Assembly: GCA_964419835.1 (NCBI GenBank)
Contig: CAYQPT010000002.1
Coordinates: forward strand, 6,732 to 70,731
Source: an uncultured Candidatus Saccharibacteria bacterium
Lineage (GTDB): Bacteria > Patescibacteriota > UBA1384 > XYA2-FULL-43-10 > 1-14-0-10-43-13
Direction: 5' to 3'
DNA: 64,000 nucleotides
In this document: piece after piece, positions 1 to 64,000 of the stretch
Numbering within the stretch: position 1 is the first letter of the stretch
How the letters are laid out: every line of letters begins with the position of its first letter
The notes under the pieces: generated by a model
Told to the model about the DNA's origin: nothing
Seen by the model: the letters and a program-made list of their open reading frames with translations, nothing else
Databases searched by the model: none
Translations under genes and position numbers: made by a program

Positions 1-69
1 ATAAAAGACGACCCGTTAAATGGTATTATTGTGGGCAAAATCTTGTAGTTCTGGATCCTCCAAGAAATA

Positions 70-1599
70 TTATAGGACTTTAAATATTGTATAACCCTCT
101 ATCGAATAAACCTCATTAAATAAATCCGGATTATGCTCCAGATTGGTTTTAAACACTGGATGATCAGATGCAACAATCACCCATTTTGCATTAAAGTCCC
201 TCTTTATTCTTTCCAATGCGGATGAATCCCTGCCGGAAGATATTCCCGAAAACTCTTTATATAACGACCCGTCATATCTATTCATAAATTCAGGATCAAG
301 CCCTACTATATAATAGTTTTTTTGATTTAAATAAAAATATAGTGGAAAAACATCCCAATCATCTGTAAAAACAATATCGCCTTTTTCAGAATTTTCAATT
401 AGAAAATTATTAGCTTTTTCAGCTGCACTCACATTAAAAAATGCACGAGTATCAGATAATCCCTTGTGCATTTGAGTGAAACTAAACTTTATTGAAACAA
501 CCGCTAGAACAATAAATAATAATATGGTGGTGGTTGTCTTTAAATTGATTCCAGACACTTTCCCCCTTAAAATCTTTTCCTCAAAGCAAGGTCCGGCTAG
601 GAAAATCCCTGACGCCACAGCCCAAAAGGGCCAATACTCAACATATCTTTTTGCTTTCCATTCCAATGCAAGTAAAATAAAACTAAATAAGACAAGCAAT
701 AATTCTTGAGAATTACTTTTTTGCTTTCTAATAAATCCGATCATTAAGCTTCCAAAAAATATTATCACTGGCACCAAGGAAGAAGTCAGCCAAAACCATG
801 TGTCATAGGGCCGCCATTCTCCACCTGAATAAGATTTTGCTCCAAGTCCTGTTTGAAATATTTGAACAATCAAAAAACTAATGTTGTGCGGGAAATACGG
901 ATTAATCACAAGCCCTAATACTGTCCCAATTAATATCGCTGCCGGTAATTTATAATCAATCTTTTCATCTGTAAAAATAAGTGCGATAAAATACAAGAAT
1001 GCTAGCACTGGCATAAATACAAATCCACCATACAGCCAGACAAAAAGAAATGATAAAACCAACAATCCCCAAAGTTTTTTCCGAAAAATTAAATAAACCG
1101 CCAGTGTCATCAGAAACAAGGCCGGCGCCTGTACTCGAACAAAAGACATCCGGAAATAAAAATCTGCCGGCATTATAAAAAAAGCGGCAATTGCGTAGAA
1201 TAAAGATAATTTCAATTTTTTTTCTTTAAAAATCAGAAATAAAAAGGAAAAAGAAAGGGCGACAAAAACAATTGTCATAATTTTGGCGCCATTGAAATCA
1301 CCGAAAACCTTGATAAAAGGAATTAGGATTAAGTGAAAAAGAAGCTGATGGTCAACAAAATTATTATTAAGTATGGTGTAGAACAAATAGGGGAAATGAT
1401 GCGGTATACCGTTTGCAAGTATAAACTTGGCCATTCCTACATGATAAAAGCTATCTTCTCCGGAGAGATTCGGCATTCTTAAATTAAACTGAAATCTTGA
1501 AAAAGCAGAAAAAATAACAAGAAAAGAAACATATATTTTTTGGCTAGTCAAAAAATTACTTAATATTTTAAGGTTTTTCATAGAGTTAAGATTTATCAA
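70..1599 (-). CDS. polytopic membrane protein, putative GT-C fold glycosyltransferase (ArnT/PMT-like)
   Basis: 509 aa with many predicted TM helices. The first loop carries an acidic motif (SGEDSFYHVGMA). A soluble C-terminal domain follows. Size and topology resemble GT39/GT83-family enzymes. Confidence 0.4.
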   Translation of the reverse strand: MINLNSMKNLKILSNFLTSQKIYVSFLVIFSAFSRFQFNLRMPNLSGEDSFYHVGMAKFILANGIPHHFPYLFYTILNNNFVDHQLLFHLILIPFIKVFGDFNGAKIMTIVFVALSFSFLFLIFKEKKLKLSLFYAIAAFFIMPADFYFRMSFVRVQAPALFLMTLAVYLIFRKKLWGLLVLSFLFVWLYGGFVFMPVLAFLYFIALIFTDEKIDYKLPAAILIGTVLGLVINPYFPHNISFLIVQIFQTGLGAKSYSGGEWRPYDTWFWLTSSLVPVIIFFGSLMIGFIRKQKSNSQELLLVLFSFILLALEWKAKRYVEYWPFWAVASGIFLAGPCFEEKILRGKVSGINLKTTTTILLFIVLAVVSIKFSFTQMHKGLSDTRAFFNVSAAEKANNFLIENSEKGDIVFTDDWDVFPLYFYLNQKNYYIVGLDPEFMNRYDGSLYKEFSGISSGRDSSALERIKRDFNAKWVIVASDHPVFKTNLEHNPDLFNEVYSIEGYTIFKVL

Positions 1600-1819
1600 T
1601 TATTTTAATTACTTTTTTTCTGCTTGTTAATCCTTTGGCAACTTGTATGCAACTTTGTGGAACACAAAAATATTTCGATAGCAGTTTTACAAGAGCCCTA
1701 TTCGCCTCCCCTTCTTTTGGTTGACCTTTCACCCAAACTTTTATACTGCCATCAATGCTTTTTTGGATTTGTTCAACCTTCGATCCGGGTACGACTTTTA
1801 CTATGATTGACTTTTCCAT
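1586..1819 (-). CDS. DUF167 (YggU/UPF0235) family protein
   Basis: 77 aa. The pattern IKVKVxPxSKxxxI ... GEANRALVKLLSKYF...V.I..G..SRKKVIKI matches the conserved DUF167 signature. Confidence 0.6.
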   Translation of the reverse strand: MEKSIIVKVVPGSKVEQIQKSIDGSIKVWVKGQPKEGEANRALVKLLSKYFCVPQSCIQVAKGLTSRKKVIKIIDKS

Positions 1820-2256
1820 TATTTTTTTAGCTCAGAGTCCAACGCCTCGTTTACGAGCTTATCTGCCGCTTTATTTTCCTCACGGGGAATATGAACAAAG
1901 ATGATTTTTAAGTTAAATTCGCCTAATATTTCTCTAATTTGAGAGATAAATTCCTGAATATGCGGCTGTTTAATTTTATAATTACCATTTATCTGTTCCA
2001 CAACCAGTTTGCTATCAAGCCGACAAGTGATCTTCCCTCCGTCACCATTGTTTTCCCTAAACCAGTCACTTTTAGCAATGATTTGTAATGCTTTTACTAT
2101 AGCACTGTACTCAGCTTCGTTATTTGTGGCTGTGCCAATAAATTCTTTATAGGTGTGAATAACTTTTTCATGATCGTCAAAAAAGACAATCCCGATCCCT
2201 GCTGGACCAGGATTGCCCCTTGAACCGCCATCTGTGTTTATAAAAATCTCACCCAT
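1819..2256 (-). CDS. rnhA: ribonuclease HI
   Basis: 145 aa. N-terminal TDGGSRGNPGPAGIG and the central EAEYSAI motif are typical of type 1 RNase H. The size is right. Confidence 0.75.
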   Translation of the reverse strand: MGEIFINTDGGSRGNPGPAGIGIVFFDDHEKVIHTYKEFIGTATNNEAEYSAIVKALQIIAKSDWFRENNGDGGKITCRLDSKLVVEQINGNYKIKQPHIQEFISQIREILGEFNLKIIFVHIPREENKAADKLVNEALDSELKK

Positions 2257-2338
2257 ATTTTCATCTCAAAAATTGATCAGACACCGCATATTACCAAGGT
2301 CACCCATTTGAATTATCAGGGGGGAGGGGATCGGTATC

Positions 2339-3001
2339 TCAGTCATCATCATGATAAGTACTCATCTCCGGTAAAATATACTTGCTCGCTCCCTCAAAAT
2401 ACCTCGGTCCCTTTAGACTGCTTTCATAATTGATAGAATTAACTCCATCGCTTTTACGGCCTGAAACATAATACCTTTCAGTTGGAATTGATGCCGTTCC
2501 ATTATATTGAAAAATATAAAATGACCTATCGCTCTTATATCTGGGATGTCTAGGGTTGGCAGTCAGCATTTGTTGCCCGCCGACATTTGATATCAATGCG
2601 ATAGAATTGTTATAACTTGAATACTGAGCCACGGTAGGATCGACATATCCAGAACCTGCAAGCGCCCGCTGTACAAATCCTAAATCAGGATTGCTATTAT
2701 CCGGATCACCCGGAACCAGAGAGCTGGGTGGTATGACCGCCGGGTTCCCTTCTGAATATGCCATTTCAGCCATTCGGGAAAGCTGGGATGTGTCGGCTAA
2801 TACTTTCGCATCATCTGCTTGGGCTCTTGCCTTGAGCACATTATAGATAACAATCGTAGCCAGGATTCCAATAATTGCTATTACAACTAAAAGCTCAATT
2901 AGCGTGAATCCTTTTCTTTTTTTTAGAAATCTAAAAAAATCTTTTAGCTTTCCTCTGGGACCTTGATTTTGGCTCAACATTTTCCTCCCTTTTAAAAACA
3001 C
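2339..3001 (-). CDS. prepilin-type N-terminal cleavage/methylation domain protein (pilin-like) with an unusually long basic leader
   Basis: The KGFTLIELLVVIAIIGILA motif lies about 30 aa from the annotated start. Around 22-30 basic residues precede the G|F cleavage site. The C-terminal domain is variable. Confidence 0.7.
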   Translation of the reverse strand: MFLKGRKMLSQNQGPRGKLKDFFRFLKKRKGFTLIELLVVIAIIGILATIVIYNVLKARAQADDAKVLADTSQLSRMAEMAYSEGNPAVIPPSSLVPGDPDNSNPDLGFVQRALAGSGYVDPTVAQYSSYNNSIALISNVGGQQMLTANPRHPRYKSDRSFYIFQYNGTASIPTERYYVSGRKSDGVNSINYESSLKGPRYFEGASKYILPEMSTYHDDD

Positions 3002-3021
3002 GTTAATAGTATCAAAACAAA

Positions 3022-4020
3022 TTAATTAACATTAAGCCCTAAGCCAATTTTTTCTTTTACCGTCTTTATTGTCTGGCTGGCAGTTTTGGCGGCTCTCTCA
3101 TTTCCCTTACCAAGAATTCCAATCAGCCCTTCCTCATCTCCTATTAGTTTATCATATTTTTCCTGTATAGGCGTTAAATGTTTAATAATCTGATCCGCCA
3201 ATTGCTCCTTAAACTCTCCGTAACTCTTACCGTCAAATTCTTTTTCCAACCCTGAGACAGATTTACCTGAAATTTCGCTGTATATATTTAAAAGATTTGT
3301 AATTGCCGGCTTGTCTTTGCTTGCTTTAATTTCGCTGCCTGAGTCCGTAACGGCCCGTTTAATTTTTTGTCTAATTAAATCTGCACTGTCAGTAAGCGCT
3401 ATGTAATTATAAATTGAACTGGCCGACTTGCTCATTTTCTTAGTCGGATCATCGAGCCCCATTATACGAGCAGAAGTTTCCTTTATAACCGGCTCTGGCA
3501 CAATAAAAGTTTGACCGAATTTGTTATTGAACCTCTGTGCTATGTCCCTTGTCAATTCGACATGCTGTTTCTGATCTTCACCAACCGGTACATCCGTTGT
3601 TTGGTAAAGTAGAATATCAGCCGCCATTAGAACAGGATAATCAAACAGTCCTACGGGAATATTCTGCTCGGAAAACTTGGTTGACTTGTCCTTGAATTGT
3701 GTCATTCGAGAAAGTTCGCCCACATTTGTAATGCAATTCAAAATCCAAGCCAATTCAGCATGCTCCGGACGGGAAGACTGCACAAAAATAATTGATTTTT
3801 CCGGATTAATTCCAGAAGCAATATAAAGTGCGGCTGTGGATAAAACGTTTTTCTTAAGTTCCGCCGGGTCCTGTGGAACAGTAATTGCATGCAAATCTAC
3901 AACACAGAAAATGGCCTCATCCACCTTATCTTGATGGGAAACCCATTGTTTAATCGCCCCAAGATAATTGCCTATGTGGATAACTCCGCTTGGCTGAATA
4001 CCTGAAAAAATTCTTTTCAT
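3022..4020 (-). CDS. trpS: tryptophan--tRNA ligase
   Basis: 332 aa class I aaRS. Class I HIGH-type motif (HIGN) near the N-terminus, plus a KMSKS motif. Length is typical of TrpRS. Confidence 0.9.
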   Translation of the reverse strand: MKRIFSGIQPSGVIHIGNYLGAIKQWVSHQDKVDEAIFCVVDLHAITVPQDPAELKKNVLSTAALYIASGINPEKSIIFVQSSRPEHAELAWILNCITNVGELSRMTQFKDKSTKFSEQNIPVGLFDYPVLMAADILLYQTTDVPVGEDQKQHVELTRDIAQRFNNKFGQTFIVPEPVIKETSARIMGLDDPTKKMSKSASSIYNYIALTDSADLIRQKIKRAVTDSGSEIKASKDKPAITNLLNIYSEISGKSVSGLEKEFDGKSYGEFKEQLADQIIKHLTPIQEKYDKLIGDEEGLIGILGKGNERAAKTASQTIKTVKEKIGLGLNVN

Positions 4021-4079
4021 AATATTTTACTCAATAATTTTAAACTAAGCATATCGGAAATATCTGACCAGAGCAATAT

Positions 4080-4856
4080 TTAATTATTATAGCTCCTTGA
4101 TGTTACTGACGAACGAATCATTGCCTTGGCGCCACGAACTTGATCCGTATTATAATCAGGACTTTTTGCTGTTATCATAAATTGAACATAGGGCTGACTT
4201 GCGGTTGCACTGGTATCATCGGGCGCATATCCTGCCATTGCCAATACAACACTGAGCTGTGTGGAGGATATCCTGTTATTATCGTTAGCTCCAGCGCCCA
4301 AAACTAACACTTCGGATATATCCGCTTCCGTGAGAATATAAACTGATCCGTCCGGATTTAATCTGCCATGTTCACCGTAAAAAACTCCGAAAGGGTTAGC
4401 GACAGCTGTTGAAGTAAAATAAATTTTATATTTGTCGGTTGTCCCTAGAATTAATATCTGAGCACCATTGCCGCTAAGAACCTCACCGGGTAATTCGGTT
4501 GATGGATCCCGATTGAGGGCAAACAAGCAAGTCTGATTGATAATATAATTCTGATTTGCGTTCAACATCGCAATCCCATTTTTAAACTGACGGGTAGAGA
4601 TCGTTACATCATCATCATGCGCCTCAATTTTAATCTCTTGATTTGCCGACCTTACATCACGAGTGACCATATCTGCTAATCTCCTAGTTTCTTCATTTAC
4701 TTCACGCATTATCTTTAATTTGGTTCTGTAACTGCTGCTTTGAGCTACAGTAGCGGTCGTCATTATCATAATAATAGTAAAAATAGAGGTGGCCACTAAA
4801 ACCTCAAGGAGCGTGAAACCCTGTTTGAATTTTTTTATTTTATTTGTTGATCCCAT
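4080..4856 (-). CDS. prepilin-type minor pilin / pseudopilin
   Basis: N-terminal KQGFTLLEVLVATSIFTIIM class III signal-peptide motif. 258 aa. Confidence 0.65.
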   Translation of the reverse strand: MGSTNKIKKFKQGFTLLEVLVATSIFTIIMIMTTATVAQSSSYRTKLKIMREVNEETRRLADMVTRDVRSANQEIKIEAHDDDVTISTRQFKNGIAMLNANQNYIINQTCLFALNRDPSTELPGEVLSGNGAQILILGTTDKYKIYFTSTAVANPFGVFYGEHGRLNPDGSVYILTEADISEVLVLGAGANDNNRISSTQLSVVLAMAGYAPDDTSATASQPYVQFMITAKSPDYNTDQVRGAKAMIRSSVTSRSYNN

Positions 4857-4894
4857 GATTCTTAATTCATTCCGCCAGCTGGCGGATCATAATT

Positions 4895-5461
4895 TTAATA
4901 ATTTGGTCGCCAATTTGTTATAACCTCGCTTGCAGATATTGATTTATTGCCTGTTACGTTGTCAAAGCTGACCGTAACCGTAATTTTTAACGCATTGTTT
5001 ACCGCATCAATTGCAGCATTGGGACCATCAGGAAGTATGGTGTCTGCGACTATTGGGGCGACATTAATAATTCTAGAGTAGCTTGTGTTGTTTATTGAGA
5101 TGGTTTCTCCTACCCCAGAAGCGGTCAGACCATACCGGCCTCCATTTATAGACAAGATATAATTCCCGTTTGAAGTTATCGGAGTTAAGACAGATGGAGT
5201 ACCATTCCATGCTAAAGAATTCCATTGTGTTGTATTGGCTCCATCAATCCAGTTTGTATCGCGAATCTGGCGAACATGCTCTATCCCCTCTTGTGCCAAA
5301 AATGTTGCTTGCGCCCTCTGCTGAATATAAACACTATTTGCCAAAGCAGTCTTTCCGACAAAAACCAAGGCCATCAGAATCGTAATGATAATTACCGCCG
5401 ATACCAAAACTTCCAGTATCCCAAATCCTTTTTTAAATTTTTCTTTTTTAAAATATTTCAT
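4895..5461 (-). CDS. prepilin-type minor pilin (PilV-like)
   Basis: N-terminal KKGFGILEVLVSAVIIITILMA motif. 188 aa. Confidence 0.65.
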   Translation of the reverse strand: MKYFKKEKFKKGFGILEVLVSAVIIITILMALVFVGKTALANSVYIQQRAQATFLAQEGIEHVRQIRDTNWIDGANTTQWNSLAWNGTPSVLTPITSNGNYILSINGGRYGLTASGVGETISINNTSYSRIINVAPIVADTILPDGPNAAIDAVNNALKITVTVSFDNVTGNKSISASEVITNWRPNY

Positions 5462-5464
5462 ATT

Positions 5465-5986
5465 TTAATGAACGGTCACACGAAAAGGTTCGTAATCAAT
5501 TTTAAAGCTTGCCGTGCCATCGTCACCTGCATTACCACCAGTTATTGTAATGTAGTCATCCTTAAATTTATTAATTGTCGGAGGATTGGGGCACACCCCT
5601 ATGGTAGGCGTTGCTGGCATCTTGCAGCAAAAATCGGCAGGAGTATCACAAACAAGAAAATTATTGGCTGCTACACCATTAATCGCAATCGCATAGCTGC
5701 TTGGCAAAGTAATTTTTTTTATTAACTCGCCCGTACCATCATTTTCATGCAACTCGATGGTTTTGGCAATGGTGTCAGCTTTAATAACATATCTAGATAT
5801 ACCCTGCTTCGGATTTTTTGCCATATTGCCCATTTGTTCAATCAAGGACTTGACTTCGATTGAACGCAAATTAAACTCGCTTCTTGCTCCGTATCTCGAG
5901 AAGAACGGGATAGTTAAAACCGTCATCAAACCAATAATTGCGCAAACTATTAGAAGCTCTATCAGAGTAAAAGCTTTATATTTCAT
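5465..5986 (-). CDS. pseudopilin (GspG/PulG-like), start corrected
   Basis: The internal Met starts MKYKAFTLIELLIVCAIIGLMT, a classic prepilin leader plus hydrophobic helix. The 39 codons upstream in the ORF track (to 6103) overlap the pilD CDS and are not pilin-like, so the start is placed at 5986. Confidence 0.7.
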   Translation of the reverse strand: MKYKAFTLIELLIVCAIIGLMTVLTIPFFSRYGARSEFNLRSIEVKSLIEQMGNMAKNPKQGISRYVIKADTIAKTIELHENDGTGELIKKITLPSSYAIAINGVAANNFLVCDTPADFCCKMPATPTIGVCPNPPTINKFKDDYITITGGNAGDDGTASFKIDYEPFRVTVH

Positions 5987-6075
5987 ATATGAACCATTTC
6001 TAACATGTATTAATTGGCTAAATGATAAATGATAAACAAATGAACAATGTGAAATGATAAATGGAAAATGATATT

Positions 6076-6837
6076 TCACCTTAAAAATGAACCAAAATAC
6101 CAACTTGTTATAATATTCCCAAAAAGTAAAGTTAGAAATGAGGCCAAAATTAAAAACGGAGCAAAAGGTAGAGAATCCTTTATTGTTTTATTTGCAATTT
6201 TTATATAAATCAGTCCTGCAATTGAGCCAAGCAAAAAAGCTAAAAACAAGCCAAAAACGGCTAAATGTAGACCGACTAAAAGCCCTAAAATTATCCCTAT
6301 TTTAATATCACCCGCACCCATCCATTTTTCCTTAGATACATAGACCAGTAAAGCCAAACTTCCACCGCCAATCAACCCGCCGTAAATCATATTCATAAAT
6401 CCCAAATTGCCAAAATACCAGCTCCCCAAAAAAGTTAATATGAGAGCAATCCAGACAAATATCTCCGGAGTTAATTCTGTTTTAAGGTCGTAAACAAAAA
6501 CCACCACTAAAAGGGAGAAGATTATCATATAAAATATTGCCGCCAACGAAAGGCCAAAACTCAAATACAGGAGCAAAAAGGAAAGTCCTGTTCCAATCTC
6601 TACCAATGGATACTGCCATGAAATGCTCTTACCGCAGTAACGGCATTTCGCACGAAGTAAAACAAAAGAAATAAAAGGAATTAAGTCGTACCACCCCAGA
6701 ATTTGCTTGCAATGAGGACAATGCGAACGAGAATTTAGAATAGACTTTAGGTCGTCCATTCTAAAAATGATAACATTTAAAAAACTGCCTATCACAAGAC
6801 CAATGACGAGAAACAAAAGGGAAAGTGAAATGTTCAT
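6076..6837 (-). CDS. pilD: prepilin peptidase (A24 family)
   Basis: N-terminal tetracysteine region (CPHC...CRYC), then a polytopic membrane domain with the conserved GAGD motif (WMGAGDIKI). Confidence 0.85.
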   Translation of the reverse strand: MNISLSLLFLVIGLVIGSFLNVIIFRMDDLKSILNSRSHCPHCKQILGWYDLIPFISFVLLRAKCRYCGKSISWQYPLVEIGTGLSFLLLYLSFGLSLAAIFYMIIFSLLVVVFVYDLKTELTPEIFVWIALILTFLGSWYFGNLGFMNMIYGGLIGGGSLALLVYVSKEKWMGAGDIKIGIILGLLVGLHLAVFGLFLAFLLGSIAGLIYIKIANKTIKDSLPFAPFLILASFLTLLFGNIITSWYFGSFLR

Positions 6838-6899
6838 ATTTAAATCCTAAATCCAAATTTCTAATGACTAATAAAATTTTAAATTAATAAATGTCAAAG

Positions 6900-7271
6900 T
6901 TACTTTTTTCTTGACTTATTCACGATTGATGAAAAAATTAAATTTAATTCGTTAGCTTCTTTCCAGAGTTTTCTGGAATCGTCTTTTGTTTCAGGTACTG
7001 CCTTAGTGATTATTCTAAACCAATATTTTGTCTCTTTTGATTCTTTTTTACATATTCCCAGTTTGTGTTCAAAATCCTTCTTGGTTTCCGCACAATCTGC
7101 TTCACAATAATTCGCTCCTATACTTGTACCTGATCTAATCAACTGTGTTATTAAGGGTCGTGTAATTTCATGTCTGGGTAGCTTGTTGCAAAATTCTATG
7201 ATCGCTTCTGCAAATTTGGCCGTTCTCTCTTCAAGATCATATTTTTTATTCTCAGGTCCCTCGTTTGACAT
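6900..7271 (-). CDS. four-helix-bundle protein (TIGR02436-like, 23S rRNA IVS-protein family)
   Basis: 123 aa. The IRSGTSIGANYCEA and KxxFxxKL...ESxET motifs are typical of this family. Confidence 0.7.
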   Translation of the reverse strand: MSNEGPENKKYDLEERTAKFAEAIIEFCNKLPRHEITRPLITQLIRSGTSIGANYCEADCAETKKDFEHKLGICKKESKETKYWFRIITKAVPETKDDSRKLWKEANELNLIFSSIVNKSRKK

Positions 7272-7425
7272 TTTGGCTTCGGACTTTTATTTGAAATTTG
7301 TAATTAGGATTTTGGAATTAAACTAATCTAATTATTCTAATTGAAAACTTAATTAATCTTTTCTCAAAATCATTTTTGAATTTTGAACTGTCATTTTGCA
7401 TTTTGAGTTTTGAGATTTAAATTTC

Positions 7426-7932
7426 CTAATCATTCTGCTCTGAAAAATTATATGCGGAGCCCGGCATGTCTCCTCCGAGCGGGTTCGTTTTATTTATCTC
7501 TCCATCGGATTTATTTTCTAATGCACAAAATAAAGCAAAATTCTGAGCATTACCTTCCACCCCATCCGTCTGATACAAGTAATTGTTTTGTCCCGTTGGA
7601 TCAGAAGGAACCGTTTTCATGTATGTGCTATCAAGCCCTGTATTTTCGGCGGTTACTACAACGGCAGATTTTTGATATTTGAAGGTATTTGGATTCTTGT
7701 CAGCATAATAAATACTGAGCGTTTTTTTTATTTGGGTAAGATCACTTTTTCTTTGTGCATCGCGGGTTTTCATTTTTGCATTGGATATTGCAACTAAAAT
7801 CATTGACGCCAAAATCCCGATGATGGCGATCACTACTAACAGTTCGATAAGCGTAAAGCCACGCTTACTCACTGCAAGCAATTCAATTAAGGTAAATCCT
7901 TTTCTTCTCATCTGGAATATCTTGTTTATCAT
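7426..7932 (-). CDS. type IV pilin-like protein with a tandemly duplicated prepilin N-terminal motif
   Basis: The protein reads MRRKGFTLIELLAV-SKRGFTLIELLVVIAIIGILA, i.e. two in-frame copies of the K/R-G-FTLIELL motif. They are encoded by synonymously diverged DNA (AAAGGATTTACCTTAATTGAATTGCTT vs CGTGGCTTTACGCTTATCGAACTGTTA). Confidence 0.7.
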   Translation of the reverse strand: MINKIFQMRRKGFTLIELLAVSKRGFTLIELLVVIAIIGILASMILVAISNAKMKTRDAQRKSDLTQIKKTLSIYYADKNPNTFKYQKSAVVVTAENTGLDSTYMKTVPSDPTGQNNYLYQTDGVEGNAQNFALFCALENKSDGEINKTNPLGGDMPGSAYNFSEQND

Positions 7933-8072
7933 TCGAACAAAGTGAGAACTAAAAATACTTGTTAAACTTCTCGTCCTTCTTCTTTCGAAAAATATTTCTT
8001 TTTAGCCCTTCAGTTGCTAGAGAAATTACCCGTTCGACTTTGCTCAGGGCAGGGTTTCTCTAGCATAGAAAA

Positions 8073-8498
8073 CTAAAATCCAGATTTGGTAGAGCCAGAA
8101 AAACCACCAGCAATTGTTTTTGCGGGAGTAGATCCATCGTTTGCAGCCAATGTCCAGTCTGCAGCCCCTGCAGCAGATGCAGCAGTGTTGCCTGAAGCTG
8201 AATAAGCCCAAGATCCATAGCCGTTTGCACCCGATAAAGTCGGCCAGCTGCCGGTCGCCACAGTGCTTCCTGTGCAGATTGTGGCTCCGTTTGCAGGCTT
8301 GACAACTGCTTCGCTATTTGTTGTGCAGATTGAAGCCGTCTTTGCAGCTTGTTGTAAATCGGCAAATGCCTTGGTATCAATTGCTTTTGTTCTTGCGCCG
8401 GCAACATTGATGATAATGATGGTTGCCAAAATACCAATGATAGCAATAACAACCAACAACTCGATTAAGGTAAAACCTTTTTTAAACATTTTTTTCAT
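8073..8498 (-). CDS. candidate major type IV pilin
   Basis: Start moved to MKKMFKKGFTLIELLVVIAIIGILA. An RBS (GGAGGAGG) sits 8 nt upstream at 8505-8513. Short leader, and an Ala/Gly/Ser/Thr-rich C-terminal domain of about 140 aa total. It is the smallest pilin and lies directly upstream of pilC. Confidence 0.7.
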   Translation of the reverse strand: MKKMFKKGFTLIELLVVIAIIGILATIIIINVAGARTKAIDTKAFADLQQAAKTASICTTNSEAVVKPANGATICTGSTVATGSWPTLSGANGYGSWAYSASGNTAASAAGAADWTLAANDGSTPAKTIAGGFSGSTKSGF

Positions 8499-8603
8499 TT
8501 TTTTCCTCCTCCCTGTTAAGCATCCTCGAGGATACACTTAAGCAGGGTAAATTATTACTGCCCGATCGACCTGACAGGCGATTTTTATAAATAACTCTAA
8601 CTT

Positions 8604-9809
8604 CTATTTCAACTGTGCAATATTATAAATTGGCACCAAAACGGCAAAAACCAAAAAGGCAACGCCTACTCCCATTATGACCAAAACAACCGGCTCAACT
8701 AAAGTGGAAATAGTTTTAATCATTTGGTCAGTTGCTTCCTCGTAATAATCAGCCACCTTGTTTAGCACTCCATCTAACTGTCCCGTTTCTTCTCCAACTG
8801 CCGCCATCTGCCCCACAAAAGCCGGAAAGGTCGGGTCTTTTGACAACTGGACTGACAATGGCACGCCTTTTTCAACCTGACTAGCTGCGTGCGAAATACT
8901 CTCTTCAAAAACAATGTTATTCATCACACTTCCGCCAATTTTTAATGCATCCAAAAGTGGCACTCCTGCTCCAATCAACATGGCCATAACTTTGGAAAAG
9001 CGATACATGTAGATGCCTTCAAAAACTTTTTTAATCACAGGAATTTTAAGCTGAAGCTCATCTTTCGTTCTCGCTCCGGTATTTGAACTTAGCCAGAATT
9101 TCAAAAAAACCACTAAGGCAATGGCTATCAAAAGAACGAGCCACCACTTTGTTTGAACAAACCCCGAAAGGGCAAGCAACATTCTTGTGGCTAGGGGCAA
9201 ATTTGCACCGGCGCTATCAAAAACAGTTTTTAACTGTGGGATAACTACTAAAAGCATATATGTTCCAATCCCCAACAATGCAACCAAAATGAAACCGGGG
9301 TAGTACATTGCCCCTTTTACCTTGCCGTTAAAATTGTTGTCATTTTCCAATTGATCCGCCTGTTGCTTTAATACAACATCAAGTTTGCCCGTACTCTCCC
9401 CCGCCGTCACAATAGAAATAAATACTTTATCAAAAGCTTCCGGATGCTTTGCTAAGGCGTTAGAAAAACTCATTCCTTCTTCTAGATCCTTGAATATTTC
9501 AGTATATATGCTTCGTAAATAGTCAGTTCGGGCTTGGGTGCTAGTAATCTTAATTGCCTTAGGAAGGGGAAGTCCGGCCGAGATCATTGTTGAAATTTGC
9601 CTTGCAAAGATGGAGCGGTCTTTAGCATTTACCTTTTTGCCAAATCCTATCACCCTGCTATTGGAACTGCCTTTTTCAGAAGTAATATCTAAAGTAATTA
9701 AATTGTGTTTAACTAAAATACCCTCCGCCTCACTCTGACTTGCAGCTTTGACAGTACCGGTAATAATTTCGTTCCTACTATTTTTTGCTCTGTATAGAAA
9801 AGTTTTCAT
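8604..9809 (-). CDS. pilC: type IV pilus assembly platform protein PilC (GspF family)
   Basis: 401 aa. Two GspF-type repeats with three TM segments. Confidence 0.85.
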   Translation of the reverse strand: MKTFLYRAKNSRNEIITGTVKAASQSEAEGILVKHNLITLDITSEKGSSNSRVIGFGKKVNAKDRSIFARQISTMISAGLPLPKAIKITSTQARTDYLRSIYTEIFKDLEEGMSFSNALAKHPEAFDKVFISIVTAGESTGKLDVVLKQQADQLENDNNFNGKVKGAMYYPGFILVALLGIGTYMLLVVIPQLKTVFDSAGANLPLATRMLLALSGFVQTKWWLVLLIAIALVVFLKFWLSSNTGARTKDELQLKIPVIKKVFEGIYMYRFSKVMAMLIGAGVPLLDALKIGGSVMNNIVFEESISHAASQVEKGVPLSVQLSKDPTFPAFVGQMAAVGEETGQLDGVLNKVADYYEEATDQMIKTISTLVEPVVLVIMGVGVAFLVFAVLVPIYNIAQLK

Positions 9810-9840
9810 TTAGCTTAATGCTTACTGAATTACTGCTTAG

Positions 9841-10908
9841 TTAATAGACCATCATCTTGAAGCTCTTTGGATCCTGCACCCAAGTAAGGGCATCTTCAAG
9901 TGTGATGTCACCACGGGAAACATATTCGGCCAAAACCTTGTCTAAACTAATCATGCCTTCAGAGGCAGAAGTTTGAATTACATTTGGTATTTGATAAGAT
10001 TTTCCCTCGCGAATTAAACTCTTAATAGCTGAATTTGCAATCATAATCTCAGCAGCCATCACCCGTCCACCATTAACTTTAGGAATTAAACGCTGTGACA
10101 CAACACCAAGCAGAACCGATGCAAGCTGGCTTGAAACCTGTTGACGCATATATGAGGGAAAAACGCTGATTATACGATCTGCGGTCTGCGCAGCTGAGTT
10201 TGTATGCAAAGTGGCAAAAACCAAGTGACCTGTTTCTGCGATTGTTAATGCCGCTTCAATCGTTTCCAAGTCTCGCATCTCACCCACAAGCACTACATCA
10301 GGGTCTTCCCGCAAAGCCGATCTTAGCGCGGTGGCAAATGAGTCGGTATCCGGACCAATTTCCCGCTGAGAAACTATACTTTTATTGTGTTCAAAAACAT
10401 ACTCAATCGGATCTTCAATAGTAATGATATGTTTTCTTTGGTTTTCATTAATCCCGTTTATAAGCGCTGCTAGCGTCGTGGATTTACCCGACCCGGTTGG
10501 GCCAGACAACACCACAAAACCTTGGCTATGCTGAGTGAATTTTTCCAAGATCGGAGGAAGACCGAGCTCTTTAATTGATTTGATTTGCTTTGGAATTAAT
10601 CGAAGAGAGACTGCTTCACATCCTTTTTGATAGTATATGTTCACCCTAAAACGCATGTCCTTATATCCAAAAGAAAAATCAAGTTCTTTTGTCCTCTTGA
10701 ACTTTTCTATCATGGCCGGAGGAGTAAAACTGGAAATAAATTCTGTTAATTTTTCATTGGTACAAACAGGAGCTTCAGGAATCACAAGAAGGCGTCCGTC
10801 GATTCTTACAGTTGGAGCAATACCAACTGTAAAATGAAGGTCGGATGCTTTCTTTCCAATCGCAAAATCGAGATACGAAACCATCTCATCGTTTAATTTG
10901 TTTTCCAC
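9841..10908 (-). CDS. pilT: twitching-motility/retraction ATPase PilT
   Basis: 355 aa. Walker A GPTGSGKSTT, and the signature helix IITIEDPIE typical of PilT-type ATPases. Confidence 0.85.
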   Translation of the reverse strand: MENKLNDEMVSYLDFAIGKKASDLHFTVGIAPTVRIDGRLLVIPEAPVCTNEKLTEFISSFTPPAMIEKFKRTKELDFSFGYKDMRFRVNIYYQKGCEAVSLRLIPKQIKSIKELGLPPILEKFTQHSQGFVVLSGPTGSGKSTTLAALINGINENQRKHIITIEDPIEYVFEHNKSIVSQREIGPDTDSFATALRSALREDPDVVLVGEMRDLETIEAALTIAETGHLVFATLHTNSAAQTADRIISVFPSYMRQQVSSQLASVLLGVVSQRLIPKVNGGRVMAAEIMIANSAIKSLIREGKSYQIPNVIQTSASEGMISLDKVLAEYVSRGDITLEDALTWVQDPKSFKMMVY

Positions 10909-11116
10909 AATTCCCTCCTAGAAGCTCTGCGAGTTTACAATATTATTATATGTTAAGTAGAAAGAAGAAGCAACCAATTTAAGTCTAAAGCCCTAATTTC
11001 TAATATCAAATGAAAATCCAAATGCTTAAATGTCTAAAAAGATTCGGAATTTATATTTTAGTTTTTTATTTGTCATTTGAAATTTTGATTTTGTAATTTG
11101 CTAATCTCTAATTGGT

Positions 11117-12652
11117 CTATCCTTGCATCGTTGCCTGGTAAACTTCATCGATCGTTGTCAGCCCTTGAAGTGCTTTAATAATTCCATCTTGCTTCATTGT
11201 AATCATGCCCTGCTTCAACACCGCATCTTTAATCTCATTGGCAGATCTTCTCGCAATAGCCAAGTCTTCAATAGCCGGATTCATGCTCATCACCTCAAAA
11301 ATACCGATTCTGCCTTTAAAACCTTGTGAGCATTCTGAACAACCCTTTCCATAGTAAAATTTGAGTTCCTTGGGAATAAGTGCTCTATCTTTAACATTAT
11401 TAGGTGATATTTTTTCTAATTCAACTTTGATCTGTTCTAGCAATTTTGGGGGAATTTTAACTTCCTCTCTGCACTTCGGACAAATTAGACGAATTAATCT
11501 CTGCGCAATAATTAAATCCACGGCAGAAGTAATAAGAAATGGTTCAACGCCCATATTTATAAGCCGAGGCAGTGCTCCAGCGGTATCATTCGTATGAAGT
11601 GTGGTCAAAACCAAATGTCCGGTTAAAGCGGCATGTGTTGCCATGCCGGCAGTTTCAGCATCACGAACCTCACCTACCATTATAATGTTAGGATCCTGCC
11701 TTAGTACGGAACGCAATCCCGACGCGAAGGTAAAGCCGATGTCTGGTTTGACTTGGCACTGGTTTACTCCCGGAGTCTCGTACTCCACCGGATCTTCAAG
11801 TGTAACAATATTTTTTCCAGGTAAGTTTAGCCGATTAATAATTGCGTTTAGCGTAGTTGATTTTCCGGAACCGGTCGGACCTGTGGATAAAATTAAACCC
11901 CATGGCTTAACAATTGAGGCCATTGTTTTGTCAATAGCGCTTCCCTGCATTCCAAGGTCCTCCAAGGAAAGAACCTTTTGGCTTTTATCGAGAATTCTGA
12001 GAACTATCTTCTCACCGTGAACAGTTGGAAGAGAAGAAACTCTGACATCAACTTCACGGTTTTTAAAAGCGACCTCAAAACGACCATCCTGAGGGATTCT
12101 CGTTTCATCAATTTTTAACTTTGCCAAAATTTTTACTCTGGAAATAATTGGAGGATGCATATTTATTGAAATTTTTACAATGTCTACGAGCACTCCATCA
12201 ATTCTACACCTAACTCGGAGAGTTTTTGATTGTGGCTCTATGTGAATGTCGGAAACCCCTTTATTCAAACCAAAATTAATAACTGCTGCAACAATTTTTG
12301 GAACATACCCCTCTTTGACTATTTCATCTAGTATTTTTGTATCAGTGATGTCAGTTTGGATTAAAGATCCTAAATTATCATTCTCCAAACCATTGCTCGG
12401 CATGGGAGTGCTTAATTCTTCGCTTGAAGGCAATGCTCTTGTTTGCTGCTTCTGATTTGCGATGGGCAGCGGAGCTTTATTTGGCTGATCCTTAGAAGGC
12501 GCGACTGTAGTGTTTTGTGCTGAAGAGGGTTGTGATGGTGTTTGCGTCTGACTATCATCTTTTGCAAACTCAGGATCAAAAAAACCGCTCAATGAGATGG
12601 TTTTTCCTCCAGATGGTGCTGCATTTTTTAATGCTGTTTGGTTCTGATCCAT
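11117..12652 (-). CDS. pilB: type IV pilus assembly ATPase PilB (GspE family)
   Basis: 511 aa. Walker A TGPTGSGKSTTL. A tetracysteine zinc motif (CPKC...CSEC). Low-complexity N-terminal region. Confidence 0.85.
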   Translation of the reverse strand: MDQNQTALKNAAPSGGKTISLSGFFDPEFAKDDSQTQTPSQPSSAQNTTVAPSKDQPNKAPLPIANQKQQTRALPSSEELSTPMPSNGLENDNLGSLIQTDITDTKILDEIVKEGYVPKIVAAVINFGLNKGVSDIHIEPQSKTLRVRCRIDGVLVDIVKISINMHPPIISRVKILAKLKIDETRIPQDGRFEVAFKNREVDVRVSSLPTVHGEKIVLRILDKSQKVLSLEDLGMQGSAIDKTMASIVKPWGLILSTGPTGSGKSTTLNAIINRLNLPGKNIVTLEDPVEYETPGVNQCQVKPDIGFTFASGLRSVLRQDPNIIMVGEVRDAETAGMATHAALTGHLVLTTLHTNDTAGALPRLINMGVEPFLITSAVDLIIAQRLIRLICPKCREEVKIPPKLLEQIKVELEKISPNNVKDRALIPKELKFYYGKGCSECSQGFKGRIGIFEVMSMNPAIEDLAIARRSANEIKDAVLKQGMITMKQDGIIKALQGLTTIDEVYQATMQG

Positions 12653-12690
12653 AATATAATTGACTAAAACTAATTACGCTTTATTGCTTC

Positions 12691-13968
12691 TCAATCATAA
12701 ATACTAAGCGCATATTCTATATCGGCCGGCTTGGTGATAAAAACCTCAGAAGGATGTTGATTTTTTATAAATAAAAGGGCCTTTTTTGTCATCTCCGACT
12801 TAGGGTCATCGGTTGCCAACATCAAATTACCCTCGTCATTTTCTCCAAAAACAACCACTCTGTATTTGGTTATAAAATTTTTTGGTAGCTTAGTTAGATA
12901 AGTTTTGGGAATCTTTCCAATCAAGCTTATTGTCTTTTCATATCCTTCAGTTTTTATTATATTCTCTTTAGCTGTGTTTTGAAACTTTTCCCTGCTTTCT
13001 TTTTGGACAAAAATCGAGTCGACCGTCAGAGTTGGAGATTTCGCCTTAATGATAGTTTTCTTAATGTTGGAAAAAGAAAACTTTAAGTTGTCCTGTAATA
13101 TAGTTTTAAACTCCTCAGCTTTCTCTTTCCTATTCAATTTTGAAGTTTTTGTGACAGGTTGTTCGATCTGAAAAGAGGCGTTGCTATCATAATTATTTAA
13201 AACGAAGTCAATATCATTTGCCGAGGTGGCAAACAGCTCAAGCTTAACTTTGTTTTCTTTTTCAATGTAGTCCAGAATTTTTTTTGTTAACGGAGAATCC
13301 GGTTTCTCAGAAGCCACGAGATAGTGGCCTGTGATATTTTCTCCGAAAACCAAAACTCGATATTTTTCAATAAAATTTTTCGGAATTTTATTAAGACATT
13401 CACGTGGAATATTTCGGTTGCGCAAATAAACCACCGGCAAACTCCCCTTTTTCATCAGTAAAGATTTATCCTGCTTGTTTTTATATTGTTTAAACGCTTC
13501 TTTGAAATCTTCGATGCCGGTTATAAACAATTCTAAATTTGCTTTTTTGTTTTTAAATAATTTTTTAAGAGCCGAAAGAAAACCCAATGGTAAATCAGCC
13601 GGCTCGGTTATGGCGATTTTAAGAAGTGTTCCCTCTGAATCAAAAGGAATTATTCCAAGCTTGGAAGATATTTTTTCAGGAATAATGTCCAGTGTTTCCC
13701 GGTCAATTTTTATATTGGAAAGTTCAATAAAAGGCAATTTTAAAATTATACTATAAGCTTTATTAATTGTATCTTTAGTTACCAGATGGTTCTTAAGTAG
13801 GAAAGTTTCGATCTCTCGATTTGTTCTAAAATTATTTTTCAGTTTCACGGCATCTTCCAATTCCAAAATTCCCTGCAAAACAAAAACATCCAGTATCGAC
13901 TGGTTAAAAAGCATTGCGGATGGTATGCCTAAAGACGAATTGTATTTCTGCTTGGAAAACATAGACAA
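12691..13968 (-). CDS. stand-alone protein made of repeated GspE/PilB N-terminal (T2SSE_N) domains, no ATPase domain
   Basis: 425 aa. Internal repeats KIPKNFIEKYRVLVFGENITGHYLVASEKPDSPLTKKILDYIE and KLPKNFITKYRVVVFGENDEGNLMLATDDPKSEMTKKALLFIK, plus an N-terminal copy, resemble the T2SSE_N fold. No Walker motif is present. Confidence 0.55.
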   Translation of the reverse strand: MSMFSKQKYNSSLGIPSAMLFNQSILDVFVLQGILELEDAVKLKNNFRTNREIETFLLKNHLVTKDTINKAYSIILKLPFIELSNIKIDRETLDIIPEKISSKLGIIPFDSEGTLLKIAITEPADLPLGFLSALKKLFKNKKANLELFITGIEDFKEAFKQYKNKQDKSLLMKKGSLPVVYLRNRNIPRECLNKIPKNFIEKYRVLVFGENITGHYLVASEKPDSPLTKKILDYIEKENKVKLELFATSANDIDFVLNNYDSNASFQIEQPVTKTSKLNRKEKAEEFKTILQDNLKFSFSNIKKTIIKAKSPTLTVDSIFVQKESREKFQNTAKENIIKTEGYEKTISLIGKIPKTYLTKLPKNFITKYRVVVFGENDEGNLMLATDDPKSEMTKKALLFIKNQHPSEVFITKPADIEYALSIYD

Positions 13969-14123
13969 CGTTTGTTAAATTCAACCAAAAAAACTTCAAA
14001 GCCCAAATAACAAATGACAAATAAAAATCCAAATTCTAAATTTTCAAATTATTTGGCATTAAATCATTAGATATTTTGTTTGAAATTAGAAATTAGGATT
14101 TTGAAATTATTAATTGCTGGTCC

Positions 14124-14381
14124 TTACTCTGCCGTAAACGGATTCGTTTTGCCCATTTTATCCACAGGGGTAGAAATTGGAATATCACTGCTTTTATCAA
14201 GACCGGATAAAACATTTTCAGCATCTTTTTTTACGCTTTCGATTTCAACCGGCTTAAGATTATCCTCAACGGCAGGATTAGCGTTATAGTCCTTTGACAT
14301 TTGCCAGAGCCAGAAAAAACCACCGACGACTGCAACTACCAGGATTAAGCTGCCCACTATACTCAAAGTTTTCATTTTCAT
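14124..14381 (-). CDS. small membrane-anchored protein in the PilP position of the pilNO operon
   Basis: 85 aa. N-terminal TM/signal (LSIVGSLILVVAVVGGFFW). No lipobox Cys. The assignment rests on position only. Confidence 0.3.
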   Translation of the reverse strand: MKMKTLSIVGSLILVVAVVGGFFWLWQMSKDYNANPAVEDNLKPVEIESVKKDAENVLSGLDKSSDIPISTPVDKMGKTNPFTAE

Positions 14382-14980
14382 TTTTGCACCCCCGTTGCCG
14401 CACTTGCGGTTGAGCTTGCAGTTACTGCTGAAGATTCTCTCTTATAAACCTCGAACTGAAGTGCCAGAGAAGTTGTTTTCCCATCGGATGATACGGAGTA
14501 GGTCAAGCTTTTAATATTTGTGAAACGAATGTCTTTTTCAAGGGCGGTTATCATTTTATTTAGATTTTCAAACGTTCCATTAACCGAAAAAGATACTGAG
14601 ACAGCATTCTTAGGTGTTGCAGCAGCTGCGCCACTGGCTGGAGCTTGAGCAGCAGCACTGGCGATTTGAATACTAGGGATAATAGTTTCGCTCTTAGCGG
14701 CGATAGCTTCCAATTCAGTAATTAGATTTGGCGTATCCTTGTCAGAAGGGATGGCGATAAACAAACGGTTCACAATATCTCCTAACTGATCAAGAGAATT
14801 TTTCGTAGTTTGCAATGATTCCAATTTTACTTTAGACAATTCTATTTCCTTGTTAACTTTAGCAACCTGCTCTTGATTTTTTTGATAAGCTGGAATAATT
14901 TGCTTCCAGCAATATACAAAAGAAGCCACTGCAATTAGCACTGCCAAAAGCCCATAAAATCCACTATTGGATCGCTTCAT
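14378..14980 (-). CDS. PilO-like type IV pilus alignment protein
   Basis: 200 aa. N-terminal TM, then a coiled-coil segment, then a C-terminal core domain. The gene overlaps and follows a PilN-like gene. Confidence 0.5.
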   Translation of the reverse strand: MKRSNSGFYGLLAVLIAVASFVYCWKQIIPAYQKNQEQVAKVNKEIELSKVKLESLQTTKNSLDQLGDIVNRLFIAIPSDKDTPNLITELEAIAAKSETIIPSIQIASAAAQAPASGAAAATPKNAVSVSFSVNGTFENLNKMITALEKDIRFTNIKSLTYSVSSDGKTTSLALQFEVYKRESSAVTASSTASAATGVQK

Positions 14981-15677
14981 TGTTTCCTCCTTCAGTGGTC
15001 CCTATTCCGCTTGTACTTCCGGTGCTTTTTGCTTCTGCTGCTTTTTGCTTCTGCTTGTCAACTTTAGCGCTTATAGCAAATACTGTTTCCATCTTATCGT
15101 CGGTAGTTGTGTTTGCGACCGATAATAAATCAACATTGGACAAAGTGCTCCAGCTTTTAAGCGACATCATTAAATCCGCAACGGCACGATAACCCTTAGT
15201 AGTGCCATTAATGTTCAGTGAACCGTCGGCAGTGACCGCAATAGTGCTTAATTGAACATCTTTTGTCAATTTACTGTTTAAATCGGTCAAAAATGAGGTA
15301 AAGGAGTATTTTTCATTATAGGCGGTCTTTAACTGCTTAACGGATAGCTTAAAATCCTGAGCTTTATTTTCAATCTCAACTGAACCTGGTGAAGAAATTT
15401 GCTGCGCAAGAGAGTCTTTCTCGGTTTTTTTATCAGCGAGGGCGTCTGATTCACTTTTGTTCATCCACCAGAAAAATAATGTTGCCAACACTGAAAAGAG
15501 AGCAACCATCCAAGTCAAAGCAAGGGCTGTATTAAAGCTTGAGTGTTCTCCAAAACCAGAAAAGCTATCATCAAAGGCATGCTTTGACGCTGCATTTGCT
15601 GCTTGTGCAGCCGGTGTTTCAGCAACACTCTGTGGTGCAACTTGTGGTCCTGCCCCCTGACTTGTTTCAGGATCCAT
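14964..15677 (-). CDS. PilN-like type IV pilus alignment protein with an extended cytoplasmic N-terminus
   Basis: 237 aa. About 45 aa of Ala/Pro/Gln-rich cytoplasmic tail, then one TM (ALALTWMVALFSVLATLFFWWM), then a periplasmic domain. Confidence 0.5.
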   Translation of the reverse strand: MDPETSQGAGPQVAPQSVAETPAAQAANAASKHAFDDSFSGFGEHSSFNTALALTWMVALFSVLATLFFWWMNKSESDALADKKTEKDSLAQQISSPGSVEIENKAQDFKLSVKQLKTAYNEKYSFTSFLTDLNSKLTKDVQLSTIAVTADGSLNINGTTKGYRAVADLMMSLKSWSTLSNVDLLSVANTTTDDKMETVFAISAKVDKQKQKAAEAKSTGSTSGIGTTEGGNNEAIQ

Positions 15678-15861
15678 ATTCCCTCCAATTATCCGATCAC
15701 CAAGATAAAACCTGTCTTTATTTTATTTTAATTTAATTCAAATATTTATGCAAATATTTCGTTTTCGTTTTTGGTTTACGAGGCCAGTATTGTTATTGGG
15801 TTACGGTTACGTTACCGAACAACCTAACCGATACGGGCATCGTTACCCTAACCGTTAGTCG

Positions 15862-17823
15862 TTACTGTTTTGTTTCTACCGGATGCGGCATATTGAGAAA
15901 CCTAAATCCTGGAGGCCAAGCACTGTCCAGAGCATAATCATAATAGAATCTTGCGTTTGCAGCGCTTATCGTAAAGGCGTTCGCCACAAATGAACCGATT
16001 AACTCCACATTACCACTTGATGCTGTGATACTACTATTTGGACAATAAATTGATGCTTGAATTTTATTGTTACCTAAAATTCTAACCGACCCAGTCACAA
16101 TAAAACCCAGTCGATCTGCAGAAGTTGCCGGAAGAATATCTATTCCATTGTTTATGATCAAATCACCATTTACGATAATAGTGCCTCTGCCATGATATTT
16201 TTTATCTACACTCCTGACTGTTAATGTACCGGGGAGCGTGTTCCATACTTTGCCTTCCGGAAATTTAGACGCATCAGCGTTTGTGATATCATCCATCATA
16301 GTAGTAGTCGTCGGAGCCGGTTCAGTCGGCGTTTGCAGATACCAATCAGATCGAGTCCCGGTATCGGCATTTGCTACTGGCGCCTCACCTTTAAGTGCAT
16401 TTATCTTGTTGGAATTTTTGTCAAATTCAGCTCCACTCAAAGTGGATTGAGCATTCGGGTTCAAAGTATAGCCACCCGCTCTCCAAGTTGCATCTGAACC
16501 GGGGTCTCCTGCACCAGATTGTTGATGTAAATTTCTACCCCAAAAGGCAAAATTATTCAGACCACTACCATATACGTCACCAGTGACCATTTTAGCGGGA
16601 TAGAATAACACGGCTGTTTCAATCACTGGCTTATTGGCTACGGAAGTTCTACTGGAGACAACTCTGATACTGGAGTTTGAGCTATTCGACTGAAAACAGG
16701 ATGTGTAGGGACGAACGACCCCAACCAATGCGTTATTTATACAATTAACCAATTCGGTATTTCTAAATCCAAATAATTCATCTGTGCTGCTGCCATTATT
16801 CTGTCCTGCACTTTTCAGAGAATTGTAAACCGTTTCATTTCCGGTAAACCCTCCATAAAAAGACATTTGAACCGTTGGACCCGCATTGACATTAAGAGGC
16901 AAAATATTCGTACCCCAAGTCACTCCGGCTATTATCAACCCGTCAGTATCATTACTCATGCCATGCGTTATGTCACCAACGCCACCTGTTCCCTCATCAA
17001 ACATCCAACGAGCCACCAAGTTCTCCGGATGAAGTTGGCCGTTTTCAAAAACATAGAGAGGGTCCAGTGTACCGCATTGTGCGAACTCAACATCACTCAA
17101 AGCAACTCTGTCATAAATTCTAACTTCATCAATCTGGCCCGAATAGTTGCCGGCCGCGTTGCCGATGAAGATAGGATCGGGTGTTGCAGTATCCGGATTT
17201 GCTGTTCCCCCTGCTATATTAGTAACTGCTGGTGACTTATAAGTTGTATCAAAGCCGATAGCCACAGGTTGATTAACTGCCAGAAGATCAATAGAGAACA
17301 TGATATGATGCCAGTTTCCATCAAATAATGTATTTCTATCAATAAGATCGCTTCTTAGAAGATATCCCTTTGTGGAGGATCCAACGGAAACCTGAACCGA
17401 ATAATGAGTTGCATCGGATAAATGAATCCCGATCGCCCAACCTTGCTTACCTGCGACATTGGCGTCTGTAGTCATGCGATTACCCATACTGATAATGGTT
17501 TGGTCTGGATCAGTTTGATTGGTTGGCTTTATCCAAGCCATCACAGTAAATGGTTTTAAATCTCCATTCTCGTCCTCTCCTCCAAGTGTGGAGATTAATG
17601 TATCCGGATTCTCCTCCGTAACTGTATTATCTACTCTTATGGAACCGTTTTTAGCAAGCATAATACTGCTTCCCGGATTTCCTCCACTGGCAGGAGTGGA
17701 GCTAAATGTAGCTTCTGTCTGGCCAACCATTATCTCAGGAAAATCGTTTTCTGCCATAGCAAAAGAAGTCCACATTAGAAAGACCAGTATGAAAGCAATA
17801 ATTTTTGTGTATTTTTTACTCAT
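15862..17823 (-). CDS. secreted LamG/concanavalin-A-like lectin-domain protein
   Basis: 653 aa. Signal peptide (KIIAFILVFLMWTSFAMA). The LamG-type signature GQIDEVRIYDRVALSDVEF. A long beta-rich C-terminal region. Confidence 0.6.
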   Translation of the reverse strand: MSKKYTKIIAFILVFLMWTSFAMAENDFPEIMVGQTEATFSSTPASGGNPGSSIMLAKNGSIRVDNTVTEENPDTLISTLGGEDENGDLKPFTVMAWIKPTNQTDPDQTIISMGNRMTTDANVAGKQGWAIGIHLSDATHYSVQVSVGSSTKGYLLRSDLIDRNTLFDGNWHHIMFSIDLLAVNQPVAIGFDTTYKSPAVTNIAGGTANPDTATPDPIFIGNAAGNYSGQIDEVRIYDRVALSDVEFAQCGTLDPLYVFENGQLHPENLVARWMFDEGTGGVGDITHGMSNDTDGLIIAGVTWGTNILPLNVNAGPTVQMSFYGGFTGNETVYNSLKSAGQNNGSSTDELFGFRNTELVNCINNALVGVVRPYTSCFQSNSSNSSIRVVSSRTSVANKPVIETAVLFYPAKMVTGDVYGSGLNNFAFWGRNLHQQSGAGDPGSDATWRAGGYTLNPNAQSTLSGAEFDKNSNKINALKGEAPVANADTGTRSDWYLQTPTEPAPTTTTMMDDITNADASKFPEGKVWNTLPGTLTVRSVDKKYHGRGTIIVNGDLIINNGIDILPATSADRLGFIVTGSVRILGNNKIQASIYCPNSSITASSGNVELIGSFVANAFTISAANARFYYDYALDSAWPPGFRFLNMPHPVETKQ

Positions 17824-17856
17824 TCAGGTTTAAATTCTAAATTATAATCATGGCAT

Positions 17857-20496
17857 CTAGTAACTCTTAACCAAACAATTGTAATGCAGGTTACTAATAT
17901 CACCCAGCGCATCGGCAGTTGCGTTAAACTTAACTGTCCCGTCAGAAAAAGTAGGATCAACATATGGAACAGTGGATGTTAATGCAATCGGCTCACAAAA
18001 TTGTCTATTATCAGTTGATTTATACAATTCATCAGTGATTAAATTTGAACTGTTTGGAACTAAATTACTCACCATAACCCAAACCTGTATTGTGTCATTT
18101 AACTGCAGGGAATACGGGTTAAAGTTGTTTGCCGGGCTAAGCCCGCTCCTGCTTATTGGGATTAATACCTTTCTTACACTTGAACTAGTCGGTGATGTCG
18201 GGTTGACAACGATCCATCCGCCGCCACCGCCTCGGCCGTCGGTCGGTCGATACAAAAGACTTCTGTCCCCTCCTCTGGCAGACATCTGATATAAAGTATT
18301 ATTTGCAATACCATTGACCTCATATACTCCTTGTTCTCCATCAAATGTCCCCCCCTCTACATTTATTCCATAAAAACTGGTCATGCCACCATATGAAATG
18401 GCGTTTGTCCGGATTACAATGCTTCCTCCTGCTCCGCCACCAGCCCCCACACTACAGCCATCATTCATAAACAAATAACCAATTTCTCCGTCGGCATATA
18501 TTCCGCCTGTGTCTGCACCGCTGAATGTCAGATTAAAGTCAATTGAATCAGCTGACAATGTAACCCTGCCACCACCATTTCCACCTTCTGAACAAGAAGT
18601 ATCATCACCCCCACCATCATAGCCCGAGGCGCCTCCGCCCGCTCCCCATTCTTGGCCGGCACCGTTCATATAGTCATATTTTTTACTGCCGTTAGTGTCG
18701 CCTGTGCCCACCTTTCCGTTGCCTCCGGCCCCACCGCCACCGCCGGATGAATAATCATACTCATTATATGCGGCTCCCCCACTCCATTCTGTGGCGCTTA
18801 TCTTTGGGCCAAATCCATAATTCTTCCGATAAGCTGTATCGCTTTTCGTGCTTGCACCTAAGGATCCTATCAATCGTCCCATTGTATTACCATTACACCC
18901 TCTTCTATCATCCAAGACATAGCCAGCATAAACCGTATACCATGAATAATATGCTCCAGGGTATCCTTTTCCTGTTACATCAATTTTTGCTCTCGATTCA
19001 AAAGTAATTTTATTGTCGACGGCAATATCAACCTTTTTCCATCTGGCGGAACCAACAGTCTCATCCGCCAAAGAGCCGTTATTATTCAAATCTTGCTTAT
19101 TAACACCATCACCGGCAGGACCAAGTATTTCAGAAGCAAGCAATCCACTATGAGTTAAAACTGCTTTATTTATAAGCTTTAAGCTTTTAAAATGGCGTTT
19201 AGAATCACAATTGCTATCGTTTTGAGCATTGCATTGCTGCCCTGCATTGGCACCGGTTTGAAAGACTTTTTCTTCTCCCATATCAATCGTTATCCCCTCA
19301 GCTATCCCATCATCATTCGTATCACCATCAATAACCACATCTCTGTTTTCGCAAATTGCCGGAATGGCAGTGCCTGATTTCAAATAGCAAAAAAAGTTTA
19401 GAGAATTATAAGTTATCTTCACTATACCTCCCCCTCCTCCACCGCCATACCCGTTAACACTCGAACTCCCCCCATTCGCGGAAATGTTATAAAATGCCGG
19501 ACTCGGAGGAGCGACATTTGTAATTCCCGAAGGAGCAACATCTGCTCCAGATTTTCCGCCTGAAACATTTGGTCCAATATTGGCCGAATTTAAATTATCT
19601 GAAGAAAAAACATTTGTCGTCAGGCGAATAGTTCCGCCGGCTCCACCCCCTCCAGTTGTTACAGTGGCACCAGTAGCAGACCCTCTGGCATAAAAACCAC
19701 TAGTTTCCATCTTAATGATTTCCTCCTTTGCCCAGATATCAATTATCCCTGCGCCTGCCTGCCCAACTCTTGTAGTACCATTACAGCTTGCTGCACCTCC
19801 CCCACTCCCTCGATCGATAGTGTCAATATTTGACCCGGCAAAGATACCACCCAAAGCGACAACGGGAGAAAGCCGGGCTAATCCGTTTTGCCCATTACCC
19901 CCAAGGCCTCCTCCACCACCAGCACAGTCAGTAGCTACTACTGACATCAAGCTGCCAGGTGCCGGTCCTCTGGCGGGAGTAACTAAATCGACCGCGCCAC
20001 CCCAATACCCATCCCTATCTACATAAAAACTTGACCAATCAGACATAGTAAGCTTTTTTTCTATTATCCAATTAACCTGTTTTTCAGTTTCTTGGGCCAT
20101 GGAATTAGTTGTTGCCGACAGAAAAGCTGTTGTTACCCGAGCACCTTGTTTCATTGTTACGTTATTAAAATGATGAAGACCCGTGCTCACTACATAAGCA
20201 CTGGTGCCCGGAATACCGCTGATAGTCAAATTTGTATTATCTAGAGTGTTAGCCGGTAAGACAAATGGGACACTCGGTGTGCCTCCGGTAATTTCGCAAC
20301 TATAAATGCCATCCCCATCAGGTGTTGGATCGCAAGTCGCACCAGCTGGAGGAATTGGCGCTGCTGCTTTCGTTCCGTTTGGATTTTTGGTTGCCGCGAT
20401 CGAAAGCAGAAAGGCCGACAAAAACAGCACTGCAACTAAAAGCATGGCATTAAACTTTTTTCTGCGATTCAACAAATTTGTAATCGATATTTTCAT
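17857..20496 (-). CDS. large secreted glycine-rich repeat protein (putative beta-helix/adhesin-like surface protein)
   Basis: 879 aa. N-terminal signal/anchor. Numerous GGGG(A/G) tracts and NxS/T-rich segments. Only 3 nt separate it from the Kelch protein gene. Confidence 0.5.
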   Translation of the reverse strand: MKISITNLLNRRKKFNAMLLVAVLFLSAFLLSIAATKNPNGTKAAAPIPPAGATCDPTPDGDGIYSCEITGGTPSVPFVLPANTLDNTNLTISGIPGTSAYVVSTGLHHFNNVTMKQGARVTTAFLSATTNSMAQETEKQVNWIIEKKLTMSDWSSFYVDRDGYWGGAVDLVTPARGPAPGSLMSVVATDCAGGGGGLGGNGQNGLARLSPVVALGGIFAGSNIDTIDRGSGGGAASCNGTTRVGQAGAGIIDIWAKEEIIKMETSGFYARGSATGATVTTGGGGAGGTIRLTTNVFSSDNLNSANIGPNVSGGKSGADVAPSGITNVAPPSPAFYNISANGGSSSVNGYGGGGGGGIVKITYNSLNFFCYLKSGTAIPAICENRDVVIDGDTNDDGIAEGITIDMGEEKVFQTGANAGQQCNAQNDSNCDSKRHFKSLKLINKAVLTHSGLLASEILGPAGDGVNKQDLNNNGSLADETVGSARWKKVDIAVDNKITFESRAKIDVTGKGYPGAYYSWYTVYAGYVLDDRRGCNGNTMGRLIGSLGASTKSDTAYRKNYGFGPKISATEWSGGAAYNEYDYSSGGGGGAGGNGKVGTGDTNGSKKYDYMNGAGQEWGAGGGASGYDGGGDDTSCSEGGNGGGRVTLSADSIDFNLTFSGADTGGIYADGEIGYLFMNDGCSVGAGGGAGGSIVIRTNAISYGGMTSFYGINVEGGTFDGEQGVYEVNGIANNTLYQMSARGGDRSLLYRPTDGRGGGGGWIVVNPTSPTSSSVRKVLIPISRSGLSPANNFNPYSLQLNDTIQVWVMVSNLVPNSSNLITDELYKSTDNRQFCEPIALTSTVPYVDPTFSDGTVKFNATADALGDISNLHYNCLVKSY

Positions 20497-20499
20497 TTT

Positions 20500-22119
20500 T
20501 TACTCCACCGTACAATAATAGTTCACCGTGGCAGGTCCCGCAGAAGTTACTGAAAGATTTGTCCAAACCACCTTTTTTGTTGTAATTCCACCAACAGTAC
20601 TGCTAGTTATGACTCCGCCACTAGAGGGGGGGGAGAATGTCCCGTAATTGTCCGGATTACACTTGAGTCCCGTCAAACTACCCTGTTGAATCGCCAGAGC
20701 CGTATCCGTCACTGTAACATATCCATCGTCAGATGAAGGAAGAAGTGAAATTACGAGGTTAATCCTGATTACATCTCCTTTTTGTAGTGCGTAAGCGTTG
20801 TAATTTGTATTAACCTCGCTATTTCCGGTTGTGCCATTTCTCTTTTCGGCAAGCAACCTCTTGCTTATCTTAACTCCGGAGGCCGTGGCAGAGGTTGGTG
20901 AGATATTGCTCAGAGTAATTTGATAAATGGAAGATGTGGCGCTTCCTCCAAATGTGTATATTTTATCATTATAAAAGACCGAGCCATACCCAATTAAGGA
21001 CGGGGGGGTCTTACTGGTTATGGTAAGCGTCTGTGCCTGTATGTCAAATTCGACCACTTCATAATAAGTAACACCAAGGGGAGTCCTTTTGACTAATAGC
21101 GTAATTTTTGAGTTTGCAGAGTCTAACGCAATCCCTTGTGGCACAGAAGAAGTAGCAAAAATAGTTCCGGGGTTGGCGACTGCAGTAAATGTCTCGGCGC
21201 CAGATGTGGGGTCAAATATGAAAATGCCGTTGCTCGTATTGGGGGAAGCATTTACAGCGCAATCACCAATATCACCGCTCGTTATGGTCGAACAAATGTC
21301 ACCGCCAAAAACATACGCCCTTGTAGTCACTGGATCAAAAACCACAGAAGCATGAGCTCGGTAGCCAAAAGAATCCAACCCGACAGGGGTTATTTTCGTC
21401 ATCGTGAGCGTAGTAGTATCTAGTACAAATACTTCCTTGAGATGATGATAGGTGCTTCGTCGTCCAGAAATCGTTGAATATTCCCCACCCATTATGTAAA
21501 TTTTATTGTCATAATAAAAAGCGGAAGCACCGTCCCTAGGATGAGCTATGAAGTCGGCATAACCGGGTCCAGTTATATTTAATTGATCTCCGCTTGCCAC
21601 TGTTGGCGCAACCCCGTTCCCATAAAGAGAGCATTTAGCAGGGAATAGACCTTGAATATCCCGCCCGCCGTTAAAATCTATCTCTGTGATACTGGCAGTG
21701 GGGTTACCTACTTGAACGTTTCCCCAGCCCATTTTACCTCCTATTAAATACGCTTTTTTGGTGGTCGGATTAAACACAGCAGCAGAATTCTGCCTCTGCC
21801 AGCAGCTATCATGAGTGCCGCCAGGGGTGAGAGTCAAGCTTGTCGTAGACATGTTAGACATATCTACTTTTTGAAGAAGAATATACCAAGAATGGAAATA
21901 TCCTCCAATCAAATAAGTAATTGCCCCATCATAAATTGTCATTGGATTTGTGACCGGAATAGGTAAAGTCTGAGGCAACAATGTTGCAGCATCTGTGCTT
22001 CGAGGATTATTCACAATCATTAAACTGCCGAACATAAATGCCAAAAGAATCAGAGACATTAATGTTGAGTATCTGAATCGTCTACGAGAATTAAGTTTTT
22101 GCGATAACGATCGTTCCAA
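20500..22119 (-). CDS. secreted Kelch-repeat beta-propeller protein
   Basis: 539 aa. Signal/TM at the N-terminus. Kelch-type blades occur at roughly 50-aa spacing (AYLIGG, IYIMGG, AYVFGG, IYTFGG). A beta-sandwich-like domain sits at the C-terminus. Confidence 0.6.
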   Translation of the reverse strand: MERSLSQKLNSRRRFRYSTLMSLILLAFMFGSLMIVNNPRSTDAATLLPQTLPIPVTNPMTIYDGAITYLIGGYFHSWYILLQKVDMSNMSTTSLTLTPGGTHDSCWQRQNSAAVFNPTTKKAYLIGGKMGWGNVQVGNPTASITEIDFNGGRDIQGLFPAKCSLYGNGVAPTVASGDQLNITGPGYADFIAHPRDGASAFYYDNKIYIMGGEYSTISGRRSTYHHLKEVFVLDTTTLTMTKITPVGLDSFGYRAHASVVFDPVTTRAYVFGGDICSTITSGDIGDCAVNASPNTSNGIFIFDPTSGAETFTAVANPGTIFATSSVPQGIALDSANSKITLLVKRTPLGVTYYEVVEFDIQAQTLTITSKTPPSLIGYGSVFYNDKIYTFGGSATSSIYQITLSNISPTSATASGVKISKRLLAEKRNGTTGNSEVNTNYNAYALQKGDVIRINLVISLLPSSDDGYVTVTDTALAIQQGSLTGLKCNPDNYGTFSPPSSGGVITSSTVGGITTKKVVWTNLSVTSAGPATVNYYCTVE

Positions 22120-22311
22120 TACCCCTCCGAAGTTAGCCAGTAACTAGGATTATCCTTCAGAACTCCTTGGCATTTTCATACAAAAAAATGCGTGTTTTGT
22201 GTACAAATTTAGTATACCTAAAATAATAGTACTGTTACAACTGGGGAAAAATATTTCCTTAAACTATAAACTTGTTTGATCTTGTTTATATCTATAATAT
22301 TGTAACTGCCT

Positions 22312-22626
22312 ATGAAAAATATTGGTAAAAGTGAAGAGGTTTATAAAATTGTCAAAGGAATTCCGAAAGGCAAAGTTTTGACCTATGGCTCTCTCGCTAA
22401 AGTAGCCGGAATAAAAAATCCTCGGCTGGTTGGATCTATTTTGCACAAAAACCCCGACCCGCAAAGCATCCCCTGCCATCGCGTTGTAAATAGTAAAGGA
22501 GAGACGGCAAAAACTTACGCTTTTGGAGGAGGGGACGCTCAAAAAATAAAACTGGAAAACGAAGGAATTATATTTCAAAATAACAGACTAGACCTTAAGT
22601 TATATTTATGGCGACCAAAAATATAA
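22312..22626 (+). CDS. methylated-DNA--protein-cysteine methyltransferase (MGMT) DNA-binding-domain protein
   Basis: 104 aa. The active-site motif PCHRVV and helix-turn-helix (YGSLAKVAG) of the MGMT C-terminal domain are present. There is no N-terminal domain. Confidence 0.65.
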   Translation: MKNIGKSEEVYKIVKGIPKGKVLTYGSLAKVAGIKNPRLVGSILHKNPDPQSIPCHRVVNSKGETAKTYAFGGGDAQKIKLENEGIIFQNNRLDLKLYLWRPKI

Positions 22627-22822
22627 CAATCACAATAAAGTCCGATCTACAATCTTCTTCTTTGCCCACTTCCCTACTTCATCAAACTAGTTTGATGAAG
22701 TAGAATCTAGTCCAATTAATTATTATCTACTGGGCAACAAATTATGAAGTTATTGTCCATTCTGCCAATGATTCTTCCTCAATAAAACGCTTAACTTAAA
22801 GGCGTATTATTTTTATCAGAGC

Positions 22823-23194
22823 ATGTCTAAAAGCTGCTCTTGGAAGGAGTGTATGGACGACCCCGTGTTTGACTTCTATAAAGGGTTTTACAAAAAGGCA
22901 TCTTCTTGGTTTGTGGGCACATTAATCGTGCTAGTTGTTATTATAGTGATCGGAATCGCTTATATAACAATAAGCAAATTGAATGCAAAGAACGACACAA
23001 ATGAAAATACTAATGAGCAAACAACAGAGCAACCGCTAGATAGTAAAAAAGATACTCAAATGGACGAACAGGACTTATTCGAGCAAGACCCCACCGACAA
23101 TGGAGGTTATATGATTGATGAAAACGGCGAAATGATAATTGACCCAAATGACGGCACAAGCACAACATTGCCAGAAAATGAGCTGGGACTATAA
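22823..23194 (+). CDS. hypothetical small membrane protein with an acidic C-terminus
   Basis: 123 aa. One TM (LIVLVVIIVIGIAYITI), then a D/E/N/T-rich tail. No recognisable family. Confidence 0.35.
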   Translation: MSKSCSWKECMDDPVFDFYKGFYKKASSWFVGTLIVLVVIIVIGIAYITISKLNAKNDTNENTNEQTTEQPLDSKKDTQMDEQDLFEQDPTDNGGYMIDENGEMIIDPNDGTSTTLPENELGL

Positions 23195-23203
23195 CATAAA
23201 AAT

Positions 23204-23235
23204 AACCTCCCGCAATTGCGGGAGGTTATTTTTAT
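23204..23235. terminator. bidirectional rho-independent terminator
   Basis: Perfect 10-bp stem AACCTCCCGC / GCGGGAGGTT with an AATT loop, followed by ATTTTTAT and preceded by an A-rich run. It lies between the convergent genes 22823..23194 (+) and 23262..24350 (-). Confidence 0.75.
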
Positions 23236-23261
23236 AATATACGATACTGTTGTATATTTGC

Positions 23262-24350
23262 TTATTCGTCCGAAAGACGGAATTTCCAGAGAGCGAGAAG
23301 TGACATGGCCACGATCCAACCAATAATAATTTCAAAGTTAACAGGATTAGAAAACGGTGAAACCGCATCAATCGAGATACCGCGTAGCATTCTAAGAAGC
23401 GGTGCTATCGGCAAGAATTGAACTACACTGAAAAGCCACTTCGGAAGAGCATCGATTGGGAAAAAGACTCCACCTAAAAACATCATCGGAATAGCAATCG
23501 CCTGCGCCATTCCCTGAGCGGCGTCGGCTGTTTTTGCAAAACCGGCCATTACAAAGCCGATTAATTGAAATAATATTGCCCCGAGAAGTGCGATCCCAAT
23601 TAAAACCCAAAGGTTTCCATACACATGTCCATGGAAAACAAACACTCCCATCGTTAAAATTAATGTAATCTGCACAATATTCAGCACCAGCCGAGAAGTA
23701 ACCTCGGCAACCAAAAACTTCCAGGTCGAAAGCGGAGTGGTGGTAATTCGCTTTAAGATCTTGTCCTCTTTATACTTACTAATACCAACCGCCATTCCCA
23801 TAATTGAACCGTTCATGAGCGCCAATCCTAGAATTCCAGCCATAATGAAGTCAAAATAGGAAAACGGACGGTTTGATCCAATTTTTTCTTGTGTTATTGA
23901 AAAAATCGGCTTGGCGTTCTGCAAGGCAAAACTTGTACCTATCAAATATTTATCAAAAAAAGCAGAAAGAATTGATGTCGCCTGACTACTGCTTGGATCG
24001 TAATACATTGTAATACTTTTTGGAGAATTCGGATCGGCTAGATTTCCAAATCCTTCAGGAATCAACACGGCAGCAGAAAGTTTGCTTTTGCTGACTTGAT
24101 CCTTTGCCTCGTCAATATTATCCATTTCCACCACATTTAAAATGTTGGCGTCAATCAAACCTTTGTCTAAATTTTTCGACAATTCAGTGCCGGATTTATT
24201 AACAATAGCAACACTACCGGCCATATTATTGCTCTTGCCAAAGAAAAGACCAAAAATTATGGTAAATATAAGCGGAAACATCAAAGCCCAGAACAAGGCC
24301 TGTTTATTTCTAAGTAACATTTTCAAGTCTGCAAGAAATAATTTAAGCAT
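23262..24350 (-). CDS. ABC-2 family transporter permease
   Basis: 362 aa. N-terminal TM, a large extracytoplasmic loop, and 5 C-terminal TMs. The start overlaps the ATPase gene by 8 nt. Confidence 0.7.
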   Translation of the reverse strand: MLKLFLADLKMLLRNKQALFWALMFPLIFTIIFGLFFGKSNNMAGSVAIVNKSGTELSKNLDKGLIDANILNVVEMDNIDEAKDQVSKSKLSAAVLIPEGFGNLADPNSPKSITMYYDPSSSQATSILSAFFDKYLIGTSFALQNAKPIFSITQEKIGSNRPFSYFDFIMAGILGLALMNGSIMGMAVGISKYKEDKILKRITTTPLSTWKFLVAEVTSRLVLNIVQITLILTMGVFVFHGHVYGNLWVLIGIALLGAILFQLIGFVMAGFAKTADAAQGMAQAIAIPMMFLGGVFFPIDALPKWLFSVVQFLPIAPLLRMLRGISIDAVSPFSNPVNFEIIIGWIVAMSLLALWKFRLSDE

Positions 24351-25269
24351 TATTTTCCTCCTGTATATTTTTTCCGGTGAGTTCTATAAACACATCTTCC
24401 AATGAAGCCCGTCCAACAGTAAGTGACTCCGGCTGCGCTTCATGAATAATACCCAAAGCTTTGTTCAAATTTGCCTGTGTTTGCAGGCGCAATTCAAAAT
24501 TATATTTTTTACCCGCCACCGTTTTTAATTGACCCAATTTTTTAACCTTATCCAAATTCTTAGCACTGATTTTTGTGTCAACAAAATTGATTTTGAAAGG
24601 ATTTTTGGCTTTCTCGATTAATTTATGTGTCAGATCCATTGCAACAATCTTGCCTTTGTCCATAATAGCTATTCTGTCGCATAGAACTTCTGCCTCTTCC
24701 ATATAGTGGGTTGTCAAAATTATGGTTTTGCCCCTCTCTTTTATGCTGGTAATAATTTCCCATAAGTGTCTGCGTGCCAATGGGTCAAGTCCGGTCGTCG
24801 GCTCATCCAAAAATACAATCTCGGGATCATTTATTAAGCTCGCAATAATTGAGAATCTCTGGCGCTGGCCTCCGGAAAGCGACCCAACAAAAGCATTCTT
24901 CTTTTCCGAAAGGTTGACCGCTTTTAACAGTTCTTCCGAATTAGCTTCTTTATTGTAAAAACTGGCAAAAAGATCCAATATCTCTTTTAATGTTAAAAAA
25001 TGATAGTAGGCGGATGATTGAAGCTGAACCCCTATCTTCTCTTTTATCTCCCGTGCCCCCTCTTTGCTTTCGTGTCCAAGAACCAAAATCTTCCCCGATG
25101 TCGGTTTTCTGAGCCCTTCAATCATTTCCAGTGTGGTAGACTTGCCTGCTCCATTTTCACCGAGCAATCCAAAAACTTCTCCCCTATTAACAGAAAAGCT
25201 GATGCTGTTTACGGCCATTAATTTTCCATAATTTTTGACGAGGTCTCTTACCTCAATGACTTTTTCCAT
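24343..25269 (-). CDS. ABC transporter ATP-binding protein
   Basis: Walker A GENGAGKSTT. Signature LSGGQRQR. Walker B IVFLDEPTTGLD. Confidence 0.85.
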   Translation of the reverse strand: MEKVIEVRDLVKNYGKLMAVNSISFSVNRGEVFGLLGENGAGKSTTLEMIEGLRKPTSGKILVLGHESKEGAREIKEKIGVQLQSSAYYHFLTLKEILDLFASFYNKEANSEELLKAVNLSEKKNAFVGSLSGGQRQRFSIIASLINDPEIVFLDEPTTGLDPLARRHLWEIITSIKERGKTIILTTHYMEEAEVLCDRIAIMDKGKIVAMDLTHKLIEKAKNPFKINFVDTKISAKNLDKVKKLGQLKTVAGKKYNFELRLQTQANLNKALGIIHEAQPESLTVGRASLEDVFIELTGKNIQEENNA

Positions 25270-25283
25270 AGATCTCCCTTAAT

Positions 25284-25931
25284 TTATACCGAGAAGGTGA
25301 AAACACCTTTGACAAGAAAAGAAAGCACCCGCAAAATCGGCTCCATAATAGTAAATAAAATTGAATTTCCACTAATTTGACCGAAAATGATTAAACCAAG
25401 CAGAAGATACGGACCCATTTGCTGATAAGTTGCTCTTGCCTCGTAGCCCAAATAATATTCAACAAAATGCGATCCGTCCAACGGAAAAATCGGTAATATA
25501 TTGAAGGCAGCGAGCATTAAATTAATATCGACTATAATGTTTAAAAATAATAATAAGCTCGACGACTCGATTGTATGCCCCTGCATCAAAGCCACTCTGA
25601 TCGGAATCGCAATGATAAGAGCAAAAATAATGTTCGCCACAATACCGGCAATAGCCACCTTTAATTCATCTCTTCTCTCATGAAAATTACGCGGATTAAT
25701 TACTACCGGCTTACCCCAACCAAATCCGACCAACAAAAGAAATATTGATCCCAAAAGGTCAAGATGAACCAGTGGGTTTAGTGATAATCTGCCCTCCAAT
25801 CGAGGAGTCGGATCGCCTGACTTATCCGCCATCCAAGCATGGGCAAACTCATGGATCGTAATACCAATCAACAGAGCAACAATAAAGGCCAGGAAGTAGA
25901 TTGGATTTTTAAATAAATTAATCAATAGCAT
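25284..25931 (-). CDS. site-2 protease family (M50) intramembrane zinc metalloprotease
   Basis: 215 aa. HExxH (HEFAHA) in the first TM. Polytopic. The second zinc-ligand region is NILPIFPLDGSH. Confidence 0.7.
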   Translation of the reverse strand: MLLINLFKNPIYFLAFIVALLIGITIHEFAHAWMADKSGDPTPRLEGRLSLNPLVHLDLLGSIFLLLVGFGWGKPVVINPRNFHERRDELKVAIAGIVANIIFALIIAIPIRVALMQGHTIESSSLLLFLNIIVDINLMLAAFNILPIFPLDGSHFVEYYLGYEARATYQQMGPYLLLGLIIFGQISGNSILFTIMEPILRVLSFLVKGVFTFSV

Positions 25932-26041
25932 AGAATTTTGTACTTAATTTTGGTTATGATGCTTGAATTTTTTGCCGTTTTCTGTTAACATTACTTTGTA
26001 ATACTAACATTTTAATTAAATCCAATCAATCATGGCCAATT

Positions 26042-26203
26042 GCACACTATGCGGAAAGAGATCAGTTTCGGGAAATGCCGTCTCTCACTCGCAAATTCAC
26101 ACAAAAAGAACATTCAAGCCAAACCTACAAAAAGTTAACGGTGTTGTTGTCTGTACGCGTTGTCTTCGAACTCTGAATAAAGAAGCTAAATAGTACCGAT
26201 ATA
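26042..26203 (+). CDS. rpmB: 50S ribosomal protein L28 (not in the ORF track, under 60 aa)
   Basis: Translates to [53 protein letters not shown]. The bL28 signatures (CxxCGK...GNxVSHS...RxFxPNLQ) are present. Confidence 0.8.
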
Positions 26204-26214
26204 TAAAAAATAAT

Positions 26215-26250
26215 CTTTAAGAAGATTATTTTTTTATTTTTATAAATTTT
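26215..26250. terminator. bidirectional intrinsic terminator between rpmB and the convergent zinc-ribbon gene
   Basis: An A-run, then a 9-bp stem AATAATCTT / AAGATTATT with loop TAAG, then TTTTTTTATTTTT. Confidence 0.6.
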
Positions 26251-26256
26251 AAGTTA

Positions 26257-26592
26257 TTATGCCGGAACTTCTTCTCCAAGCTCTTTAATGGCGGCATTAC
26301 GCTTCTCCACCTCTTTATTGAAGCAGCTTTCGCATAAAATATCCTCGGTTTTTGGCTCAAAAGATACTTCTGCTTTTTTACCGCAACCAGTACACTTTAC
26401 CCACCAAGCCGGATGCTTTTCTCTGAGCTGATTTTTGTAAACTGCCGTGCAGACCTTGCATCGCTTCGGAATATTTGTAAGCCCTTTGTCAATAAAAAAT
26501 TTCTGCTCTCCTGCAGTCCAAATAAACTTGTTTCCGCAGTCTTTGCAGATGAGTGTTCTGTCCTCTAAATCTGATTCTTTTACTTTAGCCAC
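26257..26592 (-). CDS. zinc-ribbon protein (tandem CxxC pairs)
   Basis: 111 aa with four CxxC pairs (CKDC, CKVC, CTGC, CESC), a repeated zinc-ribbon architecture. Confidence 0.5.
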   Translation of the reverse strand: MAKVKESDLEDRTLICKDCGNKFIWTAGEQKFFIDKGLTNIPKRCKVCTAVYKNQLREKHPAWWVKCTGCGKKAEVSFEPKTEDILCESCFNKEVEKRNAAIKELGEEVPA

Positions 26593-26761
26593 GAAATACT
26601 CCGTATTTAGTTGGTTGGTAAGTTAGTTTGTTAGTATTTAGTAGATGATTAAACAATATTTATTATATCAATTCTTTTTCAATCCTGCCACCCAGCCATC
26701 CATCCACCCTACTATTATACTACCCTTGTCAATTGAGCTCCTGTTTGCTAGATTAAAAGTG

Positions 26762-27460
26762 ATGCAGGAGAGAAATTATTTCGAATTAGAGAGAAAACAA
26801 AACAAGTGGTTTCATGCATATCTTTTGGTAGGAAAAAACAAGGACAGTAAACAAGAATTAATTAATTATATTATAGAAGGCAAGAACTGCCTTCCCGCTG
26901 ACATTTCAACTGTTACTCCGGAAGAATCGAGCGGAAAACGGGGTGAGATCAAAATTGAGCAGATCAAGGAGCTTCTTCATCAAATTTCACTCTCCCCTCT
27001 CGGTAAGTGCCGTATAGCAGTAATTTACAACGCAGAACGGCTGAATCAGTCCTCGGGCAACATACTACTTAAAACTTTAGAAGAACCGGCCGGTGATGTT
27101 CTGTTCATCTTAAGTGCGGAAAACAACTCCGTTCTGCCAACAATAAAGTCGCGTTGCCGTACCATATTCGTTCATGACAACACAGAAGAAGATGGCGATC
27201 AGGAATATGCAAAGATAGTTGAGAAAAACTTTGTTAAAGCATCGTTTGATCTTGAAAATATTGTTAAAAATAATCAAATAAATGAATTTCTAGACGATAT
27301 TTTAGATTATTGCCGCAAAAAGATGCTTTCTGGGAAAAAAAGTAATTACGGAAAAGTGATTTATAGGATCGAGGAAGTGAGAAAAGAGATCGCAGGAAAC
27401 GCCAATCCCCGGCTAGCTTTAGAAAACTTGTATTTGATGCTAAAATCAATAAATCAATGA
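26762..27460 (+). CDS. holB: DNA polymerase III delta-prime subunit (start corrected to the internal ATG)
   Basis: HAYLLVG, LLKTLEEPAGDVLFIL and TIKSRC (sensor) motifs of the clamp-loader delta-prime subunit. It is followed by a PSP1/yaaT gene, as in many bacteria. The N-terminal 39 codons of the ORF track are non-conserved and likely upstream read-through. Confidence 0.7.
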   Translation: MQERNYFELERKQNKWFHAYLLVGKNKDSKQELINYIIEGKNCLPADISTVTPEESSGKRGEIKIEQIKELLHQISLSPLGKCRIAVIYNAERLNQSSGNILLKTLEEPAGDVLFILSAENNSVLPTIKSRCRTIFVHDNTEEDGDQEYAKIVEKNFVKASFDLENIVKNNQINEFLDDILDYCRKKMLSGKKSNYGKVIYRIEEVRKEIAGNANPRLALENLYLMLKSINQ

Positions 27461-28251
27461 AAAAAGAAATATACATAAAAGTTAAAAGTGACAATAAAAT
27501 TTATAAGTCTGATGCTTCTAATTTAGAAGTTATGCCAGGCGACCAAGTTTTATTTGAATTGGAATCAAGCCAAGATACCGGAATCGTTATTGATGAGAAC
27601 AACACAAAAGATCAGTGTGGGATTGAAAGCGGCGATGGAAAAATAACTATTATACGGAAGTTAACCGAAAAGGATCTCGAAAAGACTGCCGAAATGGAAA
27701 AGGAAGCGCTGGGGACTCTTGCTCAATGTAAAGAAAAAATCAGCAAACACGGACTTGAAATGAATCTCCTAGGCGCCGATTTATCCTATGACGGGAAAAA
27801 ATTAACCTTCTATTTCACCTCACCCGGAAGAGTGGACTTCCGCTCACTTGTACCAGATTTAGCGTCCACTTTTAAAAAACTGATCCGCTTGCAACAAGTT
27901 GGGGCTAGGGACAAAGCAAAATGCATAGGAGCCGTTGGAAGATGCGGGCAGGGAGTTTGTTGTAAAAGATTCTTGAAAGGTGACCTCGAAAGCGTCACGA
28001 TTGATATGGCAACCGAGCAAAATTTGGGCCAAATGGGTTCGACTAGAGTAACCGGAGCTTGCGGAAAACTAATGTGCTGCTTAAAATACGAACTCGACAA
28101 TTATCAAAAAACCAGGAAGAAAATGCCAGCAATCGGAAGTGAAATTAAAACCCCAGAGGGCACTGGTATCGTCAAGTCACAAAATGTAATAAAAAATACT
28201 ATTTTAGTAATTCTCAATAAGGATAATCGCATAGTGGAGGTCGATTGTTAG
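27457..28251 (+). CDS. PSP1 domain protein (YaaT/RicT-like)
   Basis: 264 aa. A Cys-rich PSP1 C-terminal signature (GRCGQGVCC...GACGKLMCCLKYE). It immediately follows holB with overlapping stop/start. Confidence 0.8.
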   Translation: MKKEIYIKVKSDNKIYKSDASNLEVMPGDQVLFELESSQDTGIVIDENNTKDQCGIESGDGKITIIRKLTEKDLEKTAEMEKEALGTLAQCKEKISKHGLEMNLLGADLSYDGKKLTFYFTSPGRVDFRSLVPDLASTFKKLIRLQQVGARDKAKCIGAVGRCGQGVCCKRFLKGDLESVTIDMATEQNLGQMGSTRVTGACGKLMCCLKYELDNYQKTRKKMPAIGSEIKTPEGTGIVKSQNVIKNTILVILNKDNRIVEVDC

Positions 28252-28985
28252 AAGTTGGAATCATAATTTGTTTAGCGATCGTGTTGTTCCTAATTTTGCA
28301 TAACTTTCCGGGAACTAAAGAGGAAGGAGAAATTGGAGTGCAGACAAGAGAGAAAAAACCAAGCATCTGGAATAAAATTTCTTATAAGAAAAAAAGGAAT
28401 AATGCTGTAGCAATCCAAAAAGCAATAGACGATGCCAAAGAAGAAATAATTGCGCCGTCCGAAACAGAAACCGCTCAGATAAAATTTAAAGAAGATGATC
28501 CGGAAGTAGCAGAATTCTTATATGAAGCAGAATCAGCCATGGAAAAGAGCGATCTGCGGGAAGCGGAAGAAAAAGCGATCTCTGCCCTTTCAAAAAACAA
28601 GAAATGTGGAAAAGCATATGAAATAATTGGCACAGTCGCGATGCAAAGAGGATCATTTGATGAAGCAAGGGAGTCTTTTAAAACTGCTATAAAATGTGAC
28701 CCTGAAATAGGCGAAGCATACTTTGGACTGGGAGAAATTGACCTTAAAACTGAAAACTTTACTGAATCAATTGAAAACCTGCAACGAGCAGTTGCTTTGG
28801 ACCGGGGCCGTGCTGACTGGTATTGCGAACTGGGAAAAGCATATACCGAAGTCCGTCAGTTCGCCAAAGCGGCAAAGGCATTGAAGCGCGCCGCCAGCTT
28901 AGACATTGATAATAAAGAATATAAAGAACTCGCAGCTGAAGCAGAAGAAAAACAACGTGCTCACGCCGCCGCTTTCCGGAAGTAG
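28245..28985 (+). CDS. membrane-anchored tetratricopeptide-repeat protein
   Basis: N-terminal TM. A charged linker. At least 3 TPR-like repeats (AYEIIGTVAMQRGSFDEA, AYFGLGEIDLKTENFTES, WYCELGKAYTEVRQFAKA). Confidence 0.6.
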   Translation: MLEVGIIICLAIVLFLILHNFPGTKEEGEIGVQTREKKPSIWNKISYKKKRNNAVAIQKAIDDAKEEIIAPSETETAQIKFKEDDPEVAEFLYEAESAMEKSDLREAEEKAISALSKNKKCGKAYEIIGTVAMQRGSFDEARESFKTAIKCDPEIGEAYFGLGEIDLKTENFTESIENLQRAVALDRGRADWYCELGKAYTEVRQFAKAAKALKRAASLDIDNKEYKELAAEAEEKQRAHAAAFRK

Positions 28986-29025
28986 TATTCAAATGCTTAA
29001 CCAGTTAGAATAATGCCTTTTTTCG

Positions 29026-29529
29026 CTATTTTGTTGATATGTAGTTTCTTAGCTTCTCAGCATAATCTTCAACTGTTTTTATCTTTTCCGGTGTTTTCCA
29101 ATTTTCTTTTGCATAAATCATCATCGGTTTGACCGCTTTTATTCCGGTGCCAAATTTATCCAAAGCTTCCTTAGTTACAGGATAGAGCCAGAGATGAAAA
29201 TGCTCATCTTTCCTCTCTGGCAACTCCGCCACAATAATATTAACTTGATTTATATTTAAAACCTCGCGCATCCCCTTGCGTAGTCTTACTATTAGAGACA
29301 TAAACTCTTTTTGTTCCTCCTCGGTAAACTGGTCGATGCTTTTAATGTGTCTATTAGATGAGATGATGATGAATCCGGGTATTGGGATTTCGCAATCCTG
29401 ATTAACGCAAAAATGCTCTGATTTATAAATCATCCCGCATGGCACCTTGTACTCTCCTGAATCAATAGCACAACTCAAACACTCTTCATTTAAGATGGTT
29501 TTATTATTGTAGATGTCAATTATTTCCAT
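29026..29529 (-). CDS. HIT-like superfamily protein with a degenerate histidine triad
   Basis: 167 aa. N-terminal CxxC...C..C. The triad region reads EHFHLWLYP, i.e. H-x-H-x-W in place of H-x-H-x-H. Confidence 0.4.
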   Translation of the reverse strand: MEIIDIYNNKTILNEECLSCAIDSGEYKVPCGMIYKSEHFCVNQDCEIPIPGFIIISSNRHIKSIDQFTEEEQKEFMSLIVRLRKGMREVLNINQVNIIVAELPERKDEHFHLWLYPVTKEALDKFGTGIKAVKPMMIYAKENWKTPEKIKTVEDYAEKLRNYISTK

Positions 29530-29623
29530 AAAACCAATATATCAACAAAAGAAAATATTATCTACAAATCCCAACAATCAAATGTAAATAAAGTGTAGAA
29601 AAGAACTATTTATAGCAAATTAT

Positions 29624-30433
29624 CTATTGAGAAGTTTTTCGGCGGAACAACCAAGAAGCAACCGGTAAGGAAACGAGAAGAATACCGATGCTCCATGCAA
29701 CCGATTTCCAGCCATAATCGCCAATGGGCATACCTAGCATGAGAGAGCGAACGGCTCCGATAACCTGAGTGATTGGTTGATTCTCGGCAAAAACGCGGAG
29801 AACCGGCGTCATACCCTCTGTTGGGACAAAAGCGCTGCTAGCAAAAGTCAAAGGGAAAACGAAGACAAATGTTAGCCATTGAACCGCTTCAATACTTTTG
29901 GCAATCAGGCCGACAATTGCAGCCAACCAAGAAAAGGCCAAAGTAAAAAGTAGAAGAATCCCACTAATAACCAACCAGTCAGATGCGCTAGCCTCTGGCC
30001 TGAAACCCAGAACTAGCCCCGCAAGAATCATTACCACGGTCGAAATGATATTGCGGAAAAGATCGGAAATGACATGCCCATTAAGAACTGCCAGATTAGC
30101 CATTGGAAGCGAGCGGAAACGGTCCACTATCCCCTTTTGAAGATCGTTACAAACAGCAATGGCAGTTGTCGTGGACCCAAATGCAACTGTTTGAACGATA
30201 ATCCCCGCCATTAAAAAATTTAGATAGCTAACGCCCGGAGGCAATGCTCCCGAGACAGCTCCACCGAAGACGGCGACAAATAGAACCAAAAACATAATTG
30301 GCTGGAAAAATGTTCCGAGCAGCTGATCCATATTACGCACAATATGGGTGCTGCTGCGCCTGATCATAATAAGAGAATCATTGAATGCTAAAACGATTCT
30401 TGGTTTTTTTTCAAATTCTAATTTAACAGTCAT
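29624..30433 (-). CDS. ABC-2 family transporter permease
   Basis: 269 aa with 6 TMs. The ABC-2 type signature region sits in the central loop. The start overlaps the ATPase stop. Confidence 0.7.
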   Translation of the reverse strand: MTVKLEFEKKPRIVLAFNDSLIMIRRSSTHIVRNMDQLLGTFFQPIMFLVLFVAVFGGAVSGALPPGVSYLNFLMAGIIVQTVAFGSTTTAIAVCNDLQKGIVDRFRSLPMANLAVLNGHVISDLFRNIISTVVMILAGLVLGFRPEASASDWLVISGILLLFTLAFSWLAAIVGLIAKSIEAVQWLTFVFVFPLTFASSAFVPTEGMTPVLRVFAENQPITQVIGAVRSLMLGMPIGDYGWKSVAWSIGILLVSLPVASWLFRRKTSQ

Positions 30434-31395
30434 TTGTCCTCCTCGGCATCGGCCGCCACTTTTTGTTTGCCCGTCAGAGATAAAAAAACATCGTCGAGAG
30501 TTGGCTTATGCACGGCCAAGGAAAGCAATTTGATATCGGCTTTACTCAATCTTTTAAGAATATCTTGAACATCAATATCGGTATCTTCAATAACTGCGCA
30601 AATAGTAAAATCTTTCTCGTTTATAGCAGTGGTATATTTACTCAATATTTTTTTAGCCTTTGATAACTTCTCAGCGTCAACCAAGGTAAGTTCCAGCCGG
30701 TCTTTGCCAACCTTGGACTTCAACTCTTTTGCTGTTCCCTCGGCAATAACCTTACCGCCGTCAATAACAGCAATACGGTCCGCCAACTGATCGGCTTCTT
30801 CAAGATACTGAGTTGTGAGCAATATAGTAGTGCCACTATCTAGTAATTTTTTAATAATCGACCACATTGCCAAGCGGGAACGAGGGTCAAGACCAGTTGT
30901 CGGTTCATCCAAAAAAATGATTGGAGGCGTTGCAATAAGACTCACAGCCAAGTCCAAACGACGACGCATGCCGCCTGAATATGTTTTGGTGATCCGGTCG
31001 GCGGCATCAAGAAGATCAAATTCTTTCAGTAACTCTTGCGCTCGAGCTTTGGCACTTTCTGGTGTTAGACGATATAGTCTTCCCATCATCACCAAATTTT
31101 CGCGGCCGGTAAGCAACTCATCCACCGCAGCAGACTGCCCTGTCAAACCAATAATGCCTCGGACTTGATCAGCCTGTTTTGTAACATCATAACCGCCCAC
31201 CGAAACTAACCCGCCATCATAAGAAAGCAAAGTACTCATAATCCTAACTATGGTAGTTTTGCCTGCTCCGTTTGGCCCCAGCAAAGCCAACATTGTGCCT
31301 TTTTCAACTTGCAAATCGACGCCTTTAAGAACATGGTTCAAACCATAAGATTTGGTCAAATTCTTGACCTCGATGATATTTTGGGGTTCGTTCAT
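30430..31395 (-). CDS. ABC transporter ATP-binding protein (DrrA-like)
   Basis: Walker A GPNGAGKTT. Signature YSGGMRRRL. Walker B IIFLDEPTTGLD. A C-terminal regulatory extension is present. Confidence 0.85.
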   Translation of the reverse strand: MNEPQNIIEVKNLTKSYGLNHVLKGVDLQVEKGTMLALLGPNGAGKTTIVRIMSTLLSYDGGLVSVGGYDVTKQADQVRGIIGLTGQSAAVDELLTGRENLVMMGRLYRLTPESAKARAQELLKEFDLLDAADRITKTYSGGMRRRLDLAVSLIATPPIIFLDEPTTGLDPRSRLAMWSIIKKLLDSGTTILLTTQYLEEADQLADRIAVIDGGKVIAEGTAKELKSKVGKDRLELTLVDAEKLSKAKKILSKYTTAINEKDFTICAVIEDTDIDVQDILKRLSKADIKLLSLAVHKPTLDDVFLSLTGKQKVAADAEEDK

Positions 31396-31510
31396 ACTAT
31401 TACCATCCTCAATAATTCAACTGCGGTATGTTTCATTATATAAAAGTGCACTAATAAATTCAATAGTCTATTCTAATGGCTTAGTCATGCCTGTTCGATT
31501 CCTCATTACT

Positions 31511-31557
31511 AAAAAACCATCCCGCATAGCTCATCTTCGATGAGCGACGTGGGATGG
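31511..31557 (-). promoter_or_regulatory. hairpin followed (on the minus strand) by a U-tract in the 5' leader of the ABC operon; attenuator/terminator-like
   Basis: A compound stem on the + strand: CCATCCCGC ... GTGGGATGG enclosing GCTCATC-TTC-GATGAGC, preceded by AAAAAA. Read on the minus strand, the hairpin is followed by UUUUUU, about 110 nt upstream of the ATPase start codon. Confidence 0.3.
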
Positions 31558-31615
31558 CAGGATGTAACAACTGAAGTCAGAAACTTTTATGCCATTAATG
31601 GATTTTTGCTAGCGA

Positions 31616-32239
31616 TTGTCATATAATTTACACATGAGTACAAAACTTAAAAATCGATATATTCTGATTGCTTTTTCTGCGATCGAGATAGCGATAGTAT
31701 TGCTGCTGTCAACTGGTATAATTCAGCCAGATTTACGATTTTATTTCTTGGTAGTTTTTGGTTTTGCAACATTGGTTTGTTCTTTGGTCATGAGCGACCA
31801 AAAAAAGATGCTCGGATTAAGAATTGATAATATTAAGAGTGCAATGCTTGCAAATTTAGCTTTCGTGATTGTTGGATCGTTATTTATACTTATCGTCCGA
31901 GAGTTTAATTTAGTACGCTATGTTCTCGATAACATTCCTCCAGCCAGCTGGTATATATTATATGCCTTGCTTCTTGGGCCGATTCAAGAATTTATTTTCA
32001 GAGGATTCTTATTTGCTCGACTTAACAGTAGTGGGATTAATCCTTTGTTCAGAATTATAATAAGCGGCTTACTCTTTGGTTTTATTCATTTAATTTATGG
32101 CGACATTTGGACTCTAATTTTCGCAACGATTTTCGGAATTTGTTTAAGCATTATTTATTACTATAAACCCAATTTATATGCCGCAATATTTTCTCATAGC
32201 ATAATTGGTGCGTTAGCAATCTATCTCAGAATTATATAA
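31616..32239 (+). CDS. CPBP-family (CAAX protease / Abi) intramembrane metalloprotease
   Basis: The conserved motifs are in the right order and spacing: EExxxR (QEFIFRGF), FxxxH (FGFIHLIY) and a C-terminal HS..G (HSIIGA). Confidence 0.75.
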   Translation: MSYNLHMSTKLKNRYILIAFSAIEIAIVLLLSTGIIQPDLRFYFLVVFGFATLVCSLVMSDQKKMLGLRIDNIKSAMLANLAFVIVGSLFILIVREFNLVRYVLDNIPPASWYILYALLLGPIQEFIFRGFLFARLNSSGINPLFRIIISGLLFGFIHLIYGDIWTLIFATIFGICLSIIYYYKPNLYAAIFSHSIIGALAIYLRII

Positions 32240-32275
32240 CAAAAAATGACCAGCCATCGACGGCTGTTCATTTTT

Positions 32276-32501
32276 TGGCAGGGCCAAGAGGAATCGAACC
32301 CCTAATAGAGGTGGCGCCTGTCCGCCGCAGTTACAATCTTGGCAGGGGCTAGAGGAATCGAACCCCTAATAGAGGTTTTGGAGACCCCCGTTATACCATT
32401 TAACTAAGCCCCTATCAAGATTGTACATTAACGTAGGCAGGAAGACCCTCGTTATTCCCGCTGCTCGCGAGCGGCGGGATATACCATTTAACTATGGCCC
32501 T
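32276..32501 (-). other. nested tRNA unit: tRNA-Trp-like 5' half fragment, inverted repeat, intact tRNA-Trp, inverted repeat, tRNA-Trp-like 3' half fragment
   Basis: The 5' fragment (about 32478-32501) is AGGGCCA-TA-GTTA-AATGGTA-TATC. The 3' fragment (32276-32312) is ACCTC-TATT-AGGGG-TTCGATT-CCTCT-TGGCCCT-G-CCA. The fragment acceptors AGGGCCA and TGGCCCT are perfectly complementary and differ from the inner tRNA acceptor (AGGGGCT / AGCCCCT). The 26 nt spanning anticodon-stem 3' strand to T-arm are identical to the inner tRNA. A 9-bp inverted repeat (TTACAATCTT at 32331-32340, AAGATTGTA at 32417-32425) directly flanks the inner tRNA. Confidence 0.6.
32340..32413 (-). tRNA. tRNA-Trp (anticodon CCA)
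   Basis: Cloverleaf read by hand: AGGGGCT-TA-GTTA-AATGGTA-TAAC-G-GGGGT-CTCCAAA-ACCTC-TATT-AGGGG-TTCGATT-CCTCT-AGCCCCT-G-CCA. CCA is encoded. Confidence 0.85.
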
Positions 32502-32595
32502 AAAATGCGCTTGTGCGCAATTATCAATTACCGATAGTCAATGATCATTAAATGAAAATTGAAAAATGATAAATGAAAAATGTAATCGCTTGCGA

Positions 32596-32763
32596 TTACT
32601 TCGTCTCTTTGTGTGCTGTGCGTTTTTTATCAACTTTACAATACTTGACCAATTCAATTCTCTTGATGACATCTTGGCCTTTAAGTCTTTTTTCTGTGTG
32701 ATAATTTCTCGCTTTGCAGTCTGCACATTCGAGAGTTACTAGTTTCCTTGCTTCTTTTGCCAT
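32596..32763 (-). CDS. rpmG: 50S ribosomal protein L33 (not in the ORF track)
   Basis: Translates to MAKEARKLVTLECADCKARNYHTEKRLKGQDVIKRIELVKYCKVDKKRTAHKETK, the bL33 zinc-ribbon signature. The 32538..32726 ORF in the track is a different frame. Confidence 0.8.
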   Translation of the reverse strand: MAKEARKLVTLECADCKARNYHTEKRLKGQDVIKRIELVKYCKVDKKRTAHKETK

Positions 32764-32782
32764 GATTTTTCCTTATATTAAA

Positions 32783-32947
32783 TGGAGCCGAAGGAGGGAT
32801 TTGAACCCACGACCTACTGTTTATCCCTCACCCTTGGAGCCACCTGGGGGATTTGAACCCACGACCTACTGTTTACAAAACAGTTGCTCTACCACTGAGC
32901 TAAGGTGGCACTCAAGGGTGAGGGACTCAACACTGAGCTACTTCGGC
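32783..32947 (-). other. nested tRNA unit: tRNA-Thr-like 5' half fragment, inverted repeat, intact tRNA-Thr(TGT), inverted repeat, tRNA-Thr-like 3' half fragment
   Basis: The 5' fragment (about 32924-32947) is GCCGAAG-TA-GCTC-AGTGTT-GAGT. The 3' fragment (32783-32820) is ACAGT-AGGTC-GTGGG-TTCAAAT-CCCTC-CTTCGGC-T-CCA. The fragment acceptors GCCGAAG and CTTCGGC are perfectly complementary and differ from the inner tRNA acceptor (GCCACCT / AGGTGGC). The 28 nt spanning anticodon-stem 3' strand to T-arm are identical to the inner tRNA. A 12-bp inverted repeat (CCCTCACCCTTG at 32826-32837, CAAGGGTGAGGG at 32913-32924) clamps the inner tRNA, including its CCA end. Confidence 0.6.
32837..32909 (-). 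tRNA. tRNA-Thr (anticodon TGT)
   Basis: GCCACCT-TA-GCTC-AGTGGTA-GAGC-A-ACTGT-TTTGTAA-ACAGT-AGGTC-GTGGG-TTCAAAT-CCCCC-AGGTGGC-T-CCA. There is one T-stem mismatch. CCA is encoded. Confidence 0.85.
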
Positions 32948-32949
32948 AA

Positions 32950-33036
32950 TGGTGCTGAGGGCAGGATTCGAACCTACGAAGGCACAAGGCCGTGTGATTT
33001 ACAGTCACATGCGTTTGACCACTTCGCTACCTCAGC
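32950..33036 (-). tRNA. tRNA-Tyr (anticodon GTA), type II with a long variable arm
   Basis: GCTGAGG-TA-GCGAAGTGGTCAAACGC-A-TGTGA-CTGTAAA-TCACA-(15-nt variable arm CGGCCTTGTGCCTTC)-GTAGG-TTCGAAT-CCTGC-CCTCAGC-A-CCA. Confidence 0.85.
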
Positions 33037-33124
33037 ACATATTTTAATGTCCTTCGACTACTTTTCGAATCATTCGACTCAAATGGTTTACCATGAGCGA
33101 GCGAATAAAATGAAGCGAGTCGAA

Positions 33125-33200
33125 TGGAGCCGACGACGGAACTCGAATCCGTGACCTCACCCTTACCAAGGGTGTGCTCTACCAACTGAGCTACATCGGC
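33125..33200 (-). tRNA. tRNA-Thr (anticodon GGT)
   Basis: GCCGATG-TA-GCTC-AGTTGGTA-GAGC-A-CACCC-TTGGTAA-GGGTG-AGGTC-ACGGA-TTCGAGT-TCCGT-CGTCGGC-T-CCA. Confidence 0.85.
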
Positions 33201-33436
33201 CCAACTTTGCTCTAGTTTGCGCTAGAGCTACGCTGGGCAAGCAAACTCAGGATGAAATTCACTTGTCCTTCGTAGCCCGGCTACAAGAGGGCGAAGAAGG
33301 AAGCTACATCGGCACAGGCGTGAGATCACTCTCAAGCGTAAGGAACAAAAAAATTGTAACATTTTTCTCTAATATTTTCAACCATCAGGTGAGCAGAAAC
33401 AGCAACAACATTTCTGACATTAACTTGCTATATTCT

Positions 33437-33790
33437 TTAATTATTTTCTTTCTTCATTTCAATCAAAGTCTCTGCAGCCAAAATACCTCTTTCTACCTTG
33501 TCTCTCAATCTTTCTGCAGTGGCGATATTACTCCTTGCCTCTTCAGTCGCCTCTCCAGTCTGCGCCCTCTGTATTGTATCTTCAAAACTTTTCCTCACTA
33601 TCGTCGCCGCCTCAACATACTTCCTTAATTCATCGACAGATTGCTCAAAAATATTCGCATCCACTCCGTTAAGATCAAGCCCTCTCTTTTTTAATTTCCC
33701 CTCCCACAATTCTGCTTCTGTATCCGGACCCTTCATCGATCGGATAAAATCCGCTTCGCCTCTGTATTCACCAATCATGTTTCCCCCCAT
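33437..33790 (-). CDS. hypothetical protein (charged, helical)
   Basis: 117 aa ORF immediately downstream of the creatininase-family gene, with a 1-nt gap. No recognisable motif. The start is uncertain (MGGNMIGEY...). Confidence 0.3.
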   Translation of the reverse strand: MGGNMIGEYRGEADFIRSMKGPDTEAELWEGKLKKRGLDLNGVDANIFEQSVDELRKYVEAATIVRKSFEDTIQRAQTGEATEEARSNIATAERLRDKVERGILAAETLIEMKKENN

Positions 33791-33791
33791 G

Positions 33792-34466
33792 CTATTTTAA
33801 GAATTCTTCCATTTTTTCTTCCGAGCCGTTTACCATTTTATCTAAATGTTTTTTGCCTAGTTCTAAGGAGGATTTTTCCAGCGGATCAGAGCCGTGGAAG
33901 TTCACAAAATCATCATCTTCGGTAAGGGTAACCGCCCTAGATTTCGCTTCTTCTTCCGGATGACAAGCCCATAATAGCGATGTTTCGCCCTCATCGGCAT
34001 GTGCTATGTGGTCAGTCATCTCGTATGGATTTATAAATAAAACTTTTTCATCCCCCTCTGCAATTTCGGTTAATTTTGCAACTTGGTTACTCCCGCCATG
34101 TCCCGTAACAATAATAACTTTTTTAAATCCCTGATCTTCCAAGTTCTGAACTACTGAAAGAATAATTTCTTTAAATAAATCGGGCTTAACAAAATACAAA
34201 TTACCTAAAAGTGCCTTACCCAATCTTTTGTCCATCCCTCTAAGTTCTTTGCCATCGATGATTTTTGTCCCGTATGCGCCCAAATAAATGGGCGGCAAAA
34301 CATATCCCTCATATTTTTCAGCTAAAATCCGGCAGATTTTTTCCGCTACCATAAAATCTGTCTCGATCGGCAAATGATTTCCATGCCACTCTATTGTCCC
34401 GAGCGGCACATAAGCAATCCCCTTTTTCACAAATTCCTCATATTCCTTCAATGATGTAGTTTTCAT
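33792..34466 (-). CDS. creatininase (creatinine amidohydrolase/ArfB-like) family protein
   Basis: 224 aa. N-terminal PLGTIEWHGNHLPIETD and later VTGHGGSNQ fit the creatininase fold signatures. Confidence 0.7.
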   Translation of the reverse strand: MKTTSLKEYEEFVKKGIAYVPLGTIEWHGNHLPIETDFMVAEKICRILAEKYEGYVLPPIYLGAYGTKIIDGKELRGMDKRLGKALLGNLYFVKPDLFKEIILSVVQNLEDQGFKKVIIVTGHGGSNQVAKLTEIAEGDEKVLFINPYEMTDHIAHADEGETSLLWACHPEEEAKSRAVTLTEDDDFVNFHGSDPLEKSSLELGKKHLDKMVNGSEEKMEEFLK

Positions 34467-34577
34467 AATTTTTATCCTTTTTACATTTTAATATTACCTG
34501 AATTAATAATTCACTGCCAATTATATGAATACTACTAGCTAAACGCCGGTGGTATTTATATATTCACGGATTCACAC

Positions 34578-34609
34578 CCTACTTCAACAAACTAGTTTGT
34601 TGAAGTAGG
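34578..34609. repeat. perfect 32-nt palindrome CCTACTTCAACAAACT|AGTTTGTTGAAGTAGG (copy 1 of 3)
   Basis: The element is exactly self-complementary with a central ACTAGT. Copies lie at 35061-35096 (36 nt, identical core) and 22674-22703 (a variant, CTACTTCATCAAACTAGTTTGATGAAGTAG). Confidence 0.8.
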
Positions 34610-34634
34610 AATAATCAAGGTTCTTTATTGCCTA

Positions 34635-35006
34635 TCATATGGCTCCGGGATAGTGTGATTTGAACGGATTCTCCTTCTCAGCCAAAATCGTCTCGTGTTT
34701 GAACTTATATTCTAAAACAATTTCCATGAGCTTGATTCCACCGGAATCCAGACATTTTTGAGCATTTGTGATTGTCCCGGTAGAGGTGCCAATCAATTCC
34801 TGAATTTTTAGATAATTAAAGTTCTTTGCCAGCATCCGCATGATGTTTAACCTCTGTCCCAAATACGCTTGCTCGGACTCAGACAGGAACGAGTGAAGAA
34901 ACAAAGTCAAATCCTCCTTTGTTCTAATTAAATTTATAATATCCACCAGAGTTTCAAACTGCTCTTTCCTCAATTCCTCATCATTGATGTTCGCAATTCT
35001 TTTCAT
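34635..35006 (-). CDS. TrpR-like (YerC/YecD family) helix-turn-helix protein
   Basis: 123 aa. N-terminal MKRIANINDEE..., and the central LSESEQAYLGQRLNIMRMLAKNFNYLKIQELIGTSTGTITNAQ matches the Trp-repressor-like YerC/YecD family. Confidence 0.6.
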   Translation of the reverse strand: MKRIANINDEELRKEQFETLVDIINLIRTKEDLTLFLHSFLSESEQAYLGQRLNIMRMLAKNFNYLKIQELIGTSTGTITNAQKCLDSGGIKLMEIVLEYKFKHETILAEKENPFKSHYPGAI

Positions 35007-35060
35007 AATCTCCTTTTATAAATTTGGATTAATTATTCAATATTATATTACACCATATTA

Positions 35061-35096
35061 ACCCTACTTCAACAAACTAGTTTGTTGAAGTAGGGT
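35061..35096. repeat. perfect 36-nt palindrome ACCCTACTTCAACAAACT|AGTTTGTTGAAGTAGGGT (copy 2), just upstream of the TrpR-like gene start
   Basis: Same core as 34578-34609, extended by 2 bp on each side. It lies 55 nt upstream of the ATG at 35006 on the minus strand. Confidence 0.8.
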
Positions 35097-35309
35097 GCCT
35101 AATCATATTTTACTGGATCTAAAGGAATTTAAGAAAGATTGGGTTGGGAGTAGTACAAAACTTCCATTCGGGCGATTTCGGATTTGGAATTAGAGCTGCA
35201 TAAAGCGACTATTTTTTGCTCTATCAATCTTTAAAAGTGGTTGTGTTTGTGCTATTTTCTTTTTGTAGAGGCGTACTGCTCTCCTTATTCTAATAATAAG
35301 GAGATAGCC

Positions 35310-35477
35310 ATGTCAGAAAAGACCGGAAAAGAAGAGCTGAAGAGTGCTTTCACCAGGACACTTCGGGAAAGAAAGCCTCGAATCCGTAAACAGTTCGGAA
35401 CGAAACCAGATTGCATCCCCGTCGGGTGTTTACCGCCCGGAAAATTGATAAGTGTTCCCGTCTATAAACGACGATAG
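35310..35477 (+). CDS. small basic hypothetical protein (55 aa), start corrected to the ATG with an RBS
   Basis: MSEKTGKEELKSAFTRTLRERKPRIRKQFGTKPDCIPVGCLPPGKLISVPVYKRR. The RBS AAGGAGA is 6 nt upstream and a strong terminator lies downstream. The 23 codons upstream in the ORF track lack an RBS. Confidence 0.3.
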   Translation: MSEKTGKEELKSAFTRTLRERKPRIRKQFGTKPDCIPVGCLPPGKLISVPVYKRR

Positions 35478-35490
35478 GAACAGCTATCAG

Positions 35491-35528
35491 CCCCACCGGT
35501 TCGGCTTTGCCGGTGGGGATCATTTTTA
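35491..35528 (+). terminator. rho-independent terminator
   Basis: CCCCACCGG / CCGGTGGGG 9-bp GC stem with a 10-nt loop, followed by ATCATTTTTACT. Confidence 0.65.
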
Positions 35529-35687
35529 CTTAAGGGTTTTTTGCCCGTAGTACAAAACTTCCATTCGGGCGAGGGCAGACTTGGGATTAGAATCGCTTAA
35601 ATATTCAACCACTTCCCCACTCTCCGGATCTTCAAAAAATATTGAGTACTTTCCTTTGTTCTTATTGTAAATGCAATCAGGAAAAAG

Positions 35688-36308
35688 CTAAATCAGGTAC
35701 ATGAGCCCGATACCAATAGCAATCAGAATAGTGCCAATAATTTTTTGAGTGATTCTGTTTCGTTCGTTCAAGAAAATTATCCCAGCCAACAAAGTAATTA
35801 TTAAAGACACTTGAGTAACAGGCACCACCTTTGACGCTTCACCGGTTTTAAGAGCATAGAACAGCAGTAGCTCAAAAAAACCGTAAATAATGCCCGAAAT
35901 AATAAGCCCCCACTTTTGGATTCTTAGTTCATCTACAACCTTTTTCGGCTTAAATCCCAAAAACATAAAACTAATGAGGCCGATCAAAAGAAATTCCAGA
36001 GAAGCTGCTGCAGATTCAGGAAAATCTTGAACTGTAAGTTTAGCGAACACAAATGCAATTACGGCAAAAAAAGTACTCAAAACCGTTAAGTAAGCGCCTT
36101 GATTGATTTTAATTTTCTTCTTCTCAAACAAAGCAACTACAACACCGGCAATAATAAATAATATTGCAATGATTTTTGAAAAACTTATCGCCTCAGCAAA
36201 CACAAAGAGTCCGCCAAATAAAATAAAAATATGCCTTGTTTGATTTATAATTTGATATTCAGAAACATCAATCTTTTTTATCGCAATGAAAGAAAACCAA
36301 TCGGCCAA
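35688..36308 (-). CDS. EamA/DMT-family membrane protein, single-domain size (possibly truncated)
   Basis: 206 aa, about 6 TMs. A C-terminal EamA-type signature (GEASKVVPVTQVSLIITLLAGIIFLNE). Canonical family members are about 300 aa with two domains. Confidence 0.45.
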   Translation of the reverse strand: MADWFSFIAIKKIDVSEYQIINQTRHIFILFGGLFVFAEAISFSKIIAILFIIAGVVVALFEKKKIKINQGAYLTVLSTFFAVIAFVFAKLTVQDFPESAAASLEFLLIGLISFMFLGFKPKKVVDELRIQKWGLIISGIIYGFFELLLFYALKTGEASKVVPVTQVSLIITLLAGIIFLNERNRITQKIIGTILIAIGIGLMYLI

Positions 36309-36414
36309 AAAAGCAAAAACAACAATTCCAAAAAACTACACCATAAAAAAACACGGCAAGAATGACGAGTAAACGATTAGATTAGATTATTTCAATATAT
36401 TTTAGAGCAGTTTT

Positions 36415-36642
36415 TTAACTGTCTTTTCTTCGAAGCATCTCAAGCTCTAGAACAATGTAACCCAAAGCAAGGATAATTAATCCACCGATAACTTTAAACG
36501 AAGGAAAGTAAAAACCGGCATCAATTGCGAAGATGTTGAACATCCATGCAGCCGATCCGTAAACAAAAATTATTACCCCCATAATAATCAGCAAGACGGC
36601 CACTCCGTAAAACGAATGATCAGAACCCTTTTTTGAGAACAT
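36415..36642 (-). CDS. hypothetical small membrane protein
   Basis: 75 aa with two predicted TM helices. Confidence 0.3.
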   Translation of the reverse strand: MFSKKGSDHSFYGVAVLLIIMGVIIFVYGSAAWMFNIFAIDAGFYFPSFKVIGGLIILALGYIVLELEMLRRKDS

Positions 36643-36751
36643 TTTTCCTCCTTGCCCCGTGTAATTACGCGAATGCGAAAATATTACTATGGGGCGTAAT
36701 ATTAATTAGTTTTATTATATCACAAATATTTTTTCAAATTGTGTAATCTGA

Positions 36752-36828
36752 TGGTCGGGGAAAGAGGATTCGAACCTCCGGTCTCGGGACCCCCAGCCCC
36801 GCGCTTTAACCAGCTAAGCTATTCCCCG
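36752..36828 (-). tRNA. tRNA-Pro (anticodon GGG)
   Basis: CGGGGAA-TA-GCTT-AGCTGGTTA-AAGC-G-CGGGG-CTGGGGG-TCCCG-AGACC-GGAGG-TTCGAAT-CCTCT-TTCCCCG-A-CCA. Confidence 0.85.
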
Positions 36829-37180
36829 ATTTCAGTTATATTTAATCATTATTTATAATTCGATTCAAATAAAAAATGGGCCGCCGGCTAAGATAAATTG
36901 GTCTTCTTTGCTAAGTGGGTAGTCGCACGAACCGGCCACGGCCGGCTCAAATATTGACCCAACCCCTCACCCTTCCGATAATGAAATTCACTGCAGGAAG
37001 GGTGAGGGGCGCCCGCATCAATTAAGATGAAGGACCCTTTTGTGAAATATTAACAGCCCAATTTAAAGTACCGACGAACCCACTTATATTATACACCTTG
37101 GTACAATGTCAGACCAAACAAAACAATGGTTGCAAGCCCTTGCTCTAGTCTGGTAAAATTATAGCAACAGGAATTTTTTT

Positions 37181-39391
37181 ATGGCAAATGAGATTTTGGT
37201 CCGTTCAGCGCTCTTGACCACAAACGAAAAACTGCCTGATAGGTTTTTATTTTCAGGAAAAGTAGAAGCGGAAAGCTGCAAAAACTGTTTTCTCTTCTAT
37301 CTTTTTGAGATTTCCACACCTTGGTCATCTTCTTGTGTCAAAATTAAAAAAAATGTATTAGATATTATTCAGAAAAACTTTCATCCTCGTGATTGCAGTG
37401 ATGCAGAGAGTATTTTTGAAAGAATCCTTCAGGAAATAAACCAATCCCTAAACTCTCTCGCCCAGAAAGGGGAAAATAGCTGGATCGGAAACCTAAACTC
37501 CATTATCGGCCTTGTCATTGAGAATGACATCAACATCGCTCAGGCGGGCAGATTTTCGGGATACATTTTTAGAAAAAGCCGGATTTCTTCTTTAACTGAA
37601 AATTCCCACCTAAAAGAAGAACCGCATCCATTGAAAACATTTTCAGACATTACTCAGGGAAGACTGGTTGCCGGTGATCGTGTTGTTTTCGGAAACATCG
37701 AACTATACAACCATTTTTCACTGGACCGGATCAGAAAGACTGTCGAGGAGCTTTCGGCGAACGAGGCCTTGCAGGAGTTTTATCATGCCTTAAAACGAAA
37801 CAAAATTTTAACTGTCAACTCCATCATCATTGAAGCTAAATCACTCGAAAAAATGCCGGATGAAGCAAGAGTTGATTTGCCGGAAATAATCACTCTGGAC
37901 AAGCAGGAAGAAAGTATGGCTACTGTTATGGCCAAAAAATATTCTCCGGTCGTAAAAAGTTTTTATGATAAAACAAAAAAACATTTGGCAGGAGCTAAGA
38001 AAAACCTGTCCGAACAAATTAAAAATAAAAGAACGAATAGCCAGTCTCTCGGAGAGAATTCGAAGGGTAAGGGTTTTTTAAGTAGTAGCGCAAGAAATAT
38101 TGGAAGAGGGCTTGGTGCTATGAAGGAAAAAATTGCTCCTCAAATTGAGAAATTAGGCAAAAGCAAACAATTCCAGAAAATTAAAATTAAAACTTTCCCC
38201 CACACCTCCAAAACAGCCGGTGGAACGACCAAGTTCTTCCAAAAGCTCTCTTTTATTCCCGCTCTTATTCAGCAGTTGCTGCTAAAGAAGAACCGGAAAT
38301 ATCTATATGGAATATTAATTATTCTTTTTGTCTTTATTGGTTACCTAAAAATTAACGCCAATAATTCAAACCGGACTGACAAAAAACAGGAGCAACAACT
38401 GGCGCTATCATACGATAAAGCAAAAGAAGCGTATGCAAAAGCAAAAGACGACTTAGCGTTAGGCAGGAACTCAGATACCAAACCGCTCGAAGATGCATTG
38501 GCACTGGCGGTAGAATCGCAGAAATCCCCCTCCAACAAGAACAAAGCTATTGAATTGACCAAAGAAATTCAAACCTCCCTCGACCAAACTACTAAGACAA
38601 ACCGGCTTTATGGTCCAAAACCGGTTTTTTCTTTCAATGATAGTGTGGGCAGGGTTGTGCTGACAGGGTTGGACATTTATGGATTTGATTCTGACGGTAA
38701 AATATATACCGCAAATGTTGCCGATAAGGAACCGCGACTTGTCGCCTCAATTGGTAAGGAAAACGGCAATGTTATTTCGGCAAATTTTTCCTCGTCAAAA
38801 AATAAAATATTTATCTATCCCAGCAGTAACAAAATGATCGAGTACGATATTACCTCGAAAACTCAAGGAGAAATGAAAGTGACAGATGGGTCTGGTAAAT
38901 GGGAAGACGCAAAAGCAATCTCGAGCTTCGTAACCAATGTCTATCTCTTGGATTCCGAAGCAGGCGAAGTTTGGAAACATGTGGAAACGGAGACGGGCTA
39001 TGGCAAAGGCACCTCATATGCAAATGCCAATAAAACGAGCTTACGAGGAGCCGTTGACCTGGCTGTTGATGGAAACATATATGTGCTATTAAACACTGGT
39101 GATGTTGTAAAATTTATTAAAGGCACCTTGGATCAAGGATTTTCCCTGAAAAATATCCCTGCCAGCAACAATAAAGTTGAAATTCCTACAAAAATATATA
39201 CCGACGCAGACACAAACTACATATTTATTCTCGATAAAAAAACAAACCGGATTTTGAAGTTTGATAAGAGTGGAAACTATGTTAACCAAACAGTTTTGGA
39301 TAATATGCCGATTGATGACTTTGTTGTAAATGGCAAAGTGCAAAAAATGTGGATCCTTTCTGGTGGAAAAATTTTCGGAATAGACCTCTAG
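37181..39391 (+). CDS. large membrane-anchored hypothetical protein; N-terminal degenerate PP2C-like region, central TM, C-terminal beta-propeller-like domain
   Basis: 736 aa. The N-terminal LVIENDINIAQAGRFSGYIFR and GRLVAGDRVVFGNIELY resemble PP2C motifs, but the metal-binding Asp residues are replaced. A TM sits at about residue 370 (YLYGILIILFVFIGYL). The C-terminal repeats (IFILDKKTNRILKFDKSGNYV) are NHL/beta-propeller-like. Confidence 0.35.
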   Translation: MANEILVRSALLTTNEKLPDRFLFSGKVEAESCKNCFLFYLFEISTPWSSSCVKIKKNVLDIIQKNFHPRDCSDAESIFERILQEINQSLNSLAQKGENSWIGNLNSIIGLVIENDINIAQAGRFSGYIFRKSRISSLTENSHLKEEPHPLKTFSDITQGRLVAGDRVVFGNIELYNHFSLDRIRKTVEELSANEALQEFYHALKRNKILTVNSIIIEAKSLEKMPDEARVDLPEIITLDKQEESMATVMAKKYSPVVKSFYDKTKKHLAGAKKNLSEQIKNKRTNSQSLGENSKGKGFLSSSARNIGRGLGAMKEKIAPQIEKLGKSKQFQKIKIKTFPHTSKTAGGTTKFFQKLSFIPALIQQLLLKKNRKYLYGILIILFVFIGYLKINANNSNRTDKKQEQQLALSYDKAKEAYAKAKDDLALGRNSDTKPLEDALALAVESQKSPSNKNKAIELTKEIQTSLDQTTKTNRLYGPKPVFSFNDSVGRVVLTGLDIYGFDSDGKIYTANVADKEPRLVASIGKENGNVISANFSSSKNKIFIYPSSNKMIEYDITSKTQGEMKVTDGSGKWEDAKAISSFVTNVYLLDSEAGEVWKHVETETGYGKGTSYANANKTSLRGAVDLAVDGNIYVLLNTGDVVKFIKGTLDQGFSLKNIPASNNKVEIPTKIYTDADTNYIFILDKKTNRILKFDKSGNYVNQTVLDNMPIDDFVVNGKVQKMWILSGGKIFGIDL

Positions 39392-39402
39392 GATATATGA
39401 AA

Positions 39403-39440
39403 TTAAAAAAAACCGCCTTTTAACTGAGGCGATTTTTTAA
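39403..39440. terminator. bidirectional terminator between the convergent 37181..39391 and argS genes
   Basis: AAAAAAAA, then a CGCCT / AGGCG stem with an 8-nt loop, then ATTTTTT. Confidence 0.45.
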
Positions 39441-39472
39441 TTGTAATTCGCTTCAATTCGTAATTCGTATTG

Positions 39473-41122
39473 CTACATCTTCTCCGGCGCCTCAATACCA
39501 CAGATTGATAGTGTATTTGCAAGAATATATTTTGTCGCCATAACCAAAGATAGGCGAGAGGCCGAGAGTTTTTTATCAGTTCCGATTACTTGGCAGTTAG
39601 CATAAAAATCATGGAATAAGCTGGCGATTTTATAAGCAAAATGGGGGAGTGCCTGAATTTGAAAATCAGTAACAGCAGTATTTATAAGTCCGGAAAAATT
39701 AATTAATTCTTTATAGAGAGCAACCTCTTTGTCGTTTTTCAAGAGTTTTAGATCTACTTCCTCTAATTTCTCTACCGCACTCTCCCCCGCCTTGGCCAAA
39801 ATACTGCAAATTCGAGCATGCGCATACTTTATATAGTAAACAGGATTTTTTTCCGATGTATCGGCAGCCAATTTTAAATCAAAATCAAAAGGCGTGTTGG
39901 AATTTTGCGCCAAAATAAAGTATTTAAATGCATCCGGCTCTACCCCACTCTCAATTACTTGCCGGAGTGTGACAAAATTTCCCAACCGCTTTCCCATACT
40001 GACTGATTTTCCTGCTTTCTTGAGCCGGATATATTGATAAAACAACACTTCTATCTGATCTTCTGCATGGCCCAACGCCTTCATGGCAACTTTGAACCTA
40101 GGAAGATGGCCATGATGATTAGCGCCCCAAACATCAATTAACCTGTCGAATCCTCTTTCAAATTTATCTATATGATAGGCAATGTCATCTGCAAAATAGG
40201 TCGGCGTTTTGCCATCACTTTTAACCAGAACGGACTCTTTATCTTTTAATTCAGGATCTTCTGGATTTTTAAACCAAAGTGCACCTTCCTTGCTCACAGT
40301 AAAACCTTTTTCTTTCAAAGTATTGATCGCTTTATCCGACTTACCACTATGTTGGAGATCGCTTTCATAGAACCAATTATCAAATTTTATTCCTATTAAT
40401 TCAGAATCTTCTCGAACTGATTTAATTGTATAGCAGAGTCCTTCTTTAATAAAAAATTCAATCAACTCTGATTCGTCTTTAATTTTTGTTAATTCTTCCT
40501 TTTTATCTTTCTGAATTTGCTCTGAAATTTCTTTAACATATGGCGCTGGATATCCGTCAGCCGGAAAATCCAACCCTTTGTCCTCTTTTTTAGCGAACCA
40601 ATAATAGAGGGATCGGCCAAAACGCTCTATTTGCAGTCCCATATCATTCACATAAAATTCTCTTCCGACCTCATACCCAAGAAACTCTAGTAGCTTTGCA
40701 ACTGTTTCTCCAATCGGTCCGCCTCGAGCATTTCCCACATGAAGAGGTCCCGTCGGGTTTGCAGAAATGTATTCCACCTGAATTTTTTGCTTTTTTTTGC
40801 TTCCTCGGCCATAATTCTCTTTTTCAGCTAAAATTCTCATTATCTCAGCATAATAAATTTCTTCCTTAATAAAGATATTAATAAATCCCGGACCGGCAAT
40901 TTCCACTTTTAAAAAATCTTTAACCGGTTTCATCAGTAGAGTAATTTTCTCGGCAACTTCCCGTGGGTTTGCCCCGTCTCTGCCCGCAATCATCATTGCA
41001 ATATTTGTGGCAAAGTCCCCCATTTCAGGTTTTGGCGGTGTCTCAATGCTAAAATTCTGCGGAATACTAAAGTCAGCTTTTTTAACAGCTTCAATAATTT
41101 TTTCTCTTACCAGTTCTTTCAT
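39473..41122 (-). CDS. argS: arginine--tRNA ligase
   Basis: 549 aa. The class I HIGH region ANPTGPLHVGNAR. A C-terminal DALR anticodon-binding-like domain. Size is typical. Confidence 0.9.
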   Translation of the reverse strand: MKELVREKIIEAVKKADFSIPQNFSIETPPKPEMGDFATNIAMMIAGRDGANPREVAEKITLLMKPVKDFLKVEIAGPGFINIFIKEEIYYAEIMRILAEKENYGRGSKKKQKIQVEYISANPTGPLHVGNARGGPIGETVAKLLEFLGYEVGREFYVNDMGLQIERFGRSLYYWFAKKEDKGLDFPADGYPAPYVKEISEQIQKDKKEELTKIKDESELIEFFIKEGLCYTIKSVREDSELIGIKFDNWFYESDLQHSGKSDKAINTLKEKGFTVSKEGALWFKNPEDPELKDKESVLVKSDGKTPTYFADDIAYHIDKFERGFDRLIDVWGANHHGHLPRFKVAMKALGHAEDQIEVLFYQYIRLKKAGKSVSMGKRLGNFVTLRQVIESGVEPDAFKYFILAQNSNTPFDFDLKLAADTSEKNPVYYIKYAHARICSILAKAGESAVEKLEEVDLKLLKNDKEVALYKELINFSGLINTAVTDFQIQALPHFAYKIASLFHDFYANCQVIGTDKKLSASRLSLVMATKYILANTLSICGIEAPEKM

Positions 41123-41131
41123 TTGTTTTGG

Positions 41132-42301
41132 CTACTTAATTTTGTATACTTTTTTCTTTCCAACCTGAATGATCATTCCAGCATGTGTTGCAATGTCCGA
41201 CTTTGGATCAGTTATTTTTGCACCGTCAATTTTTACTCCGCCTTGTTCGATCAATCTTTTTGCTTCAGAGTTAGAACCGGCAGCACCAACCTCAATCAAG
41301 AACAAGGGCAACTCATAATTTCCGCTAATCTTCACTTCGGGGATATCTGTTGGCAGCTCTTTTTTCGTAAAAACATTTTTAAATTCCTGTATGGCTCCTT
41401 CAGCATCCTTCTCGCTATGATATATTTTAACGATTTCGAAAGCCAATTTCTCTTTTATGTCTCTCGGATTTGTTCCCTTCTTAAGATCTTCCTTGTGCTT
41501 CTCAATTTCTTTGGCCGGCAAATCTGTACACAAATTGAAATACTCTATTATCAATGAATCCGGAATAGACATTATTTTGCCGAATTGAGAATTGGCGCTC
41601 TCAGTAATCCCAACATAATTATCGAGCGACTTGCTCATTTTTTCTTTTCCATCCAGCCCGACCAAAAGCTTTACCATAATAATATCCTGTGGCTCTTGCC
41701 CCATCTTTTTTTGCAGAGATCTACCGGCAAGAATATTAAATTTCTGATCTGTTCCGCCAAACTCAACATCGGCTTTTAATATGACTGAATCATAGGCCTG
41801 CATTATTGGATAAAGGGTTTCCTGAATTCCAATATCACTTCCGGACTTAAGCCGTTTTTCAAAGTCGTCTCTTTCAATAATTTGAGCAACCGTAAACAAA
41901 GAGCATAATTCTAAAATCTCGGAAAATTTCATCTTCGAATACCATTCTGAATTGTAGCGGATTTCGGTCTTTTTAATATCGAGGATTTTCCCCACCTGAT
42001 CAAAATATGTCTTTGCATTTTTAGCAATTTCTTCGTCAGAAAGAATGGGACGGGTTTTGTTTCTACCTGAAGGATCTCCAATTTTTGTCGTGTAATCCCC
42101 GATTAAAAAAATGATCTTATGTCCTTCGTCTTGAAGTTGCCGTAGTTTTCTTATGGCCACGGCATGACCAATATGGATGTCCGGCCTAGTCGGATCTACA
42201 CCCAGTTTAATCCGCAGCTTCCTGCCCGATGACAACTTTGTCTTTAGTGACTTTTCGTCTATTATTTCCGCAACACCTTTTTCAAAAAAATCTTTGTCCA
42301 T
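41132..42301 (-). CDS. tyrS: tyrosine--tRNA ligase
   Basis: 389 aa. HIGH motif (PDIHIGHAV). KMSKS present. C-terminal S4-like domain. Confidence 0.9.
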   Translation of the reverse strand: MDKDFFEKGVAEIIDEKSLKTKLSSGRKLRIKLGVDPTRPDIHIGHAVAIRKLRQLQDEGHKIIFLIGDYTTKIGDPSGRNKTRPILSDEEIAKNAKTYFDQVGKILDIKKTEIRYNSEWYSKMKFSEILELCSLFTVAQIIERDDFEKRLKSGSDIGIQETLYPIMQAYDSVILKADVEFGGTDQKFNILAGRSLQKKMGQEPQDIIMVKLLVGLDGKEKMSKSLDNYVGITESANSQFGKIMSIPDSLIIEYFNLCTDLPAKEIEKHKEDLKKGTNPRDIKEKLAFEIVKIYHSEKDAEGAIQEFKNVFTKKELPTDIPEVKISGNYELPLFLIEVGAAGSNSEAKRLIEQGGVKIDGAKITDPKSDIATHAGMIIQVGKKKVYKIK

Positions 42302-42446
42302 GCTGTCCCTTTATTAATTGTGCATGCAAGCGGTTGACATGCAGGAGTTTTGCAATTATAATTCTCTCGTTTTCTTTTTAGATTCGTTTTCTGTTTACAT
42401 ACTATCAAGCGAAGCATATAATGTAAAGAAAGGAGGTGGCAAATTT

Positions 42447-45029
42447 ATGAATAAATTTTTAAATTTTTTGAAGCACCCATTCAAAAAAAACTTTCGCAAT
42501 ATTATCCCATCTAAAAAATTGAAGAAATTCAGCTGGAAACGGTTTTCTTCATATTTTCTCTATGCCGCCGTTGGTCTTATTTTTATTATCGCGCTCTCCT
42601 TTGCATGGTTTGCTAAAGATTTACCTACCCCCGGCAAAATTGCCAACCGAAAGGCAACAGAATCAACCAAACTTTATGACAGAACCGGTAAAATTTTGCT
42701 CTATGAAACCGGAGATGAAAAAAGAACAATAGTTACAACTGATCAACTGCCTCAGAACCTAAAAGAAGCCACGGTAGCAGTTGAGGACGCAAATTTTTAT
42801 CGCAACCATGGCTTTGAAACAAGATCAATAGTTAGATCTGTATTCAATAAATTAACTGGAAAAACGGCCAACATCCAAGGCACGTCCACTATAACTCAAC
42901 AATATGTCAAAAACGCCCTCCTAACTTCTGACCGTTCGATTATCAGAAAAATAAAAGAGCTCATTCTTTCCATTGAATTAGAGTTTATGTACAAAAAGGA
43001 AGACATACTAACAATGTACTTAAACGAAATTCCATATGGCAACTCTACGGCCGGTGCTGAAGCCGCCGCAAAAATGTATTATGGTAAACCAGCCAAAGAC
43101 TTAACTTTAGCACAAGCCGCAACTTTAGCTGCTATTCCACAAGCGCCAACTTATTTCTCTCCTTATGGCACACACACAGATAAATTGATTAACAGACGAA
43201 ATTATGTCCTAGACCGCATGGTCACAACGGGAAAAATATCAAAAGAAGATGCTGAAAACGCCAAGAAAGAAGACACTATCACATTGGGACAAGCGTTAAA
43301 ACCGAGAAAAGATGCCATTTTAGCACCTCATTTCGCCATGTATGTGCTCGAGCGTGTTGCCCAACAATTCGGGGAAGACAAAGTTCAAAAAGAAGGATTG
43401 AAAATCATTACAACGCTCGACTATGAAAAGCAAAAAGCCGCTGAAGAATCTGTCGCTTCCGGTGTAAAGAAAATCAACCAGTACGGAGCAAGCAACGCCG
43501 GCCTCGTTGCCACCGATCCAAAAACAGGACAAATCCTTGCTATGGTCGGATCAATTGACTATTTTAATACCGAAATTGACGGCAATGTTAACATTACCGA
43601 TTCACTAAGACAGCCAGGTTCATCCTTCAAGCCGTTTACTTATGCTACTGCTTTTAAAAGACCTGAATTCTCCCCTTCCAGAATTCTATTTGACTATCAA
43701 ACCGACTTCGGCGGCGGATATGTTCCAAAGAACTACGACGGATCATTTCGTGGACCATTAACAATGAGACAATGTCTGGATAACTCTTTAAACATCCCTG
43801 CCGTTAAAACAATGTCTTTGGTCGGGATGGACAATGTTATTAAAACGGCGCAGGATATGGGCATTTCCTCCCTAAATCAGAGAGATCGCTATGGATTGTC
43901 CCTAGCTCTTGGAGTTGCCGAAGTGAAGCCGGTTGAGATGGCCGGCGCATTCGGCGTATTTGCCAATGGGGGCCTCAAACAAGACGTTAGAAGTGTTATA
44001 AAAATCACCGACGCCAAGGGAAAGGTTCATTACGATTTTGATCAGAAAAAACCAACCGGCCAACAAGTGCTAGATCCCCAGGTTGCCTATGAGATGGCGC
44101 ATGTTTTAAGTGATAACAACGCCAGAACTATGGTATTTGGAGCCCGTTCACAACTTTATTTTCCAGGACGGCTTGTTGGAGCCAAGACAGGTACCACTTC
44201 AGATAACAAGGATGCTTGGACTGTTGGTTTCACCCCCTCTATCTCGGTTGCGGTTTGGGTTGGAAACAATAATGGAAAAATAATGAAAGGGGGCGCCGAC
44301 GGTTCAGTTGTAGCAGCCCCAATGTTTCATACCTTCATTGAAAAGGCACTGGCTGGCACACCGGCAGAAGAATTTACCAAACCAGACGGAATACAGACCT
44401 TAACCGTTGCCAAATATACAAATAAATTACCCGGGGATGCAACAAGGGAAACAACAACTGACATTTTTGCCACATGGCAGATTCCAACCGAAAAAGATGA
44501 TACCTCTATCACCGTTAAAGTTTGCAAATCAAACGGAAAACTAGCTCCAGCCGATATGCCAGCCAATCTAACCGAAGATAAAACCTTTTCCGGTGGAGTT
44601 CATTCGGAGCGGCCAGATAATCCAAGCTGGGAAAATCCGGTCCGCGCCTGGGCTGAAGCTAATGGCTATGGATCCTCCTCGCCGCCAACGGAATACTGTT
44701 CCGTTAGTGATTTAGCGCCAACCGTTGAAATAGTTAGCCCAATAAACGGAGCATCTGTTTCTGGTAATACTGAGATCACCACCTCCTATACTTCTGTCGC
44801 CAATATAATATCAGTGGAATTTTTCATTGATGATGTATCAATCGGCAGTATTACTTCGGCACCATTTACAAAAACATATGACTTTACCACTGCGGGAAGC
44901 CACAAAATTTCTGTCATAGCGACAGATGAAAATGGTTCAACTGCGAGAAAAGATATTATAGTAACGAAGGCCTCAACCCCTCCGCCCGCTAACAGCAATG
45001 CAAACGCCAATACTAATGGTGCACACTAA
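42447..45029 (+). CDS. bifunctional class A penicillin-binding protein (glycosyltransferase + transpeptidase), start corrected
   Basis: The RBS AGGAGGTGG is 7 nt before the ATG at 42447. GT51 motifs (EDANFYRNHGFE; RKIKELILSIELE). Transpeptidase SxxK (GSSFKPF), SxN and KTG (AKTGTT). An Ig-like C-terminal extension ends in low-complexity PPPANSNANANTNGAH. Confidence 0.85.
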   Translation: MNKFLNFLKHPFKKNFRNIIPSKKLKKFSWKRFSSYFLYAAVGLIFIIALSFAWFAKDLPTPGKIANRKATESTKLYDRTGKILLYETGDEKRTIVTTDQLPQNLKEATVAVEDANFYRNHGFETRSIVRSVFNKLTGKTANIQGTSTITQQYVKNALLTSDRSIIRKIKELILSIELEFMYKKEDILTMYLNEIPYGNSTAGAEAAAKMYYGKPAKDLTLAQAATLAAIPQAPTYFSPYGTHTDKLINRRNYVLDRMVTTGKISKEDAENAKKEDTITLGQALKPRKDAILAPHFAMYVLERVAQQFGEDKVQKEGLKIITTLDYEKQKAAEESVASGVKKINQYGASNAGLVATDPKTGQILAMVGSIDYFNTEIDGNVNITDSLRQPGSSFKPFTYATAFKRPEFSPSRILFDYQTDFGGGYVPKNYDGSFRGPLTMRQCLDNSLNIPAVKTMSLVGMDNVIKTAQDMGISSLNQRDRYGLSLALGVAEVKPVEMAGAFGVFANGGLKQDVRSVIKITDAKGKVHYDFDQKKPTGQQVLDPQVAYEMAHVLSDNNARTMVFGARSQLYFPGRLVGAKTGTTSDNKDAWTVGFTPSISVAVWVGNNNGKIMKGGADGSVVAAPMFHTFIEKALAGTPAEEFTKPDGIQTLTVAKYTNKLPGDATRETTTDIFATWQIPTEKDDTSITVKVCKSNGKLAPADMPANLTEDKTFSGGVHSERPDNPSWENPVRAWAEANGYGSSSPPTEYCSVSDLAPTVEIVSPINGASVSGNTEITTSYTSVANIISVEFFIDDVSIGSITSAPFTKTYDFTTAGSHKISVIATDENGSTARKDIIVTKASTPPPANSNANANTNGAH

Positions 45030-46309
45030 CTGAACAAATTAAGAAGTTCGTTTATATTTCTAAAATTTTCTGCCGTTTTATAACCCAACGAAGTGGATTC
45101 CTTTTCCCGTTCCTTTGACCTTGTTACTTTTCTTATTTCTCCCGAAAGGCCAACCTCACCAAAAAGACATAAATTTTTGGAAAGTGGCTTGTTTTTGTAG
45201 GAAGATATTATGGCAGCGCAGACAGCCAGATCAATTGCCGGTTCAGAAAGCTTCATCCCACCTACAATATTGATGTAGATATCATAATTGCCCAAGTTGA
45301 CCGGAGTCTTTTTACTAATGACAGCAGAAAGCAGGTTCAATCGGTTCAAATCAAAACCGGAACTTGTTCTTTTTGGATAGCCAAAATGTGTCGGAATAAC
45401 AAGTGCCTGAACTTCTACCAAGATGGGTCTGGTTCCCTCCACTGTGGCAGTTACTACACTCCCAGCTGCACTTTGTGTTTCCGCCAAAAATAGTTCAGAA
45501 GGATTTTTTATTTCAATAAGACCTTTTTCCTGAATTGAAAAAATACCGACCTCATTGGTTGCCCCAAAACGGTTTTTTACACCACGCAATATTCTGGCGT
45601 CATGGAACCTCTCCCCTTCCAAATAAAGAACCGCGTCAACTAAATGCTCAAGCGTTCTTGGGCCTGCAAGAGAACCTTCTTTTGTAACATGTCCGACAAT
45701 AACAATCGAAATGCCCGTTCTTTTAGCTAACCGTTGCAGGAATATTCCACATTCTCTAACCTGCACCATTGATCCAGGGGTGGAAGGATATTCCGATAAA
45801 TAAACGGTTTGGATCGAATCAATAATGACTAAATTTGGTTTGTTTTTTAAGATTTCTTTTTCGATTGAAAGCAAATCTCCGTCAGCGATTAACTTTAATC
45901 CAGAGGGATTTAGTTTTAGCCGGTCAGCTCTGCCTTTTATTTGACCAAGGGACTCTTCGGCTGATACATAAAAACAATTTTTTATGGTGTCGCAAATTTG
46001 AAGCAACAATGTTGATTTGCCGATCCCCGGCTCACCGCCTACAAGGATCAAAGACCCAGGAACAATACCTCCGCCAAGAACACGATCAAATTCCCCTATT
46101 CCTGTTTTCATACGCTCGTTTTTTCCAATTGAAATATCGGACAAATTTGAAACTTCAACATCTTTAACATTTTTAGAACTAGTGCTTCCCTCTGGCACAG
46201 TGATTTCTTTTAAAGAATTCCACTCGCCGCAAATAGTACAACGCCCTGACCACTGAGTAAAGTCATTACCACAATTTTCACATAAATATACTTTGTTAGC
46301 TTTTTTCAT
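45026..46309 (-). CDS. radA: DNA repair protein RadA/Sms
   Basis: N-terminal C4 zinc finger (CENCG...CTICGEW). RecA-like Walker A GGEPGIGKSTLLLQ. A Lon-protease-like C-terminal domain. Confidence 0.85.
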   Translation of the reverse strand: MKKANKVYLCENCGNDFTQWSGRCTICGEWNSLKEITVPEGSTSSKNVKDVEVSNLSDISIGKNERMKTGIGEFDRVLGGGIVPGSLILVGGEPGIGKSTLLLQICDTIKNCFYVSAEESLGQIKGRADRLKLNPSGLKLIADGDLLSIEKEILKNKPNLVIIDSIQTVYLSEYPSTPGSMVQVRECGIFLQRLAKRTGISIVIVGHVTKEGSLAGPRTLEHLVDAVLYLEGERFHDARILRGVKNRFGATNEVGIFSIQEKGLIEIKNPSELFLAETQSAAGSVVTATVEGTRPILVEVQALVIPTHFGYPKRTSSGFDLNRLNLLSAVISKKTPVNLGNYDIYINIVGGMKLSEPAIDLAVCAAIISSYKNKPLSKNLCLFGEVGLSGEIRKVTRSKEREKESTSLGYKTAENFRNINELLNLFS

Positions 46310-47974
46310 TTAAATTTCACAGGGCTTAAAATCGACCAGTTTAAGGTCAAGGTTGCTTTCGCCTTTCCAATTATTGATATCTATAGTAAAAGCCAGGTCA
46401 TACAAAATATTACTTTTTATTTCTTTTATGCTACTTGAGTCAGTGAAGTTAAAACAAACCGTTCTAAATATTCTGTCGCCATATTTAATTTGAGCAGACA
46501 TGTGCTTTTGGGTTGATCCAATTAAACGCGGAGAAACGATCTCAGCATTTTTTACCATAAAAACCGGTCTCGCGTTCCCCATTCCAAACGGCTCAAATTG
46601 TGATATTTTATCACACAAACTTGTTTTTAATTCATTTGGTTTTATTTCGGCGTCAACTTTTATTTTTTTGACCAAATTTTCCGGCTTAATAAAATTGTTG
46701 GCGAAGTCGACAACAAATTTAAAAAACTTTTCAAAGTTTGTAACCGAGAGTCCGGCTGCTCCTTTGTGTCCCCCGAATTTTTTAATATAATCTTTTGCTT
46801 TTTCAAAAATCTCAACTATATTCACACCTTCAACACTTCTGGCGCTTCCAATATAAATGTCATTGTCTTTTGCAAATAAGATTACTGGGCGAGAGTATTT
46901 TTCAACCAAATGGCTGGCAGATGGACCAATCACTCCCTTAAGCCAATCGCCTGCTACAATGATAATATTGTTTTTATAGAGTTCTTTTTTTTCAATTTTC
47001 TCTATCGCAGATTTTTCGACAGTGTTCATGGCGCGTTGGCGGTCCTCATTTTTCTCGTTCAGCCACATCGCCAGCTCTACAGCTTCGTCTTTATCCTCTG
47101 TGATTAAAAGTTCATACGATTTGGTAGCATGATCAATCCGGCCGGGGGCATTTATCCGCGGAGCAATTTTAAACCCAACGGTATAAGCGTTTATATCTTC
47201 TTTTTTAATACCGGCTATTTTAATAAGTTCTCGCAAACCAATATTTCGGGATATTTTCATAATAATTAAACCGTAATGAGCCAATACCCTATTTTCTCCG
47301 ATCAAGGGCACCACATCTGCAATAGTGGAAATTGCCACCAAATCCAAGTTCGACTTTAAAAATTCTGTGTCAATTTCTTTGGGAAATTCTTTGCCTAACG
47401 CTTGCGCCAGCTTATAAACAACTCCGCACCCGCAAAGTTCCTTGAATGGGTACTTATTTCCCTTAATTTTGGGGTTGATAACAGAGAGCGCATTTGGAAT
47501 TTCTTCCGCCGGAATGTGGTGATCAGTGATAATTAAATCGATATTTTTTTCTTTGCAATATTTTGCTTCAACAAAGTTTCTAATTCCCAAATCGGCCGTA
47601 ATGATCAAACTGCATTTTTTGGAGATTAAAATATCGATCCCCGATTTTGACAGACCATAACCAGATTCCCTGTTTGGAATATAGACATGCGATTTAAGAC
47701 CGATTGCCTTTAATGTCTTATATAGTAAGGCGGCAGCCGGAATTCCATCAGCATCATAATCAGCAAAAATACCAACCGTTTCTTTTTTTTCAACTGCCAG
47801 CTTGATTCGCTCGACTGCTTTTTTCATTCCCTTTAGCAAATATGGATCGGGTAAATCCTTTCCAAAATCAGGATTAAAAAATGACTCTTTTTCAGCGGGA
47901 TCAATCCCTCGGTTAAAAAGAAGCTGGTCAATTAGATCGTCATATTTTCTTGGTTGTATTTTCCACTCTGCCAT
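46310..47974 (-). CDS. recJ: single-stranded-DNA-specific exonuclease RecJ
   Basis: DHH motifs (IFADYDADG; ITDHH). DHHA1 GGHKGAAG. A C-terminal OB-like domain. Confidence 0.85.
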   Translation of the reverse strand: MAEWKIQPRKYDDLIDQLLFNRGIDPAEKESFFNPDFGKDLPDPYLLKGMKKAVERIKLAVEKKETVGIFADYDADGIPAAALLYKTLKAIGLKSHVYIPNRESGYGLSKSGIDILISKKCSLIITADLGIRNFVEAKYCKEKNIDLIITDHHIPAEEIPNALSVINPKIKGNKYPFKELCGCGVVYKLAQALGKEFPKEIDTEFLKSNLDLVAISTIADVVPLIGENRVLAHYGLIIMKISRNIGLRELIKIAGIKKEDINAYTVGFKIAPRINAPGRIDHATKSYELLITEDKDEAVELAMWLNEKNEDRQRAMNTVEKSAIEKIEKKELYKNNIIIVAGDWLKGVIGPSASHLVEKYSRPVILFAKDNDIYIGSARSVEGVNIVEIFEKAKDYIKKFGGHKGAAGLSVTNFEKFFKFVVDFANNFIKPENLVKKIKVDAEIKPNELKTSLCDKISQFEPFGMGNARPVFMVKNAEIVSPRLIGSTQKHMSAQIKYGDRIFRTVCFNFTDSSSIKEIKSNILYDLAFTIDINNWKGESNLDLKLVDFKPCEI

Positions 47975-47998
47975 ATGCCCATAATAGCAGAAGGATTA

Positions 47999-48580
47999 TC
48001 AATTCACCAAACAATTAACACCGAATTTTTTAAGATCTTTTGCTAAAGATTGTAAGGGCAATCCGACAACATTATCATAATCACCATCGATTCTATTGAT
48101 TAGCTTTCTGCCTAGCCCATTTATTGAATAAGATCCCACTCTATCAATCGGCTCGCCGGTTGCAACATATTCATCAATTTCATTCTCTAATAATTTATTA
48201 AAATAAACTTTGGTCTCTACTGCGTTAGTTAACTTCTTACCGTTTTTGGTATCCAAAATTGCATAGCCGGTAAAAACAGAGTGAGATTTTCCGCTTAAAC
48301 TTTTTAACATTTCTTTTGCTCTAACTTTGTCCCCTGGTTTTCCGAGTACCTTGCCTTGAAATGATATTAGAGTGTCCGCTCCAATAATTATTGCATCCTT
48401 GTATTTAAACGCAATATCTTTAGCTTTTTCTTCTGATAAATATTTAACCAGATCTTCAGGTTTTAAATCCAATGTCATATCCTCTTCGTAATTACTGGTT
48501 TCAACCCGAAAAGGAATATTTGCTCGTTTTAATATTTCTTTGCGTCTGGGCGAACTTGACGCTAAAATTATCTTTCTCAT
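47999..48580 (-). CDS. maf: Maf-like nucleoside triphosphate pyrophosphatase
   Basis: 193 aa. N-terminal IILASSSPRRKEIL and the conserved GADT..., fitting the Maf family. Confidence 0.8.
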   Translation of the reverse strand: MRKIILASSSPRRKEILKRANIPFRVETSNYEEDMTLDLKPEDLVKYLSEEKAKDIAFKYKDAIIIGADTLISFQGKVLGKPGDKVRAKEMLKSLSGKSHSVFTGYAILDTKNGKKLTNAVETKVYFNKLLENEIDEYVATGEPIDRVGSYSINGLGRKLINRIDGDYDNVVGLPLQSLAKDLKKFGVNCLVN

Positions 48581-48891
48581 TTCTCACTTTCTGATCCAGC
48601 AGAGCCGTTTTTTAATCTTCTCTTATATTTTTCCAAAGCATGATCGAGTGCTTCTTCTAGGTCAATGTTTAAGGTGTTAGCAACTAAAATTAAAGAATAA
48701 AATGAATCGCCCAACTCGTCCTTTAGCTCTGGAGTATATTTTAATTGTTTCCTGCCATCGTCAGTGCTCTTTAAAACTTCTTTTGACACTTCTCCAATTT
48801 CAGAGACCAAGTCGAGCAAAACATATTCGGTTATATTTTTAAAACCATTTTCTTCGCAAAACTTTTCAACTTTTTCTTGTAATTTTTTCAT
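48577..48891 (-). CDS. small MazG-like nucleotide pyrophosphohydrolase domain protein
   Basis: 104 aa. The EIGEVSKEV ... ELGDSFYSLILVAN motifs match the MazG-type all-alpha NTP-PPase (EExxE/D). Confidence 0.55.
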   Translation of the reverse strand: MKKLQEKVEKFCEENGFKNITEYVLLDLVSEIGEVSKEVLKSTDDGRKQLKYTPELKDELGDSFYSLILVANTLNIDLEEALDHALEKYKRRLKNGSAGSESEK

Positions 48892-49445
48892 AATTTTATT
48901 TCCTCTGCTATTTTGTCATAGTTCTGCTCCGTAGAGTCAAAAATTATCTTTGGTAAACTGGAACTTTCTAAATGCTCCAACAATTTTCTCTGTGTGCCTA
49001 TATAATGCTGATTAATTTCTTTCTTTGAACCATGGGTAGCGAGATGAGATCGCCATGCCGAATCACGATGCTTTGCGGCGTTTGCAATTCTTTCAGGGAT
49101 CTCTTTCTCGTCTATTTTCAGAAATACAATTGTCGGATTATGCTGTAATAATATTTTTTCTAGCTCTTTATATTTTTCAACCGTACTATTAGAAATAGCC
49201 ATGGCGGTCAAATGCAATCTATCAAATATCACAACATCATATTCTTCGCTAAAAACATCTTTTACCAGCTTTGTCAGATGATCCAAAAATATTTCCGGCT
49301 CAAACTTACCAAGAACGGGCATCAGAGTCTGACCTTCATCAACCAATTTACAGTTGAGGTTTTTTTTCGCACAAATATTAGCCAATTTATTGGCTAAAGT
49401 CGTTTTACCGCTTGCAGATGTTCCCTCTAGAATTATTATTTTCAT
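48888..49445 (-). CDS. P-loop NTPase, putative (deoxy)nucleoside/nucleotide kinase-like
   Basis: Walker A GTSASGKTT at the N-terminus. 185 aa. It forms an overlapping operon with the maf and MazG-like genes. Confidence 0.45.
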   Translation of the reverse strand: MKIIILEGTSASGKTTLANKLANICAKKNLNCKLVDEGQTLMPVLGKFEPEIFLDHLTKLVKDVFSEEYDVVIFDRLHLTAMAISNSTVEKYKELEKILLQHNPTIVFLKIDEKEIPERIANAAKHRDSAWRSHLATHGSKKEINQHYIGTQRKLLEHLESSSLPKIIFDSTEQNYDKIAEEIKL

Positions 49446-49536
49446 TCTACTCTTACTCTACTCGTCGTAATTCCATTTTTCAACCAAAAAAAGACCGCCC
49501 AAACAGTCTTTCGTTAAAATAAATATTTCGGCTAAG

Positions 49537-49875
49537 CTAAGCCGGTTTTTCTTCAAGCTTGGTTACTCTCACATCAAGGTTTTTAACATCTATCCGGTGA
49601 GCCAAAATAATATTATCCAAGGTTTCTATAATTTCTTTCTGACCTTTTTCAATCCTAAGTATTTTTGATTCTAGACCATCAAAGCGTGTATCCGCTCGTT
49701 CAAACTTTTCGTCAATTTTATCAAACTTTTCGTCAATTTTTCTAAAATTGCCGTCAATTCTGGAAAATTCTTTTTGAATCATCATTCCAAGATCGTCAAT
49801 TGTAATTCCGGATTTTTTCATAGTGTTATTATTATATTCTGTTCTCGAATTTTGTGTCAAACCGGACTTATCCAC
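49537..49875 (-). CDS. hypothetical coiled-coil protein
   Basis: 112 aa, with repeated FxKIDEKF heptad-like segments. No known family. Confidence 0.3.
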   Translation of the reverse strand: MDKSGLTQNSRTEYNNNTMKKSGITIDDLGMMIQKEFSRIDGNFRKIDEKFDKIDEKFERADTRFDGLESKILRIEKGQKEIIETLDNIILAHRIDVKNLDVRVTKLEEKPA

Positions 49876-49878
49876 TTT

Positions 49879-50691
49879 CTATTTAAAATACGCCCAGCCG
49901 TCGATGCGAAGGTCTATATATTCCTTAACCGCATCTCTTCGCGCAACCAAAACCATTTTTAAATTATCTAACTGTTTAGAAGAAGAGCGAAGTGAATTTA
50001 ACTTAACATAGAAACCTGCTTCGGTATGAAGGTTGACATCAAAAGTAGTTTCATCAACCTCAAAATATGTCGGCTTAATATTTACCGTATTAAAAAACTG
50101 GCTCTGGATGTTTGTGATAAAGGCAACGAAACTTGCTGAGAGTAAATTTGATCCGACTTGTACTGGAATAGCCCTTTTGTCTACAACTTTAGGCAGATCA
50201 AAAATTTCGTCGGTATTTAATTTCTTCGCAACAGCGCCTTGGGAACTGATCAAATATACCCCATCTCCGCTCTGCCAAAGCATTTTCCCTTCGTGCTCCA
50301 AAACAACTATTTTTACTGCATTTGGGATGCCGCGATAAATTTCAATATTTTTTATTTCCGGATTTTCTTTAAAAATCTGTTTTTTTGCGTTGCCCACACT
50401 GAAAAGTAAAATATTTTGTTTCTTTGAAATAACAGAAGATATTTTTTCGGCAGGCACCATTTTATTGCCTTCGACAATTATGTCATTTATCAAAAATTTG
50501 CCCGAGAAAAATAAATAGTAAATAGCTACGCAAAGAACTATTATCCACAACAAAGTTTTAAATGGAAATTTAGGGAGTTTAAATTCTTTTTTTTGCTTAA
50601 TTTCAGCACCCTTAAAAATAGAAGGCCGGCGAAATTTACGATGCCCCCCATAAAGTTGTCTTCTGTAATCTTTTCGAAAATTATTTACCAT
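49879..50691 (-). CDS. ftsQ: cell division protein FtsQ/DivIB-like
   Basis: Basic N-terminus, a single TM (LLWIIVLCVAIYYLFF), and a POTRA-like domain (IIVEGNKMVPAEKIS). It sits in the ftsQ position after murB. Confidence 0.6.
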   Translation of the reverse strand: MVNNFRKDYRRQLYGGHRKFRRPSIFKGAEIKQKKEFKLPKFPFKTLLWIIVLCVAIYYLFFSGKFLINDIIVEGNKMVPAEKISSVISKKQNILLFSVGNAKKQIFKENPEIKNIEIYRGIPNAVKIVVLEHEGKMLWQSGDGVYLISSQGAVAKKLNTDEIFDLPKVVDKRAIPVQVGSNLLSASFVAFITNIQSQFFNTVNIKPTYFEVDETTFDVNLHTEAGFYVKLNSLRSSSKQLDNLKMVLVARRDAVKEYIDLRIDGWAYFK

Positions 50692-51626
50692 TTGCCTATA
50701 TATTCAACTTCCTCTTCAAGTTCTATATTGTATTTGTCCTTAACAAGTTCTTTTGCTTTTTCAGCTAACTGCCGCACATCTTTAGCAGTTGCACCCTTGC
50801 GGTTTACGAGGTAGTTGGCATGCGCTTTAGAGAATGACGCTCCACCGATTTTAAGTTTTTTAGCTCCAGCTTGGTCCAATAAGTAACCAGCCGAATTTTC
50901 CCGATTGGTTGATGGATTCTTAAAGAAACTGCCTGCACTTTTTTCGCCAACTGGCTGGCTTTGTTTCTTTTTTTGAAGGTTTTGCTGCATAAGACCCAGG
51001 ATTTCATCTTTTCTTCTTTTAACTAGCTGTAATTTCACAGTTAAAATCACTGGTTTGGATTTTGATGAGATGAATTCTCTTTTTAATTTGGATGAACGGT
51101 ATTGAAATTCAAACCATGGCGCTTCTTTCTTCACCACCATCATCTTGTCATCTTTCGGCATAAGAAGTATGACTGATTTTACAAAGTCTCCGATTGCGTA
51201 ATTAAATGCTCCGGCATTTCCATAGACCGCTCCGCCAACTGTTCCAGGAACGCCAAATAAAAATTCTAGTCCGCCCAAATCTCTGCCAGCCGCTAAATTG
51301 ATCAATCTGCCAAGCGAAACTCCCGAATCAACAATAACTTGGGAATTATCACCTGAAAAAGCAATATTATTTGAATCATTTTTTATTACCAAACCGGGAA
51401 ATCCTGAATCAGATGGGACAATATTGTTTCCACCACTCAATATGAAATACGGCAACTTCAATTCGTGCACCAGCATTACAACTCTAGCCATTTGATCAAC
51501 ATTTTTTGCTGTATAAAAATAGTCTGCCACGCCACCTACATGAATACTGACATAGTCCCGCAAAACAACATTTTTTCTAAATCCTTCACCCAGCTCTTTC
51601 TCTAATGTTAATTCAAGGTCAGACAT
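50685..51626 (-). CDS. murB: UDP-N-acetylenolpyruvoylglucosamine reductase
   Basis: FAD-binding region HVGGVADYF and LSGGNNIV. A C-terminal MurB domain. Confidence 0.85.
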   Translation of the reverse strand: MSDLELTLEKELGEGFRKNVVLRDYVSIHVGGVADYFYTAKNVDQMARVVMLVHELKLPYFILSGGNNIVPSDSGFPGLVIKNDSNNIAFSGDNSQVIVDSGVSLGRLINLAAGRDLGGLEFLFGVPGTVGGAVYGNAGAFNYAIGDFVKSVILLMPKDDKMMVVKKEAPWFEFQYRSSKLKREFISSKSKPVILTVKLQLVKRRKDEILGLMQQNLQKKKQSQPVGEKSAGSFFKNPSTNRENSAGYLLDQAGAKKLKIGGASFSKAHANYLVNRKGATAKDVRQLAEKAKELVKDKYNIELEEEVEYIGKW

Positions 51627-51659
51627 TATTTTTTATCCCGTGAAATGCAGTAAAACCGC

Positions 51660-52940
51660 CTATTTCAACGGGATCCTTTCTTTAATTTCCGCGAGCTTAT
51701 CGGCAATCTTATAAACAGGTGGAATACCAATGGTCAAAAGGACAGAATCTTTGTCCAATATTTTCTTTAGATAAGTTGTAATTTTTTCATCCGTGTCCAA
51801 TACTTGAGCATTTTTTTTCTTTTGGTTAATCAGATCAACTAAATCGTTGGAGCTTACCTTCAATAACTCATCGCGCCCCGGCACCAAAAAAATCGGTTTT
51901 AAAATTACTTCATCCGCTTTTTTGAACGCTTCAGCAAACTGTTTTAAGAATGGTTTAATTCTTTTATATTGATGTGGCCAGAAAACCACAATTTTCTTCT
52001 TGTCAGAATATTTTTCTGCGAGCGCGCTTAGTGTCGCTTTTATTTCGGTCGGATGATGTCCATAGTCATCAATTAAGTCCGCACCATTAAAACTTCCCTT
52101 AAACTCAAATCTTCTTCGTGCGCCTTTAAATTTTTGGAGCGCTTTTTTGGTTATCTCTCGATCAACACCAAGAAGATCACCAAGCGCAACCACAGCCAAA
52201 GCGTTGGCAATATTATGATTTCCGGGAACAGAAAGTGTGAAATTTAATTTGTTATATTTCTCCGATAAAGAACCATAAAACATTACTTTTGCCTTAGTCT
52301 TACATTTCGATAACACATCCTTAATATTTTCATCGTCTGCAGAAGCTATGATTGTTCCGTCATCCGGAACATGATCAATGTACTGAATGAACGCTTCCTT
52401 TATCTCTGGAAGTCCACCGGGGTAGGTGTCTAGATGCTCCTCTTCAATATTTGTCAATATTAGAATCTTAGGATAAAAATCCAAAAATGCTCTATCGTAT
52501 TCACATGCTTCCATCACGAACCAATCTGACTTACCTACTCTCAAAACTCCACCAAAATCTTCTAATTCTTCACCAATTAGCACGGTTGGGTCAAGTCCAC
52601 CAGCCACAAGCGCTAGACCAGCCATAGATGTAACCGTAGTTTTTCCATGCATTCCTGAAATTGCAATAACTTTTTTATCCTTGGTTATTTCACGAAGTAA
52701 CTCTGACCTTTTCACAACTTTTATTCCAAGTTTTTCTGCCGCCTCTACCTCTACCCACCCTTCCGAACCCGGACTGACAGCCGAAGTTCTTACGACTATG
52801 TCAATGTCGCTTGTAATATTTTCTGCTTTGTGACCGCTTGTTTTTAAATCAGAACCAAAAACAGTCTCGCCTTTTGACTCGAGATATTGTTTAATTCCCC
52901 GCATTGACACGCCTTGATCACCAATCAGGTAATATTTCAT
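51660..52940 (-). CDS. murC: UDP-N-acetylmuramate--L-alanine ligase
   Basis: MRGIKQYLESKGETVFGSD N-terminal domain. Mur ligase P-loop GMHGKTTVTSM. Confidence 0.85.
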   Translation of the reverse strand: MKYYLIGDQGVSMRGIKQYLESKGETVFGSDLKTSGHKAENITSDIDIVVRTSAVSPGSEGWVEVEAAEKLGIKVVKRSELLREITKDKKVIAISGMHGKTTVTSMAGLALVAGGLDPTVLIGEELEDFGGVLRVGKSDWFVMEACEYDRAFLDFYPKILILTNIEEEHLDTYPGGLPEIKEAFIQYIDHVPDDGTIIASADDENIKDVLSKCKTKAKVMFYGSLSEKYNKLNFTLSVPGNHNIANALAVVALGDLLGVDREITKKALQKFKGARRRFEFKGSFNGADLIDDYGHHPTEIKATLSALAEKYSDKKKIVVFWPHQYKRIKPFLKQFAEAFKKADEVILKPIFLVPGRDELLKVSSNDLVDLINQKKKNAQVLDTDEKITTYLKKILDKDSVLLTIGIPPVYKIADKLAEIKERIPLK

Positions 52941-52954
52941 ACTTCCTCACACTC

Positions 52955-54079
52955 TTATTTTAGTAGTATTTTTATTTCTTTTACTATCTGGTCTGCTCCA
53001 TCTTTAGGAAAAAGATTATAGGCATTTTTTCCCATTTCCTTCATCAGAGACCCATTCCCGAAAAGGCGGTCAATTTCCTGTACCAGATTTTTCTTTAAAC
53101 TTCTATCGTCCGCCATCACTATCGCCGCATTATTTTTTTCAAAATACTCTGCATTTTTTGTCTGATGATCAGAAGCAGCATATTTGTAAGGAATTACGAT
53201 CATTGGTTTGGACAAAGCAGCAATTTCCCCTAATGTAGTAGCACTCGCTCTGGTAATAATCAAATTTGATTGAAAAATAGCACTTAAAAGTAAACTTTTC
53301 CCGTCTCCCGCATCAGTCAGAAGATCTGAAATATAATAGGATTTCTTTTGCTCCTTGCTCAAGCTAGACCTTATCTCAATTGCCCTACTATAGTCAAGCT
53401 CCCCTACATGATGAATTAAATTATATTTACCCAACAATTCTGGAAGCGAAGAGAAAATCGCATTATTTATATTCCGCGCCCCCTGACTACCTCCCGTTAT
53501 AAATAACACCGGCTTACTTTTATCCAGATTGAAATCGTATAAATCATGACGAAAAAAATTTATCTCAGGACGAAGTATCTGTCCGGAAAAATACATTGCC
53601 TTCCGATATTTTTTTTGATAATACTCCTTGGGAAATCCAACAAATATTTTTTTTGCCCCAGACGCTGCAAACTCATTTGATTTGCCCATATAGATATCTG
53701 ACTCATGTATGCAATAAGGTATTTTTAAAACCTTAGCCCATAGAATAATTGGGAATGAAACATATCCCGCCTTGGAAAAAATTACTTTTGGCCTAACCCT
53801 TAATAAAAATAGAAGAGATTGTATTAATCCAATTAAAAGATATAAAAGCTGAAGTATATTGTTTAATGTTAGTGCTCTATGAAACTTACCGGTATATAGA
53901 ACATAATAGCCACCTATTTGGCAGTAGAATTTACGATCCAAATATGAGTTGCCTCCAACGACACAAATATCAAGGTCTTTATGATTCTGTATTAATTTTT
54001 TATATATATTTAGAATCGGAACAATATGACCGCCAGTTCCACCACCAACCAATAAAATTGTGTTGCTTCTTGTTTTCAT
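52955..54079 (-). CDS. murG: undecaprenyldiphospho-muramoylpentapeptide beta-N-acetylglucosaminyltransferase
   Basis: N-terminal GGGTGGHIVP. A GT28 C-terminal domain. Confidence 0.85.
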   Translation of the reverse strand: MKTRSNTILLVGGGTGGHIVPILNIYKKLIQNHKDLDICVVGGNSYLDRKFYCQIGGYYVLYTGKFHRALTLNNILQLLYLLIGLIQSLLFLLRVRPKVIFSKAGYVSFPIILWAKVLKIPYCIHESDIYMGKSNEFAASGAKKIFVGFPKEYYQKKYRKAMYFSGQILRPEINFFRHDLYDFNLDKSKPVLFITGGSQGARNINNAIFSSLPELLGKYNLIHHVGELDYSRAIEIRSSLSKEQKKSYYISDLLTDAGDGKSLLLSAIFQSNLIITRASATTLGEIAALSKPMIVIPYKYAASDHQTKNAEYFEKNNAAIVMADDRSLKKNLVQEIDRLFGNGSLMKEMGKNAYNLFPKDGADQIVKEIKILLK

Positions 54080-55212
54080 TTTGAAACGCTTTCCTTGTAT
54101 GAGGAAGTCATACCGCTTGTTTGGTTTTTAGAAATATTTACAAGCACTCCGACAGCAGCTAAAAGAATGATTAAGGACGAACCTCCGTAGCTAACAAATG
54201 GTAGCGGAACACCGGTCAGAGGCAATATTGAGAACATGGCGCCAATGTTGATAAACATCTGAGAAAGAAGCCAGGTTGTTATACCGGTTGCAACCATCCT
54301 AGAAAAAGTGTCCGGAGCATTTTTTGCAATTTTATATCCCCGAAAGGCTATGAAAGCGAAAATCAATATGACTAAAATCGCCCTCAAATACCCTAATTCT
54401 TCTGAAATAATGGCAAAAATCGAGTCAGTATGCGCCTCAGGCAAATAGAGATATTTTTGTTTGCTTTGGCCGAAACCCAATCCCAACCATCCGCCCGAAC
54501 CAATCGCGATCAAGGCATTCCTGATGTGATAACCAGCGCCCAAAGCGTTATCCTCTGGATTTAGAAAAGTCAGAAATCTTTGCAATCTGTATGGTTCAAT
54601 TTTTATAGCTAGCCAAAAAAGAAATCCCGTCAAACCGCCAGCGGCAAGAATTTGATATAAAGGCGCGCCAGCCACAGTAAATAGCGCAGCACCAATGCAG
54701 ATAATAACTGATAGCGTACCAAGATCCTTTTGCGCCAACATAAGGACAGAGACAGCACCCAAAATAGCCATAAAGGGCCAAAACATTTTTTTAATGGTGG
54801 ATAAATTTTCACCTTTGCTCGCCACCCAACCGGAAAGATAAAAAATAAGAGTTAGTTTTGCAACCTCAGCTGGCTGAAAAGAAAAAAACTTTAAGTCTAT
54901 CCACCTGCCCCCATTTTCTTCCTTGCCGAACAAAAGCGGTAAAATTAATAGAAAAAAAGTTGCTATCAACATCATGCTGGATTTTTTCTGCCAATACCGG
55001 AAGTCTATAGATTGAAAAAAAATCCATGTAAAGATCCCCAGAGCCACAAACATTAGTTGTTTTTTTAAATAAAGCTTATCGGTTGCATCATCTGTAATTT
55101 GAAGAGAGTAGTACTTAGACACCGAATAAATCATAATCAGCCCAAAAACAATTAGCGCAAAGACCGCCAAAGAGATCAAATAATCAGGTTTTGCCCTTCT
55201 TGTCTGGTTCAT
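54076..55212 (-). CDS. ftsW: SEDS-family peptidoglycan glycosyltransferase FtsW
   Basis: 378 aa, 10 TMs. It sits between murD and murG. Confidence 0.8.
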   Translation of the reverse strand: MNQTRRAKPDYLISLAVFALIVFGLIMIYSVSKYYSLQITDDATDKLYLKKQLMFVALGIFTWIFFQSIDFRYWQKKSSMMLIATFFLLILPLLFGKEENGGRWIDLKFFSFQPAEVAKLTLIFYLSGWVASKGENLSTIKKMFWPFMAILGAVSVLMLAQKDLGTLSVIICIGAALFTVAGAPLYQILAAGGLTGFLFWLAIKIEPYRLQRFLTFLNPEDNALGAGYHIRNALIAIGSGGWLGLGFGQSKQKYLYLPEAHTDSIFAIISEELGYLRAILVILIFAFIAFRGYKIAKNAPDTFSRMVATGITTWLLSQMFINIGAMFSILPLTGVPLPFVSYGGSSLIILLAAVGVLVNISKNQTSGMTSSYKESVSK

Positions 55213-56618
55213 CGTTTTTCTAGCTTTAAAACTGCATCCTTAAACTTCTCTCCTCGTTCTTTATAATTTTTGAACATCCCAAAACTAGCACATGCTGGCG
55301 ATAAAATTACAATTTCCCCGCTTTTTGCTTCAAAGGATGAGCTTTGAACGATCTCGTCAATATTTGTTTTTCCTTCCACAATCCTCCCTTTGAAGCCCGA
55401 TTCAATAAGAGCTGTTTTAATTTTTGATCCCTCGGGATCAATCAAAACCACAGAAGAGACATTTCCGGCAGCAATCTTTTGCGCCAACATTGAAAAGTCT
55501 GCCCCCTTACTACTTCCCCCTAAAATCAGTATTTTCGTCTGCGAAAATGAGTCAATAGCCGCAATTGTAGGATCAGGATTTGTGGCGTAAGAATCATTTA
55601 TATATTTAACCCCGCTAACTTCAGCTACAAATTCCAATCGATGAGGCAAACCGGAAAATTCTTTTACCGCTTCTTTAACAATTTCTGAATTAATGTTCAA
55701 CATATCTGCAACCAATGTGGCAGCCGCAATGTTTTCCAGATTATGCACACCGAAAAGTTTGATTTCACTTTGATCGCAAACTCTAATATTGCGTCCACTC
55801 GGATCAATCATTACTTCGTTATTGTTCGTGACAATAGCATCCGCTTCTTTGATTTTTGAAAAAAATTTCTTCTTCGATTTAGTGGTGTCCAACAATTCGA
55901 AAGAGAAAGTCGAATCGGCATTTAATACTGCAAAGTCGTCTTGCGTCTGGAACTTTAGTATATTGAATTTTGCAATTTGATATTCCGCAATATCACCATG
56001 ATAGTCCAGATGATCCTCACTCAAATTTGTTACTACGGCGATATGGGGAGGATGTTCTAAATCCAAGAGCTGAAAACTTGATAATTCCAAAATCACGATG
56101 TCGCTTTCCGAAAGATTTGGAATTAAAGTGATCGCCGGATAACCAATATTTCCAGCCAAATATACTTTTGATTTCTTTCCGATATTTTGCTTCTTTAATA
56201 TTTCAAAGATAAGTGAAGCCGTCGTCCCTTTTCCTTTAGTTCCAGTAACTCCGATTATTGGGCAAGGACAAAGTTCAAAGAAGAGTTTTATTTGACTCGA
56301 TATAAGAACTCCGGACTGCTCTGCCTTCTTAATCTTTTCATTAAAAGCAATTCCGGGGGAACGGAAAATGATATCAAAATCAGATAAATTACTAAGATAT
56401 TCCGGACCTAATGTTTTTTTTATACTTGAATTCTGATTTATTCTACCGAACTCTTCCTTCTCTTCACCTTCCAGCCGTTCAAAAATTTCTCCTTCAGAAA
56501 GTTTATCCAAAACAGTTAAACTTACAGATTTGTCGGATAGAAATTGAGCCAGCGCTAAACCTTCGATGCCAATTCCTAAAATAGCAACCCTTTTGTCATG
56601 CAAATTGAGCTTACTCAT
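55209..56618 (-). CDS. murD: UDP-N-acetylmuramoylalanine--D-glutamate ligase
   Basis: Mur ligase P-loop GVTGTKGKGTTASLI. N-terminal Rossmann-like domain. Confidence 0.85.
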   Translation of the reverse strand: MSKLNLHDKRVAILGIGIEGLALAQFLSDKSVSLTVLDKLSEGEIFERLEGEEKEEFGRINQNSSIKKTLGPEYLSNLSDFDIIFRSPGIAFNEKIKKAEQSGVLISSQIKLFFELCPCPIIGVTGTKGKGTTASLIFEILKKQNIGKKSKVYLAGNIGYPAITLIPNLSESDIVILELSSFQLLDLEHPPHIAVVTNLSEDHLDYHGDIAEYQIAKFNILKFQTQDDFAVLNADSTFSFELLDTTKSKKKFFSKIKEADAIVTNNNEVMIDPSGRNIRVCDQSEIKLFGVHNLENIAAATLVADMLNINSEIVKEAVKEFSGLPHRLEFVAEVSGVKYINDSYATNPDPTIAAIDSFSQTKILILGGSSKGADFSMLAQKIAAGNVSSVVLIDPEGSKIKTALIESGFKGRIVEGKTNIDEIVQSSSFEAKSGEIVILSPACASFGMFKNYKERGEKFKDAVLKLEKR

Positions 56619-56650
56619 AGTTTTATTTTAGATTAATTGAATAGATTTAT

Positions 56651-57670
56651 CTAGAGAGAACCCCTACCTACAATCGCCAATATCAGTCCTGCCACCGCCC
56701 CGACAGCACCTACAATCCAAAAACGCATGGTTATTTTATACTCGGGCCAGCCAATAGCTTCTAAATGATGGTGGAGCGGAGAAGAAAGAAAAATCTTTTT
56801 TCCTCGTAGTTTTTTTGAAGCAAATTGAATAAGAAAGCTAAGTCCTTCAATAAAGAAAACCAGAGTAATTAATGGAAGGGCTATGACAGTATTAGTTAAA
56901 AACGCAACCACGCCCAGCGTCATTCCAAGCGACATACTTCCTGTGTCTCCCATAAAAAACCTTGCCGGGGGAATATTGAACCATAGAAATGCTAAGAGAG
57001 CCCCCATGACTGTAGCACAAAATCCTGCCAAACCGGTTTTTCCTTCGACCAAAGCTATAATAGCGTAAGCTCCATATGCCAAGGCGAAAATCCCTCCTGC
57101 TAGTCCGTCCAATCCATCTGTTTCGTTTGACGCGAAAGCCATCCAAATCAACCCAAAAATAAATAATGGTACATACCAAGCTCCGATCACATAATCACCC
57201 ATATTTGGAACATGAATTGAGTTCCAACCCAGTTTAGAATAAAACCACCAGGCACCAACAGCAGCAATTACTGCATAAAGAAGGAATTTTTGCCGAAAAC
57301 GCATTCCTCCACCATTGGGACCGATACCTTTTACGTTCCACAAATCATCCACTAAGCCAACTATTCCAACCGAAATAAGGCAAAAAAGAGGCAGCCATGT
57401 TGCTGATCGATCAAGGTTAAAAATGAAAGTCAGCACCGCCACCGTAACCCAAATCAATATTCCTCCCATAGTTGGAGTTCCGGCTTTTTTTTCATGCAAT
57501 TTAGCCATAATCGGAGCAGATTTACTATCCCTTATTCTTTTGCCGAGTTTGTTTTTATATAAAAAATTTGTTAGGAGTGGTGTCCAGAGCACTGCAATCA
57601 CAAATGCTAACAACGCCAACCAAAACATCTTTGTAAGCTCGCTCGTCGAAATTTTCAGAATCTCCATCAT
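56651..57670 (-). CDS. mraY: phospho-N-acetylmuramoyl-pentapeptide transferase
   Basis: Polytopic. The conserved motifs include NETDGLDGLAGG. Confidence 0.9.
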   Translation of the reverse strand: MMEILKISTSELTKMFWLALLAFVIAVLWTPLLTNFLYKNKLGKRIRDSKSAPIMAKLHEKKAGTPTMGGILIWVTVAVLTFIFNLDRSATWLPLFCLISVGIVGLVDDLWNVKGIGPNGGGMRFRQKFLLYAVIAAVGAWWFYSKLGWNSIHVPNMGDYVIGAWYVPLFIFGLIWMAFASNETDGLDGLAGGIFALAYGAYAIIALVEGKTGLAGFCATVMGALLAFLWFNIPPARFFMGDTGSMSLGMTLGVVAFLTNTVIALPLITLVFFIEGLSFLIQFASKKLRGKKIFLSSPLHHHLEAIGWPEYKITMRFWIVGAVGAVAGLILAIVGRGSL

Positions 57671-57694
57671 TGTGCTCCTATCAATAAAATATTT

Positions 57695-58954
57695 TTACTT
57701 CTTCCCTTTCCAATCGCTTCCTTGCCTAACAAGCATTTTACCAGCATCTGCTCCATTTTTCATCAACTTTTTTACAATTTCTTCCAAAAAATTATTGTTT
57801 TGCGAAGCTTTTACCAGTATTAGGTCGTCTTTTTTAATAATTTTTTGGAGATCAACAGCCAAATCATTTCTCGAGGCAAATGCGAAGCTATCCTTCATTC
57901 CGTAAGCTTCCTGCATCACTCCCGCATTTTTTCCGACAAAAACAGCAAGATCACATTTTCCTATTAAAAATCGGGCAAGCTCACGATGAGCATCTTTCTC
58001 ATGTTCACCAAGCTCATTCATATTACCCAAAATGGCTACTTTTCTGTGTTGATATTTAACTTCATTTAAAAAAGCAACTGCCATTTTTGCTGAAGCAGGA
58101 TTGGAATTATATGTATCGTCAAGAATCACTGTATTATTTTTTCCTTCAACTACATTCAATCTTCCGGGAAGGGGATGCATTTTTTCCAAAGATTTACTGG
58201 CTTCCACCAACGGCATCTTCATTAAATCGGCCAGAGCAATTGAAAACATTTGAGCATACACCATCTGGTTGCCCAGAAGCTTTGATTTAACAGAGAGTTT
58301 ATATCCTGTTTTACAAATCCGGTAATCGGTTCCGAGGAGTGAAAGTTGAATGCTTTCAGCCCTGTATTGCGATTTTATATTTTCTATCCCAACTGAAATA
58401 ATGTTGTCATTACTTATCTTGGAAAGATTTGGATCGTCATAATTAAGAATGGCCTTCCCGCCCTCCTTGAGACAGCCAATGATAGATATTTTTTCTTCTC
58501 GGTATTTATCTACATTCTGAAAATTTACCACATGCGCTGGTGAAGTTGAGGTAATAACAGCGATATCCGGCTCTACGATAGAGCAAAAGTATTTAATATC
58601 GCCTAAATGTTCTACTCCCATTTCCAAAACCAAGTATTTGGGATAAATTTTCGGGTTGGTTCTAAATTTTGCTAATAACAAAAATATCGGCCACATTATT
58701 TTATTTGGCAAGCTCTCATATCCAAGTATGGTTAAAGGAATGCCAATTTCCGCATTTAAATTACCATAGTTCTTCCTGACATCTTCTCCATACTTGTCAT
58801 GCAAGACCTGATAAATTGCCTCTTTGGTACTGGTTTTGCCAACCGATCCGGTAACTGCGATCACAAATGGATTGTGTTTTGCAATCACTTTTCGGGCATA
58901 AGAAGCGAGCACCTTATAAATTATTTTAAGAAAAATATTTTTCATGAAATCCAA
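57695..58954 (-). CDS. murF: UDP-N-acetylmuramoyl-tripeptide--D-alanyl-D-alanine ligase
   Basis: Mur ligase P-loop VTGSVGKTSTKE. It lies immediately downstream of ftsI with no murE in between. Confidence 0.85.
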   Translation of the reverse strand: MDFMKNIFLKIIYKVLASYARKVIAKHNPFVIAVTGSVGKTSTKEAIYQVLHDKYGEDVRKNYGNLNAEIGIPLTILGYESLPNKIMWPIFLLLAKFRTNPKIYPKYLVLEMGVEHLGDIKYFCSIVEPDIAVITSTSPAHVVNFQNVDKYREEKISIIGCLKEGGKAILNYDDPNLSKISNDNIISVGIENIKSQYRAESIQLSLLGTDYRICKTGYKLSVKSKLLGNQMVYAQMFSIALADLMKMPLVEASKSLEKMHPLPGRLNVVEGKNNTVILDDTYNSNPASAKMAVAFLNEVKYQHRKVAILGNMNELGEHEKDAHRELARFLIGKCDLAVFVGKNAGVMQEAYGMKDSFAFASRNDLAVDLQKIIKKDDLILVKASQNNNFLEEIVKKLMKNGADAGKMLVRQGSDWKGKK

Positions 58955-58957
58955 TTT

Positions 58958-60712
58958 TTATTGTATGGGCCTTGTCGGCGTTTCCCTATAATAATAATTT
59001 AACAAAAATGAGGCAATTTCGCCAAATACAGGAGCGGCAGTGTCTTCTGCATACCTATTAGTTTTGGGTTTGTCTAACTTAACAAGCATAGCGAATCTTG
59101 GGTTATCAGTTGGAGCAAATCCAGCTAAAGAGTGGATAAATATCCCGAGTCCCGATTCACTCTCTTCATAACCGCCTTCCGGTTTTGGTATCTGCGCCGT
59201 GCCTGTCTTGGCTCCAATTTTAAAACCGGGAACTTTCGCTTTCTTACTATGACCATTTTCAACCACATTAAACAGCATCTCAGCCATCGTTGAGGCAGTT
59301 TCCGGCTTAATTATCTGTTCACCCTCTTGTGTCTCGACTTTTTTTTCTGTTCCATCTGCAAATACCATTTTATCAACGATATGCGGATAAACATACTTTC
59401 CCTTGTTGCCAATCGCCGCATAAGCCGCCACAAGCTCTATTGGCGACACTGAAATACCTTGACCAAAAGAAATCGTCGCTCGGTGAATGTCGCGCCAGTT
59501 TTTCAATGCCGGAGCATATCCTGAAACCTCCGAATCGAGATCTATACCCGTTTTATTTAAGAAATTAAATCCATCTATGTATTTATACATGTTTTCTTTC
59601 CCAAGCTGTTCACCAATCCAGACCATTGCAACATTGTCAGAATTCTGAAGCACTTGAGTCATGTTTTCCTCTCCGAACGCTTTTCTTTCCGCAGTTTTTA
59701 TCTCGTAGTTCTGGACAAATACATGCCAGTCAAAAGTATTTTTTGTTTCAGGGGTAATTACACCTTGATCAAGCGCTGCCGACATAATAATCGGCTTAAA
59801 AATGCTTCCCGGCTCGTACAAGTGAGCAATCGCTGGATTAACAAAAACCCCCGGATTGCTTTTTGCTGCATCCTGAAAGACATTTGGATCATAGGTCGGT
59901 GAACTTGCCATTGCGACAATACCGCCCGTCTTAGTATCCATTACAGCAATCGTACCGGAGTCTGCCTGAAACTTTTGAATCGCTTCATTCAATTTCTTTT
60001 CGACAAAGAATTGGACCGATCTATCGATTGTTAACACATAACTTGTTCCATCTTTTGGATCCTTTTGATCAAGCAAGTTAATAACTCTCCCCAAAGTGTC
60101 TTTCTCCCCTGTGATATTACCAGCCGTTCCCGTGAGTTCGCTATTGTAATGCCCCTCAAAACCATACTGGCCTTTCCCATCTGAATTCACAAACCCAAGT
60201 AACTGTGATGCCAACTGACCCTCGGGGTAATACCTACTATATTCAGGCATTACAAAAACACCTACAATTTTCTGGTCCTTAATTTTTGTTGCCTCATCCA
60301 AAGATAAACCTCTCTTGATTGGAGGGATATAGAGCTTATCATTATCTATCTTGTCAAAAATATCTTTTGACGGCATACCAAGAGGCCCTTCAAGCAGTTT
60401 TGCCGTTTCCTCCTTTTTTGATATCTGATGAGGAACAAGCCAGACGGCAAACTTTTTGACATCGAAAGCCAATGTATAATAGTCATTTGGATCAGAAAAA
60501 GAGTCATGGACCAAAACTTTTCCGCGCTGAGCCATCTCAACTTTCTCGAATCTCTGTTGTCCTTGGGCCAAGGCAATATAGTGATCATGCTTTATAATTT
60601 GAATATCAAACATCCTCCAGCACAAAACCAGAGCAACTAACACGACAATAACGCCCATAGCTCTGAGGCGTCTCTCGATTGTCCCTTTATATTCCAGCAT
60701 ATTGAAGCTCAC
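58958..60712 (-). CDS. ftsI: peptidoglycan D,D-transpeptidase FtsI (class B PBP)
   Basis: N-terminal TM. A PBP dimerisation domain. SxxK (GSIFKPI), SxN (NSDNVAM) and KTG (AKTGTA). Confidence 0.8.
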   Translation of the reverse strand: MSFNMLEYKGTIERRLRAMGVIVVLVALVLCWRMFDIQIIKHDHYIALAQGQQRFEKVEMAQRGKVLVHDSFSDPNDYYTLAFDVKKFAVWLVPHQISKKEETAKLLEGPLGMPSKDIFDKIDNDKLYIPPIKRGLSLDEATKIKDQKIVGVFVMPEYSRYYPEGQLASQLLGFVNSDGKGQYGFEGHYNSELTGTAGNITGEKDTLGRVINLLDQKDPKDGTSYVLTIDRSVQFFVEKKLNEAIQKFQADSGTIAVMDTKTGGIVAMASSPTYDPNVFQDAAKSNPGVFVNPAIAHLYEPGSIFKPIIMSAALDQGVITPETKNTFDWHVFVQNYEIKTAERKAFGEENMTQVLQNSDNVAMVWIGEQLGKENMYKYIDGFNFLNKTGIDLDSEVSGYAPALKNWRDIHRATISFGQGISVSPIELVAAYAAIGNKGKYVYPHIVDKMVFADGTEKKVETQEGEQIIKPETASTMAEMLFNVVENGHSKKAKVPGFKIGAKTGTAQIPKPEGGYEESESGLGIFIHSLAGFAPTDNPRFAMLVKLDKPKTNRYAEDTAAPVFGEIASFLLNYYYRETPTRPIQ

Positions 60713-60874
60713 ACGGGCTTTTGACCGTGAAATCTCTTTTAAATGATCTCGTAACCTATTTTAATGAGCTGAAATCCGTCGCAGCAAAATTAGCACAAAT
60801 ATTTCCGGCCACTCGGATCCTTGAGTTTTGCTCAAGGAATTTTGCGGAGGCGGACAAGGCCATTATATTATTGT

Positions 60875-61249
60875 TCAGTTTGAGGTTGCAACAGGAGCTG
60901 GCGAATTTATATGGTCTACGGTTGTTCCCGGCTCCAGCACAGCAGTTTGCTCCGGTTTCACTACCCCCGCATCAATTTCCTTTAATGACTGCAATCTTGT
61001 TTGTTCAACAGATAAACGCTCCTTTTCCATCTCAAGCTGTGTTTTTTTGTCATCTAATGCCCCGACCTTCACACTTCTGTTCGCACCGGCGGTCGATTGA
61101 GTCAAATAAACTAGTGCTAGAATTGCAAAAATTGCGATAGCCACAAATTTTATTGCATTCGGTCCGATAACAATTTCACGTCCAATAGTTTTTTTTCTAA
61201 CTCCGGCCAGATTGTGGCTACTATTTGTGATTGTCAGAACTCTACCCAT
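60875..61249 (-). CDS. FtsL/DivIC-like septum formation initiator (start moved to the ATG with an RBS)
   Basis: RBS GGAGGAA precedes the ATG at 61249. A single TM (FVAIAIFAILALVYL) is followed by a coiled coil (KKTQLEMEKERLSVEQTRLQSLKE). The position between mraZ and ftsI fits. The track N-terminal extension (to 61483) has no RBS and is non-conserved. Confidence 0.45.
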   Translation of the reverse strand: MGRVLTITNSSHNLAGVRKKTIGREIVIGPNAIKFVAIAIFAILALVYLTQSTAGANRSVKVGALDDKKTQLEMEKERLSVEQTRLQSLKEIDAGVVKPEQTAVLEPGTTVDHINSPAPVATSN

Positions 61250-61555
61250 TTTCCTCCTGCCAATAATTAACAAAATCAGGAATCGAATCTTCCATAAATC
61301 AGTAGCCAACTTGTTTGTTTTTTTAAACCCTAACCAAGTTTTTGTTTTCGAGCACAACTTTTTACAATAGTCGCGAGATCCCTCCGAAGCGAAGTTTCGT
61401 TTGTGAACCCATAGGTTTCGAGACGAACCTGAGCGAAGGGGGATGAGCGCAACACCTCTCCTTTGTTTGCTCCGATGAACCATCGGAGCCCTCCTCCGTG
61501 AATTTTTTGTTGGCTACTTATTTTTGGAAAATTTTAAAGTACGATCTGATAAACT

Positions 61556-61987
61556 TTAGAAACCGATTTCAGAAAGCTGCTCTGCAATCTCTTCTGAATT
61601 GTCTTCCATTTCCTTCTTAAACTCGCCCCATTTGTCTTCCGGCCAAATCTCCAACCTGTTATACATACCGGCAACAATAACCTTGTTTTTAACTCCGGCG
61701 TATTCCTTCAGATAATTGGGCAAATTGATTCTTCCTAGCTTGTCTAGCTTTAAATCCATTGCTCCTGAAAGCATTAATCTTGAGAAACTTCTGGCATTTT
61801 TTTGAGTTATGGGAAGGTTTGCCAAGCTCTCCGCAATTTTCTGCCATTCATTCGTCGGATAAAGCCAAAGGCAATGATCCAATCCTCTGGTTACAATGCA
61901 TCCTTCAGAAAGAGAAGCCCTAAACTTTGCCGGAACCGATAAGCGCCCCTTTTCATCAATTGTGTATGAATATTCACCGATAAACAT
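61556..61987 (-). CDS. mraZ: transcriptional regulator MraZ
   Basis: 143 aa. Two MraZ repeats with the DxxxR motifs (DEKGRLSVP; DKLGRINLP). Confidence 0.85.
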   Translation of the reverse strand: MFIGEYSYTIDEKGRLSVPAKFRASLSEGCIVTRGLDHCLWLYPTNEWQKIAESLANLPITQKNARSFSRLMLSGAMDLKLDKLGRINLPNYLKEYAGVKNKVIVAGMYNRLEIWPEDKWGEFKKEMEDNSEEIAEQLSEIGF

Positions 61988-62251
61988 GTTATTAGGGTTA
62001 GCTTATTAGATTTTTTTGTGTTTGTTTTAGATCTTTTTATTTTGAGAGGGCATTATTTTCCACTTTTACCCACTTTGTCCCACTAATTACCAGTTTAGAG
62101 CTAAGTCACCTTTCGGTCAACACCACCCTTCACCACAAATTTGTGGACAACAATAACAAACACCAGTTTAAATAGTTCAGAACTTAATAATTATAAAAAA
62201 ATCAGCCCAATTTTGGGGCTGATTTTTTTAAGAATTTATATAGAATTACAT

Positions 62252-63613
62252 TTACTTCAATTGACTTGAAATATGGTCCACGATTTTAGAAATATCAATT
62301 CGTTCTTGTTTCATGGTATCGCGGTCCCGGATAGTAACTGTTTTGTCCTTTATCGAATCAAAATCAACTGTAATACACCAAGGCGTACCGATTTCATCCT
62401 GTCGGCGATATCGCTTCCCTACCGAGCCACTTTCATCATAATAAGTATGAATTCCCGCCTTTCGTAAATTTCCAGCAATTTCTTTTGCGATCTCGGGCAT
62501 CCCTTCCTTCTTCATCAGCGGAAAAACCGCTACCTTGACCGGAGCTAGCTTTGGGTGCAAGTGAAGTGTAACTTCACCCTCTGCCCTGCCATCCTTACCA
62601 TCTGACTCATCGTAGGCGTCAACCAAGAAGGCCAAAGCGGCTCGGTCTATACCCATTGACGGCTCAACTACATATGGAGTCAATTTTTCCCCTCCGCCAG
62701 CTGGCGGATCATCATTAAAGTATTCAAGGTTGTGCGCCTTTAAGTCAAAATCAGTTCTCTGAGCGATTCCTGCCAGTTCCGATACACCGAAGGGAAAACT
62801 ATATTCAATGTCGCTTGTACCGGCAGAGTAATGAGATAATTCTTCTTTTGCATGTTCTCGAATTGAAATATTTTCTTTGTTTATGCCGAGACTGGTATAG
62901 AAGCTTTCGACTTCTTTAATCCAAAATTCATACCACTTTTTCGATTCCTCTTTGTCCGGCTTTATGAAAAATTCAATTTCGGCTTGTTCAAATTCGCGAG
63001 TGCGGAAGATGAAGTTCCCTGGGGTAATTTCATTTCTAAAGGCCTTGCCTATCTGAGCAATACCAAAGGGCAATTTTACTCGGTTGGATTGCATTACATT
63101 TTGGAAGTTAATAAATATGCCTTGTGCAGTTTCCGGTCGCAAATAAGCAACCGAGGCCGAGTCTTCACTAACACCAATGAAAGTTTTAAACATCAAATTA
63201 AAGTTTTTGGCTTCAGTAAACTCGTGTTCTTCCGCGCCCTTACAATAAAGCATCTCTTTCTGTTCTGAAGTTTTGTTCTCCGATGTCTTTGCCCCTTCTA
63301 CATGGTCAGCGCGAAAACGCTTGTGACATTTTTTACATTCAACCAACGGGTCTGAAAAAGATTTTAAGTGGCCACTCGCCTCCCAGACTTTTGGGTTTTG
63401 GATAATGGCTGAATCAAGCCCAACCATGTCGTCCCGCTCTGTTACAAATTTTTGCCACCAAACATCTTTAATATTTTTCTTTAGTTGCGCGCCAAGCGGA
63501 CCGTAATCAAAAGAATTGGCAAAACCGCCGTAAATTTCCGAAGAGGGAAAAACAAATCCTCGCCTCTTGCAAAGTGAGATTATTTTTTCCATTTGATTAT
63601 TTTTCTCAGCCAT
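62252..63613 (-). CDS. glyQS: glycine--tRNA ligase (dimeric class II type)
   Basis: 453 aa. N-terminal RRGFVFPSSEIYGG. A class II core. A C-terminal anticodon-binding domain. Confidence 0.9.
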   Translation of the reverse strand: MAEKNNQMEKIISLCKRRGFVFPSSEIYGGFANSFDYGPLGAQLKKNIKDVWWQKFVTERDDMVGLDSAIIQNPKVWEASGHLKSFSDPLVECKKCHKRFRADHVEGAKTSENKTSEQKEMLYCKGAEEHEFTEAKNFNLMFKTFIGVSEDSASVAYLRPETAQGIFINFQNVMQSNRVKLPFGIAQIGKAFRNEITPGNFIFRTREFEQAEIEFFIKPDKEESKKWYEFWIKEVESFYTSLGINKENISIREHAKEELSHYSAGTSDIEYSFPFGVSELAGIAQRTDFDLKAHNLEYFNDDPPAGGGEKLTPYVVEPSMGIDRAALAFLVDAYDESDGKDGRAEGEVTLHLHPKLAPVKVAVFPLMKKEGMPEIAKEIAGNLRKAGIHTYYDESGSVGKRYRRQDEIGTPWCITVDFDSIKDKTVTIRDRDTMKQERIDISKIVDHISSQLK

Positions 63614-63708
63614 AATATTCCTTAAGCGCTTATTTACTTATTCACTTACAACTTACTACTTATCCATCTTACTCTACAATTTTTTACTCTTTTTTTCAAT
63701 GACAAACG

Positions 63709-64000
63709 CTAATTAACCATTCTCATAAAACTCATGCTCTTTATCTCCCGCTCCAAAATAGATTTGATATAATTCGATAAAATGTTCTCTGCCTCCTCTT
63801 TGATCGGTTTTTTGATATTTAATCGCTCGATAACAGAAAAGTCACTTTGCTCAATTAAGCGAAATAATTTTATTAAATCATTCGAGATCGGCTTGCCATG
63901 ATGAGTTTTTTCTTGGCAGGAGGCACAAACCACCCCGCCCTCTACCGCATCCCAAAAATTTTTTCCAGGGGCTAATTTTTCTTTACAATGAACACAGCCA
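63709..64000 (-). CDS. recO: DNA repair protein RecO, C-terminal part (the gene continues beyond the window edge)
   Basis: The reading frame is open to position 64000. It contains the RecO-type C4 zinc motif (CVHC...(17)...CASC), and recO-glyQS synteny is common. Confidence 0.5.
   Translation of the reverse strand, partial: GCVHCKEKLAPGKNFWDAVEGGVVCASCQEKTHHGKPISNDLIKLFRLIEQSDFSVIERLNIKKPIKEEAENILSNYIKSILEREIKSMSFMRMVN

Follow-up and report, generated by a model that had tools for sequence, protein, structure and literature searches.

Palindromic DNA lying in frame within protein-coding genes is known from the Rickettsia palindromic elements (RPEs), which are selfish DNA (Ogata et al. 2000, reviewed in PMC10969869). 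Like these elements and the intragenic MITEs (PMC10969869), the 39-nt module described here, from the 5′ end of a pilin gene, is palindromic, hairpin-forming, in frame, translated and apparently tolerated, and as with the RPEs it is present in one and absent from the other of two close relatives (the 39-nt indel between loci L009 and L047, discussed below). It differs from the RPEs in several ways: its length is 39 nt, against about 100-150 bp for the RPEs; all copies found lie at the 5′ end of pilin-type genes, in several phyla; one of its arms is the host gene's own conserved coding motif; and its peptide is predicted to be removed by a signal peptidase, whereas the RPE peptide stays in the mature protein. 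Nor does the module show the dispersed copies, the target-site duplication or the length of about 100-400 bp of the RPE and MITE class; a junction search and a covariance model found a single copy in the window, by which we mean the whole 64-kb stretch of DNA analysed, with no further junction copy on either of its strands.

Three further groups of sequences invite comparison. Template switching creates and maintains hairpins (PMC8794818), and such template-switch (quasi-palindrome) mutations are also the subject of PMC8604942; the R-L-R layout of the module, with a direct repeat on either side of a reverse-complement copy, is the product expected of a fold-back switch, and the multi-base compensatory changes seen in it are likewise expected from such a mechanism. 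In contrast to a fresh local template switch, however, the left arm of the module (with TCGAT changed to GAGG) is common to all lineages, and its second motif copy (R2) is unlike the local first copy (R1). Coding palindromes (PMC6649704) can reach 284 bp and are perfect, lineage-specific and retained in mature proteins; as in the module, both arms of the inverted repeat are translated, and the constraints of protein and hairpin fall on the same bases. REP elements are high-copy and extragenic with a GTAG head, and the module begins with GTAG or GCAG and ends with CTAC or CTGY; we rejected a REP element mobilised by a RAYT (Y1) transposase, given that the module is intragenic, single-copy in the window and found across phyla.

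The gene that carries the module, here called pilin2, shares with type IV pilins and their class III signal peptides the G↓FxxxE motif (the arrow marks the cleavage site), the hydrophobic α-1N helix and the lollipop fold, and genes for PilD, PilB, PilC and PilT are likewise found in its cluster; it differs in a leader of 18 residues (25 if counted from ATG 7932) which contains a second, near-complete G↓FTLIELL. Type IVb pilin leaders have roughly 15-30 residues, and their length is likewise compatible with processing by prepilin peptidase; these leaders, however, are not known to contain a repeated cleavage motif, and both the helix and the neighbours of pilin2 are type IVa/GspG-like.

We put at about even odds (a probability of roughly 0.5) the reading that the module is a tolerated or selfish coding palindrome, removed together with the leader by prepilin peptidase.

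Two prepilin motifs in one pilin gene

The window has a G+C content of 39%, and its nearest named homologues are from Patescibacteria. Its minus strand carries an operon-like type IV pilus cluster: genes for a PilB-like ATPase (11117-12652), a PilT-like ATPase (9841-10908) and a PilC-like platform protein (8604-9809), all three from Pfam T2SSF/T2SSE searches, the two adjoining pilin genes pilin1 (8073..8498) and pilin2 (7426..7911), and the gene for a PilD-like prepilin peptidase (6076..6837; Pfam A24_N_bact 6.6e-33, Peptidase_A24 4.6e-09). Further pilin-like genes are also present, and a gene of the 23S-rRNA-IVS-type four-helix-bundle kind (6900-7271) sits between pilin2 and the peptidase. 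The order of the pilus genes is shared by L001, L005, L009 and L012. The upstream paralogue pilin1 has a single motif, MKKMFKKG↓FTLIELLVV, in ordinary codons, and the sequence AGGAGG stands 6 nt ahead of its start at ATG 8498.

Motif, fold and context identify pilin2, the second pilin gene of the cluster, as a type IV pilin. It encodes 161 aa from ATG 7911, or 168 aa in a longer form from ATG 7932 (7426..7932, minus strand), which begins MINKIFQ-MRRKG↓FTLIELLAV-SKRG↓FTLIELLVVIAIIG. The N-terminal G/A(-1), F(+1) and E(+5) with the hydrophobic helix are present, and complete at the second copy of the motif; the AlphaFold model has the lollipop fold, a long N-terminal helix on a small β-sheet; and genes for a prepilin peptidase and for assembly ATPases and platform protein lie nearby. 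We rejected an assignment as the T2SS major pseudopilin GspG: TIGR01710 scores 60.4 bits, below its cut-off of 88.85, and PF08334 scores 19.5, below its cut-off of 21, which makes pilin2 GspG-like but not a GspG equivalog.

The doubled motif is real, as judged from the translation of the reading frame and from the two separate stretches matched in pilin2 both by Pfam N_methyl (PF07963; 8.1e-13) and by TIGR02532 (53.2 bits against a cut-off of 16.3). Copy 1 (R1), which comprises Gly(-1) and FTLIEL, lies at 7879..7899 on the minus strand and reads GGA TTT ACC TTA ATT GAA TTG; the first G↓F site is formed by Gly 7899-7897 and Phe 7896-7894. The 39-nt module (7840..7878, minus strand; CTT GCA GTG AGT AAG CGT GGC TTT ACG CTT ATC GAA CTG) codes for L A V S K R G F T L I E L and lies in frame, separating codon 6 of the mature pilin from codon 7. 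Its hairpin has a left arm (L; 7860..7875, minus strand; GCAGTGAGTAAGCGTG), which codes for (A)VSKR(G) and holds an in-frame GTG at 7872-7870, and a right arm (R2; 7839..7855, minus strand; TACGCTTATCGAACTGT), which is the second F T L I E L copy. The second G↓F site (Gly 7860-7858, Phe 7857-7855), together with the hydrophobic α-1N segment FTLIELLVVIAIIGILASMILVAI (7786..7860, minus strand), would be the productive site and the mature N-terminus. A first-pass annotation of the sequence had counted 12 differing positions between the two 27-nt copies; we count 11.

That annotation had also argued that the doubling is neither a recent slippage product nor an assembly duplicate, and both are ruled out. 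Four independent sequencing runs yielded contigs that encode the identical protein (P0001), and their DNA agrees at every position of the aligned 5′ region; the feature is also carried by orthologues: the syntenic P0002 (78% identity) reads ...KA FTLIELPAV RKRG FTLIELL..., and the syntenic P0042 (48% identity) begins MKRKG FTLIELPVV RKRA FTLIELL..., an example of the carriers with Ala at -1 of the second site.

Distribution among relatives and across phyla

With the 41-residue N-terminus as query, an exhaustive phmmer search across 1.84 billion representative proteins returned 353 matches at E <= 0.001, and 68 of the best 149 of these have N-terminal tandem motifs, 11-25 residues apart; the duplicated N-terminus, which the first-pass annotation had proposed to look for in homologous pilins, is a recurrent arrangement. 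Among the same best 149 matches, 52 of the 79 junctions show a period of 13 residues, and in 68 of the 79 the upstream copy has Pro at +7. Val precedes the linker in 47 of the 52 period-13 junctions, and the junctions follow the stereotype (P)(A/V)V(R/S)KR(G/A). Up to four motif copies per protein were counted by regular expression, and five by eye in P0121. The tandem-motif proteins are 89-389 residues long and comprise Patescibacteria-type pilins and "LLPALNKARE"-type proteins, the latter being typical of Planctomycetes and Verrucomicrobia. A second profile search, with tandem N-termini against a set of 5.8 billion proteins, returned mostly short single-motif fragments and 10 tandem ones, and supplied four extra DNA loci. 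Although present in many public metagenome proteins, the tandem feature is without description in the literature that we searched, full text and peptide strings included, in agreement with the earlier remark that no pilin of this kind had been described.

At the DNA level, a codon-unbiased degenerate pattern found 12 loci in 185,579 GTDB species genomes, an exact-pattern scan of a kind that misses diverged copies just as protein databases reveal in-frame copies only; all 12 are in metagenome-assembled genomes, and the hosts are Berkelbacteria, Saccharibacteria, another Patescibacterium, Verrucomicrobiota and Phycisphaerae. The genuine matches in a metagenome scan with a 19-mer also number 12, all of them in pilin 5′ ends; five non-pilin matches lack the right arm and look like chance, and that scan found no copies outside pilin genes. 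In all, about 25 DNA examples are available, some of them related, and apart from the tandem arrays there is one module per locus. A phage origin was rejected, the junction having no match in 2.9 million viral contigs.

Presence and absence of the module can be followed between close relatives. From the start codon on, the DNA of L009 (encoding P0042) is about 95% identical to that of its closest relative L047 (encoding P0088); the one large change between them is a clean gap of 39 nt, which spans exactly CCT...CTA. At 5 of its 18 bases the FTLIEL insert of L009 departs from the codons of the host, and it is therefore not a local duplication; a simple tandem slippage duplication is rejected on this ground, given the about 95% identical flanks, and also on the likeness of copy 2, but not of copy 1, across phyla. 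The L009/L047 junction has no target-site duplication, and no mobilising enzyme for the module was found; with no element found either, an insertion of the IS200/IS605 type and the att scar of an integrative element were dismissed as sources, though either might still account for mobilisation of the module. An invertible, shufflon-type pilin switch was dismissed in view of the lack of an inverted second junction copy in the window. Programmed bypass, as in T4 gene 60 and the mitochondrial "byps", and frameshifting were likewise rejected, the module being in frame with no stop codon and no slippery site.

None of the six sequences nearest to P0042, which are 76-80% identical to it over the mature part, has the module; their leaders are short and ordinary, and the smallest clade that holds all three module-bearing orthologues comprises 73 of 120 sequences. 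PilC of L012, a locus without the module, is 78.5% identical to that of the window, whereas PilC of the module-bearing L009 is 57% identical. Together with the L009/L047 pair, the clade size and the PilC identities require repeated gain and/or loss. Comparison of the window with L012 by eye gives the same module boundaries, and a look-up within 90% clusters found no shorter allele without the block. The window and L005, as a pair, appear to have inherited the module vertically.

Conservation and pairing of the 39-nt module

Nucleotide conservation was assessed in 15 loci collected without codon bias. Conservation extends over exactly 39 nt, the length of one repeat period, and the consensus elsewhere is CCT GTA GTG AGG AAG CGT GGC/GCT TTT ACG CTT ATC GAA CTA. 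Lys is AAG in 15 of 15 loci (never AAA), Arg is CGT or CGC in 14 of 15 (never AGA), and ACG, CTT and ATC each occur in 13 of 15; these near-fixed codons hold even in A+T-rich genomes. The codons of copy 1 vary with lineage, with four Thr codons and four Leu codons across the 15 loci, and those downstream of the module vary freely. The mean pairwise difference per site is 0.276 in copy 1, 0.149 in the junction, 0.130 in copy 2 and 0.31 in the next four codons, and of the 105 locus pairs, 89 differ more in copy 1 than in copy 2. Comparison of the window, L005 and L009 shows conservation at synonymous sites within the module but divergence in the flanks.

Read as its reverse complement, the junction GTAGTGAGGAAGCGTG imperfectly matches the stretch that codes for the second FTLIEL, (C/T)ACGCTTATCGAACTAC, and the two arms fold into a 14-bp hairpin. 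As RNA, the segment 7880-7834 has a minimum free energy of -18.8 kcal/mol (z = -3.68), which none of 200 shuffled sequences equals. In the alignment of 20 loci the paired fraction is 93.9% of cells and falls to 33-43% once the partners are slid, and 0 of 500 shuffles reach the observed pairing score, although these covariation controls do not separate selection from homogenisation by template switching. Pair 11-45, which joins the second base of an Ala/Val codon to the third base of Leu6 over a distance of 34 nt, covaries (UA 9, CG 7, UG 2); L019 has a double compensatory change, GCAAC/GTTGC. Palindromes are also remade from other bases where the linker length differs: AAGGGT/ACCCTT in L045, which has period 12; a perfect 12-bp AAGCGTGAAAGC/GCTTTCACGCTT in a period-16 variant; and AAAACC/GGTTTT and AAACGC/GCGTTT in other variants. 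The stem of L030 is a perfect 12 bp. A covariance model built from the alignment has a single match in the window, at 7831-7884 with 73.9 bits; ordinary pilin 5′ ends score 10-19 bits.

If pairing is required, the basic residues of the leader can come only from Thr ACG opposite CGT Arg and Leu CTT opposite AAG Lys. A perfect reverse complement read in frame would give P V V R stop A stop; the shared imperfection (TCGAT to GAGG), one base shorter, keeps the frame open. Much of the constancy of the module follows from these restrictions, namely the dual coding of both arms and the need for an open frame.

Hairpin and conservation could instead belong to a cis element in the pilin mRNA or DNA which benefits the host, acting for example on mRNA stability, processing, translation rate or pilin gene recombination, with the doubled peptide motif as its by-product. 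We hold this, the main rival reading, to be possible but on balance doubtful. It would account for a 14-bp stem with compensatory changes, unmatched in 500 shuffles and with slid controls at 33-43% paired, for linker variants that rebuild the palindrome from other bases, for the folding z of -3.68 in the window, and for synonymous sites of the module that are kept between the window, L005 and L009 while the flanks diverged. A host function sits less well with the patchy occurrence of the hairpin, missing from relatives at 76-80% protein or about 95% flank DNA identity, and with just 12 loci found by the exact-pattern scan of 185,579 species genomes; moreover, its presence in unrelated pilin-like families and in arrays of 3-5 copies looks more like the dynamics of repeats and indels, and template switching and dual coding can yield covariation without selection (PMC8794818). 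The hairpin has no Rfam family, and a known RNA family was rejected, the only match being to a microRNA at E 0.17, which is chance. It has no terminator tail and sequesters neither a Shine-Dalgarno site nor the start codon, and a scan of 7300-8700 for promoters and terminators gave nothing above chance. Covariation and low synonymous change fit a selected host function equally well, also in the pair formed by the window and L005, and to that extent they count against reading the module as a passenger.

Translation, cleavage and origin

As a rule both motifs are translated in the class, since 17 of the 21 loci with the module have, ahead of copy 1, an in-frame ATG or GTG preceded by a Shine-Dalgarno (SD) site. 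This answers, for the class, the concern raised with the first description that copy 1 might lie upstream of the true start. The start of the window gene itself is less certain, because no SD site stands ahead of ATG 7932, ATG 7911 or GTG 7872; about half of the genes in the window are without one.

Where the mature protein begins is indicated by several comparisons. All full-length pilin family models align to pilin2 from residue 16-17 onward, the AlphaFold model has its helix from residue 21, with residues 1-20 at low confidence, and family models and structure prediction together would thus place the true pilin N-terminus at the second motif. Consistent with this, 107 of the 120 closest homologues have no upstream motif or remnant of one and align at the second site. 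In prepilins the basic leader stays cytoplasmic, and the peptidase acts at the cytoplasmic face of the membrane. Given this topology, and a copy 1 with just 9 hydrophobic residues and usually a Pro, we infer that the second G↓F is the productive prepilin-peptidase site and that the mature pilin is an ordinary one.

That both sites are used and selected at the protein level seems unlikely to us, and the data can be explained without such selection. Such a design might serve alternative processing, a decoy or extra docking site for the peptidase, or the release of a 13-residue FTLIEL(P/L)xV(R/S)KRG peptide, several at a time from arrays, which would behave like polyprotein precursors. Despite many synonymous changes, copy 1 does retain G/A at -1, F at +1 and E at +5, and the module is always in frame and stop-free, in expressed-looking genes. 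Copy 1 is, however, the host's original N-terminus, and its conservation may reflect recent insertion, or ascertainment, since protein databases show in-frame copies only. Degenerate first copies exist, moreover (KA↓FTLIELP in P0002, PVTSIEL in L042, ACDPVEL in L015); Pro at +7 in 68 of 79 junctions, with 9 hydrophobic residues, makes a poor membrane-embedded substrate; and what is conserved is the nucleotide sequence rather than the residues.

Initiation at the in-frame GTG (7872-7870) before SKRG, which would leave copy 1 as 5′ untranslated sequence and a single motif in the protein, we find very doubtful. A start there would give GTG-SKRG↓F, a short leader of textbook form; among the 15 codon-unbiased loci, 13 have GTG immediately ahead of the linker, Val stands there in 47 of 52 period-13 junctions, and neither ATG of the window gene has an SD site. 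The census of start sites and the pairing of the stem nevertheless largely reject it: the 17 of 21 loci with an SD-preceded start upstream of copy 1 face only one with an SD-like motif ahead of the internal codon, which there is GCG, and copy 1 remains open and in frame. Conservation of the GTG needs no initiation to explain it, as its G and T are base-paired in the stem, and in L019 the codon is ACG, with compensating partners.

The first-pass suggestion that two pilin N-termini were fused or tandemly duplicated long ago, with later divergence of their codons, is barely tenable: the two motifs do differ at 11 of 27 bases, but the junction is the reverse complement of the motif, in a covarying hairpin, and not the leader of a second gene; R2 and the junction are near-identical in DNA across phyla as parts of a near-invariant 39-nt module, while R1 is lineage-specific; and the clean 39-nt indel between close relatives, with an insert 5/18 off the host copy in flanks about 95% identical to those of L047, argues against divergence in place.

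We return to the reading of the module as a tolerated or selfish coding palindrome. The gene has the architecture R1-L-R2, in which R1 is the pilin's own FTLIEL codons, R2 a second FTLIEL in fixed codons, and L an imperfect reverse complement of the FTLIEL codons which happens to read (P/L)(A/V)V(R/S)KR. Under this reading the preprotein would have a leader of 18 residues that includes a pseudo-site; the basic SKRG and the full hydrophobic helix would put only the second G↓F at the cytoplasmic face of the membrane, and prepilin peptidase would cut there to give an ordinary mature pilin, so that the module would be silent, or nearly so, at the protein level. Its survival in the leader region of a pilin, the one part of the protein from which surplus residues are thrown away, would be explained by its bringing its own cleavage site and the first six residues.

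The module may have arisen when a fold-back template switch copied a pilin 5′ end, with later repair to an open frame; as a neutral or selfish indel it may then have been kept and passed on between pilin genes, either by recombination at the conserved 5′ end or by transposition; its constancy would be kept by the dual-coding arms and by template switching that homogenises them. Spread by RecA-type recombination is made difficult by the distance across phyla and the short, imperfect flanks. A single origin followed by spread is suggested by the sequences, since all lineages share the imperfect left arm and an R2 unlike the local R1. More tentatively, the module may represent an undescribed family of miniature coding palindromes that specifically target, in several phyla, the part of type IV pilin and pseudopilin-like genes which codes for the class III signal peptide; such palindromes would bring their own replacement cleavage site and N-terminus, would be removed by prepilin peptidase, in effect as parasitic inserts spliced out of the protein, and would still be moving between genes and genomes. 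Arrays of the module might release small FTLIELPxVRKRG peptides.

Should the reading as a palindrome removed with the leader be right, the cleavable pilin leader would be a safe harbour in which in-frame insertions are hidden from selection, and thereby a new route of survival for selfish or neutral DNA in an essential, highly expressed surface-protein gene. The module would also offer a compact natural case in which two coding arms and a hairpin constrain one another such that only ACG/CGT and CTT/AAG fit, and would illustrate how conservation at the nucleotide level across phyla can arise. For practical annotation it would mean that automated signal-peptide tools and gene callers misplace the mature N-terminus of such proteins, in which a second site is to be expected. 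Pili are central to the episymbiotic lifestyle in Patescibacteria; if the hairpin instead regulates pilin expression, it would be a cis element common to the Patescibacteria and the PVC group.

Unusual copies of the module

The module, the hairpin-forming in-frame insert in the pilin leader, is repeated in a Verrucomicrobiota gene (L015, 98-229, minus strand), which has an array of four motifs reading AFTLVEL PAVSKR ACDPVEL PAVSRR ACDPVEL PAVSRR GFTLVELL. The internal right arms of this array have degenerated in concert, a pattern typical of tandem-repeat turnover. The GC-rich locus L034 (83-221, minus strand) has two copies of the module with REP-like sequence between them; the palindrome of the second copy is more perfect (GTAGTGAGGTAGTGTAAAGCC/GGCTTTACACTTATCGAACTAC) and contains an in-frame TAG, which rules out readthrough of this copy. 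Two unrelated module-bearing genes, in L026 (about 8352 onward in reverse-complement coordinates, minus strand) and L035 (882-960), share the same early end soon after the module, ...LLVVI(A/V)GRWRFY followed by a stop codon, which could mean that both have the same frameshift, that another insert is present or that these are pseudogenes.

In L014, TATAAT lies 3 nt 5' of the ATG of the module-bearing gene, and there is no Shine-Dalgarno site 5' of this ATG; the transcript may be leaderless.

Other inserts and unusual features at pilin N-termini

A second type of in-frame leader insert, distinct from the module, has its source in CCCTGAGCGAAGTCGAAGGG-like sequence. Depending on the frame it encodes '(T/A)LSESKG' or 'PERSRKG' directly N-terminal to FTLIELL, and it is at times bordered by a repeat of GGNTTTAC, so that part of the motif is duplicated ('GFT...GFT'). 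This insert is found in DNA at L010 925-955 (protein P0003), L016 about 5548-5575 and L031 about 130-170, and in the proteins P0015, P0046, P0048, P0052, P0031 and P0097.

Two further oddities recur among the pilin-like proteins: two full FTLIELLVVIAII segments with a linker between them that is conserved and about 45-60 residues long ('SFPGEKKVGKEKP...APRKKGR'), and a conserved 'AARKVAQIFNLLYRGFAIRLAAGFSKLRRDLRAVCRMQFGDTADCK' stretch immediately C-terminal to the helix. Both may be translated repeat elements; the proteins, both kinds taken together, are P0128, P0183-P0185, P0235, P0237, P0241, P0249 and P0262, and P0136, P0147, P0156, P0252 and P0256.

The surroundings of the pilin genes

The longest reading frame of pilin1, the single-motif paralogue upstream of the module-bearing pilin, starts at GTG 8537 (window 8498-8537, minus strand). 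AGGAGG 6 nt 5' of ATG 8498 supports the latter as the true start, from which the product begins MKKMFKKG-FTL (hyphen, cleavage site).

The pilin1 stop codon is immediately followed by a stem, GCTAGAGAAA/TTTCTCTAGC, that is conserved between the window (8016-8064, minus strand), L005 (2766-2838) and L012 (3822-3845). Its loop is 4 nt in L012; in the window (ccctgccctgagcaaagtcgaacggg) and in L005 it contains GC-rich inserts, as if invaded by small elements.

A gene of the 23S-rRNA-intervening-sequence type, encoding a four-helix bundle, lies between the pilin and prepilin peptidase genes in the window (6900-7271, minus strand) and likewise in L005, and immediately after the pilin on the short contig L010. 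L009 and L012 lack it at the corresponding site, which suggests that it was inserted into the pilus cluster.

Follow-up and report, generated by a model that had tools for sequence, protein, structure and literature searches.

Three exported proteins beside a type IV pilus locus appear to belong to a conserved pilus-linked adhesin system in a probable Patescibacteria bacterium

The window, a stretch of DNA of 64,000 nucleotides, contains three consecutive minus-strand genes encoding proteins of 539, 879 and 653 aa, here called genes 1, 2 and 3. A sequence-only reading had placed them 3 and 33 nt apart, in the same orientation and just upstream of a pilN locus, and the ORFs match this description exactly. 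Genes 1 and 2 are separated by 3 nt, genes 2 and 3 by 33 nt, and gene 3 and pilN (14964-15677) by 184 nt. Gene 1 starts with TTG, 5 nt past a GGAGG ribosome binding site. The features of the three-gene set are as follows.

22312-22626, opposite strand: gene for an MGMT-type DNA-binding protein, the next gene beyond gene 1
22120..22311, minus strand: intergenic region upstream of gene 1, with a promoter-like site at 22240-22211 (consensus match only)
20500..22119, minus strand: gene 1, Kelch β-propeller protein, 539 aa (ORF, Kelch Pfam matches)
21988..22119, minus strand: leader of gene 1, residues 1-44 (MERSLSQKLNSRRRF, a hydrophobic stretch of ~20 residues, NNPRSTDA)
20905..21957, minus strand: approximate Kelch propeller region (Pfam Kelch matches at residues 193-274 and 354-409)
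20503..20892, minus strand: C-terminal domain (CTD) of gene 1, residues 410-539 (~120 aa, all-β, FNPYALQxGD motif, terminal YYCTVE)
17857..20496, minus strand: gene 2, Gly-rich tandem β-helix protein, 879 aa (ORF)
20365..20496, minus strand: leader of gene 2, residues 1-44 (MKISITNLLNRRKKF, a hydrophobic stretch, KNPNGTKA)
19387..20349, minus strand: Gly-rich β-helix unit 1, about residues 50-370 (internal repeat, A2 consensus)
18223..19344, minus strand: Gly-rich β-helix unit 2, about residues 385-758 (repeat, consensus, model)
17866..18222, minus strand: CTD of gene 2, residues 759-877 (CTD HMM, i-E 3.5e-37)
15862..17823, minus strand: gene 3, secreted LamG plus β-solenoid (DUF7305-module) protein, 653 aa (ORF, Pfam, family alignments)
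17752..17823, minus strand: Sec-type signal peptide of gene 3, residues 1-24, ending in AMA (read from sequence; conserved across the family)
17716..17742, minus strand: motif FPEIMVGQT (LPExMVGQT in the family), near the predicted mature N-terminus
17104..17559, minus strand: LamG/ConA-like domain, residues 89-240, inserted within the core of the family
15868..16869, minus strand: conserved core module, residues 319-652, whose C-terminal part is the DUF7305 β-solenoid, ending in FYYDYALDSAWPPGFRFLNMP
15678..15861, minus strand: intergenic region between gene 3 and pilN, with a GGTAACG/CGGTTAGG-rich imperfect hairpin, a promoter-like element and a GGAGG ribosome binding site

Each of the three proteins has one hydrophobic segment, N-terminal in every case and with none elsewhere, which agrees with the N-terminal signal or anchor proposed for them earlier. 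The proposed absence of sortase, S-layer homology and choline-binding motifs also held: the LP.TG regular expression matched none of the three proteins, and neither SLH domains nor choline-binding repeats were among their Pfam matches. The Pfam prepilin profile N_methyl gave no match at E≤0.1, and the pilin pattern G[FM]T[LI][IL]E was absent from all three, as was any Pfam match to the PilY1/PilC β-propeller domain (PF05567/IPR008707). By these tests, all three proteins fall outside the pilins, the PilY1 proteins and the surface proteins anchored by sortase or SLH domains. NCBIfam profiles provided nothing useful. PHROGs had no match for genes 2 and 3 and a single marginal one (E 6.6e-4) for the Kelch protein. 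A phage origin was rejected.

In gene 3 the suspected LamG/ConA-type fold was recovered by Laminin_G_3 (PF13385) at residues 89-240, with 55.7 bits against a cutoff of 27.6, and EVRIYDRVALSDVE is found at residue 233. DUF7305 (PF23981) matched with 35.5 bits (cutoff 27), covering only positions 92-183 of the 185 in the profile. This C-terminal match had been missed in the sequence-only reading, as had a duplication in the Gly-rich protein. The gene 3 family consists of ~370-aa secreted proteins with a signal peptide, LPExMVGQ, and a module ending in DUF7305. At 50% clustering it has 210 representatives with E<1e-3, 150 of which were listed, and most of the 150 are core-only proteins of ~360-390 aa. 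LPExMVGQ is present in most of those listed, and P29, M32, V33, G34 and Q35 are invariant in family alignment A1. This motif was considered as a mimic of a pilin N-terminus; the idea was dropped because its spacing from the predicted signal peptidase site varies. DUF7305 was matched in 21/51 core family members. The family HMM skips the LamG block of gene 3. Among 50 long members the modules were LamG_3 (29), vWA (4), FG-GAP (2), RCC1 (1) and fn3 (1), modules that are typical of adhesins. Since most members have no adhesive module, adhesion is not the core function of the family.

An AF2 model of gene 3 built from 8 sequences had a mean pLDDT of 45.5, with ~110 solenoid residues at 75-84, and only the solenoid and LamG parts were usable. 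For the β-helix and β-solenoid proteins, the top structural matches were non-enzymatic adhesins and ice-binding proteins. Because the model is of low confidence, the likeness to ComZ and ice-binding proteins is a provisional one at the level of the fold. No sequence similarity to any PDB chain was found with gene 3 or the A3 profile, and the ice-binding protein domain DUF3494 (PF11999) matched neither the window protein nor 51 + 50 family members.

Genes 1 and 2 share an N-terminal leader and a C-terminal domain of ~120 aa, both of which had escaped the sequence-only reading. The CTD family is defined in the present analysis by a leader pattern, M(A)K[ILY]SI..L..R+K.R followed by a hydrophobic stretch and [KR]NP...[KR]A, and by a CTD HMM for a ~120-aa FNPYALQ domain with a terminal Y.C.V[QE]. 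Genes 1 and 2 each contain the leader and the C-terminal domain, and the leader pattern was present in every CTD protein found. The HMM identified the CTD of gene 1 with an i-E of 9e-30, and BLASTP aligned the two CTDs at E 3e-4. No Pfam match to the CTD was obtained even at E≤1. A prepilin signal was rejected as an identity for the leader, which has no Gly-1, no Glu5 and no N_methyl match. The leader could be an uncleaved membrane anchor that holds these proteins at the cell surface, off the filament. The mechanism of surface retention had been called unclear. It is no longer a complete blank: genes 1 and 2 have their leader and CTD in common, and the solenoid module of gene 3 is conserved.

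The Kelch blades noted in gene 1 were borne out by two Pfam profiles above cutoff, Kelch_6 (35.9 bits, cutoff 25.3) and Kelch_KLHDC2_KLHL20_DRC7 (51 bits, cutoff 50). These matches represent a propeller family distinct from PilY1/PilC. Searches of PDB sequences produced only marginal matches in the Kelch region (best E 0.009). For gene 2, the "dozens of GGGG tracts" described earlier were an overstatement; the protein has 16.2% Gly, with 10 runs of at least 3 G and 5 runs of at least 4 G. Residues 192-362 of this protein resemble residues 584-767 (E 2e-15), and the duplicated pattern is also seen in the consensus of alignment A2. In the structure model of gene 2 the leader forms a helix at residues 5-36. 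No PDB match was found by sequence, and Foldseek with the Gly-rich model produced nothing significant against the PDB (best E 0.63). The weak matches were cohesin, CnaB and macroglobulin-like β-sandwiches, which probably reflect the CTD of the model.

Downstream of gene 3 lie the pilus genes, with assignments from Pfam and NCBIfam matches for the machinery block.

8604..15677, minus strand: pilus machinery block overall
14964-15677, minus strand: pilN
14378-14980, minus strand: pilO
14124-14381, minus strand: gene for an 85-aa TM protein
12691-13968, minus strand: gene for an MshEN-only protein
11117-12652, minus strand: pilB
9841-10908, minus strand: pilT
8604-9809, minus strand: pilC
2339..8537, minus strand: pilin/PilD block overall, with a 23S-IVP gene and a TrpRS/TyrRS-type gene interspersed
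8073-8537, 7426-7932, 5465-6103, 4895-5461, 4080-4856 and 2339-3001, minus strand: pilins with KGFTLIELL-type leaders
6076-6837, minus strand: prepilin peptidase PilD

All six pilin-like proteins of the locus have the class III motif and retain Glu5. Of the window ORFs that were scanned, none was identified as PilM, PilP, PilQ or PilY1. Nor does the locus offer another candidate for a tip protein: a PilY1 domain, a large modular pilin and a cap pilin lacking Glu5 are all missing from it. Gene 3 adjoins pilN/pilO, the genes of the alignment complex, and not the minor pilins, a position expected of a machine component. The promoter-like element between gene 3 and pilN, TTTGCA-18-TAAAAT at 15754-15725, is found again before pilN in most of the related loci, and in two loci (L012, L019) an extra ORF lies between the LamG-family gene and pilN. 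Co-transcription of gene 3 with pilN is therefore not required. The stability of the hairpin downstream of gene 3 was not significant (z -1.4), and Rfam had no match within 13-24 kb.

Conservation of the link with the pilus locus had been set beforehand as a test of the original proposal, and the link held. The metagenome scan used a profile from the smaller alignment A4, as A3 was too diverse. A gene with the solenoid module was directly upstream of pilN in 14/14 distinct loci having downstream DNA (the window, L002, L003, L007, L009, L011, L012, L014, L016, L017, L018, L019, L020 and L021), across which PilB identity ranges over 60-78%. The order compared was solenoid gene, pilN-pilO-85aa-MshEN-pilB-pilT-pilC, and the pil gene order of the window is repeated in L002, L003, L007, L009, L011, L016, L017 and L018. 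In every locus having upstream sequence, a protein with the Gly-rich part, the CTD or both is encoded directly upstream of the solenoid gene, the position of the Gly-rich partner in the window. The gene in this position ends in the CTD in the window, L002, L003, L005, L007, L009, L011, L014, L015, L016 and L018. A scan of a genome collection yielded one locus only, and the closest relative in that collection was a Patescibacteria MAG.

The two families also occur fused. Eight proteins (P0046, P0053, P0058, P0060, P0061, P0065, P0088 and P0101) carry the CTD (E 1e-6 to 1e-18) and the full module (E 1e-87 to 1e-108) in one polypeptide, and P0131, P0013, P0003 and P0017 join a Gly-rich part to the C-terminal part of the module (E 1e-20 to 1e-65). 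The trio as originally claimed was conserved in part: the CTD protein and the solenoid protein are maintained beside the pil genes, but the Kelch gene occurs only in the window and L002 among the loci compared. A word-indexed homologue search with the Kelch protein found only itself, and the L002 homologue was located by position. The conserved unit is thus the CTD protein plus the solenoid protein rather than a fixed trio, and the Kelch gene is a variable component of the set. Identity between the window and L002 falls from PilT (91%), PilC (83%) and PilB (78%) through PilN (61%), LamG (55%) and Gly-rich (52%) to Kelch (34%), a gradient typical of exposed proteins.

Taken together, these data suggest that the three exported proteins belong to a conserved adhesin system linked to the pilus, in which binding heads can be swapped on a β-solenoid carrier. 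The gene 3 core, ~340 residues with a β-solenoid end like that of ice-binding proteins, would be the carrier that associates with the pilus, most likely at the minor-pilin tip complex. There it may fill the role of the C-terminal domain of PilY1/PilC in proteobacteria, the same role that has been proposed for the β-solenoid of ComZ in Thermus and of PilX in cyanobacteria, both of them tip pilins. The inserted LamG lectin-like domain would serve as a ligand-binding head on this carrier. CTD proteins combine a long leader, a variable passenger and the CTD, the passengers here being a Kelch propeller and a tandem Gly-rich β-helix, and the CTD is proposed to dock them onto the solenoid protein. 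The pilus could thereby present several fast-evolving binding heads for attachment to a host or substrate. We give an even chance to the reading that these are type IV pilus (T4P) accessory proteins in which variable heads dock on a carrier that is not itself a pilin but is the analogue of PilY1 or ComZ/PilX. Observed here are the gene structures, domain content, family membership, strict synteny, fusions and, in part, the similarity of folds; a physical link to the pilus, a place at its tip, docking of the CTD on the solenoid and adhesion are inferred.

Other readings were weighed against this one. The proteins may be tapirin-like, that is, cell-envelope adhesins whose genes only happen to lie next to the pilus locus and share its regulation, retained by an uncleaved N-terminal anchor or by binding to the wall or S-layer, with filament-independent binding and a pilus that supplies reach and retraction. 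We regard this as rather doubtful. The adjacency is strict in 14/14 loci, on a constant side and strand and across deep divergence, and many family members consist of the core alone, with no adhesive domain, which together suggest a functional coupling tighter than neighbourhood alone. Furthermore, the signal peptide of the solenoid protein is of the cleavable type, no anchor motif is present in this protein, and the likeness to tapirins is a generic β-helix fold match with a high rmsd and no sequence similarity.

The core-only members, most of the family, are also what would be expected if the solenoid protein and its CTD partner were built into the pilus machine of these monoderm-like cells as a structural element. 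They could form an extracytoplasmic collar or conduit that crosses the wall or S-layer, or could act together with PilN/PilO, filling the gap of PilM, PilP and PilQ, none of which was detected in the scanned ORFs of the window; LamG, Kelch and β-helix would then be secondary decorations. Gene 3 sits directly before pilN-pilO, in the usual pilM slot, and the conservation of its core module (59-60% identity for P0021 and P0022) is close to that of PilN and PilO (61-63%). However, cytoplasmic PilM is not replaceable by a secreted protein, and the grafted modules and fast divergence of the partner fit exposed ligand-binding proteins better than a static conduit. At pilus tips, β-solenoids are already known from ComZ and cyanobacterial PilX, whereas no basal body is known to contain one (PMC6561018; bioRxiv 10.64898/2026.02.12.705559). 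A machine component is unlikely. It is highly improbable that the proteins are secreted enzymes of the pectate-lyase or tailspike type that degrade polysaccharide or wall material of a host envelope, as Pfam, NCBIfam and PHROGs contained no matching catalytic family, the best structural matches are the non-enzymatic ones given above, and no conserved acidic catalytic motif was identified.

A bolder form of the carrier-and-heads reading, which we offer tentatively, is that some Patescibacteria swapped the usual cap and tip adhesin, a PilX/GspK-type pilin plus PilY1, for an undescribed two-part system in which the solenoid, free-standing and Sec-secreted, caps or plugs the filament and CTD passengers dock in dockerin-cohesin style. 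If so, the heads (Kelch, β-helix, LamG, vWA, RCC1) would be exchangeable by gene shuffling with the pilus machinery untouched, and the conserved leader would be a signal for export or sorting that is specific to the lineage. Nearly all Patescibacteria have T4P, which have been shown to be relevant to host binding in Saccharibacteria. How uncultivated ultrasmall Patescibacteria recognize and hold their hosts is largely unknown, and the two families offer concrete candidates. The three proteins are candidate host-recognition factors, we infer a part for them in host attachment, and the variable heads are the most plausible determinants of specificity. Beyond the LamG, Kelch and DUF7305 domains, the solenoid and CTD families have no prior name or Pfam match. 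No paper mentioning DUF7305 was found, and this domain now gains a genomic context beside T4P genes. If the system is confirmed, the module and CTD HMMs could be used to mine metagenomes for host-range determinants.

Several known systems resemble this one in part. PilY1/PilC of Pseudomonas, Neisseria and Myxococcus is likewise a non-pilin, Sec-secreted protein associated with the T4aP tip and encoded with pil genes, and likewise joins a conserved carrier to variable adhesive modules, with vWA and LamG-type modules in both (PMC8179133). Modular pilins and PilY1 carry PF13385 and vWA as two of their most frequent grafted modules (PMC8179133). The resemblance of gene 3 to PilY1/PilC is functional only, and membership is not established. 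Unlike PilY1/PilC, the window proteins have no PilY1/PilC β-propeller, the proposed carrier is an ice-binding-like β-solenoid, and the gene lies beside pilN/pilO and not within a minor-pilin operon. In the monoderm S. sanguinis, PilB (vWA) and PilC (ConA-like lectin) also present a vWA or LamG/ConA-like module on a T4P-displayed carrier (PMC8179133), but there the module sits on a pilin whose signal peptide is of class III, a type that the three window proteins lack. Tapirins of Caldicellulosiruptor have no sequence similarity to the window protein, and sequence comparison found no homology to their C-terminal β-helix domain. The window protein differs in its tandem Gly-rich helices and family-specific leader and CTD, and cellulose binding is not implied.

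A precedent comes from the Saccharibacteria. In TM7x, PilX1 (a lectin-like jelly roll) and PilX2 (a β-propeller) have no PilD signals, and efficient host binding requires PilX2 (PMC11623550). Compared by description, they and the window proteins are alike in being large, patescibacterial and linked to T4P, with a lectin-like or propeller head and a hydrophobic helix at the N-terminus but without a PilD site that could be predicted. PilX2 is described as an RCC1 propeller with a pilin-like lollipop fold, whereas the window has a Kelch propeller with a distinct leader and CTD. ComZ of Thermus thermophilus and cyanobacterial PilX are tip pilins with an alpha1N helix, a pilin fold and an inserted, triangular ice-binding-like β-solenoid. 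In contrast, the window protein starts with an ordinary, short signal peptide of the Sec type, continues with LPExMVGQ and has no pilin module, its sequence has no detectable similarity to theirs, and its structure model is of low confidence. The analysis suggests that Thermus, cyanobacteria and CPR all use ice-binding-type β-solenoids as elements of the T4P tip.

Three consecutive minus-strand genes lead into the pil cluster, exactly at the positions, lengths and strand reported by the sequence-only reading:

20500-22119, minus strand: gene 1, ORF for the Kelch protein, 539 aa
17857-20496, minus strand: gene 2, ORF for the Gly-rich protein, 879 aa
15862-17823, minus strand: gene 3, ORF for the LamG protein, 653 aa
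14964-15677, minus strand: pilN, 184 nt downstream of gene 3

The gaps are 3 nt between genes 1 and 2 and 33 nt between genes 2 and 3. Gene 1 begins with TTG, five bases past GGAGG, and its homologue in the related locus L002 starts at the same protein position. The upstream neighbour, an MGMT-type DNA-binding protein gene, is on the opposite strand, therefore the trio starts its own transcription unit. Pfam places Laminin_G_3 in gene 3 (residues 89-240, 55.7 bits, cutoff 27.6) and Kelch repeats in gene 1, as had been claimed. Each protein has a single N-terminal hydrophobic segment, in agreement with the signal or anchor assigned to it, and LPXTG is absent from all three. The "dozens" of GGGG tracts ascribed to the Gly-rich protein (16.2% Gly) were too many, because it has 10 runs of at least three Gly and only five of at least four.

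Downstream of the trio, Pfam identified PilN, PilO, an MshEN-only protein, PilB, PilT and PilC. Beyond pilC come PilD and six prepilins with canonical leaders (KGFTLIELL type), among them four minor pilins at 2339-3001, 4080-4856, 4895-5461 and 5465-6103. PilM, PilP, PilQ and PilY1 domains were not found among the scanned window ORFs. PilN is extended at its N-terminus by ~55 residues rich in Ala, Gln and Pro, which lack the INLLP-type motif that usually binds PilM. After pilO comes a gene for an 85-aa protein with one TM segment (14124-14381), kept in all related loci. The N-terminal MshEN domains of PilB have a gene of their own, placed before the one for the ATPase, both in the window and in most relatives; in L003 (18039-20555) and L004 the two parts are joined in one 838-aa fusion. 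The window genes are:

12691-13968, minus strand: MshEN gene, 425 aa
11117-12652, minus strand: ATPase gene, 511 aa

The 168-aa pilin at 7426-7932 (minus strand) has two tandem copies of the prepilin cleavage/N-methylation motif (MRRKGFTLIELLAVSKRGFTLIELLVV...), with Pfam N_methyl on two stretches, which could be a leader-region duplication or an alternative start. A 130-aa ORF listed after pilC (8060-8452, minus strand) is probably spurious. The overlapping frame 8073-8537 (minus strand) encodes a canonical pilin, the counterpart of the N_methyl genes after pilC in L002, L007 and L009, and its real start is at about MKKMFKKGFTLIELL. Two class Ib aminoacyl-tRNA synthetase genes (tRNA-synt_1b) are on the minus strand, one amid the minor pilin genes (3022-4020, 332 aa) and one with a TyrRS C-terminal S4 domain (41132-42301, 389 aa). 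A peptidoglycan-synthesis and division cluster occupies 50685-60712 (minus strand; MurB, Mur ligases, MurG, FtsW, a MraY-type GT4 and a PBP), and a bifunctional PBP is encoded at 42318-45029. The organism thus builds a cell wall, through which any pilus or surface protein has to pass.

Gene 3 also has a C-terminal DUF7305 match (Pfam), a domain for which no mention was found in the literature. An exhaustive HMMER search with the last 314 residues of gene 3 returned 210 representative homologues among 1.84 billion proteins, 87 of them with E<1e-30. Most representatives are 360-390 aa. They begin with a Sec-type signal peptide, a near-invariant LPExMVGQT and then YYGGxTGNEAV, and they end in a ~300-residue module that closes with ...FYYDYxLDxxWPPGFRYLNMP. 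The family HMM matched residues 1-56 and 319-652 of gene 3 and skipped the LamG block, so LamG is an insertion. The inserts in 50 long members were LamG_3 (29/50), vWA (4/50), FG-GAP propellers (2/50), an RCC1 propeller (1/50) and fn3 (1/50).

Related loci were gathered by homologue look-ups, one metagenome scan and one genome-collection scan, which yielded a single locus from a Patescibacteria MAG (JBAZNP010000001). Together with the CPR-like gene context, this relative makes the source of the window a probable member of the Patescibacteria. Gene order was determined using tblastn with the window Pil proteins and hmmsearch with the gene 3 family HMM. The gene for the conserved core of the family, the solenoid module, is directly 5' of pilN on the same strand in 14/14 distinct loci with downstream sequence (the window, L002, L003, L007, L009, L011, L012, L014, L016, L017, L018, L019, L020 and L021). 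The order that follows is pilN-pilO-(85-aa protein)-MshEN-pilB-pilT-pilC. L014, L015 and L016 have a short, insert-free solenoid protein in this slot, and L003 and L018 have the module divided between two genes upstream of pilN. L005 holds a partial copy of the module, in a locus for which no downstream sequence is available. Linkage of the solenoid-module gene to the pilus locus is strict. The suggested check, whether the trio stays beside T4P loci in relatives, came out positive for this gene; the Kelch passenger was found only in the window and L002.

Small PF05635 "23S rRNA intervening sequence protein" genes or similar ORFs occur at varying positions within these clusters; those of L012 and L019 sit after the solenoid gene and before pilN. 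Their behaviour is like that of mobile or dispensable elements:

Window 6900-7271, minus strand: PF05635-type or similar insert
L007 10536-10907 and 16941-17295: PF05635-type or similar inserts
L012 1369-2073: PF05635-type or similar insert
L019 428-1030: PF05635-type or similar insert

An imperfect hairpin rich in GGTAACG/CGGTTAGG comes right after the LamG gene stop (15770-15861, minus strand); its fold falls short of significance (z -1.4), and Rfam gave no match. The segments ACGATGCCCGTAT and CAATACTGGC(C/T)TCGTAA of this region are also present in the distant L007 (7296-7410). Four independent Logan contigs with the LamG gene (L022-L025) all stop ~41 nt past its stop codon, a sign that the element may be repeated or may vary between strains. 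In the MAG locus L011, a (GTAGAAA) tandem repeat of ~10 copies (12545-12620) is directly 3' of the solenoid gene.

Genes 1 and 2 are members of one modular family. Both have the leader M-x-K/R-[ILY]-S-[IL]...L..RRR/KK, followed by a ~20-residue hydrophobic stretch and [KR]NP...[KRD]A. Both end in a ~120-aa C-terminal domain (CTD) with the motif FNPYALQxGDxIxV and the terminus Y-x-C-x-V-Q/E, which has no match in Pfam. A CTD HMM found this domain at the C-terminus of the gene directly upstream of the solenoid gene in 11 loci (the window, L002, L003, L005, L007, L009, L011, L014, L015, L016 and L018), with two copies each in the window, L002 and L005. The leader is identical in type across all CTD proteins of these loci. 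The passenger between leader and CTD is variable: a Kelch propeller occurs there in the window and L002 alone, and elsewhere the sequence is Gly-rich or of another kind. For gene 2, no more than 18 homologues could be detected in 5.8 billion clustered proteins, and its product contains an internal duplication (residues 192-362 versus 584-767, E 2e-15). In L005 (16604-22715) a giant protein of >3,673 aa, with multiple matches to LamG, DUF2341, pentaxin and Vgb_lyase, comes after the CTD proteins and the partial module; the locus ends within its gene.

In eight relatives (P0046, P0053, P0058, P0060, P0061, P0065, P0088 and P0101) the CTD is inside the solenoid protein, at the site of the LamG insert in the window protein (CTD E 1e-6 to 1e-18, module E 1e-87 to 1e-108). 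Four others (P0131, P0013, P0003 and P0017) join a Gly-rich part to the last two-thirds of the module (E 1e-20 to 1e-65). These fusions and the invariant gene order argue for a joint function of the CTD proteins and the solenoid protein, and we infer that they are probably in physical contact.

The AF2 model of gene 3 (8 sequences) was poor overall (mean pLDDT 45.5), with a β-helix and preceding helix at residues ~525-627 (pLDDT 75-84). The module is provisionally assigned a solenoid fold from this model. ComZ, a competence-pilus tip pilin, has an inserted β-solenoid nearest to an ice-binding protein (PMC6561018). All cyanobacterial PilX are reported to carry a ComZ-type solenoid, proposed as a tip "plug" replacing PilY1 (bioRxiv 10.64898/2026.02.12.705559, 2026 preprint). 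Our searches found no sequence-level support for a ComZ or ice-binding-protein-like fold in gene 3.

T4P versatility has been described as a carrier module plus a grafted functional module, where either a pilin or the C-terminal domain of PilY1 is the carrier, with PF13385 (LamG-type) and vWA among the most frequently grafted modules (PMC8179133, Raynaud et al.). The gene 3 family resembles this scheme: its core is conserved, inserts (LamG, vWA, propeller or fn3) are optional, and linkage to pil genes is strict, but its carrier is neither of those two. From this pattern we propose that the solenoid protein may be a non-pilin T4P accessory on the filament, most likely at the minor-pilin tip complex. 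In this genome LamG would serve the solenoid protein as a ligand-binding insert, and the Kelch and Gly-rich proteins, docked there by way of the CTD, would supply additional binding heads. We give this proposal, with its putative pilus association, tip location, docking and adhesion, an even chance of being right. Several observations are consistent with it. All six pilin-like genes keep Glu5, none is large, and the locus offers no alternative candidate for a tip protein. Identity to L002 drops from the machinery (PilT 91%, PilC 83%, PilB 78%, PilN and PilO 61-63%) toward the heads (LamG protein 55%, Gly-rich 52%, Kelch 34%). In TM7x, large proteins linked to T4P bear a lectin-like or propeller head and lack a PilD signal, and one of them is required for efficient host binding (PMC11623550).

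The trio might instead be tapirin-like surface adhesins that merely neighbour the pilus genes, which we consider rather unlikely. A fold match to tapirin, the possible signal anchors and the ORF inserted ahead of pilN in L012 and L019 speak for it. So does a separate promoter-like site for pilN (TTTGCA-18-TAAAAT in the window, with similar elements in most related loci). The three proteins were tested for the characters of a pilin, PilY1/PilC, tapirin (by sequence), DUF3494 ice-binding protein, and sortase or SLH anchoring, and had none of them. The solenoid protein as an extracytoplasmic machine part beside PilN and PilO would explain a gene in the pilM slot, conservation near that of PilN and PilO, and the numerous core-only family members; we think this quite improbable. 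That the trio are secreted β-helix enzymes, a reading whose sole basis is lower-ranked fold matches, is highly improbable.

Adhesive modules displayed by T4P are already known. A free-standing solenoid carrier heading a pil cluster, its leader-plus-CTD partner family and their fusions appear to be undescribed, and no source searched had a name for the three proteins. Functionally, the trio is nearest to PilY1/PilC, the ComZ/PilX solenoid, and PilX1 plus PilX2 of TM7x.

Follow-up and report, generated by a model that had tools for sequence, protein, structure and literature searches.

Several described systems place extra sequence in or beside essential genes. In archaea such as the Thermoproteales and Nanoarchaeum, tRNA genes may contain several introns, be split or be permuted, and their transcripts are spliced at a bulge-helix-bulge. 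In fungal and algal mitochondria, mobile endonuclease ORFs carry a duplicate of the end of the host gene, and the displaced original is left behind as a pseudogene fragment; the GIY-YIG element of Allomyces atp6 is one of these and occurs alongside GC-rich 'double-hairpin elements'. Miniature palindromic insertion elements are represented by the MITEs, the Rickettsia palindromic elements and the Neisseria Correia elements. Cases related to the mitochondrial ORFs with duplicated gene ends have been described (PMC7315562). The tRNA gene cluster of phage T4 encodes the GIY-YIG enzyme SegB, by which the tRNA region is cut in related phages (PMC2330249; reviewed in PMC2988022). In Patescibacteria, group I introns were found in the anticodon loops of tRNA genes (Nakagawa et al. 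2026, PMC13011429). We searched the literature for bacterial tRNAs that are split or nested and for tRNAs of Patescibacteria with palindromic or intervening sequences; this last paper was all that was returned, and it is silent on nested tRNAs.

The locus described here lies in the window, by which we mean the whole stretch of 64,000 nucleotides that was analysed. Read on the minus strand from 32501 to 32276, it consists of the 5' part of an outer tRNA-Trp, a stem strand, UGAU, an inner tRNA-Trp, the complementary stem strand and the 3' part of the outer tRNA-Trp. The elements named in the first-pass annotation were located on this strand by direct reading, and its central statement, that an intact tRNA-Trp is enclosed by two fragments, each one half of a single tRNA-Trp-like gene, was borne out. 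We believe it likely that the locus is the ORF-less relic of a homing-type cassette, which carries a rescue tRNA and sits inside the resident tRNA-Trp(CCA) gene. The insert is probably the footprint of a selfish DNA element that is able to invade an essential single-copy gene by means of a replacement copy.

The inner tRNA-Trp(CCA) (32340-32413, minus strand) is intact, with an encoded CCA. It forms a cloverleaf with the anticodon CCA (32413-32340), was called as tRNA-Trp by ARAGORN and scored 61.2 bits against the Rfam family RF00005, for which the gathering threshold is 29. It is the sole intact tRNA-Trp within the 64-kb window, and we take it, on the evidence of its sequence, to be the working gene of the locus. 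The inner allele differs from the outer one and occurs as the sole tRNA-Trp in more distant relatives. Its UGAU leader (32414-32417, minus strand), which stands opposite the 3' GCCA tail, is conserved among nested units: every one of the 13 nested Trp units whose helix has at least 7 bp contains TGAT, and the un-nested Trp genes had other leaders.

The outer gene retains its native position between an upstream GC hairpin and a terminator. The hairpin, TTGCGCACAAGCGCA (32506-32520, minus strand), was recognized from its sequence directly upstream of the outer tRNA-Trp and represents the native 5' context; in the relatives L011 and L014 (single tRNA-Trp) and L063 (outer copy), an equivalent GCGC hairpin occurs 3-4 nt upstream of the gene. 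The outer CCA is immediately followed by an intrinsic terminator, which an inverted repeat marks (32241-32275, minus strand; hairpin at 32266-32251 followed by a T run), and in un-nested relatives the single tRNA-Trp is likewise followed by a terminator in this position. Between these landmarks, the minus strand carries three pieces of the gene. Piece 1, AGGGCCATAGTTAAATGGT (32483-32501), holds the acceptor 5' strand and the first part of the D arm (gene positions 1-19) and matches the allele of L062, L064 and L110 at 19 of 19 positions. Piece 2, ATAACGAGGGTCT (32443-32455), covers gene positions 20-32, through U33 of the anticodon loop, and matches the L062 allele at 13 of 13. Piece 3 (32276-32312) contains the 3' strand of the anticodon stem, the variable loop, the T arm, the acceptor 3' strand and GCCA, and matches that allele at 36 of 37. 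The outer 5' part as a whole thus agrees at 32 of 32 nt, and the 3' part at 36 of 37 nt, with the single uninterrupted tRNA-Trp of L062, L064 and L110, empty-site relatives whose rpmG genes are 95%, 89% and 93% identical, respectively, to that of the window. We read the two outer parts as one interrupted gene, the lineage's own tRNA-Trp allele. The outer exons were compared with the relatives by a custom spliced alignment, because MAFFT placed the gene of the empty-site relatives on the inner copy and the flanks were unalignable. Dating the insertion by the divergence of its flanks was considered and given up; the DNA beside tRNA genes is saturated and too diverged.

The 5' fragment reported earlier, AGGGCCATAGTTAAATGGTATATC, begins at 32501, and the 3' fragment, ACCTCTATTAGGGGTTCGATTCCTCTTGGCCCTGCCA, corresponds to 32312-32276 and includes a 26-nt run identical to the inner tRNA (a match of 38 nt at 95% in a direct-repeat search of the window). 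The outer acceptor strands AGGGCCA and TGGCCCT are perfectly complementary and distinct from the inner AGGGGCT and AGCCCCT, as had been noted. This complementarity is not a sign of cooperating halves; it was inherited with the resident allele and is intact in L062, L064 and L110. The acceptor stems of the outer copies were also tried as a test of selection and were uninformative (four wobble-preserving against at least five disruptive changes), because the complementarity comes with the resident allele anyway.

In the window, C34 of the resident gene has become T, which is the first base of the cassette 5' arm, and the resident CAAA at the 3' junction, comprising anticodon nucleotides 35-36 and loop positions 37-38, has been replaced by CGCC (32313-32316, minus strand). 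Set against the precise junctions in relatives, the change is disabling. The window has ...GGGTCT-T / cassette / CGCC-ACCTC at this point, so that rejoining at the boundaries of the family would yield a loop such as CUUCGCC, or a shorter one, with a pyrimidine at position 37. A functional tRNA should show, after removal of the insert, a 7-nt anticodon loop with U33 and a purine at position 37, as well as intact stems, and the outer gene of the window does not. Its D arm also retains a 3-nt duplication unless the insert there is removed exactly. Judged by these lesions, the outer tRNA-Trp copy of the window is dead.

The D arm was hit by an insertion of 27 nt (32456-32482, minus strand), which we delimited by its inverted repeat and by spliced alignment. 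It is composed of a 24-nt palindrome, TCCCGCCGCTCGCGAGCAGCGGGA (32479-32456), and a 3-nt duplication of the resident sequence ATA. The palindrome is a perfect or near-perfect 12+12 repeat. The interrupted outer tRNA-Trp of L099 holds the same palindrome twice, with 3-nt duplications of AAA and TCT, so three copies are present in two genomes, the rpmG genes of which are 69% identical. Miniature inverted-repeat elements are marked by terminal inverted repeats, target-site duplication and several copies in different places, and the D-arm insertion looks like a miniature, MITE-like DNA insertion. No transposase was identified for the palindrome. This insertion bears on a further proposal of the first-pass annotation. 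The GCTCGCGAGC palindrome and the segments CCGCCGC and GCGGCGG were each located in the unit, but the suggested pairing of the two segments is unlikely: CCGCCGC belongs to the 24-nt palindromic insertion at 32479-32456 and GCGGCGG to the 3' arm of the cassette, and they are better explained by two separate GC-rich palindromic insertions than by long-range pairing.

The cassette is about 126 nt long and lies in the outer anticodon loop, between anticodon nucleotides 34 and 35. It contains, in this order, a GC-rich foot, an AT-rich clamp, UGAU, tRNA-Trp(CCA), the complementary clamp and a foot ending in GGCGGACAGG. The 5' arm, TCCTGCCTACGTTAATGTACAATCT (32418-32442, minus strand), includes a GC-rich foot, CCTGCC, and an AT-rich clamp strand, ACAATCT (32424-32418); arms homologous to it were found in L098, L073, L009, L083, L063, L010 and L013. 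The 3' arm, AGATTGTAACTGCGGCGGACAGG (32317-32339, minus strand), joins the clamp strand AGATTGT (32339-32333) to the conserved end motif GGCGGACAGG, which was confined to interrupted tRNAs and always lay on the tRNA sense strand (150 loci). The clamp had been described as a 9-bp inverted repeat directly flanking the inner tRNA; the two strands are there, but a length of 9 bp requires that the final A of the inner CCA be counted in.

A helix of at least 7 bp between leader and trailer was found in 24 of the 184 distinct tRNA units. Its mean length was 9.5 bp in those 24 units, compared to 3.4 bp after the flanks had been re-paired between loci. The stems covary between loci and begin directly after CCA, with a constant leader of 4-5 nt, and folding predictions give a nested structure, with z = -3.6 (Trp unit) and -6.8 (Thr unit) relative to dinucleotide shuffles. 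With this fold and with helices longer than those of re-paired flanks, we agree with the earlier view that chance did not produce the unit. The idea that the clamp represents an anticodon arm was also considered. The Trp clamp of the window, CAATC-TT-GAT-AA-GATTG, would then have a would-be Ile anticodon, but the rule is not general and was rejected because clamp sequences vary by locus and are often closed by the tetraloop-like UGAU. The clamp of the Thr unit resembles the anticodon arm of tRNA-Thr(GGU). A hammerhead-like CUGAUGA around the UGAU leader was absent on inspection. At the Rfam gathering score, no group I intron or other ribozyme RNA family was detected in the window or in the loci of 12 relatives, and no ribozyme or intron matched at E ≤5 in 32150-33300 or at E ≤1 in the whole window.

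The same architecture recurs in the tRNA-Thr(UGU) unit of the window (32783-32947, minus strand; ARAGORN, sequence and fold), as had been recognized before. Here an outer tRNA-Thr(UGU) is split by TCCCTCACCCTTGAGT, an intact tRNA-Thr(UGU) at 32909-32835 and AGGGTGAGGGA, and the cassette replaces about 11 nt of the outer gene, namely the end of the D stem, the 5' strand of the anticodon stem and most of the loop. The outer Thr(UGU) gene begins 2 nt after tRNA-Tyr, like the resident gene in relatives, and the cassette arms are identical in L070, though the outer and inner alleles there differ. The gene rpmG may belong to the same transcript, which the first-pass annotation had proposed and which is plausible from a promoter-like site at 33381-33353, a weak hairpin after rpmG and the strong terminator after the outer CCA. 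The hairpin after rpmG is terminator-like only in a weak form.

Among the Patescibacteria, about 16 of the 48 distinct Trp loci of relatives showed the interrupted design, and it was also found in tRNA-Thr(UGU) and tRNA-Thr(GGU). The inner tRNA always had the identity of the outer one. In the loci examined, each of about 25 interrupted genes has an intact tRNA with its own anticodon either inside it or next to it; no tRNA was present there solely as an interrupted copy, and no interrupted gene was the only gene for its anticodon. A precise junction, GTCTC/...GGACAGG/CAAAACC (class a), occurs in L009, L010, L013, L063, L083 and L098. Most outer copies carry lesions: the acceptor 3' strand is lost in L001, the gene is truncated in L002 and L063, mismatches are present in L083, the 5' half is scrambled in L073, and 18 nt of the tRNA body are replaced or deleted throughout one whole cassette class. 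Clean outer copies that would give a complete tRNA after removal of the inserts were seen only in L009 and L010 (Trp), L015 (Thr-GGU) and L142 (Thr-UGU). In another group, L017, L069, L072, L097 and L139, only 3' remnants are found downstream of an intact tRNA. The site is filled in the window, L001, L002 and L061 and empty in L062, L064 and L110, a filled/empty pattern, with flanks of the recipient type, of the kind that homing would produce. The absence of the fragments from close relatives had been named as evidence against the feature. They are indeed absent from some close relatives, which speaks for a recent insertion and does not count against the feature being real. Because the same resident allele (AGGGCCA) holds two cassette classes, one in the window and the other in L001, L002 and L061, the insertions appear to have been independent.

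Some versions of the element, at Trp and Leu genes, come with a GIY-YIG nuclease gene. In L099, the GIY-YIG ORF lies inside the Trp cassette, and homologues of it adjoin tRNA-Trp or tRNA-Leu in five of five cases, mostly with remnants. A protein with a LAGLIDADG-like fold abuts tRNA-Thr(UGU). The window contains no endonuclease gene of either family (tblastn, 175 family members); its copy is therefore at most an ORF-less derivative, and homing is deduced here from the relatives.

We propose that the original single-copy tRNA-Trp(CCA) gene was broken by two DNA insertions, the cassette in the anticodon loop and, separately, the palindrome in the D arm. The outer halves would then be pseudogene remnants, transcribed merely as leader and trailer of the inner tRNA. 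RNase P may cut at position +1 of the inner gene, since an internal loop, flanked by the clamp helix and the acceptor stem, would place the 4-nt leader opposite the 4-nt GCCA tail. Selection at the RNA level perhaps maintains the clamp and foot helices, as they would enforce the nested fold and prevent mispairing between the nearly identical inner and outer halves. The selfish-element family would be common in this clade of Patescibacteria and would target essential single-copy tRNA genes, in which the elements may persist by virtue of the replacement tRNA, of matching identity, that they bring. It could spread via homologous gene conversion with the conserved tRNA halves as homology arms, probably initiated by a homing endonuclease; full versions would have the GIY-YIG gene, and the window copy would be an ORF-less derivative. 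Some observations do not fit easily. The same skeleton holds different inner alleles (window against L098 and L073, L010 against L013, and, for Thr, window against L070), which is not predicted by a simple joint transfer of cassette and cargo, so that one has to assume additional recombination. Without their inserts, a few outer genes show no lesion, and the class-a insertion is exact to the nucleotide, which is how an intron would look as well. A model that acts on DNA only also leaves the sense-strand-only GGCGGACAGG motif and the invariant UGAU leader unexplained.

The opposite possibility is that the outer gene is functional, that is, an intron-containing or split bacterial tRNA with another tRNA in its intervening sequence, such that one transcript would yield two tRNAs. 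The inner tRNA would be released by RNase P and a 3' endonuclease; the outer halves, kept together by the stems and the acceptor helix, would then be trimmed and ligated or would work as a two-piece tRNA. The class-a precision restores a perfect Trp anticodon loop in L009, L010, L013, L063, L083 and L098, and the lesion-free outer genes of L009, L010, L015 and L142 have compensated stems. Covarying stems, the conserved and strand-specific GGCGGACAGG and the nested predicted fold would all agree with such a tRNA, and Patescibacteria tolerate introns in tRNA anticodon loops (PMC13011429). Nevertheless, rejoining cannot give a Trp anticodon loop in the window, where C34 and CAAA have been lost, and the D arm there holds a transposon-like palindrome with its target duplication. 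The outer copies of most relatives have lethal lesions, including the replacement of 18 nt in one class and about 11 nt in Thr(UGU). An intact tRNA with the same anticodon accompanies every interrupted gene, and a spliceable intron would not need one. No ribozyme family was detected, and a bulge-helix-bulge with two 3-nt bulges and a 4-bp helix was not found by eye at the class-a junctions, the 19-nt hairpin of Thr(GGU) or the L142 junctions, with nothing convincing among them. We know of no bacterial enzyme set for the precise removal of such arms. A functional outer gene is accordingly a quite improbable explanation of the locus. For the clean outer genes of the clade, it is conceivable, with slightly less probability still, that they are expressed multi-intron tRNAs, in which the embedded tRNA is the excision signal for RNase P and the 3' endonuclease and the stems with GGCGGACAGG either guide the removal of the arms and the joining of the halves or hold the halves as a two-piece tRNA. 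If this were true, Bacteria would have a protein-dependent pathway of tRNA splicing or split tRNAs, in which one tRNA is the intron of another.

The remaining explanations dispense with a mobile element or with the feature itself. tRNA clusters are prone to duplication, and the gene could have been duplicated in place by slippage or unequal recombination, with extra copies decaying to halves and no cassette or homing involved; the 26 identical nucleotides shared as direct repeats by the inner and outer 3' halves, and the lack of a nuclease gene in the window, would agree with this. We consider such a local origin unlikely, as the two copies are different alleles, the outer one being the single gene of the closest relatives and the inner one that of more distant lineages. 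Duplication also does not account for a copy that lies, between covarying stems, within the anticodon loop of the other, the same arms and boundaries are seen in different outer alleles and genomes, and nuclease-bearing versions exist. Integration at tRNA genes classically leaves an intact tRNA with a copy of its 3' part downstream. This is what the locus shows, and the loci with 3' remnants only (L017, L069, L072, L097 and L139) look similar; a phage or island might have integrated into the 3' half of tRNA-Trp and then been deleted almost entirely, leaving an attL/attR-like 3' duplication. The 3' repeat, however, has a matching 5' half upstream, the acceptor strand of which pairs with the downstream fragment, and this half would be unexplained. 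Only 23 nt separate the inner CCA from the junction region, and 27 nt from the retained outer 3' sequence, with no integrase gene or remnant of an element, and in none of about 48 loci is the 3' fragment separated from the inner tRNA by a full integrative element. The insertion point at the anticodon and the stems are conserved across loci. We regard an integrase scar as very unlikely. An assembly or binning artefact has a negligible probability. The window probably derives from a MAG, and alleles that are 90% alike may confuse assemblers when reads of different strains form chimeras. However, nested units with covarying stems are present in many independent assemblies and projects (NCBI MAGs, JGI and ENA), on contigs up to 799 kb, in agreement with the first-pass annotation, and the stems, UGAU leader and arms are not tRNA sequence, so a collapse of alleles cannot create them.

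Selfish elements are normally barred from single-copy essential RNA genes unless they are self-splicing. The homing-type cassette that we favour points to another solution, which is to supply a spare copy of the gene while the original dies. If confirmed, it would explain the tRNA halves, hairpins and small nuclease genes strewn over the tRNA loci of these minimal genomes, and would provide a mechanism by which tRNA alleles are replaced horizontally in Patescibacteria. The linked nucleases, GIY-YIG enzymes and an uncharacterised helix-turn-helix/LAGLIDADG-like-fold family, would become candidate tRNA-gene-specific endonucleases, and the 24-nt palindrome with its 3-bp duplication would be among the smallest transposon-like insertions described. 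For annotation, it should be noted that tRNA finders report the inner gene only and that the outer halves may be mistaken for split or intron-containing tRNAs.

In comparison with known systems, the D-arm palindrome is like MITE-type elements in its terminal inverted repeats, its 3-bp target duplication and its copies at separate sites in two genomes. It is far smaller (24 nt) than the MITEs, and unlike such elements it was met here only in dead tRNA copies. The interrupted genes are similar to archaeal tRNA genes in that short insertions occur at many non-canonical positions and that halves are joined by complementary GC-rich sequences. However, they belong to Bacteria, a bulge-helix-bulge is not recognisable, and most of them are damaged and always have an intact copy alongside. 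Because one type of insertion here produced target-site duplications, unlike archaeal introns, it appears to act at the DNA level. The group I introns of Patescibacteria occur in the same phylum and have the same anticodon-loop target (positions 34/35 or 35/36); both are precisely inserted, in our case in the cleanest relatives, and most copies of both lack nuclease genes. In contrast to these introns, our insert has no group I core; it contains only about 50 nt of non-tRNA sequence, where a core needs about 200 nt or more. The 5' junction of the family (GTCTC/) ends in C and not in the U of group I introns, although the insert ends in G (GGACAGG/) as they do. Moreover, the insert carries a tRNA, and the host gene decays.

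The closest parallels are perhaps found in intronless homing, the movement of free-standing homing endonuclease genes along with the DNA beside them. As for T4 SegB, a GIY-YIG gene lies among or beside tRNA genes (here, in the relatives), the spread would depend on the repair of double-strand breaks, during which the nuclease gene and adjacent tRNA sequence are copied, self-splicing RNA plays no part, and presence or absence varies between close relatives. The present case differs in that the genomes are those of cellular Patescibacteria and not of phages, that the window copy is without a nuclease gene, and that the insertion lies inside the target tRNA gene and destroys it, bringing a complete tRNA of the same identity, set between covarying stems, as its replacement. 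The mitochondrial endonuclease ORFs share with it the combination of invasion and rescue, in which an essential gene is interrupted, the functional part is supplied and the resident part decays, and small GC-rich palindromic elements occur in the same genomes. In our bacterial genome, the target is a tRNA gene and the rescue extends to the whole gene instead of its end, so that a tRNA is nested in the anticodon loop of its own pseudogene.

On the minus strand, positions 33200 to 32240 hold, in this order, tRNA-Thr(GGU), an 88-nt spacer element, tRNA-Tyr, a composite Thr(UGU) unit, rpmG (32763-32596), a composite Trp unit (32501-32276) and a strong terminator. The first-pass annotation had described the Trp unit as an intact tRNA-Trp between tRNA-Trp-like half fragments. 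When the minus-strand sequence was inspected, all of its elements were found where it had placed them, and a repeat search recovered the inverted repeat around the inner tRNA-Trp, the palindrome and a 38-nt direct repeat (95% identical) in the 3' parts of the inner and outer genes. ARAGORN and Rfam called the inner tRNAs alone in both units, and RNAfold predicted the nested fold for both, with z = -3.6 (Trp) and -6.8 (Thr) against shuffles. Co-transcription of rpmG with the nested units, also proposed earlier, is plausible because tRNA-Thr(GGU) is preceded by a promoter-like site, the terminator-like hairpin after rpmG is only weak, and a strong bidirectional terminator directly follows the CCA of the outer tRNA-Trp. 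A weak Rfam match to Leu_leader at 23200-23335 on the minus strand scores 29.7 bits (threshold 50, E = 0.044) and is probably due to chance.

Relatives' loci (L numbers below) were fetched from genome and metagenome collections with rpmG as query. They come from Patescibacteria (Berkelbacteria-like MAGs), and their genes are ordered as in the window. Three of them, L062, L064 and L110 (rpmG 95, 89 and 93% identical), each have one uninterrupted tRNA-Trp, AGGGCCATAGTTAAATGGTATAACGAGGGTCTCCAAAACCTTTATTAGGGGTTCGATTCCTCTTGGCCCTGCCA, and a spliced alignment showed that the outer tRNA-Trp of the window is this allele in three pieces. Gene positions 1-19 are followed by a 27-nt insert, positions 20-32 by the tRNA-bearing cassette, and positions 39-74 (36/37 identical) come after a junction in which CAAA has become CGCC. 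The outer gene preserves its native context, with a GCGC hairpin just 5' of it that recurs in L011, L014 and L063, and a terminator directly 3' of CCA as in all un-nested relatives. The inner tRNA-Trp is another allele (AGGGGCU.../...AGCCCCU), and more distantly related loci (L006, L091 and L097, for example) have it as their only tRNA-Trp. The acceptor strands of the outer halves are therefore complementary by inheritance from an intact ancestral gene, and their pairing does not show that the two halves are still working together.

In six relatives (L009, L010, L013, L063, L083 and L098) the junction is clean, GTCTC/cassette ...GGACAGG/CAAAACC, and the insertion is exact, between anticodon nucleotides 34 and 35. 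The window junction reads GTCT-T and CGCC-ACC; judged from these bases, no rejoining would restore the CCA anticodon loop and the outer copy appears to be dead. The D-arm insert consists of a 24-nt palindrome, TCCCGCCGCTCGCGAGCAGCGGGA, at 32456-32479 and a 3-nt ATA duplication of resident sequence. L099 (rpmG only 69% identical) has two copies of this palindrome in its interrupted tRNA-Trp, at 794-817 and 1207-1230, in sites other than the D-arm site of the window and with the duplications AAA and TCT. It was thus seen at three different positions, all in dead tRNA-Trp copies and each with a 3-nt target duplication. This pattern is the signature of DNA insertion and not of an RNA intron, and the palindrome resembles a MITE of extremely small size. 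A 16-nt palindrome, TCCGCCAGCTGGCGGA, has two exact copies in the window (chance expectation 0.01), at 4871-4886 and 62693-62708; one is intergenic and the other lies in frame (DPPAGG) within a glycyl-tRNA-synthetase-like ORF (62252-63613, minus strand). It is also inserted in the T loops of dead tRNA-Trp in L083 and, as a variant, in L073.

When every tRNA in the relatives' loci was screened, the arrangement proved to be recurrent. A tRNA-Trp interrupted with an intact tRNA-Trp inside was found in about 16 of 48 distinct loci, an interrupted Thr(UGU) in the window, L070, L086, L021 and L142, and an interrupted Thr(GGU) in L006, L015, L066, L070, L100 and L142. The anticodon of the inner tRNA was always that of the interrupted gene, and many loci had an intact tRNA beside a 5' remnant alone or a 3' remnant alone. 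The Trp cassettes fall into two classes: class a, that of the window, is an exact 34/35 insertion ending in GGCGGACAGG, and in class b the cassette takes the place of 18 nt in the body of the tRNA (CTCCAA/YCCC...UGAU-tRNA...GGGA/CGAYTCC). Within the window's closest group the resident allele AGGGCCA carries class a in the window and class b in L001, L002 and L061, and the two classes therefore represent independent insertions. Outer copies were mostly damaged: the acceptor 3' strand is lost in L001, truncation has shortened the copies of L002 and L063, acceptor mismatches occur in L083, the 5' half is scrambled in L073 and the D arm is mutated in L013. GC-rich palindromes have gathered in the D, anticodon and T regions of outer copies. 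A different, recurrent kind of remnant is a GC-rich element of about 100-140 nt after an intact tRNA (L139 372-560; L140 1435-1640; L010 3433-3620; downstream of tRNAs in L069, L097 and L100), which starts with an inverted T-arm copy and whose end directly duplicates the final 16-22 nt of the tRNA.

In the Thr(UGU) unit (32783-32947, minus strand), the outer gene is split by TCCCTCACCCTTGAGT, the inner tRNA-Thr(UGU) and AGGGTGAGGGA, and about 11 nt of it are replaced. The outer allele, GCCGAAG.../...CUUCGGC, was found intact in L021, and it starts 2 nt after tRNA-Tyr like the resident gene elsewhere. The cassette arms are 100% identical to those of L070, and the outer and inner alleles both differ. 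The anticodon arm of tRNA-Thr(GGU) and the class-b Trp cassette stems are similar to the stem of this unit. A hairpin at 36963-37009, about 135 nt upstream of tRNA-Pro, has a perfect 14-bp stem (CCCCTCACCCTTCC...GGAAGGGTGAGGGG) of the same family as the Thr(UGU) clamp and a loop without a tRNA. In L142 (575-1140), from a distant lineage of Patescibacteria in which tRNA genes do not encode CCA, Thr(UGU) and Thr(GGU) are both nested in interrupted copies, with cassettes between anticodon nucleotides 35 and 36, the reported group I intron site in this phylum; its outer Thr(UGU) has no lesions after removal of a 20-nt palindrome and the cassette.

The leader of the inner tRNA is UGAU in 13 Trp units, in which a helix of 7-10 bp, the clamp, begins immediately after CCA. 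The helix sequence varies by locus and its strands remain complementary, with a mean of 9.5 bp in the nested set versus 3.4 bp when flanks were re-paired between loci. The 4-nt leader faces a 4-nt GCCA tail, forming an internal loop between clamp and acceptor stem. We infer that selection on how the inner pre-tRNA is processed maintains this geometry, and that the nested fold is favoured by the stems at the expense of mispairing between the near-identical inner and outer halves.

Nuclease genes accompany some of these elements. The Trp cassette of L099 contains a 72-aa GIY-YIG ORF (Pfam E = 8e-14) between the outer D arm and the clamp, with 55 homologous proteins, for the most part from Patescibacteria. 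In all five homologue contexts examined besides L099, an intact tRNA begins 4-105 nt downstream of the ORF (Trp in L139, L140, L142 and L143; Leu-CAA in L141), and four of the five also have remnants of this tRNA, placed before the ORF or after the tRNA. In L139 the upstream flank is just 32 nt long (contig end) and a 3' remnant is present downstream. In L141 (1300-1500), three tandem repeats of about 90 nt precede the ORF and intact tRNA-Leu, each with a tRNA-Leu(CAA) 5' fragment ending in the anticodon loop, plus hairpins. The 88-nt element, TTCGACTCG...CTCGCTCATGG...GTCGAAGGAC (33037-33124, minus strand), directly after the CCA of tRNA-Thr(GGU) and before tRNA-Tyr, has no ORF; longer TTCGACTCG... 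elements after tRNAs in L007, L008 and L017 hold a second type of GIY-YIG ORF (L008, Pfam E = 7.7e-14). Another family, HTH + LAGLIDADG-like ORFs of about 200 aa, directly abuts tRNA-Thr(UGU) in L009, L010, L063, others and four distant genomic contexts, and L010 keeps a 5' Thr(UGU) remnant ahead of the ORF. No homologues of the GIY-YIG and HTH + LAGLIDADG-like families were found in the 64-kb window, which leaves its cassettes without an ORF, the state expected of a homing element late in its life cycle.

We propose that a non-splicing cassette may occupy an essential single-copy tRNA gene by bringing an intact tRNA of the same identity, and may spread via break repair with the conserved tRNA halves as homology arms. 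Such use of the halves would explain why inner and outer identities match. The recipient type and lasting complementarity of the acceptor strands would be accounted for by their position outside the conversion tract, shared boundaries and shared deletions in different alleles would follow from the same spread, and the frequent 5'-only or 3'-only half-products would arise when invasion takes the inner copy as one arm.

Some observations do not fit this model and leave a low probability that outer genes are processed into functional RNAs. Loci with the same arms have different inner alleles (window versus L098 and L073; L010 versus L013; window versus L070). The GGCGGACAGG motif is conserved, lies on the sense strand throughout, and recurs in a 19-nt hairpin inserted at ACTC/CATGG of outer Thr(GGU) genes; UGAU is invariant, and a few outer genes (L009, L010, L015 and L142 only) are clean. 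However, a spliceable insert would need no spare tRNA, which is the main counter-argument, and among the loci seen every interrupted gene has its spare. A group I intron, an integrase scar, a plain tandem duplication and an assembly artefact were each rejected as identities of the Trp unit.

No description of tRNA-in-tRNA nesting was found in the searchable literature. Mitochondrial GIY-YIG elements with a duplicated gene end are one of the closest parallels to the proposed cassette. T4 SegB in the phage tRNA cluster is likewise among the closest documented ones (PMC2330249). The Trp unit works like an intronless homing cassette to which a rescue gene has been added; however, the nuclease gene that defines such cassettes is missing from the window copy, and we therefore file it as an ORF-less derivative of them.
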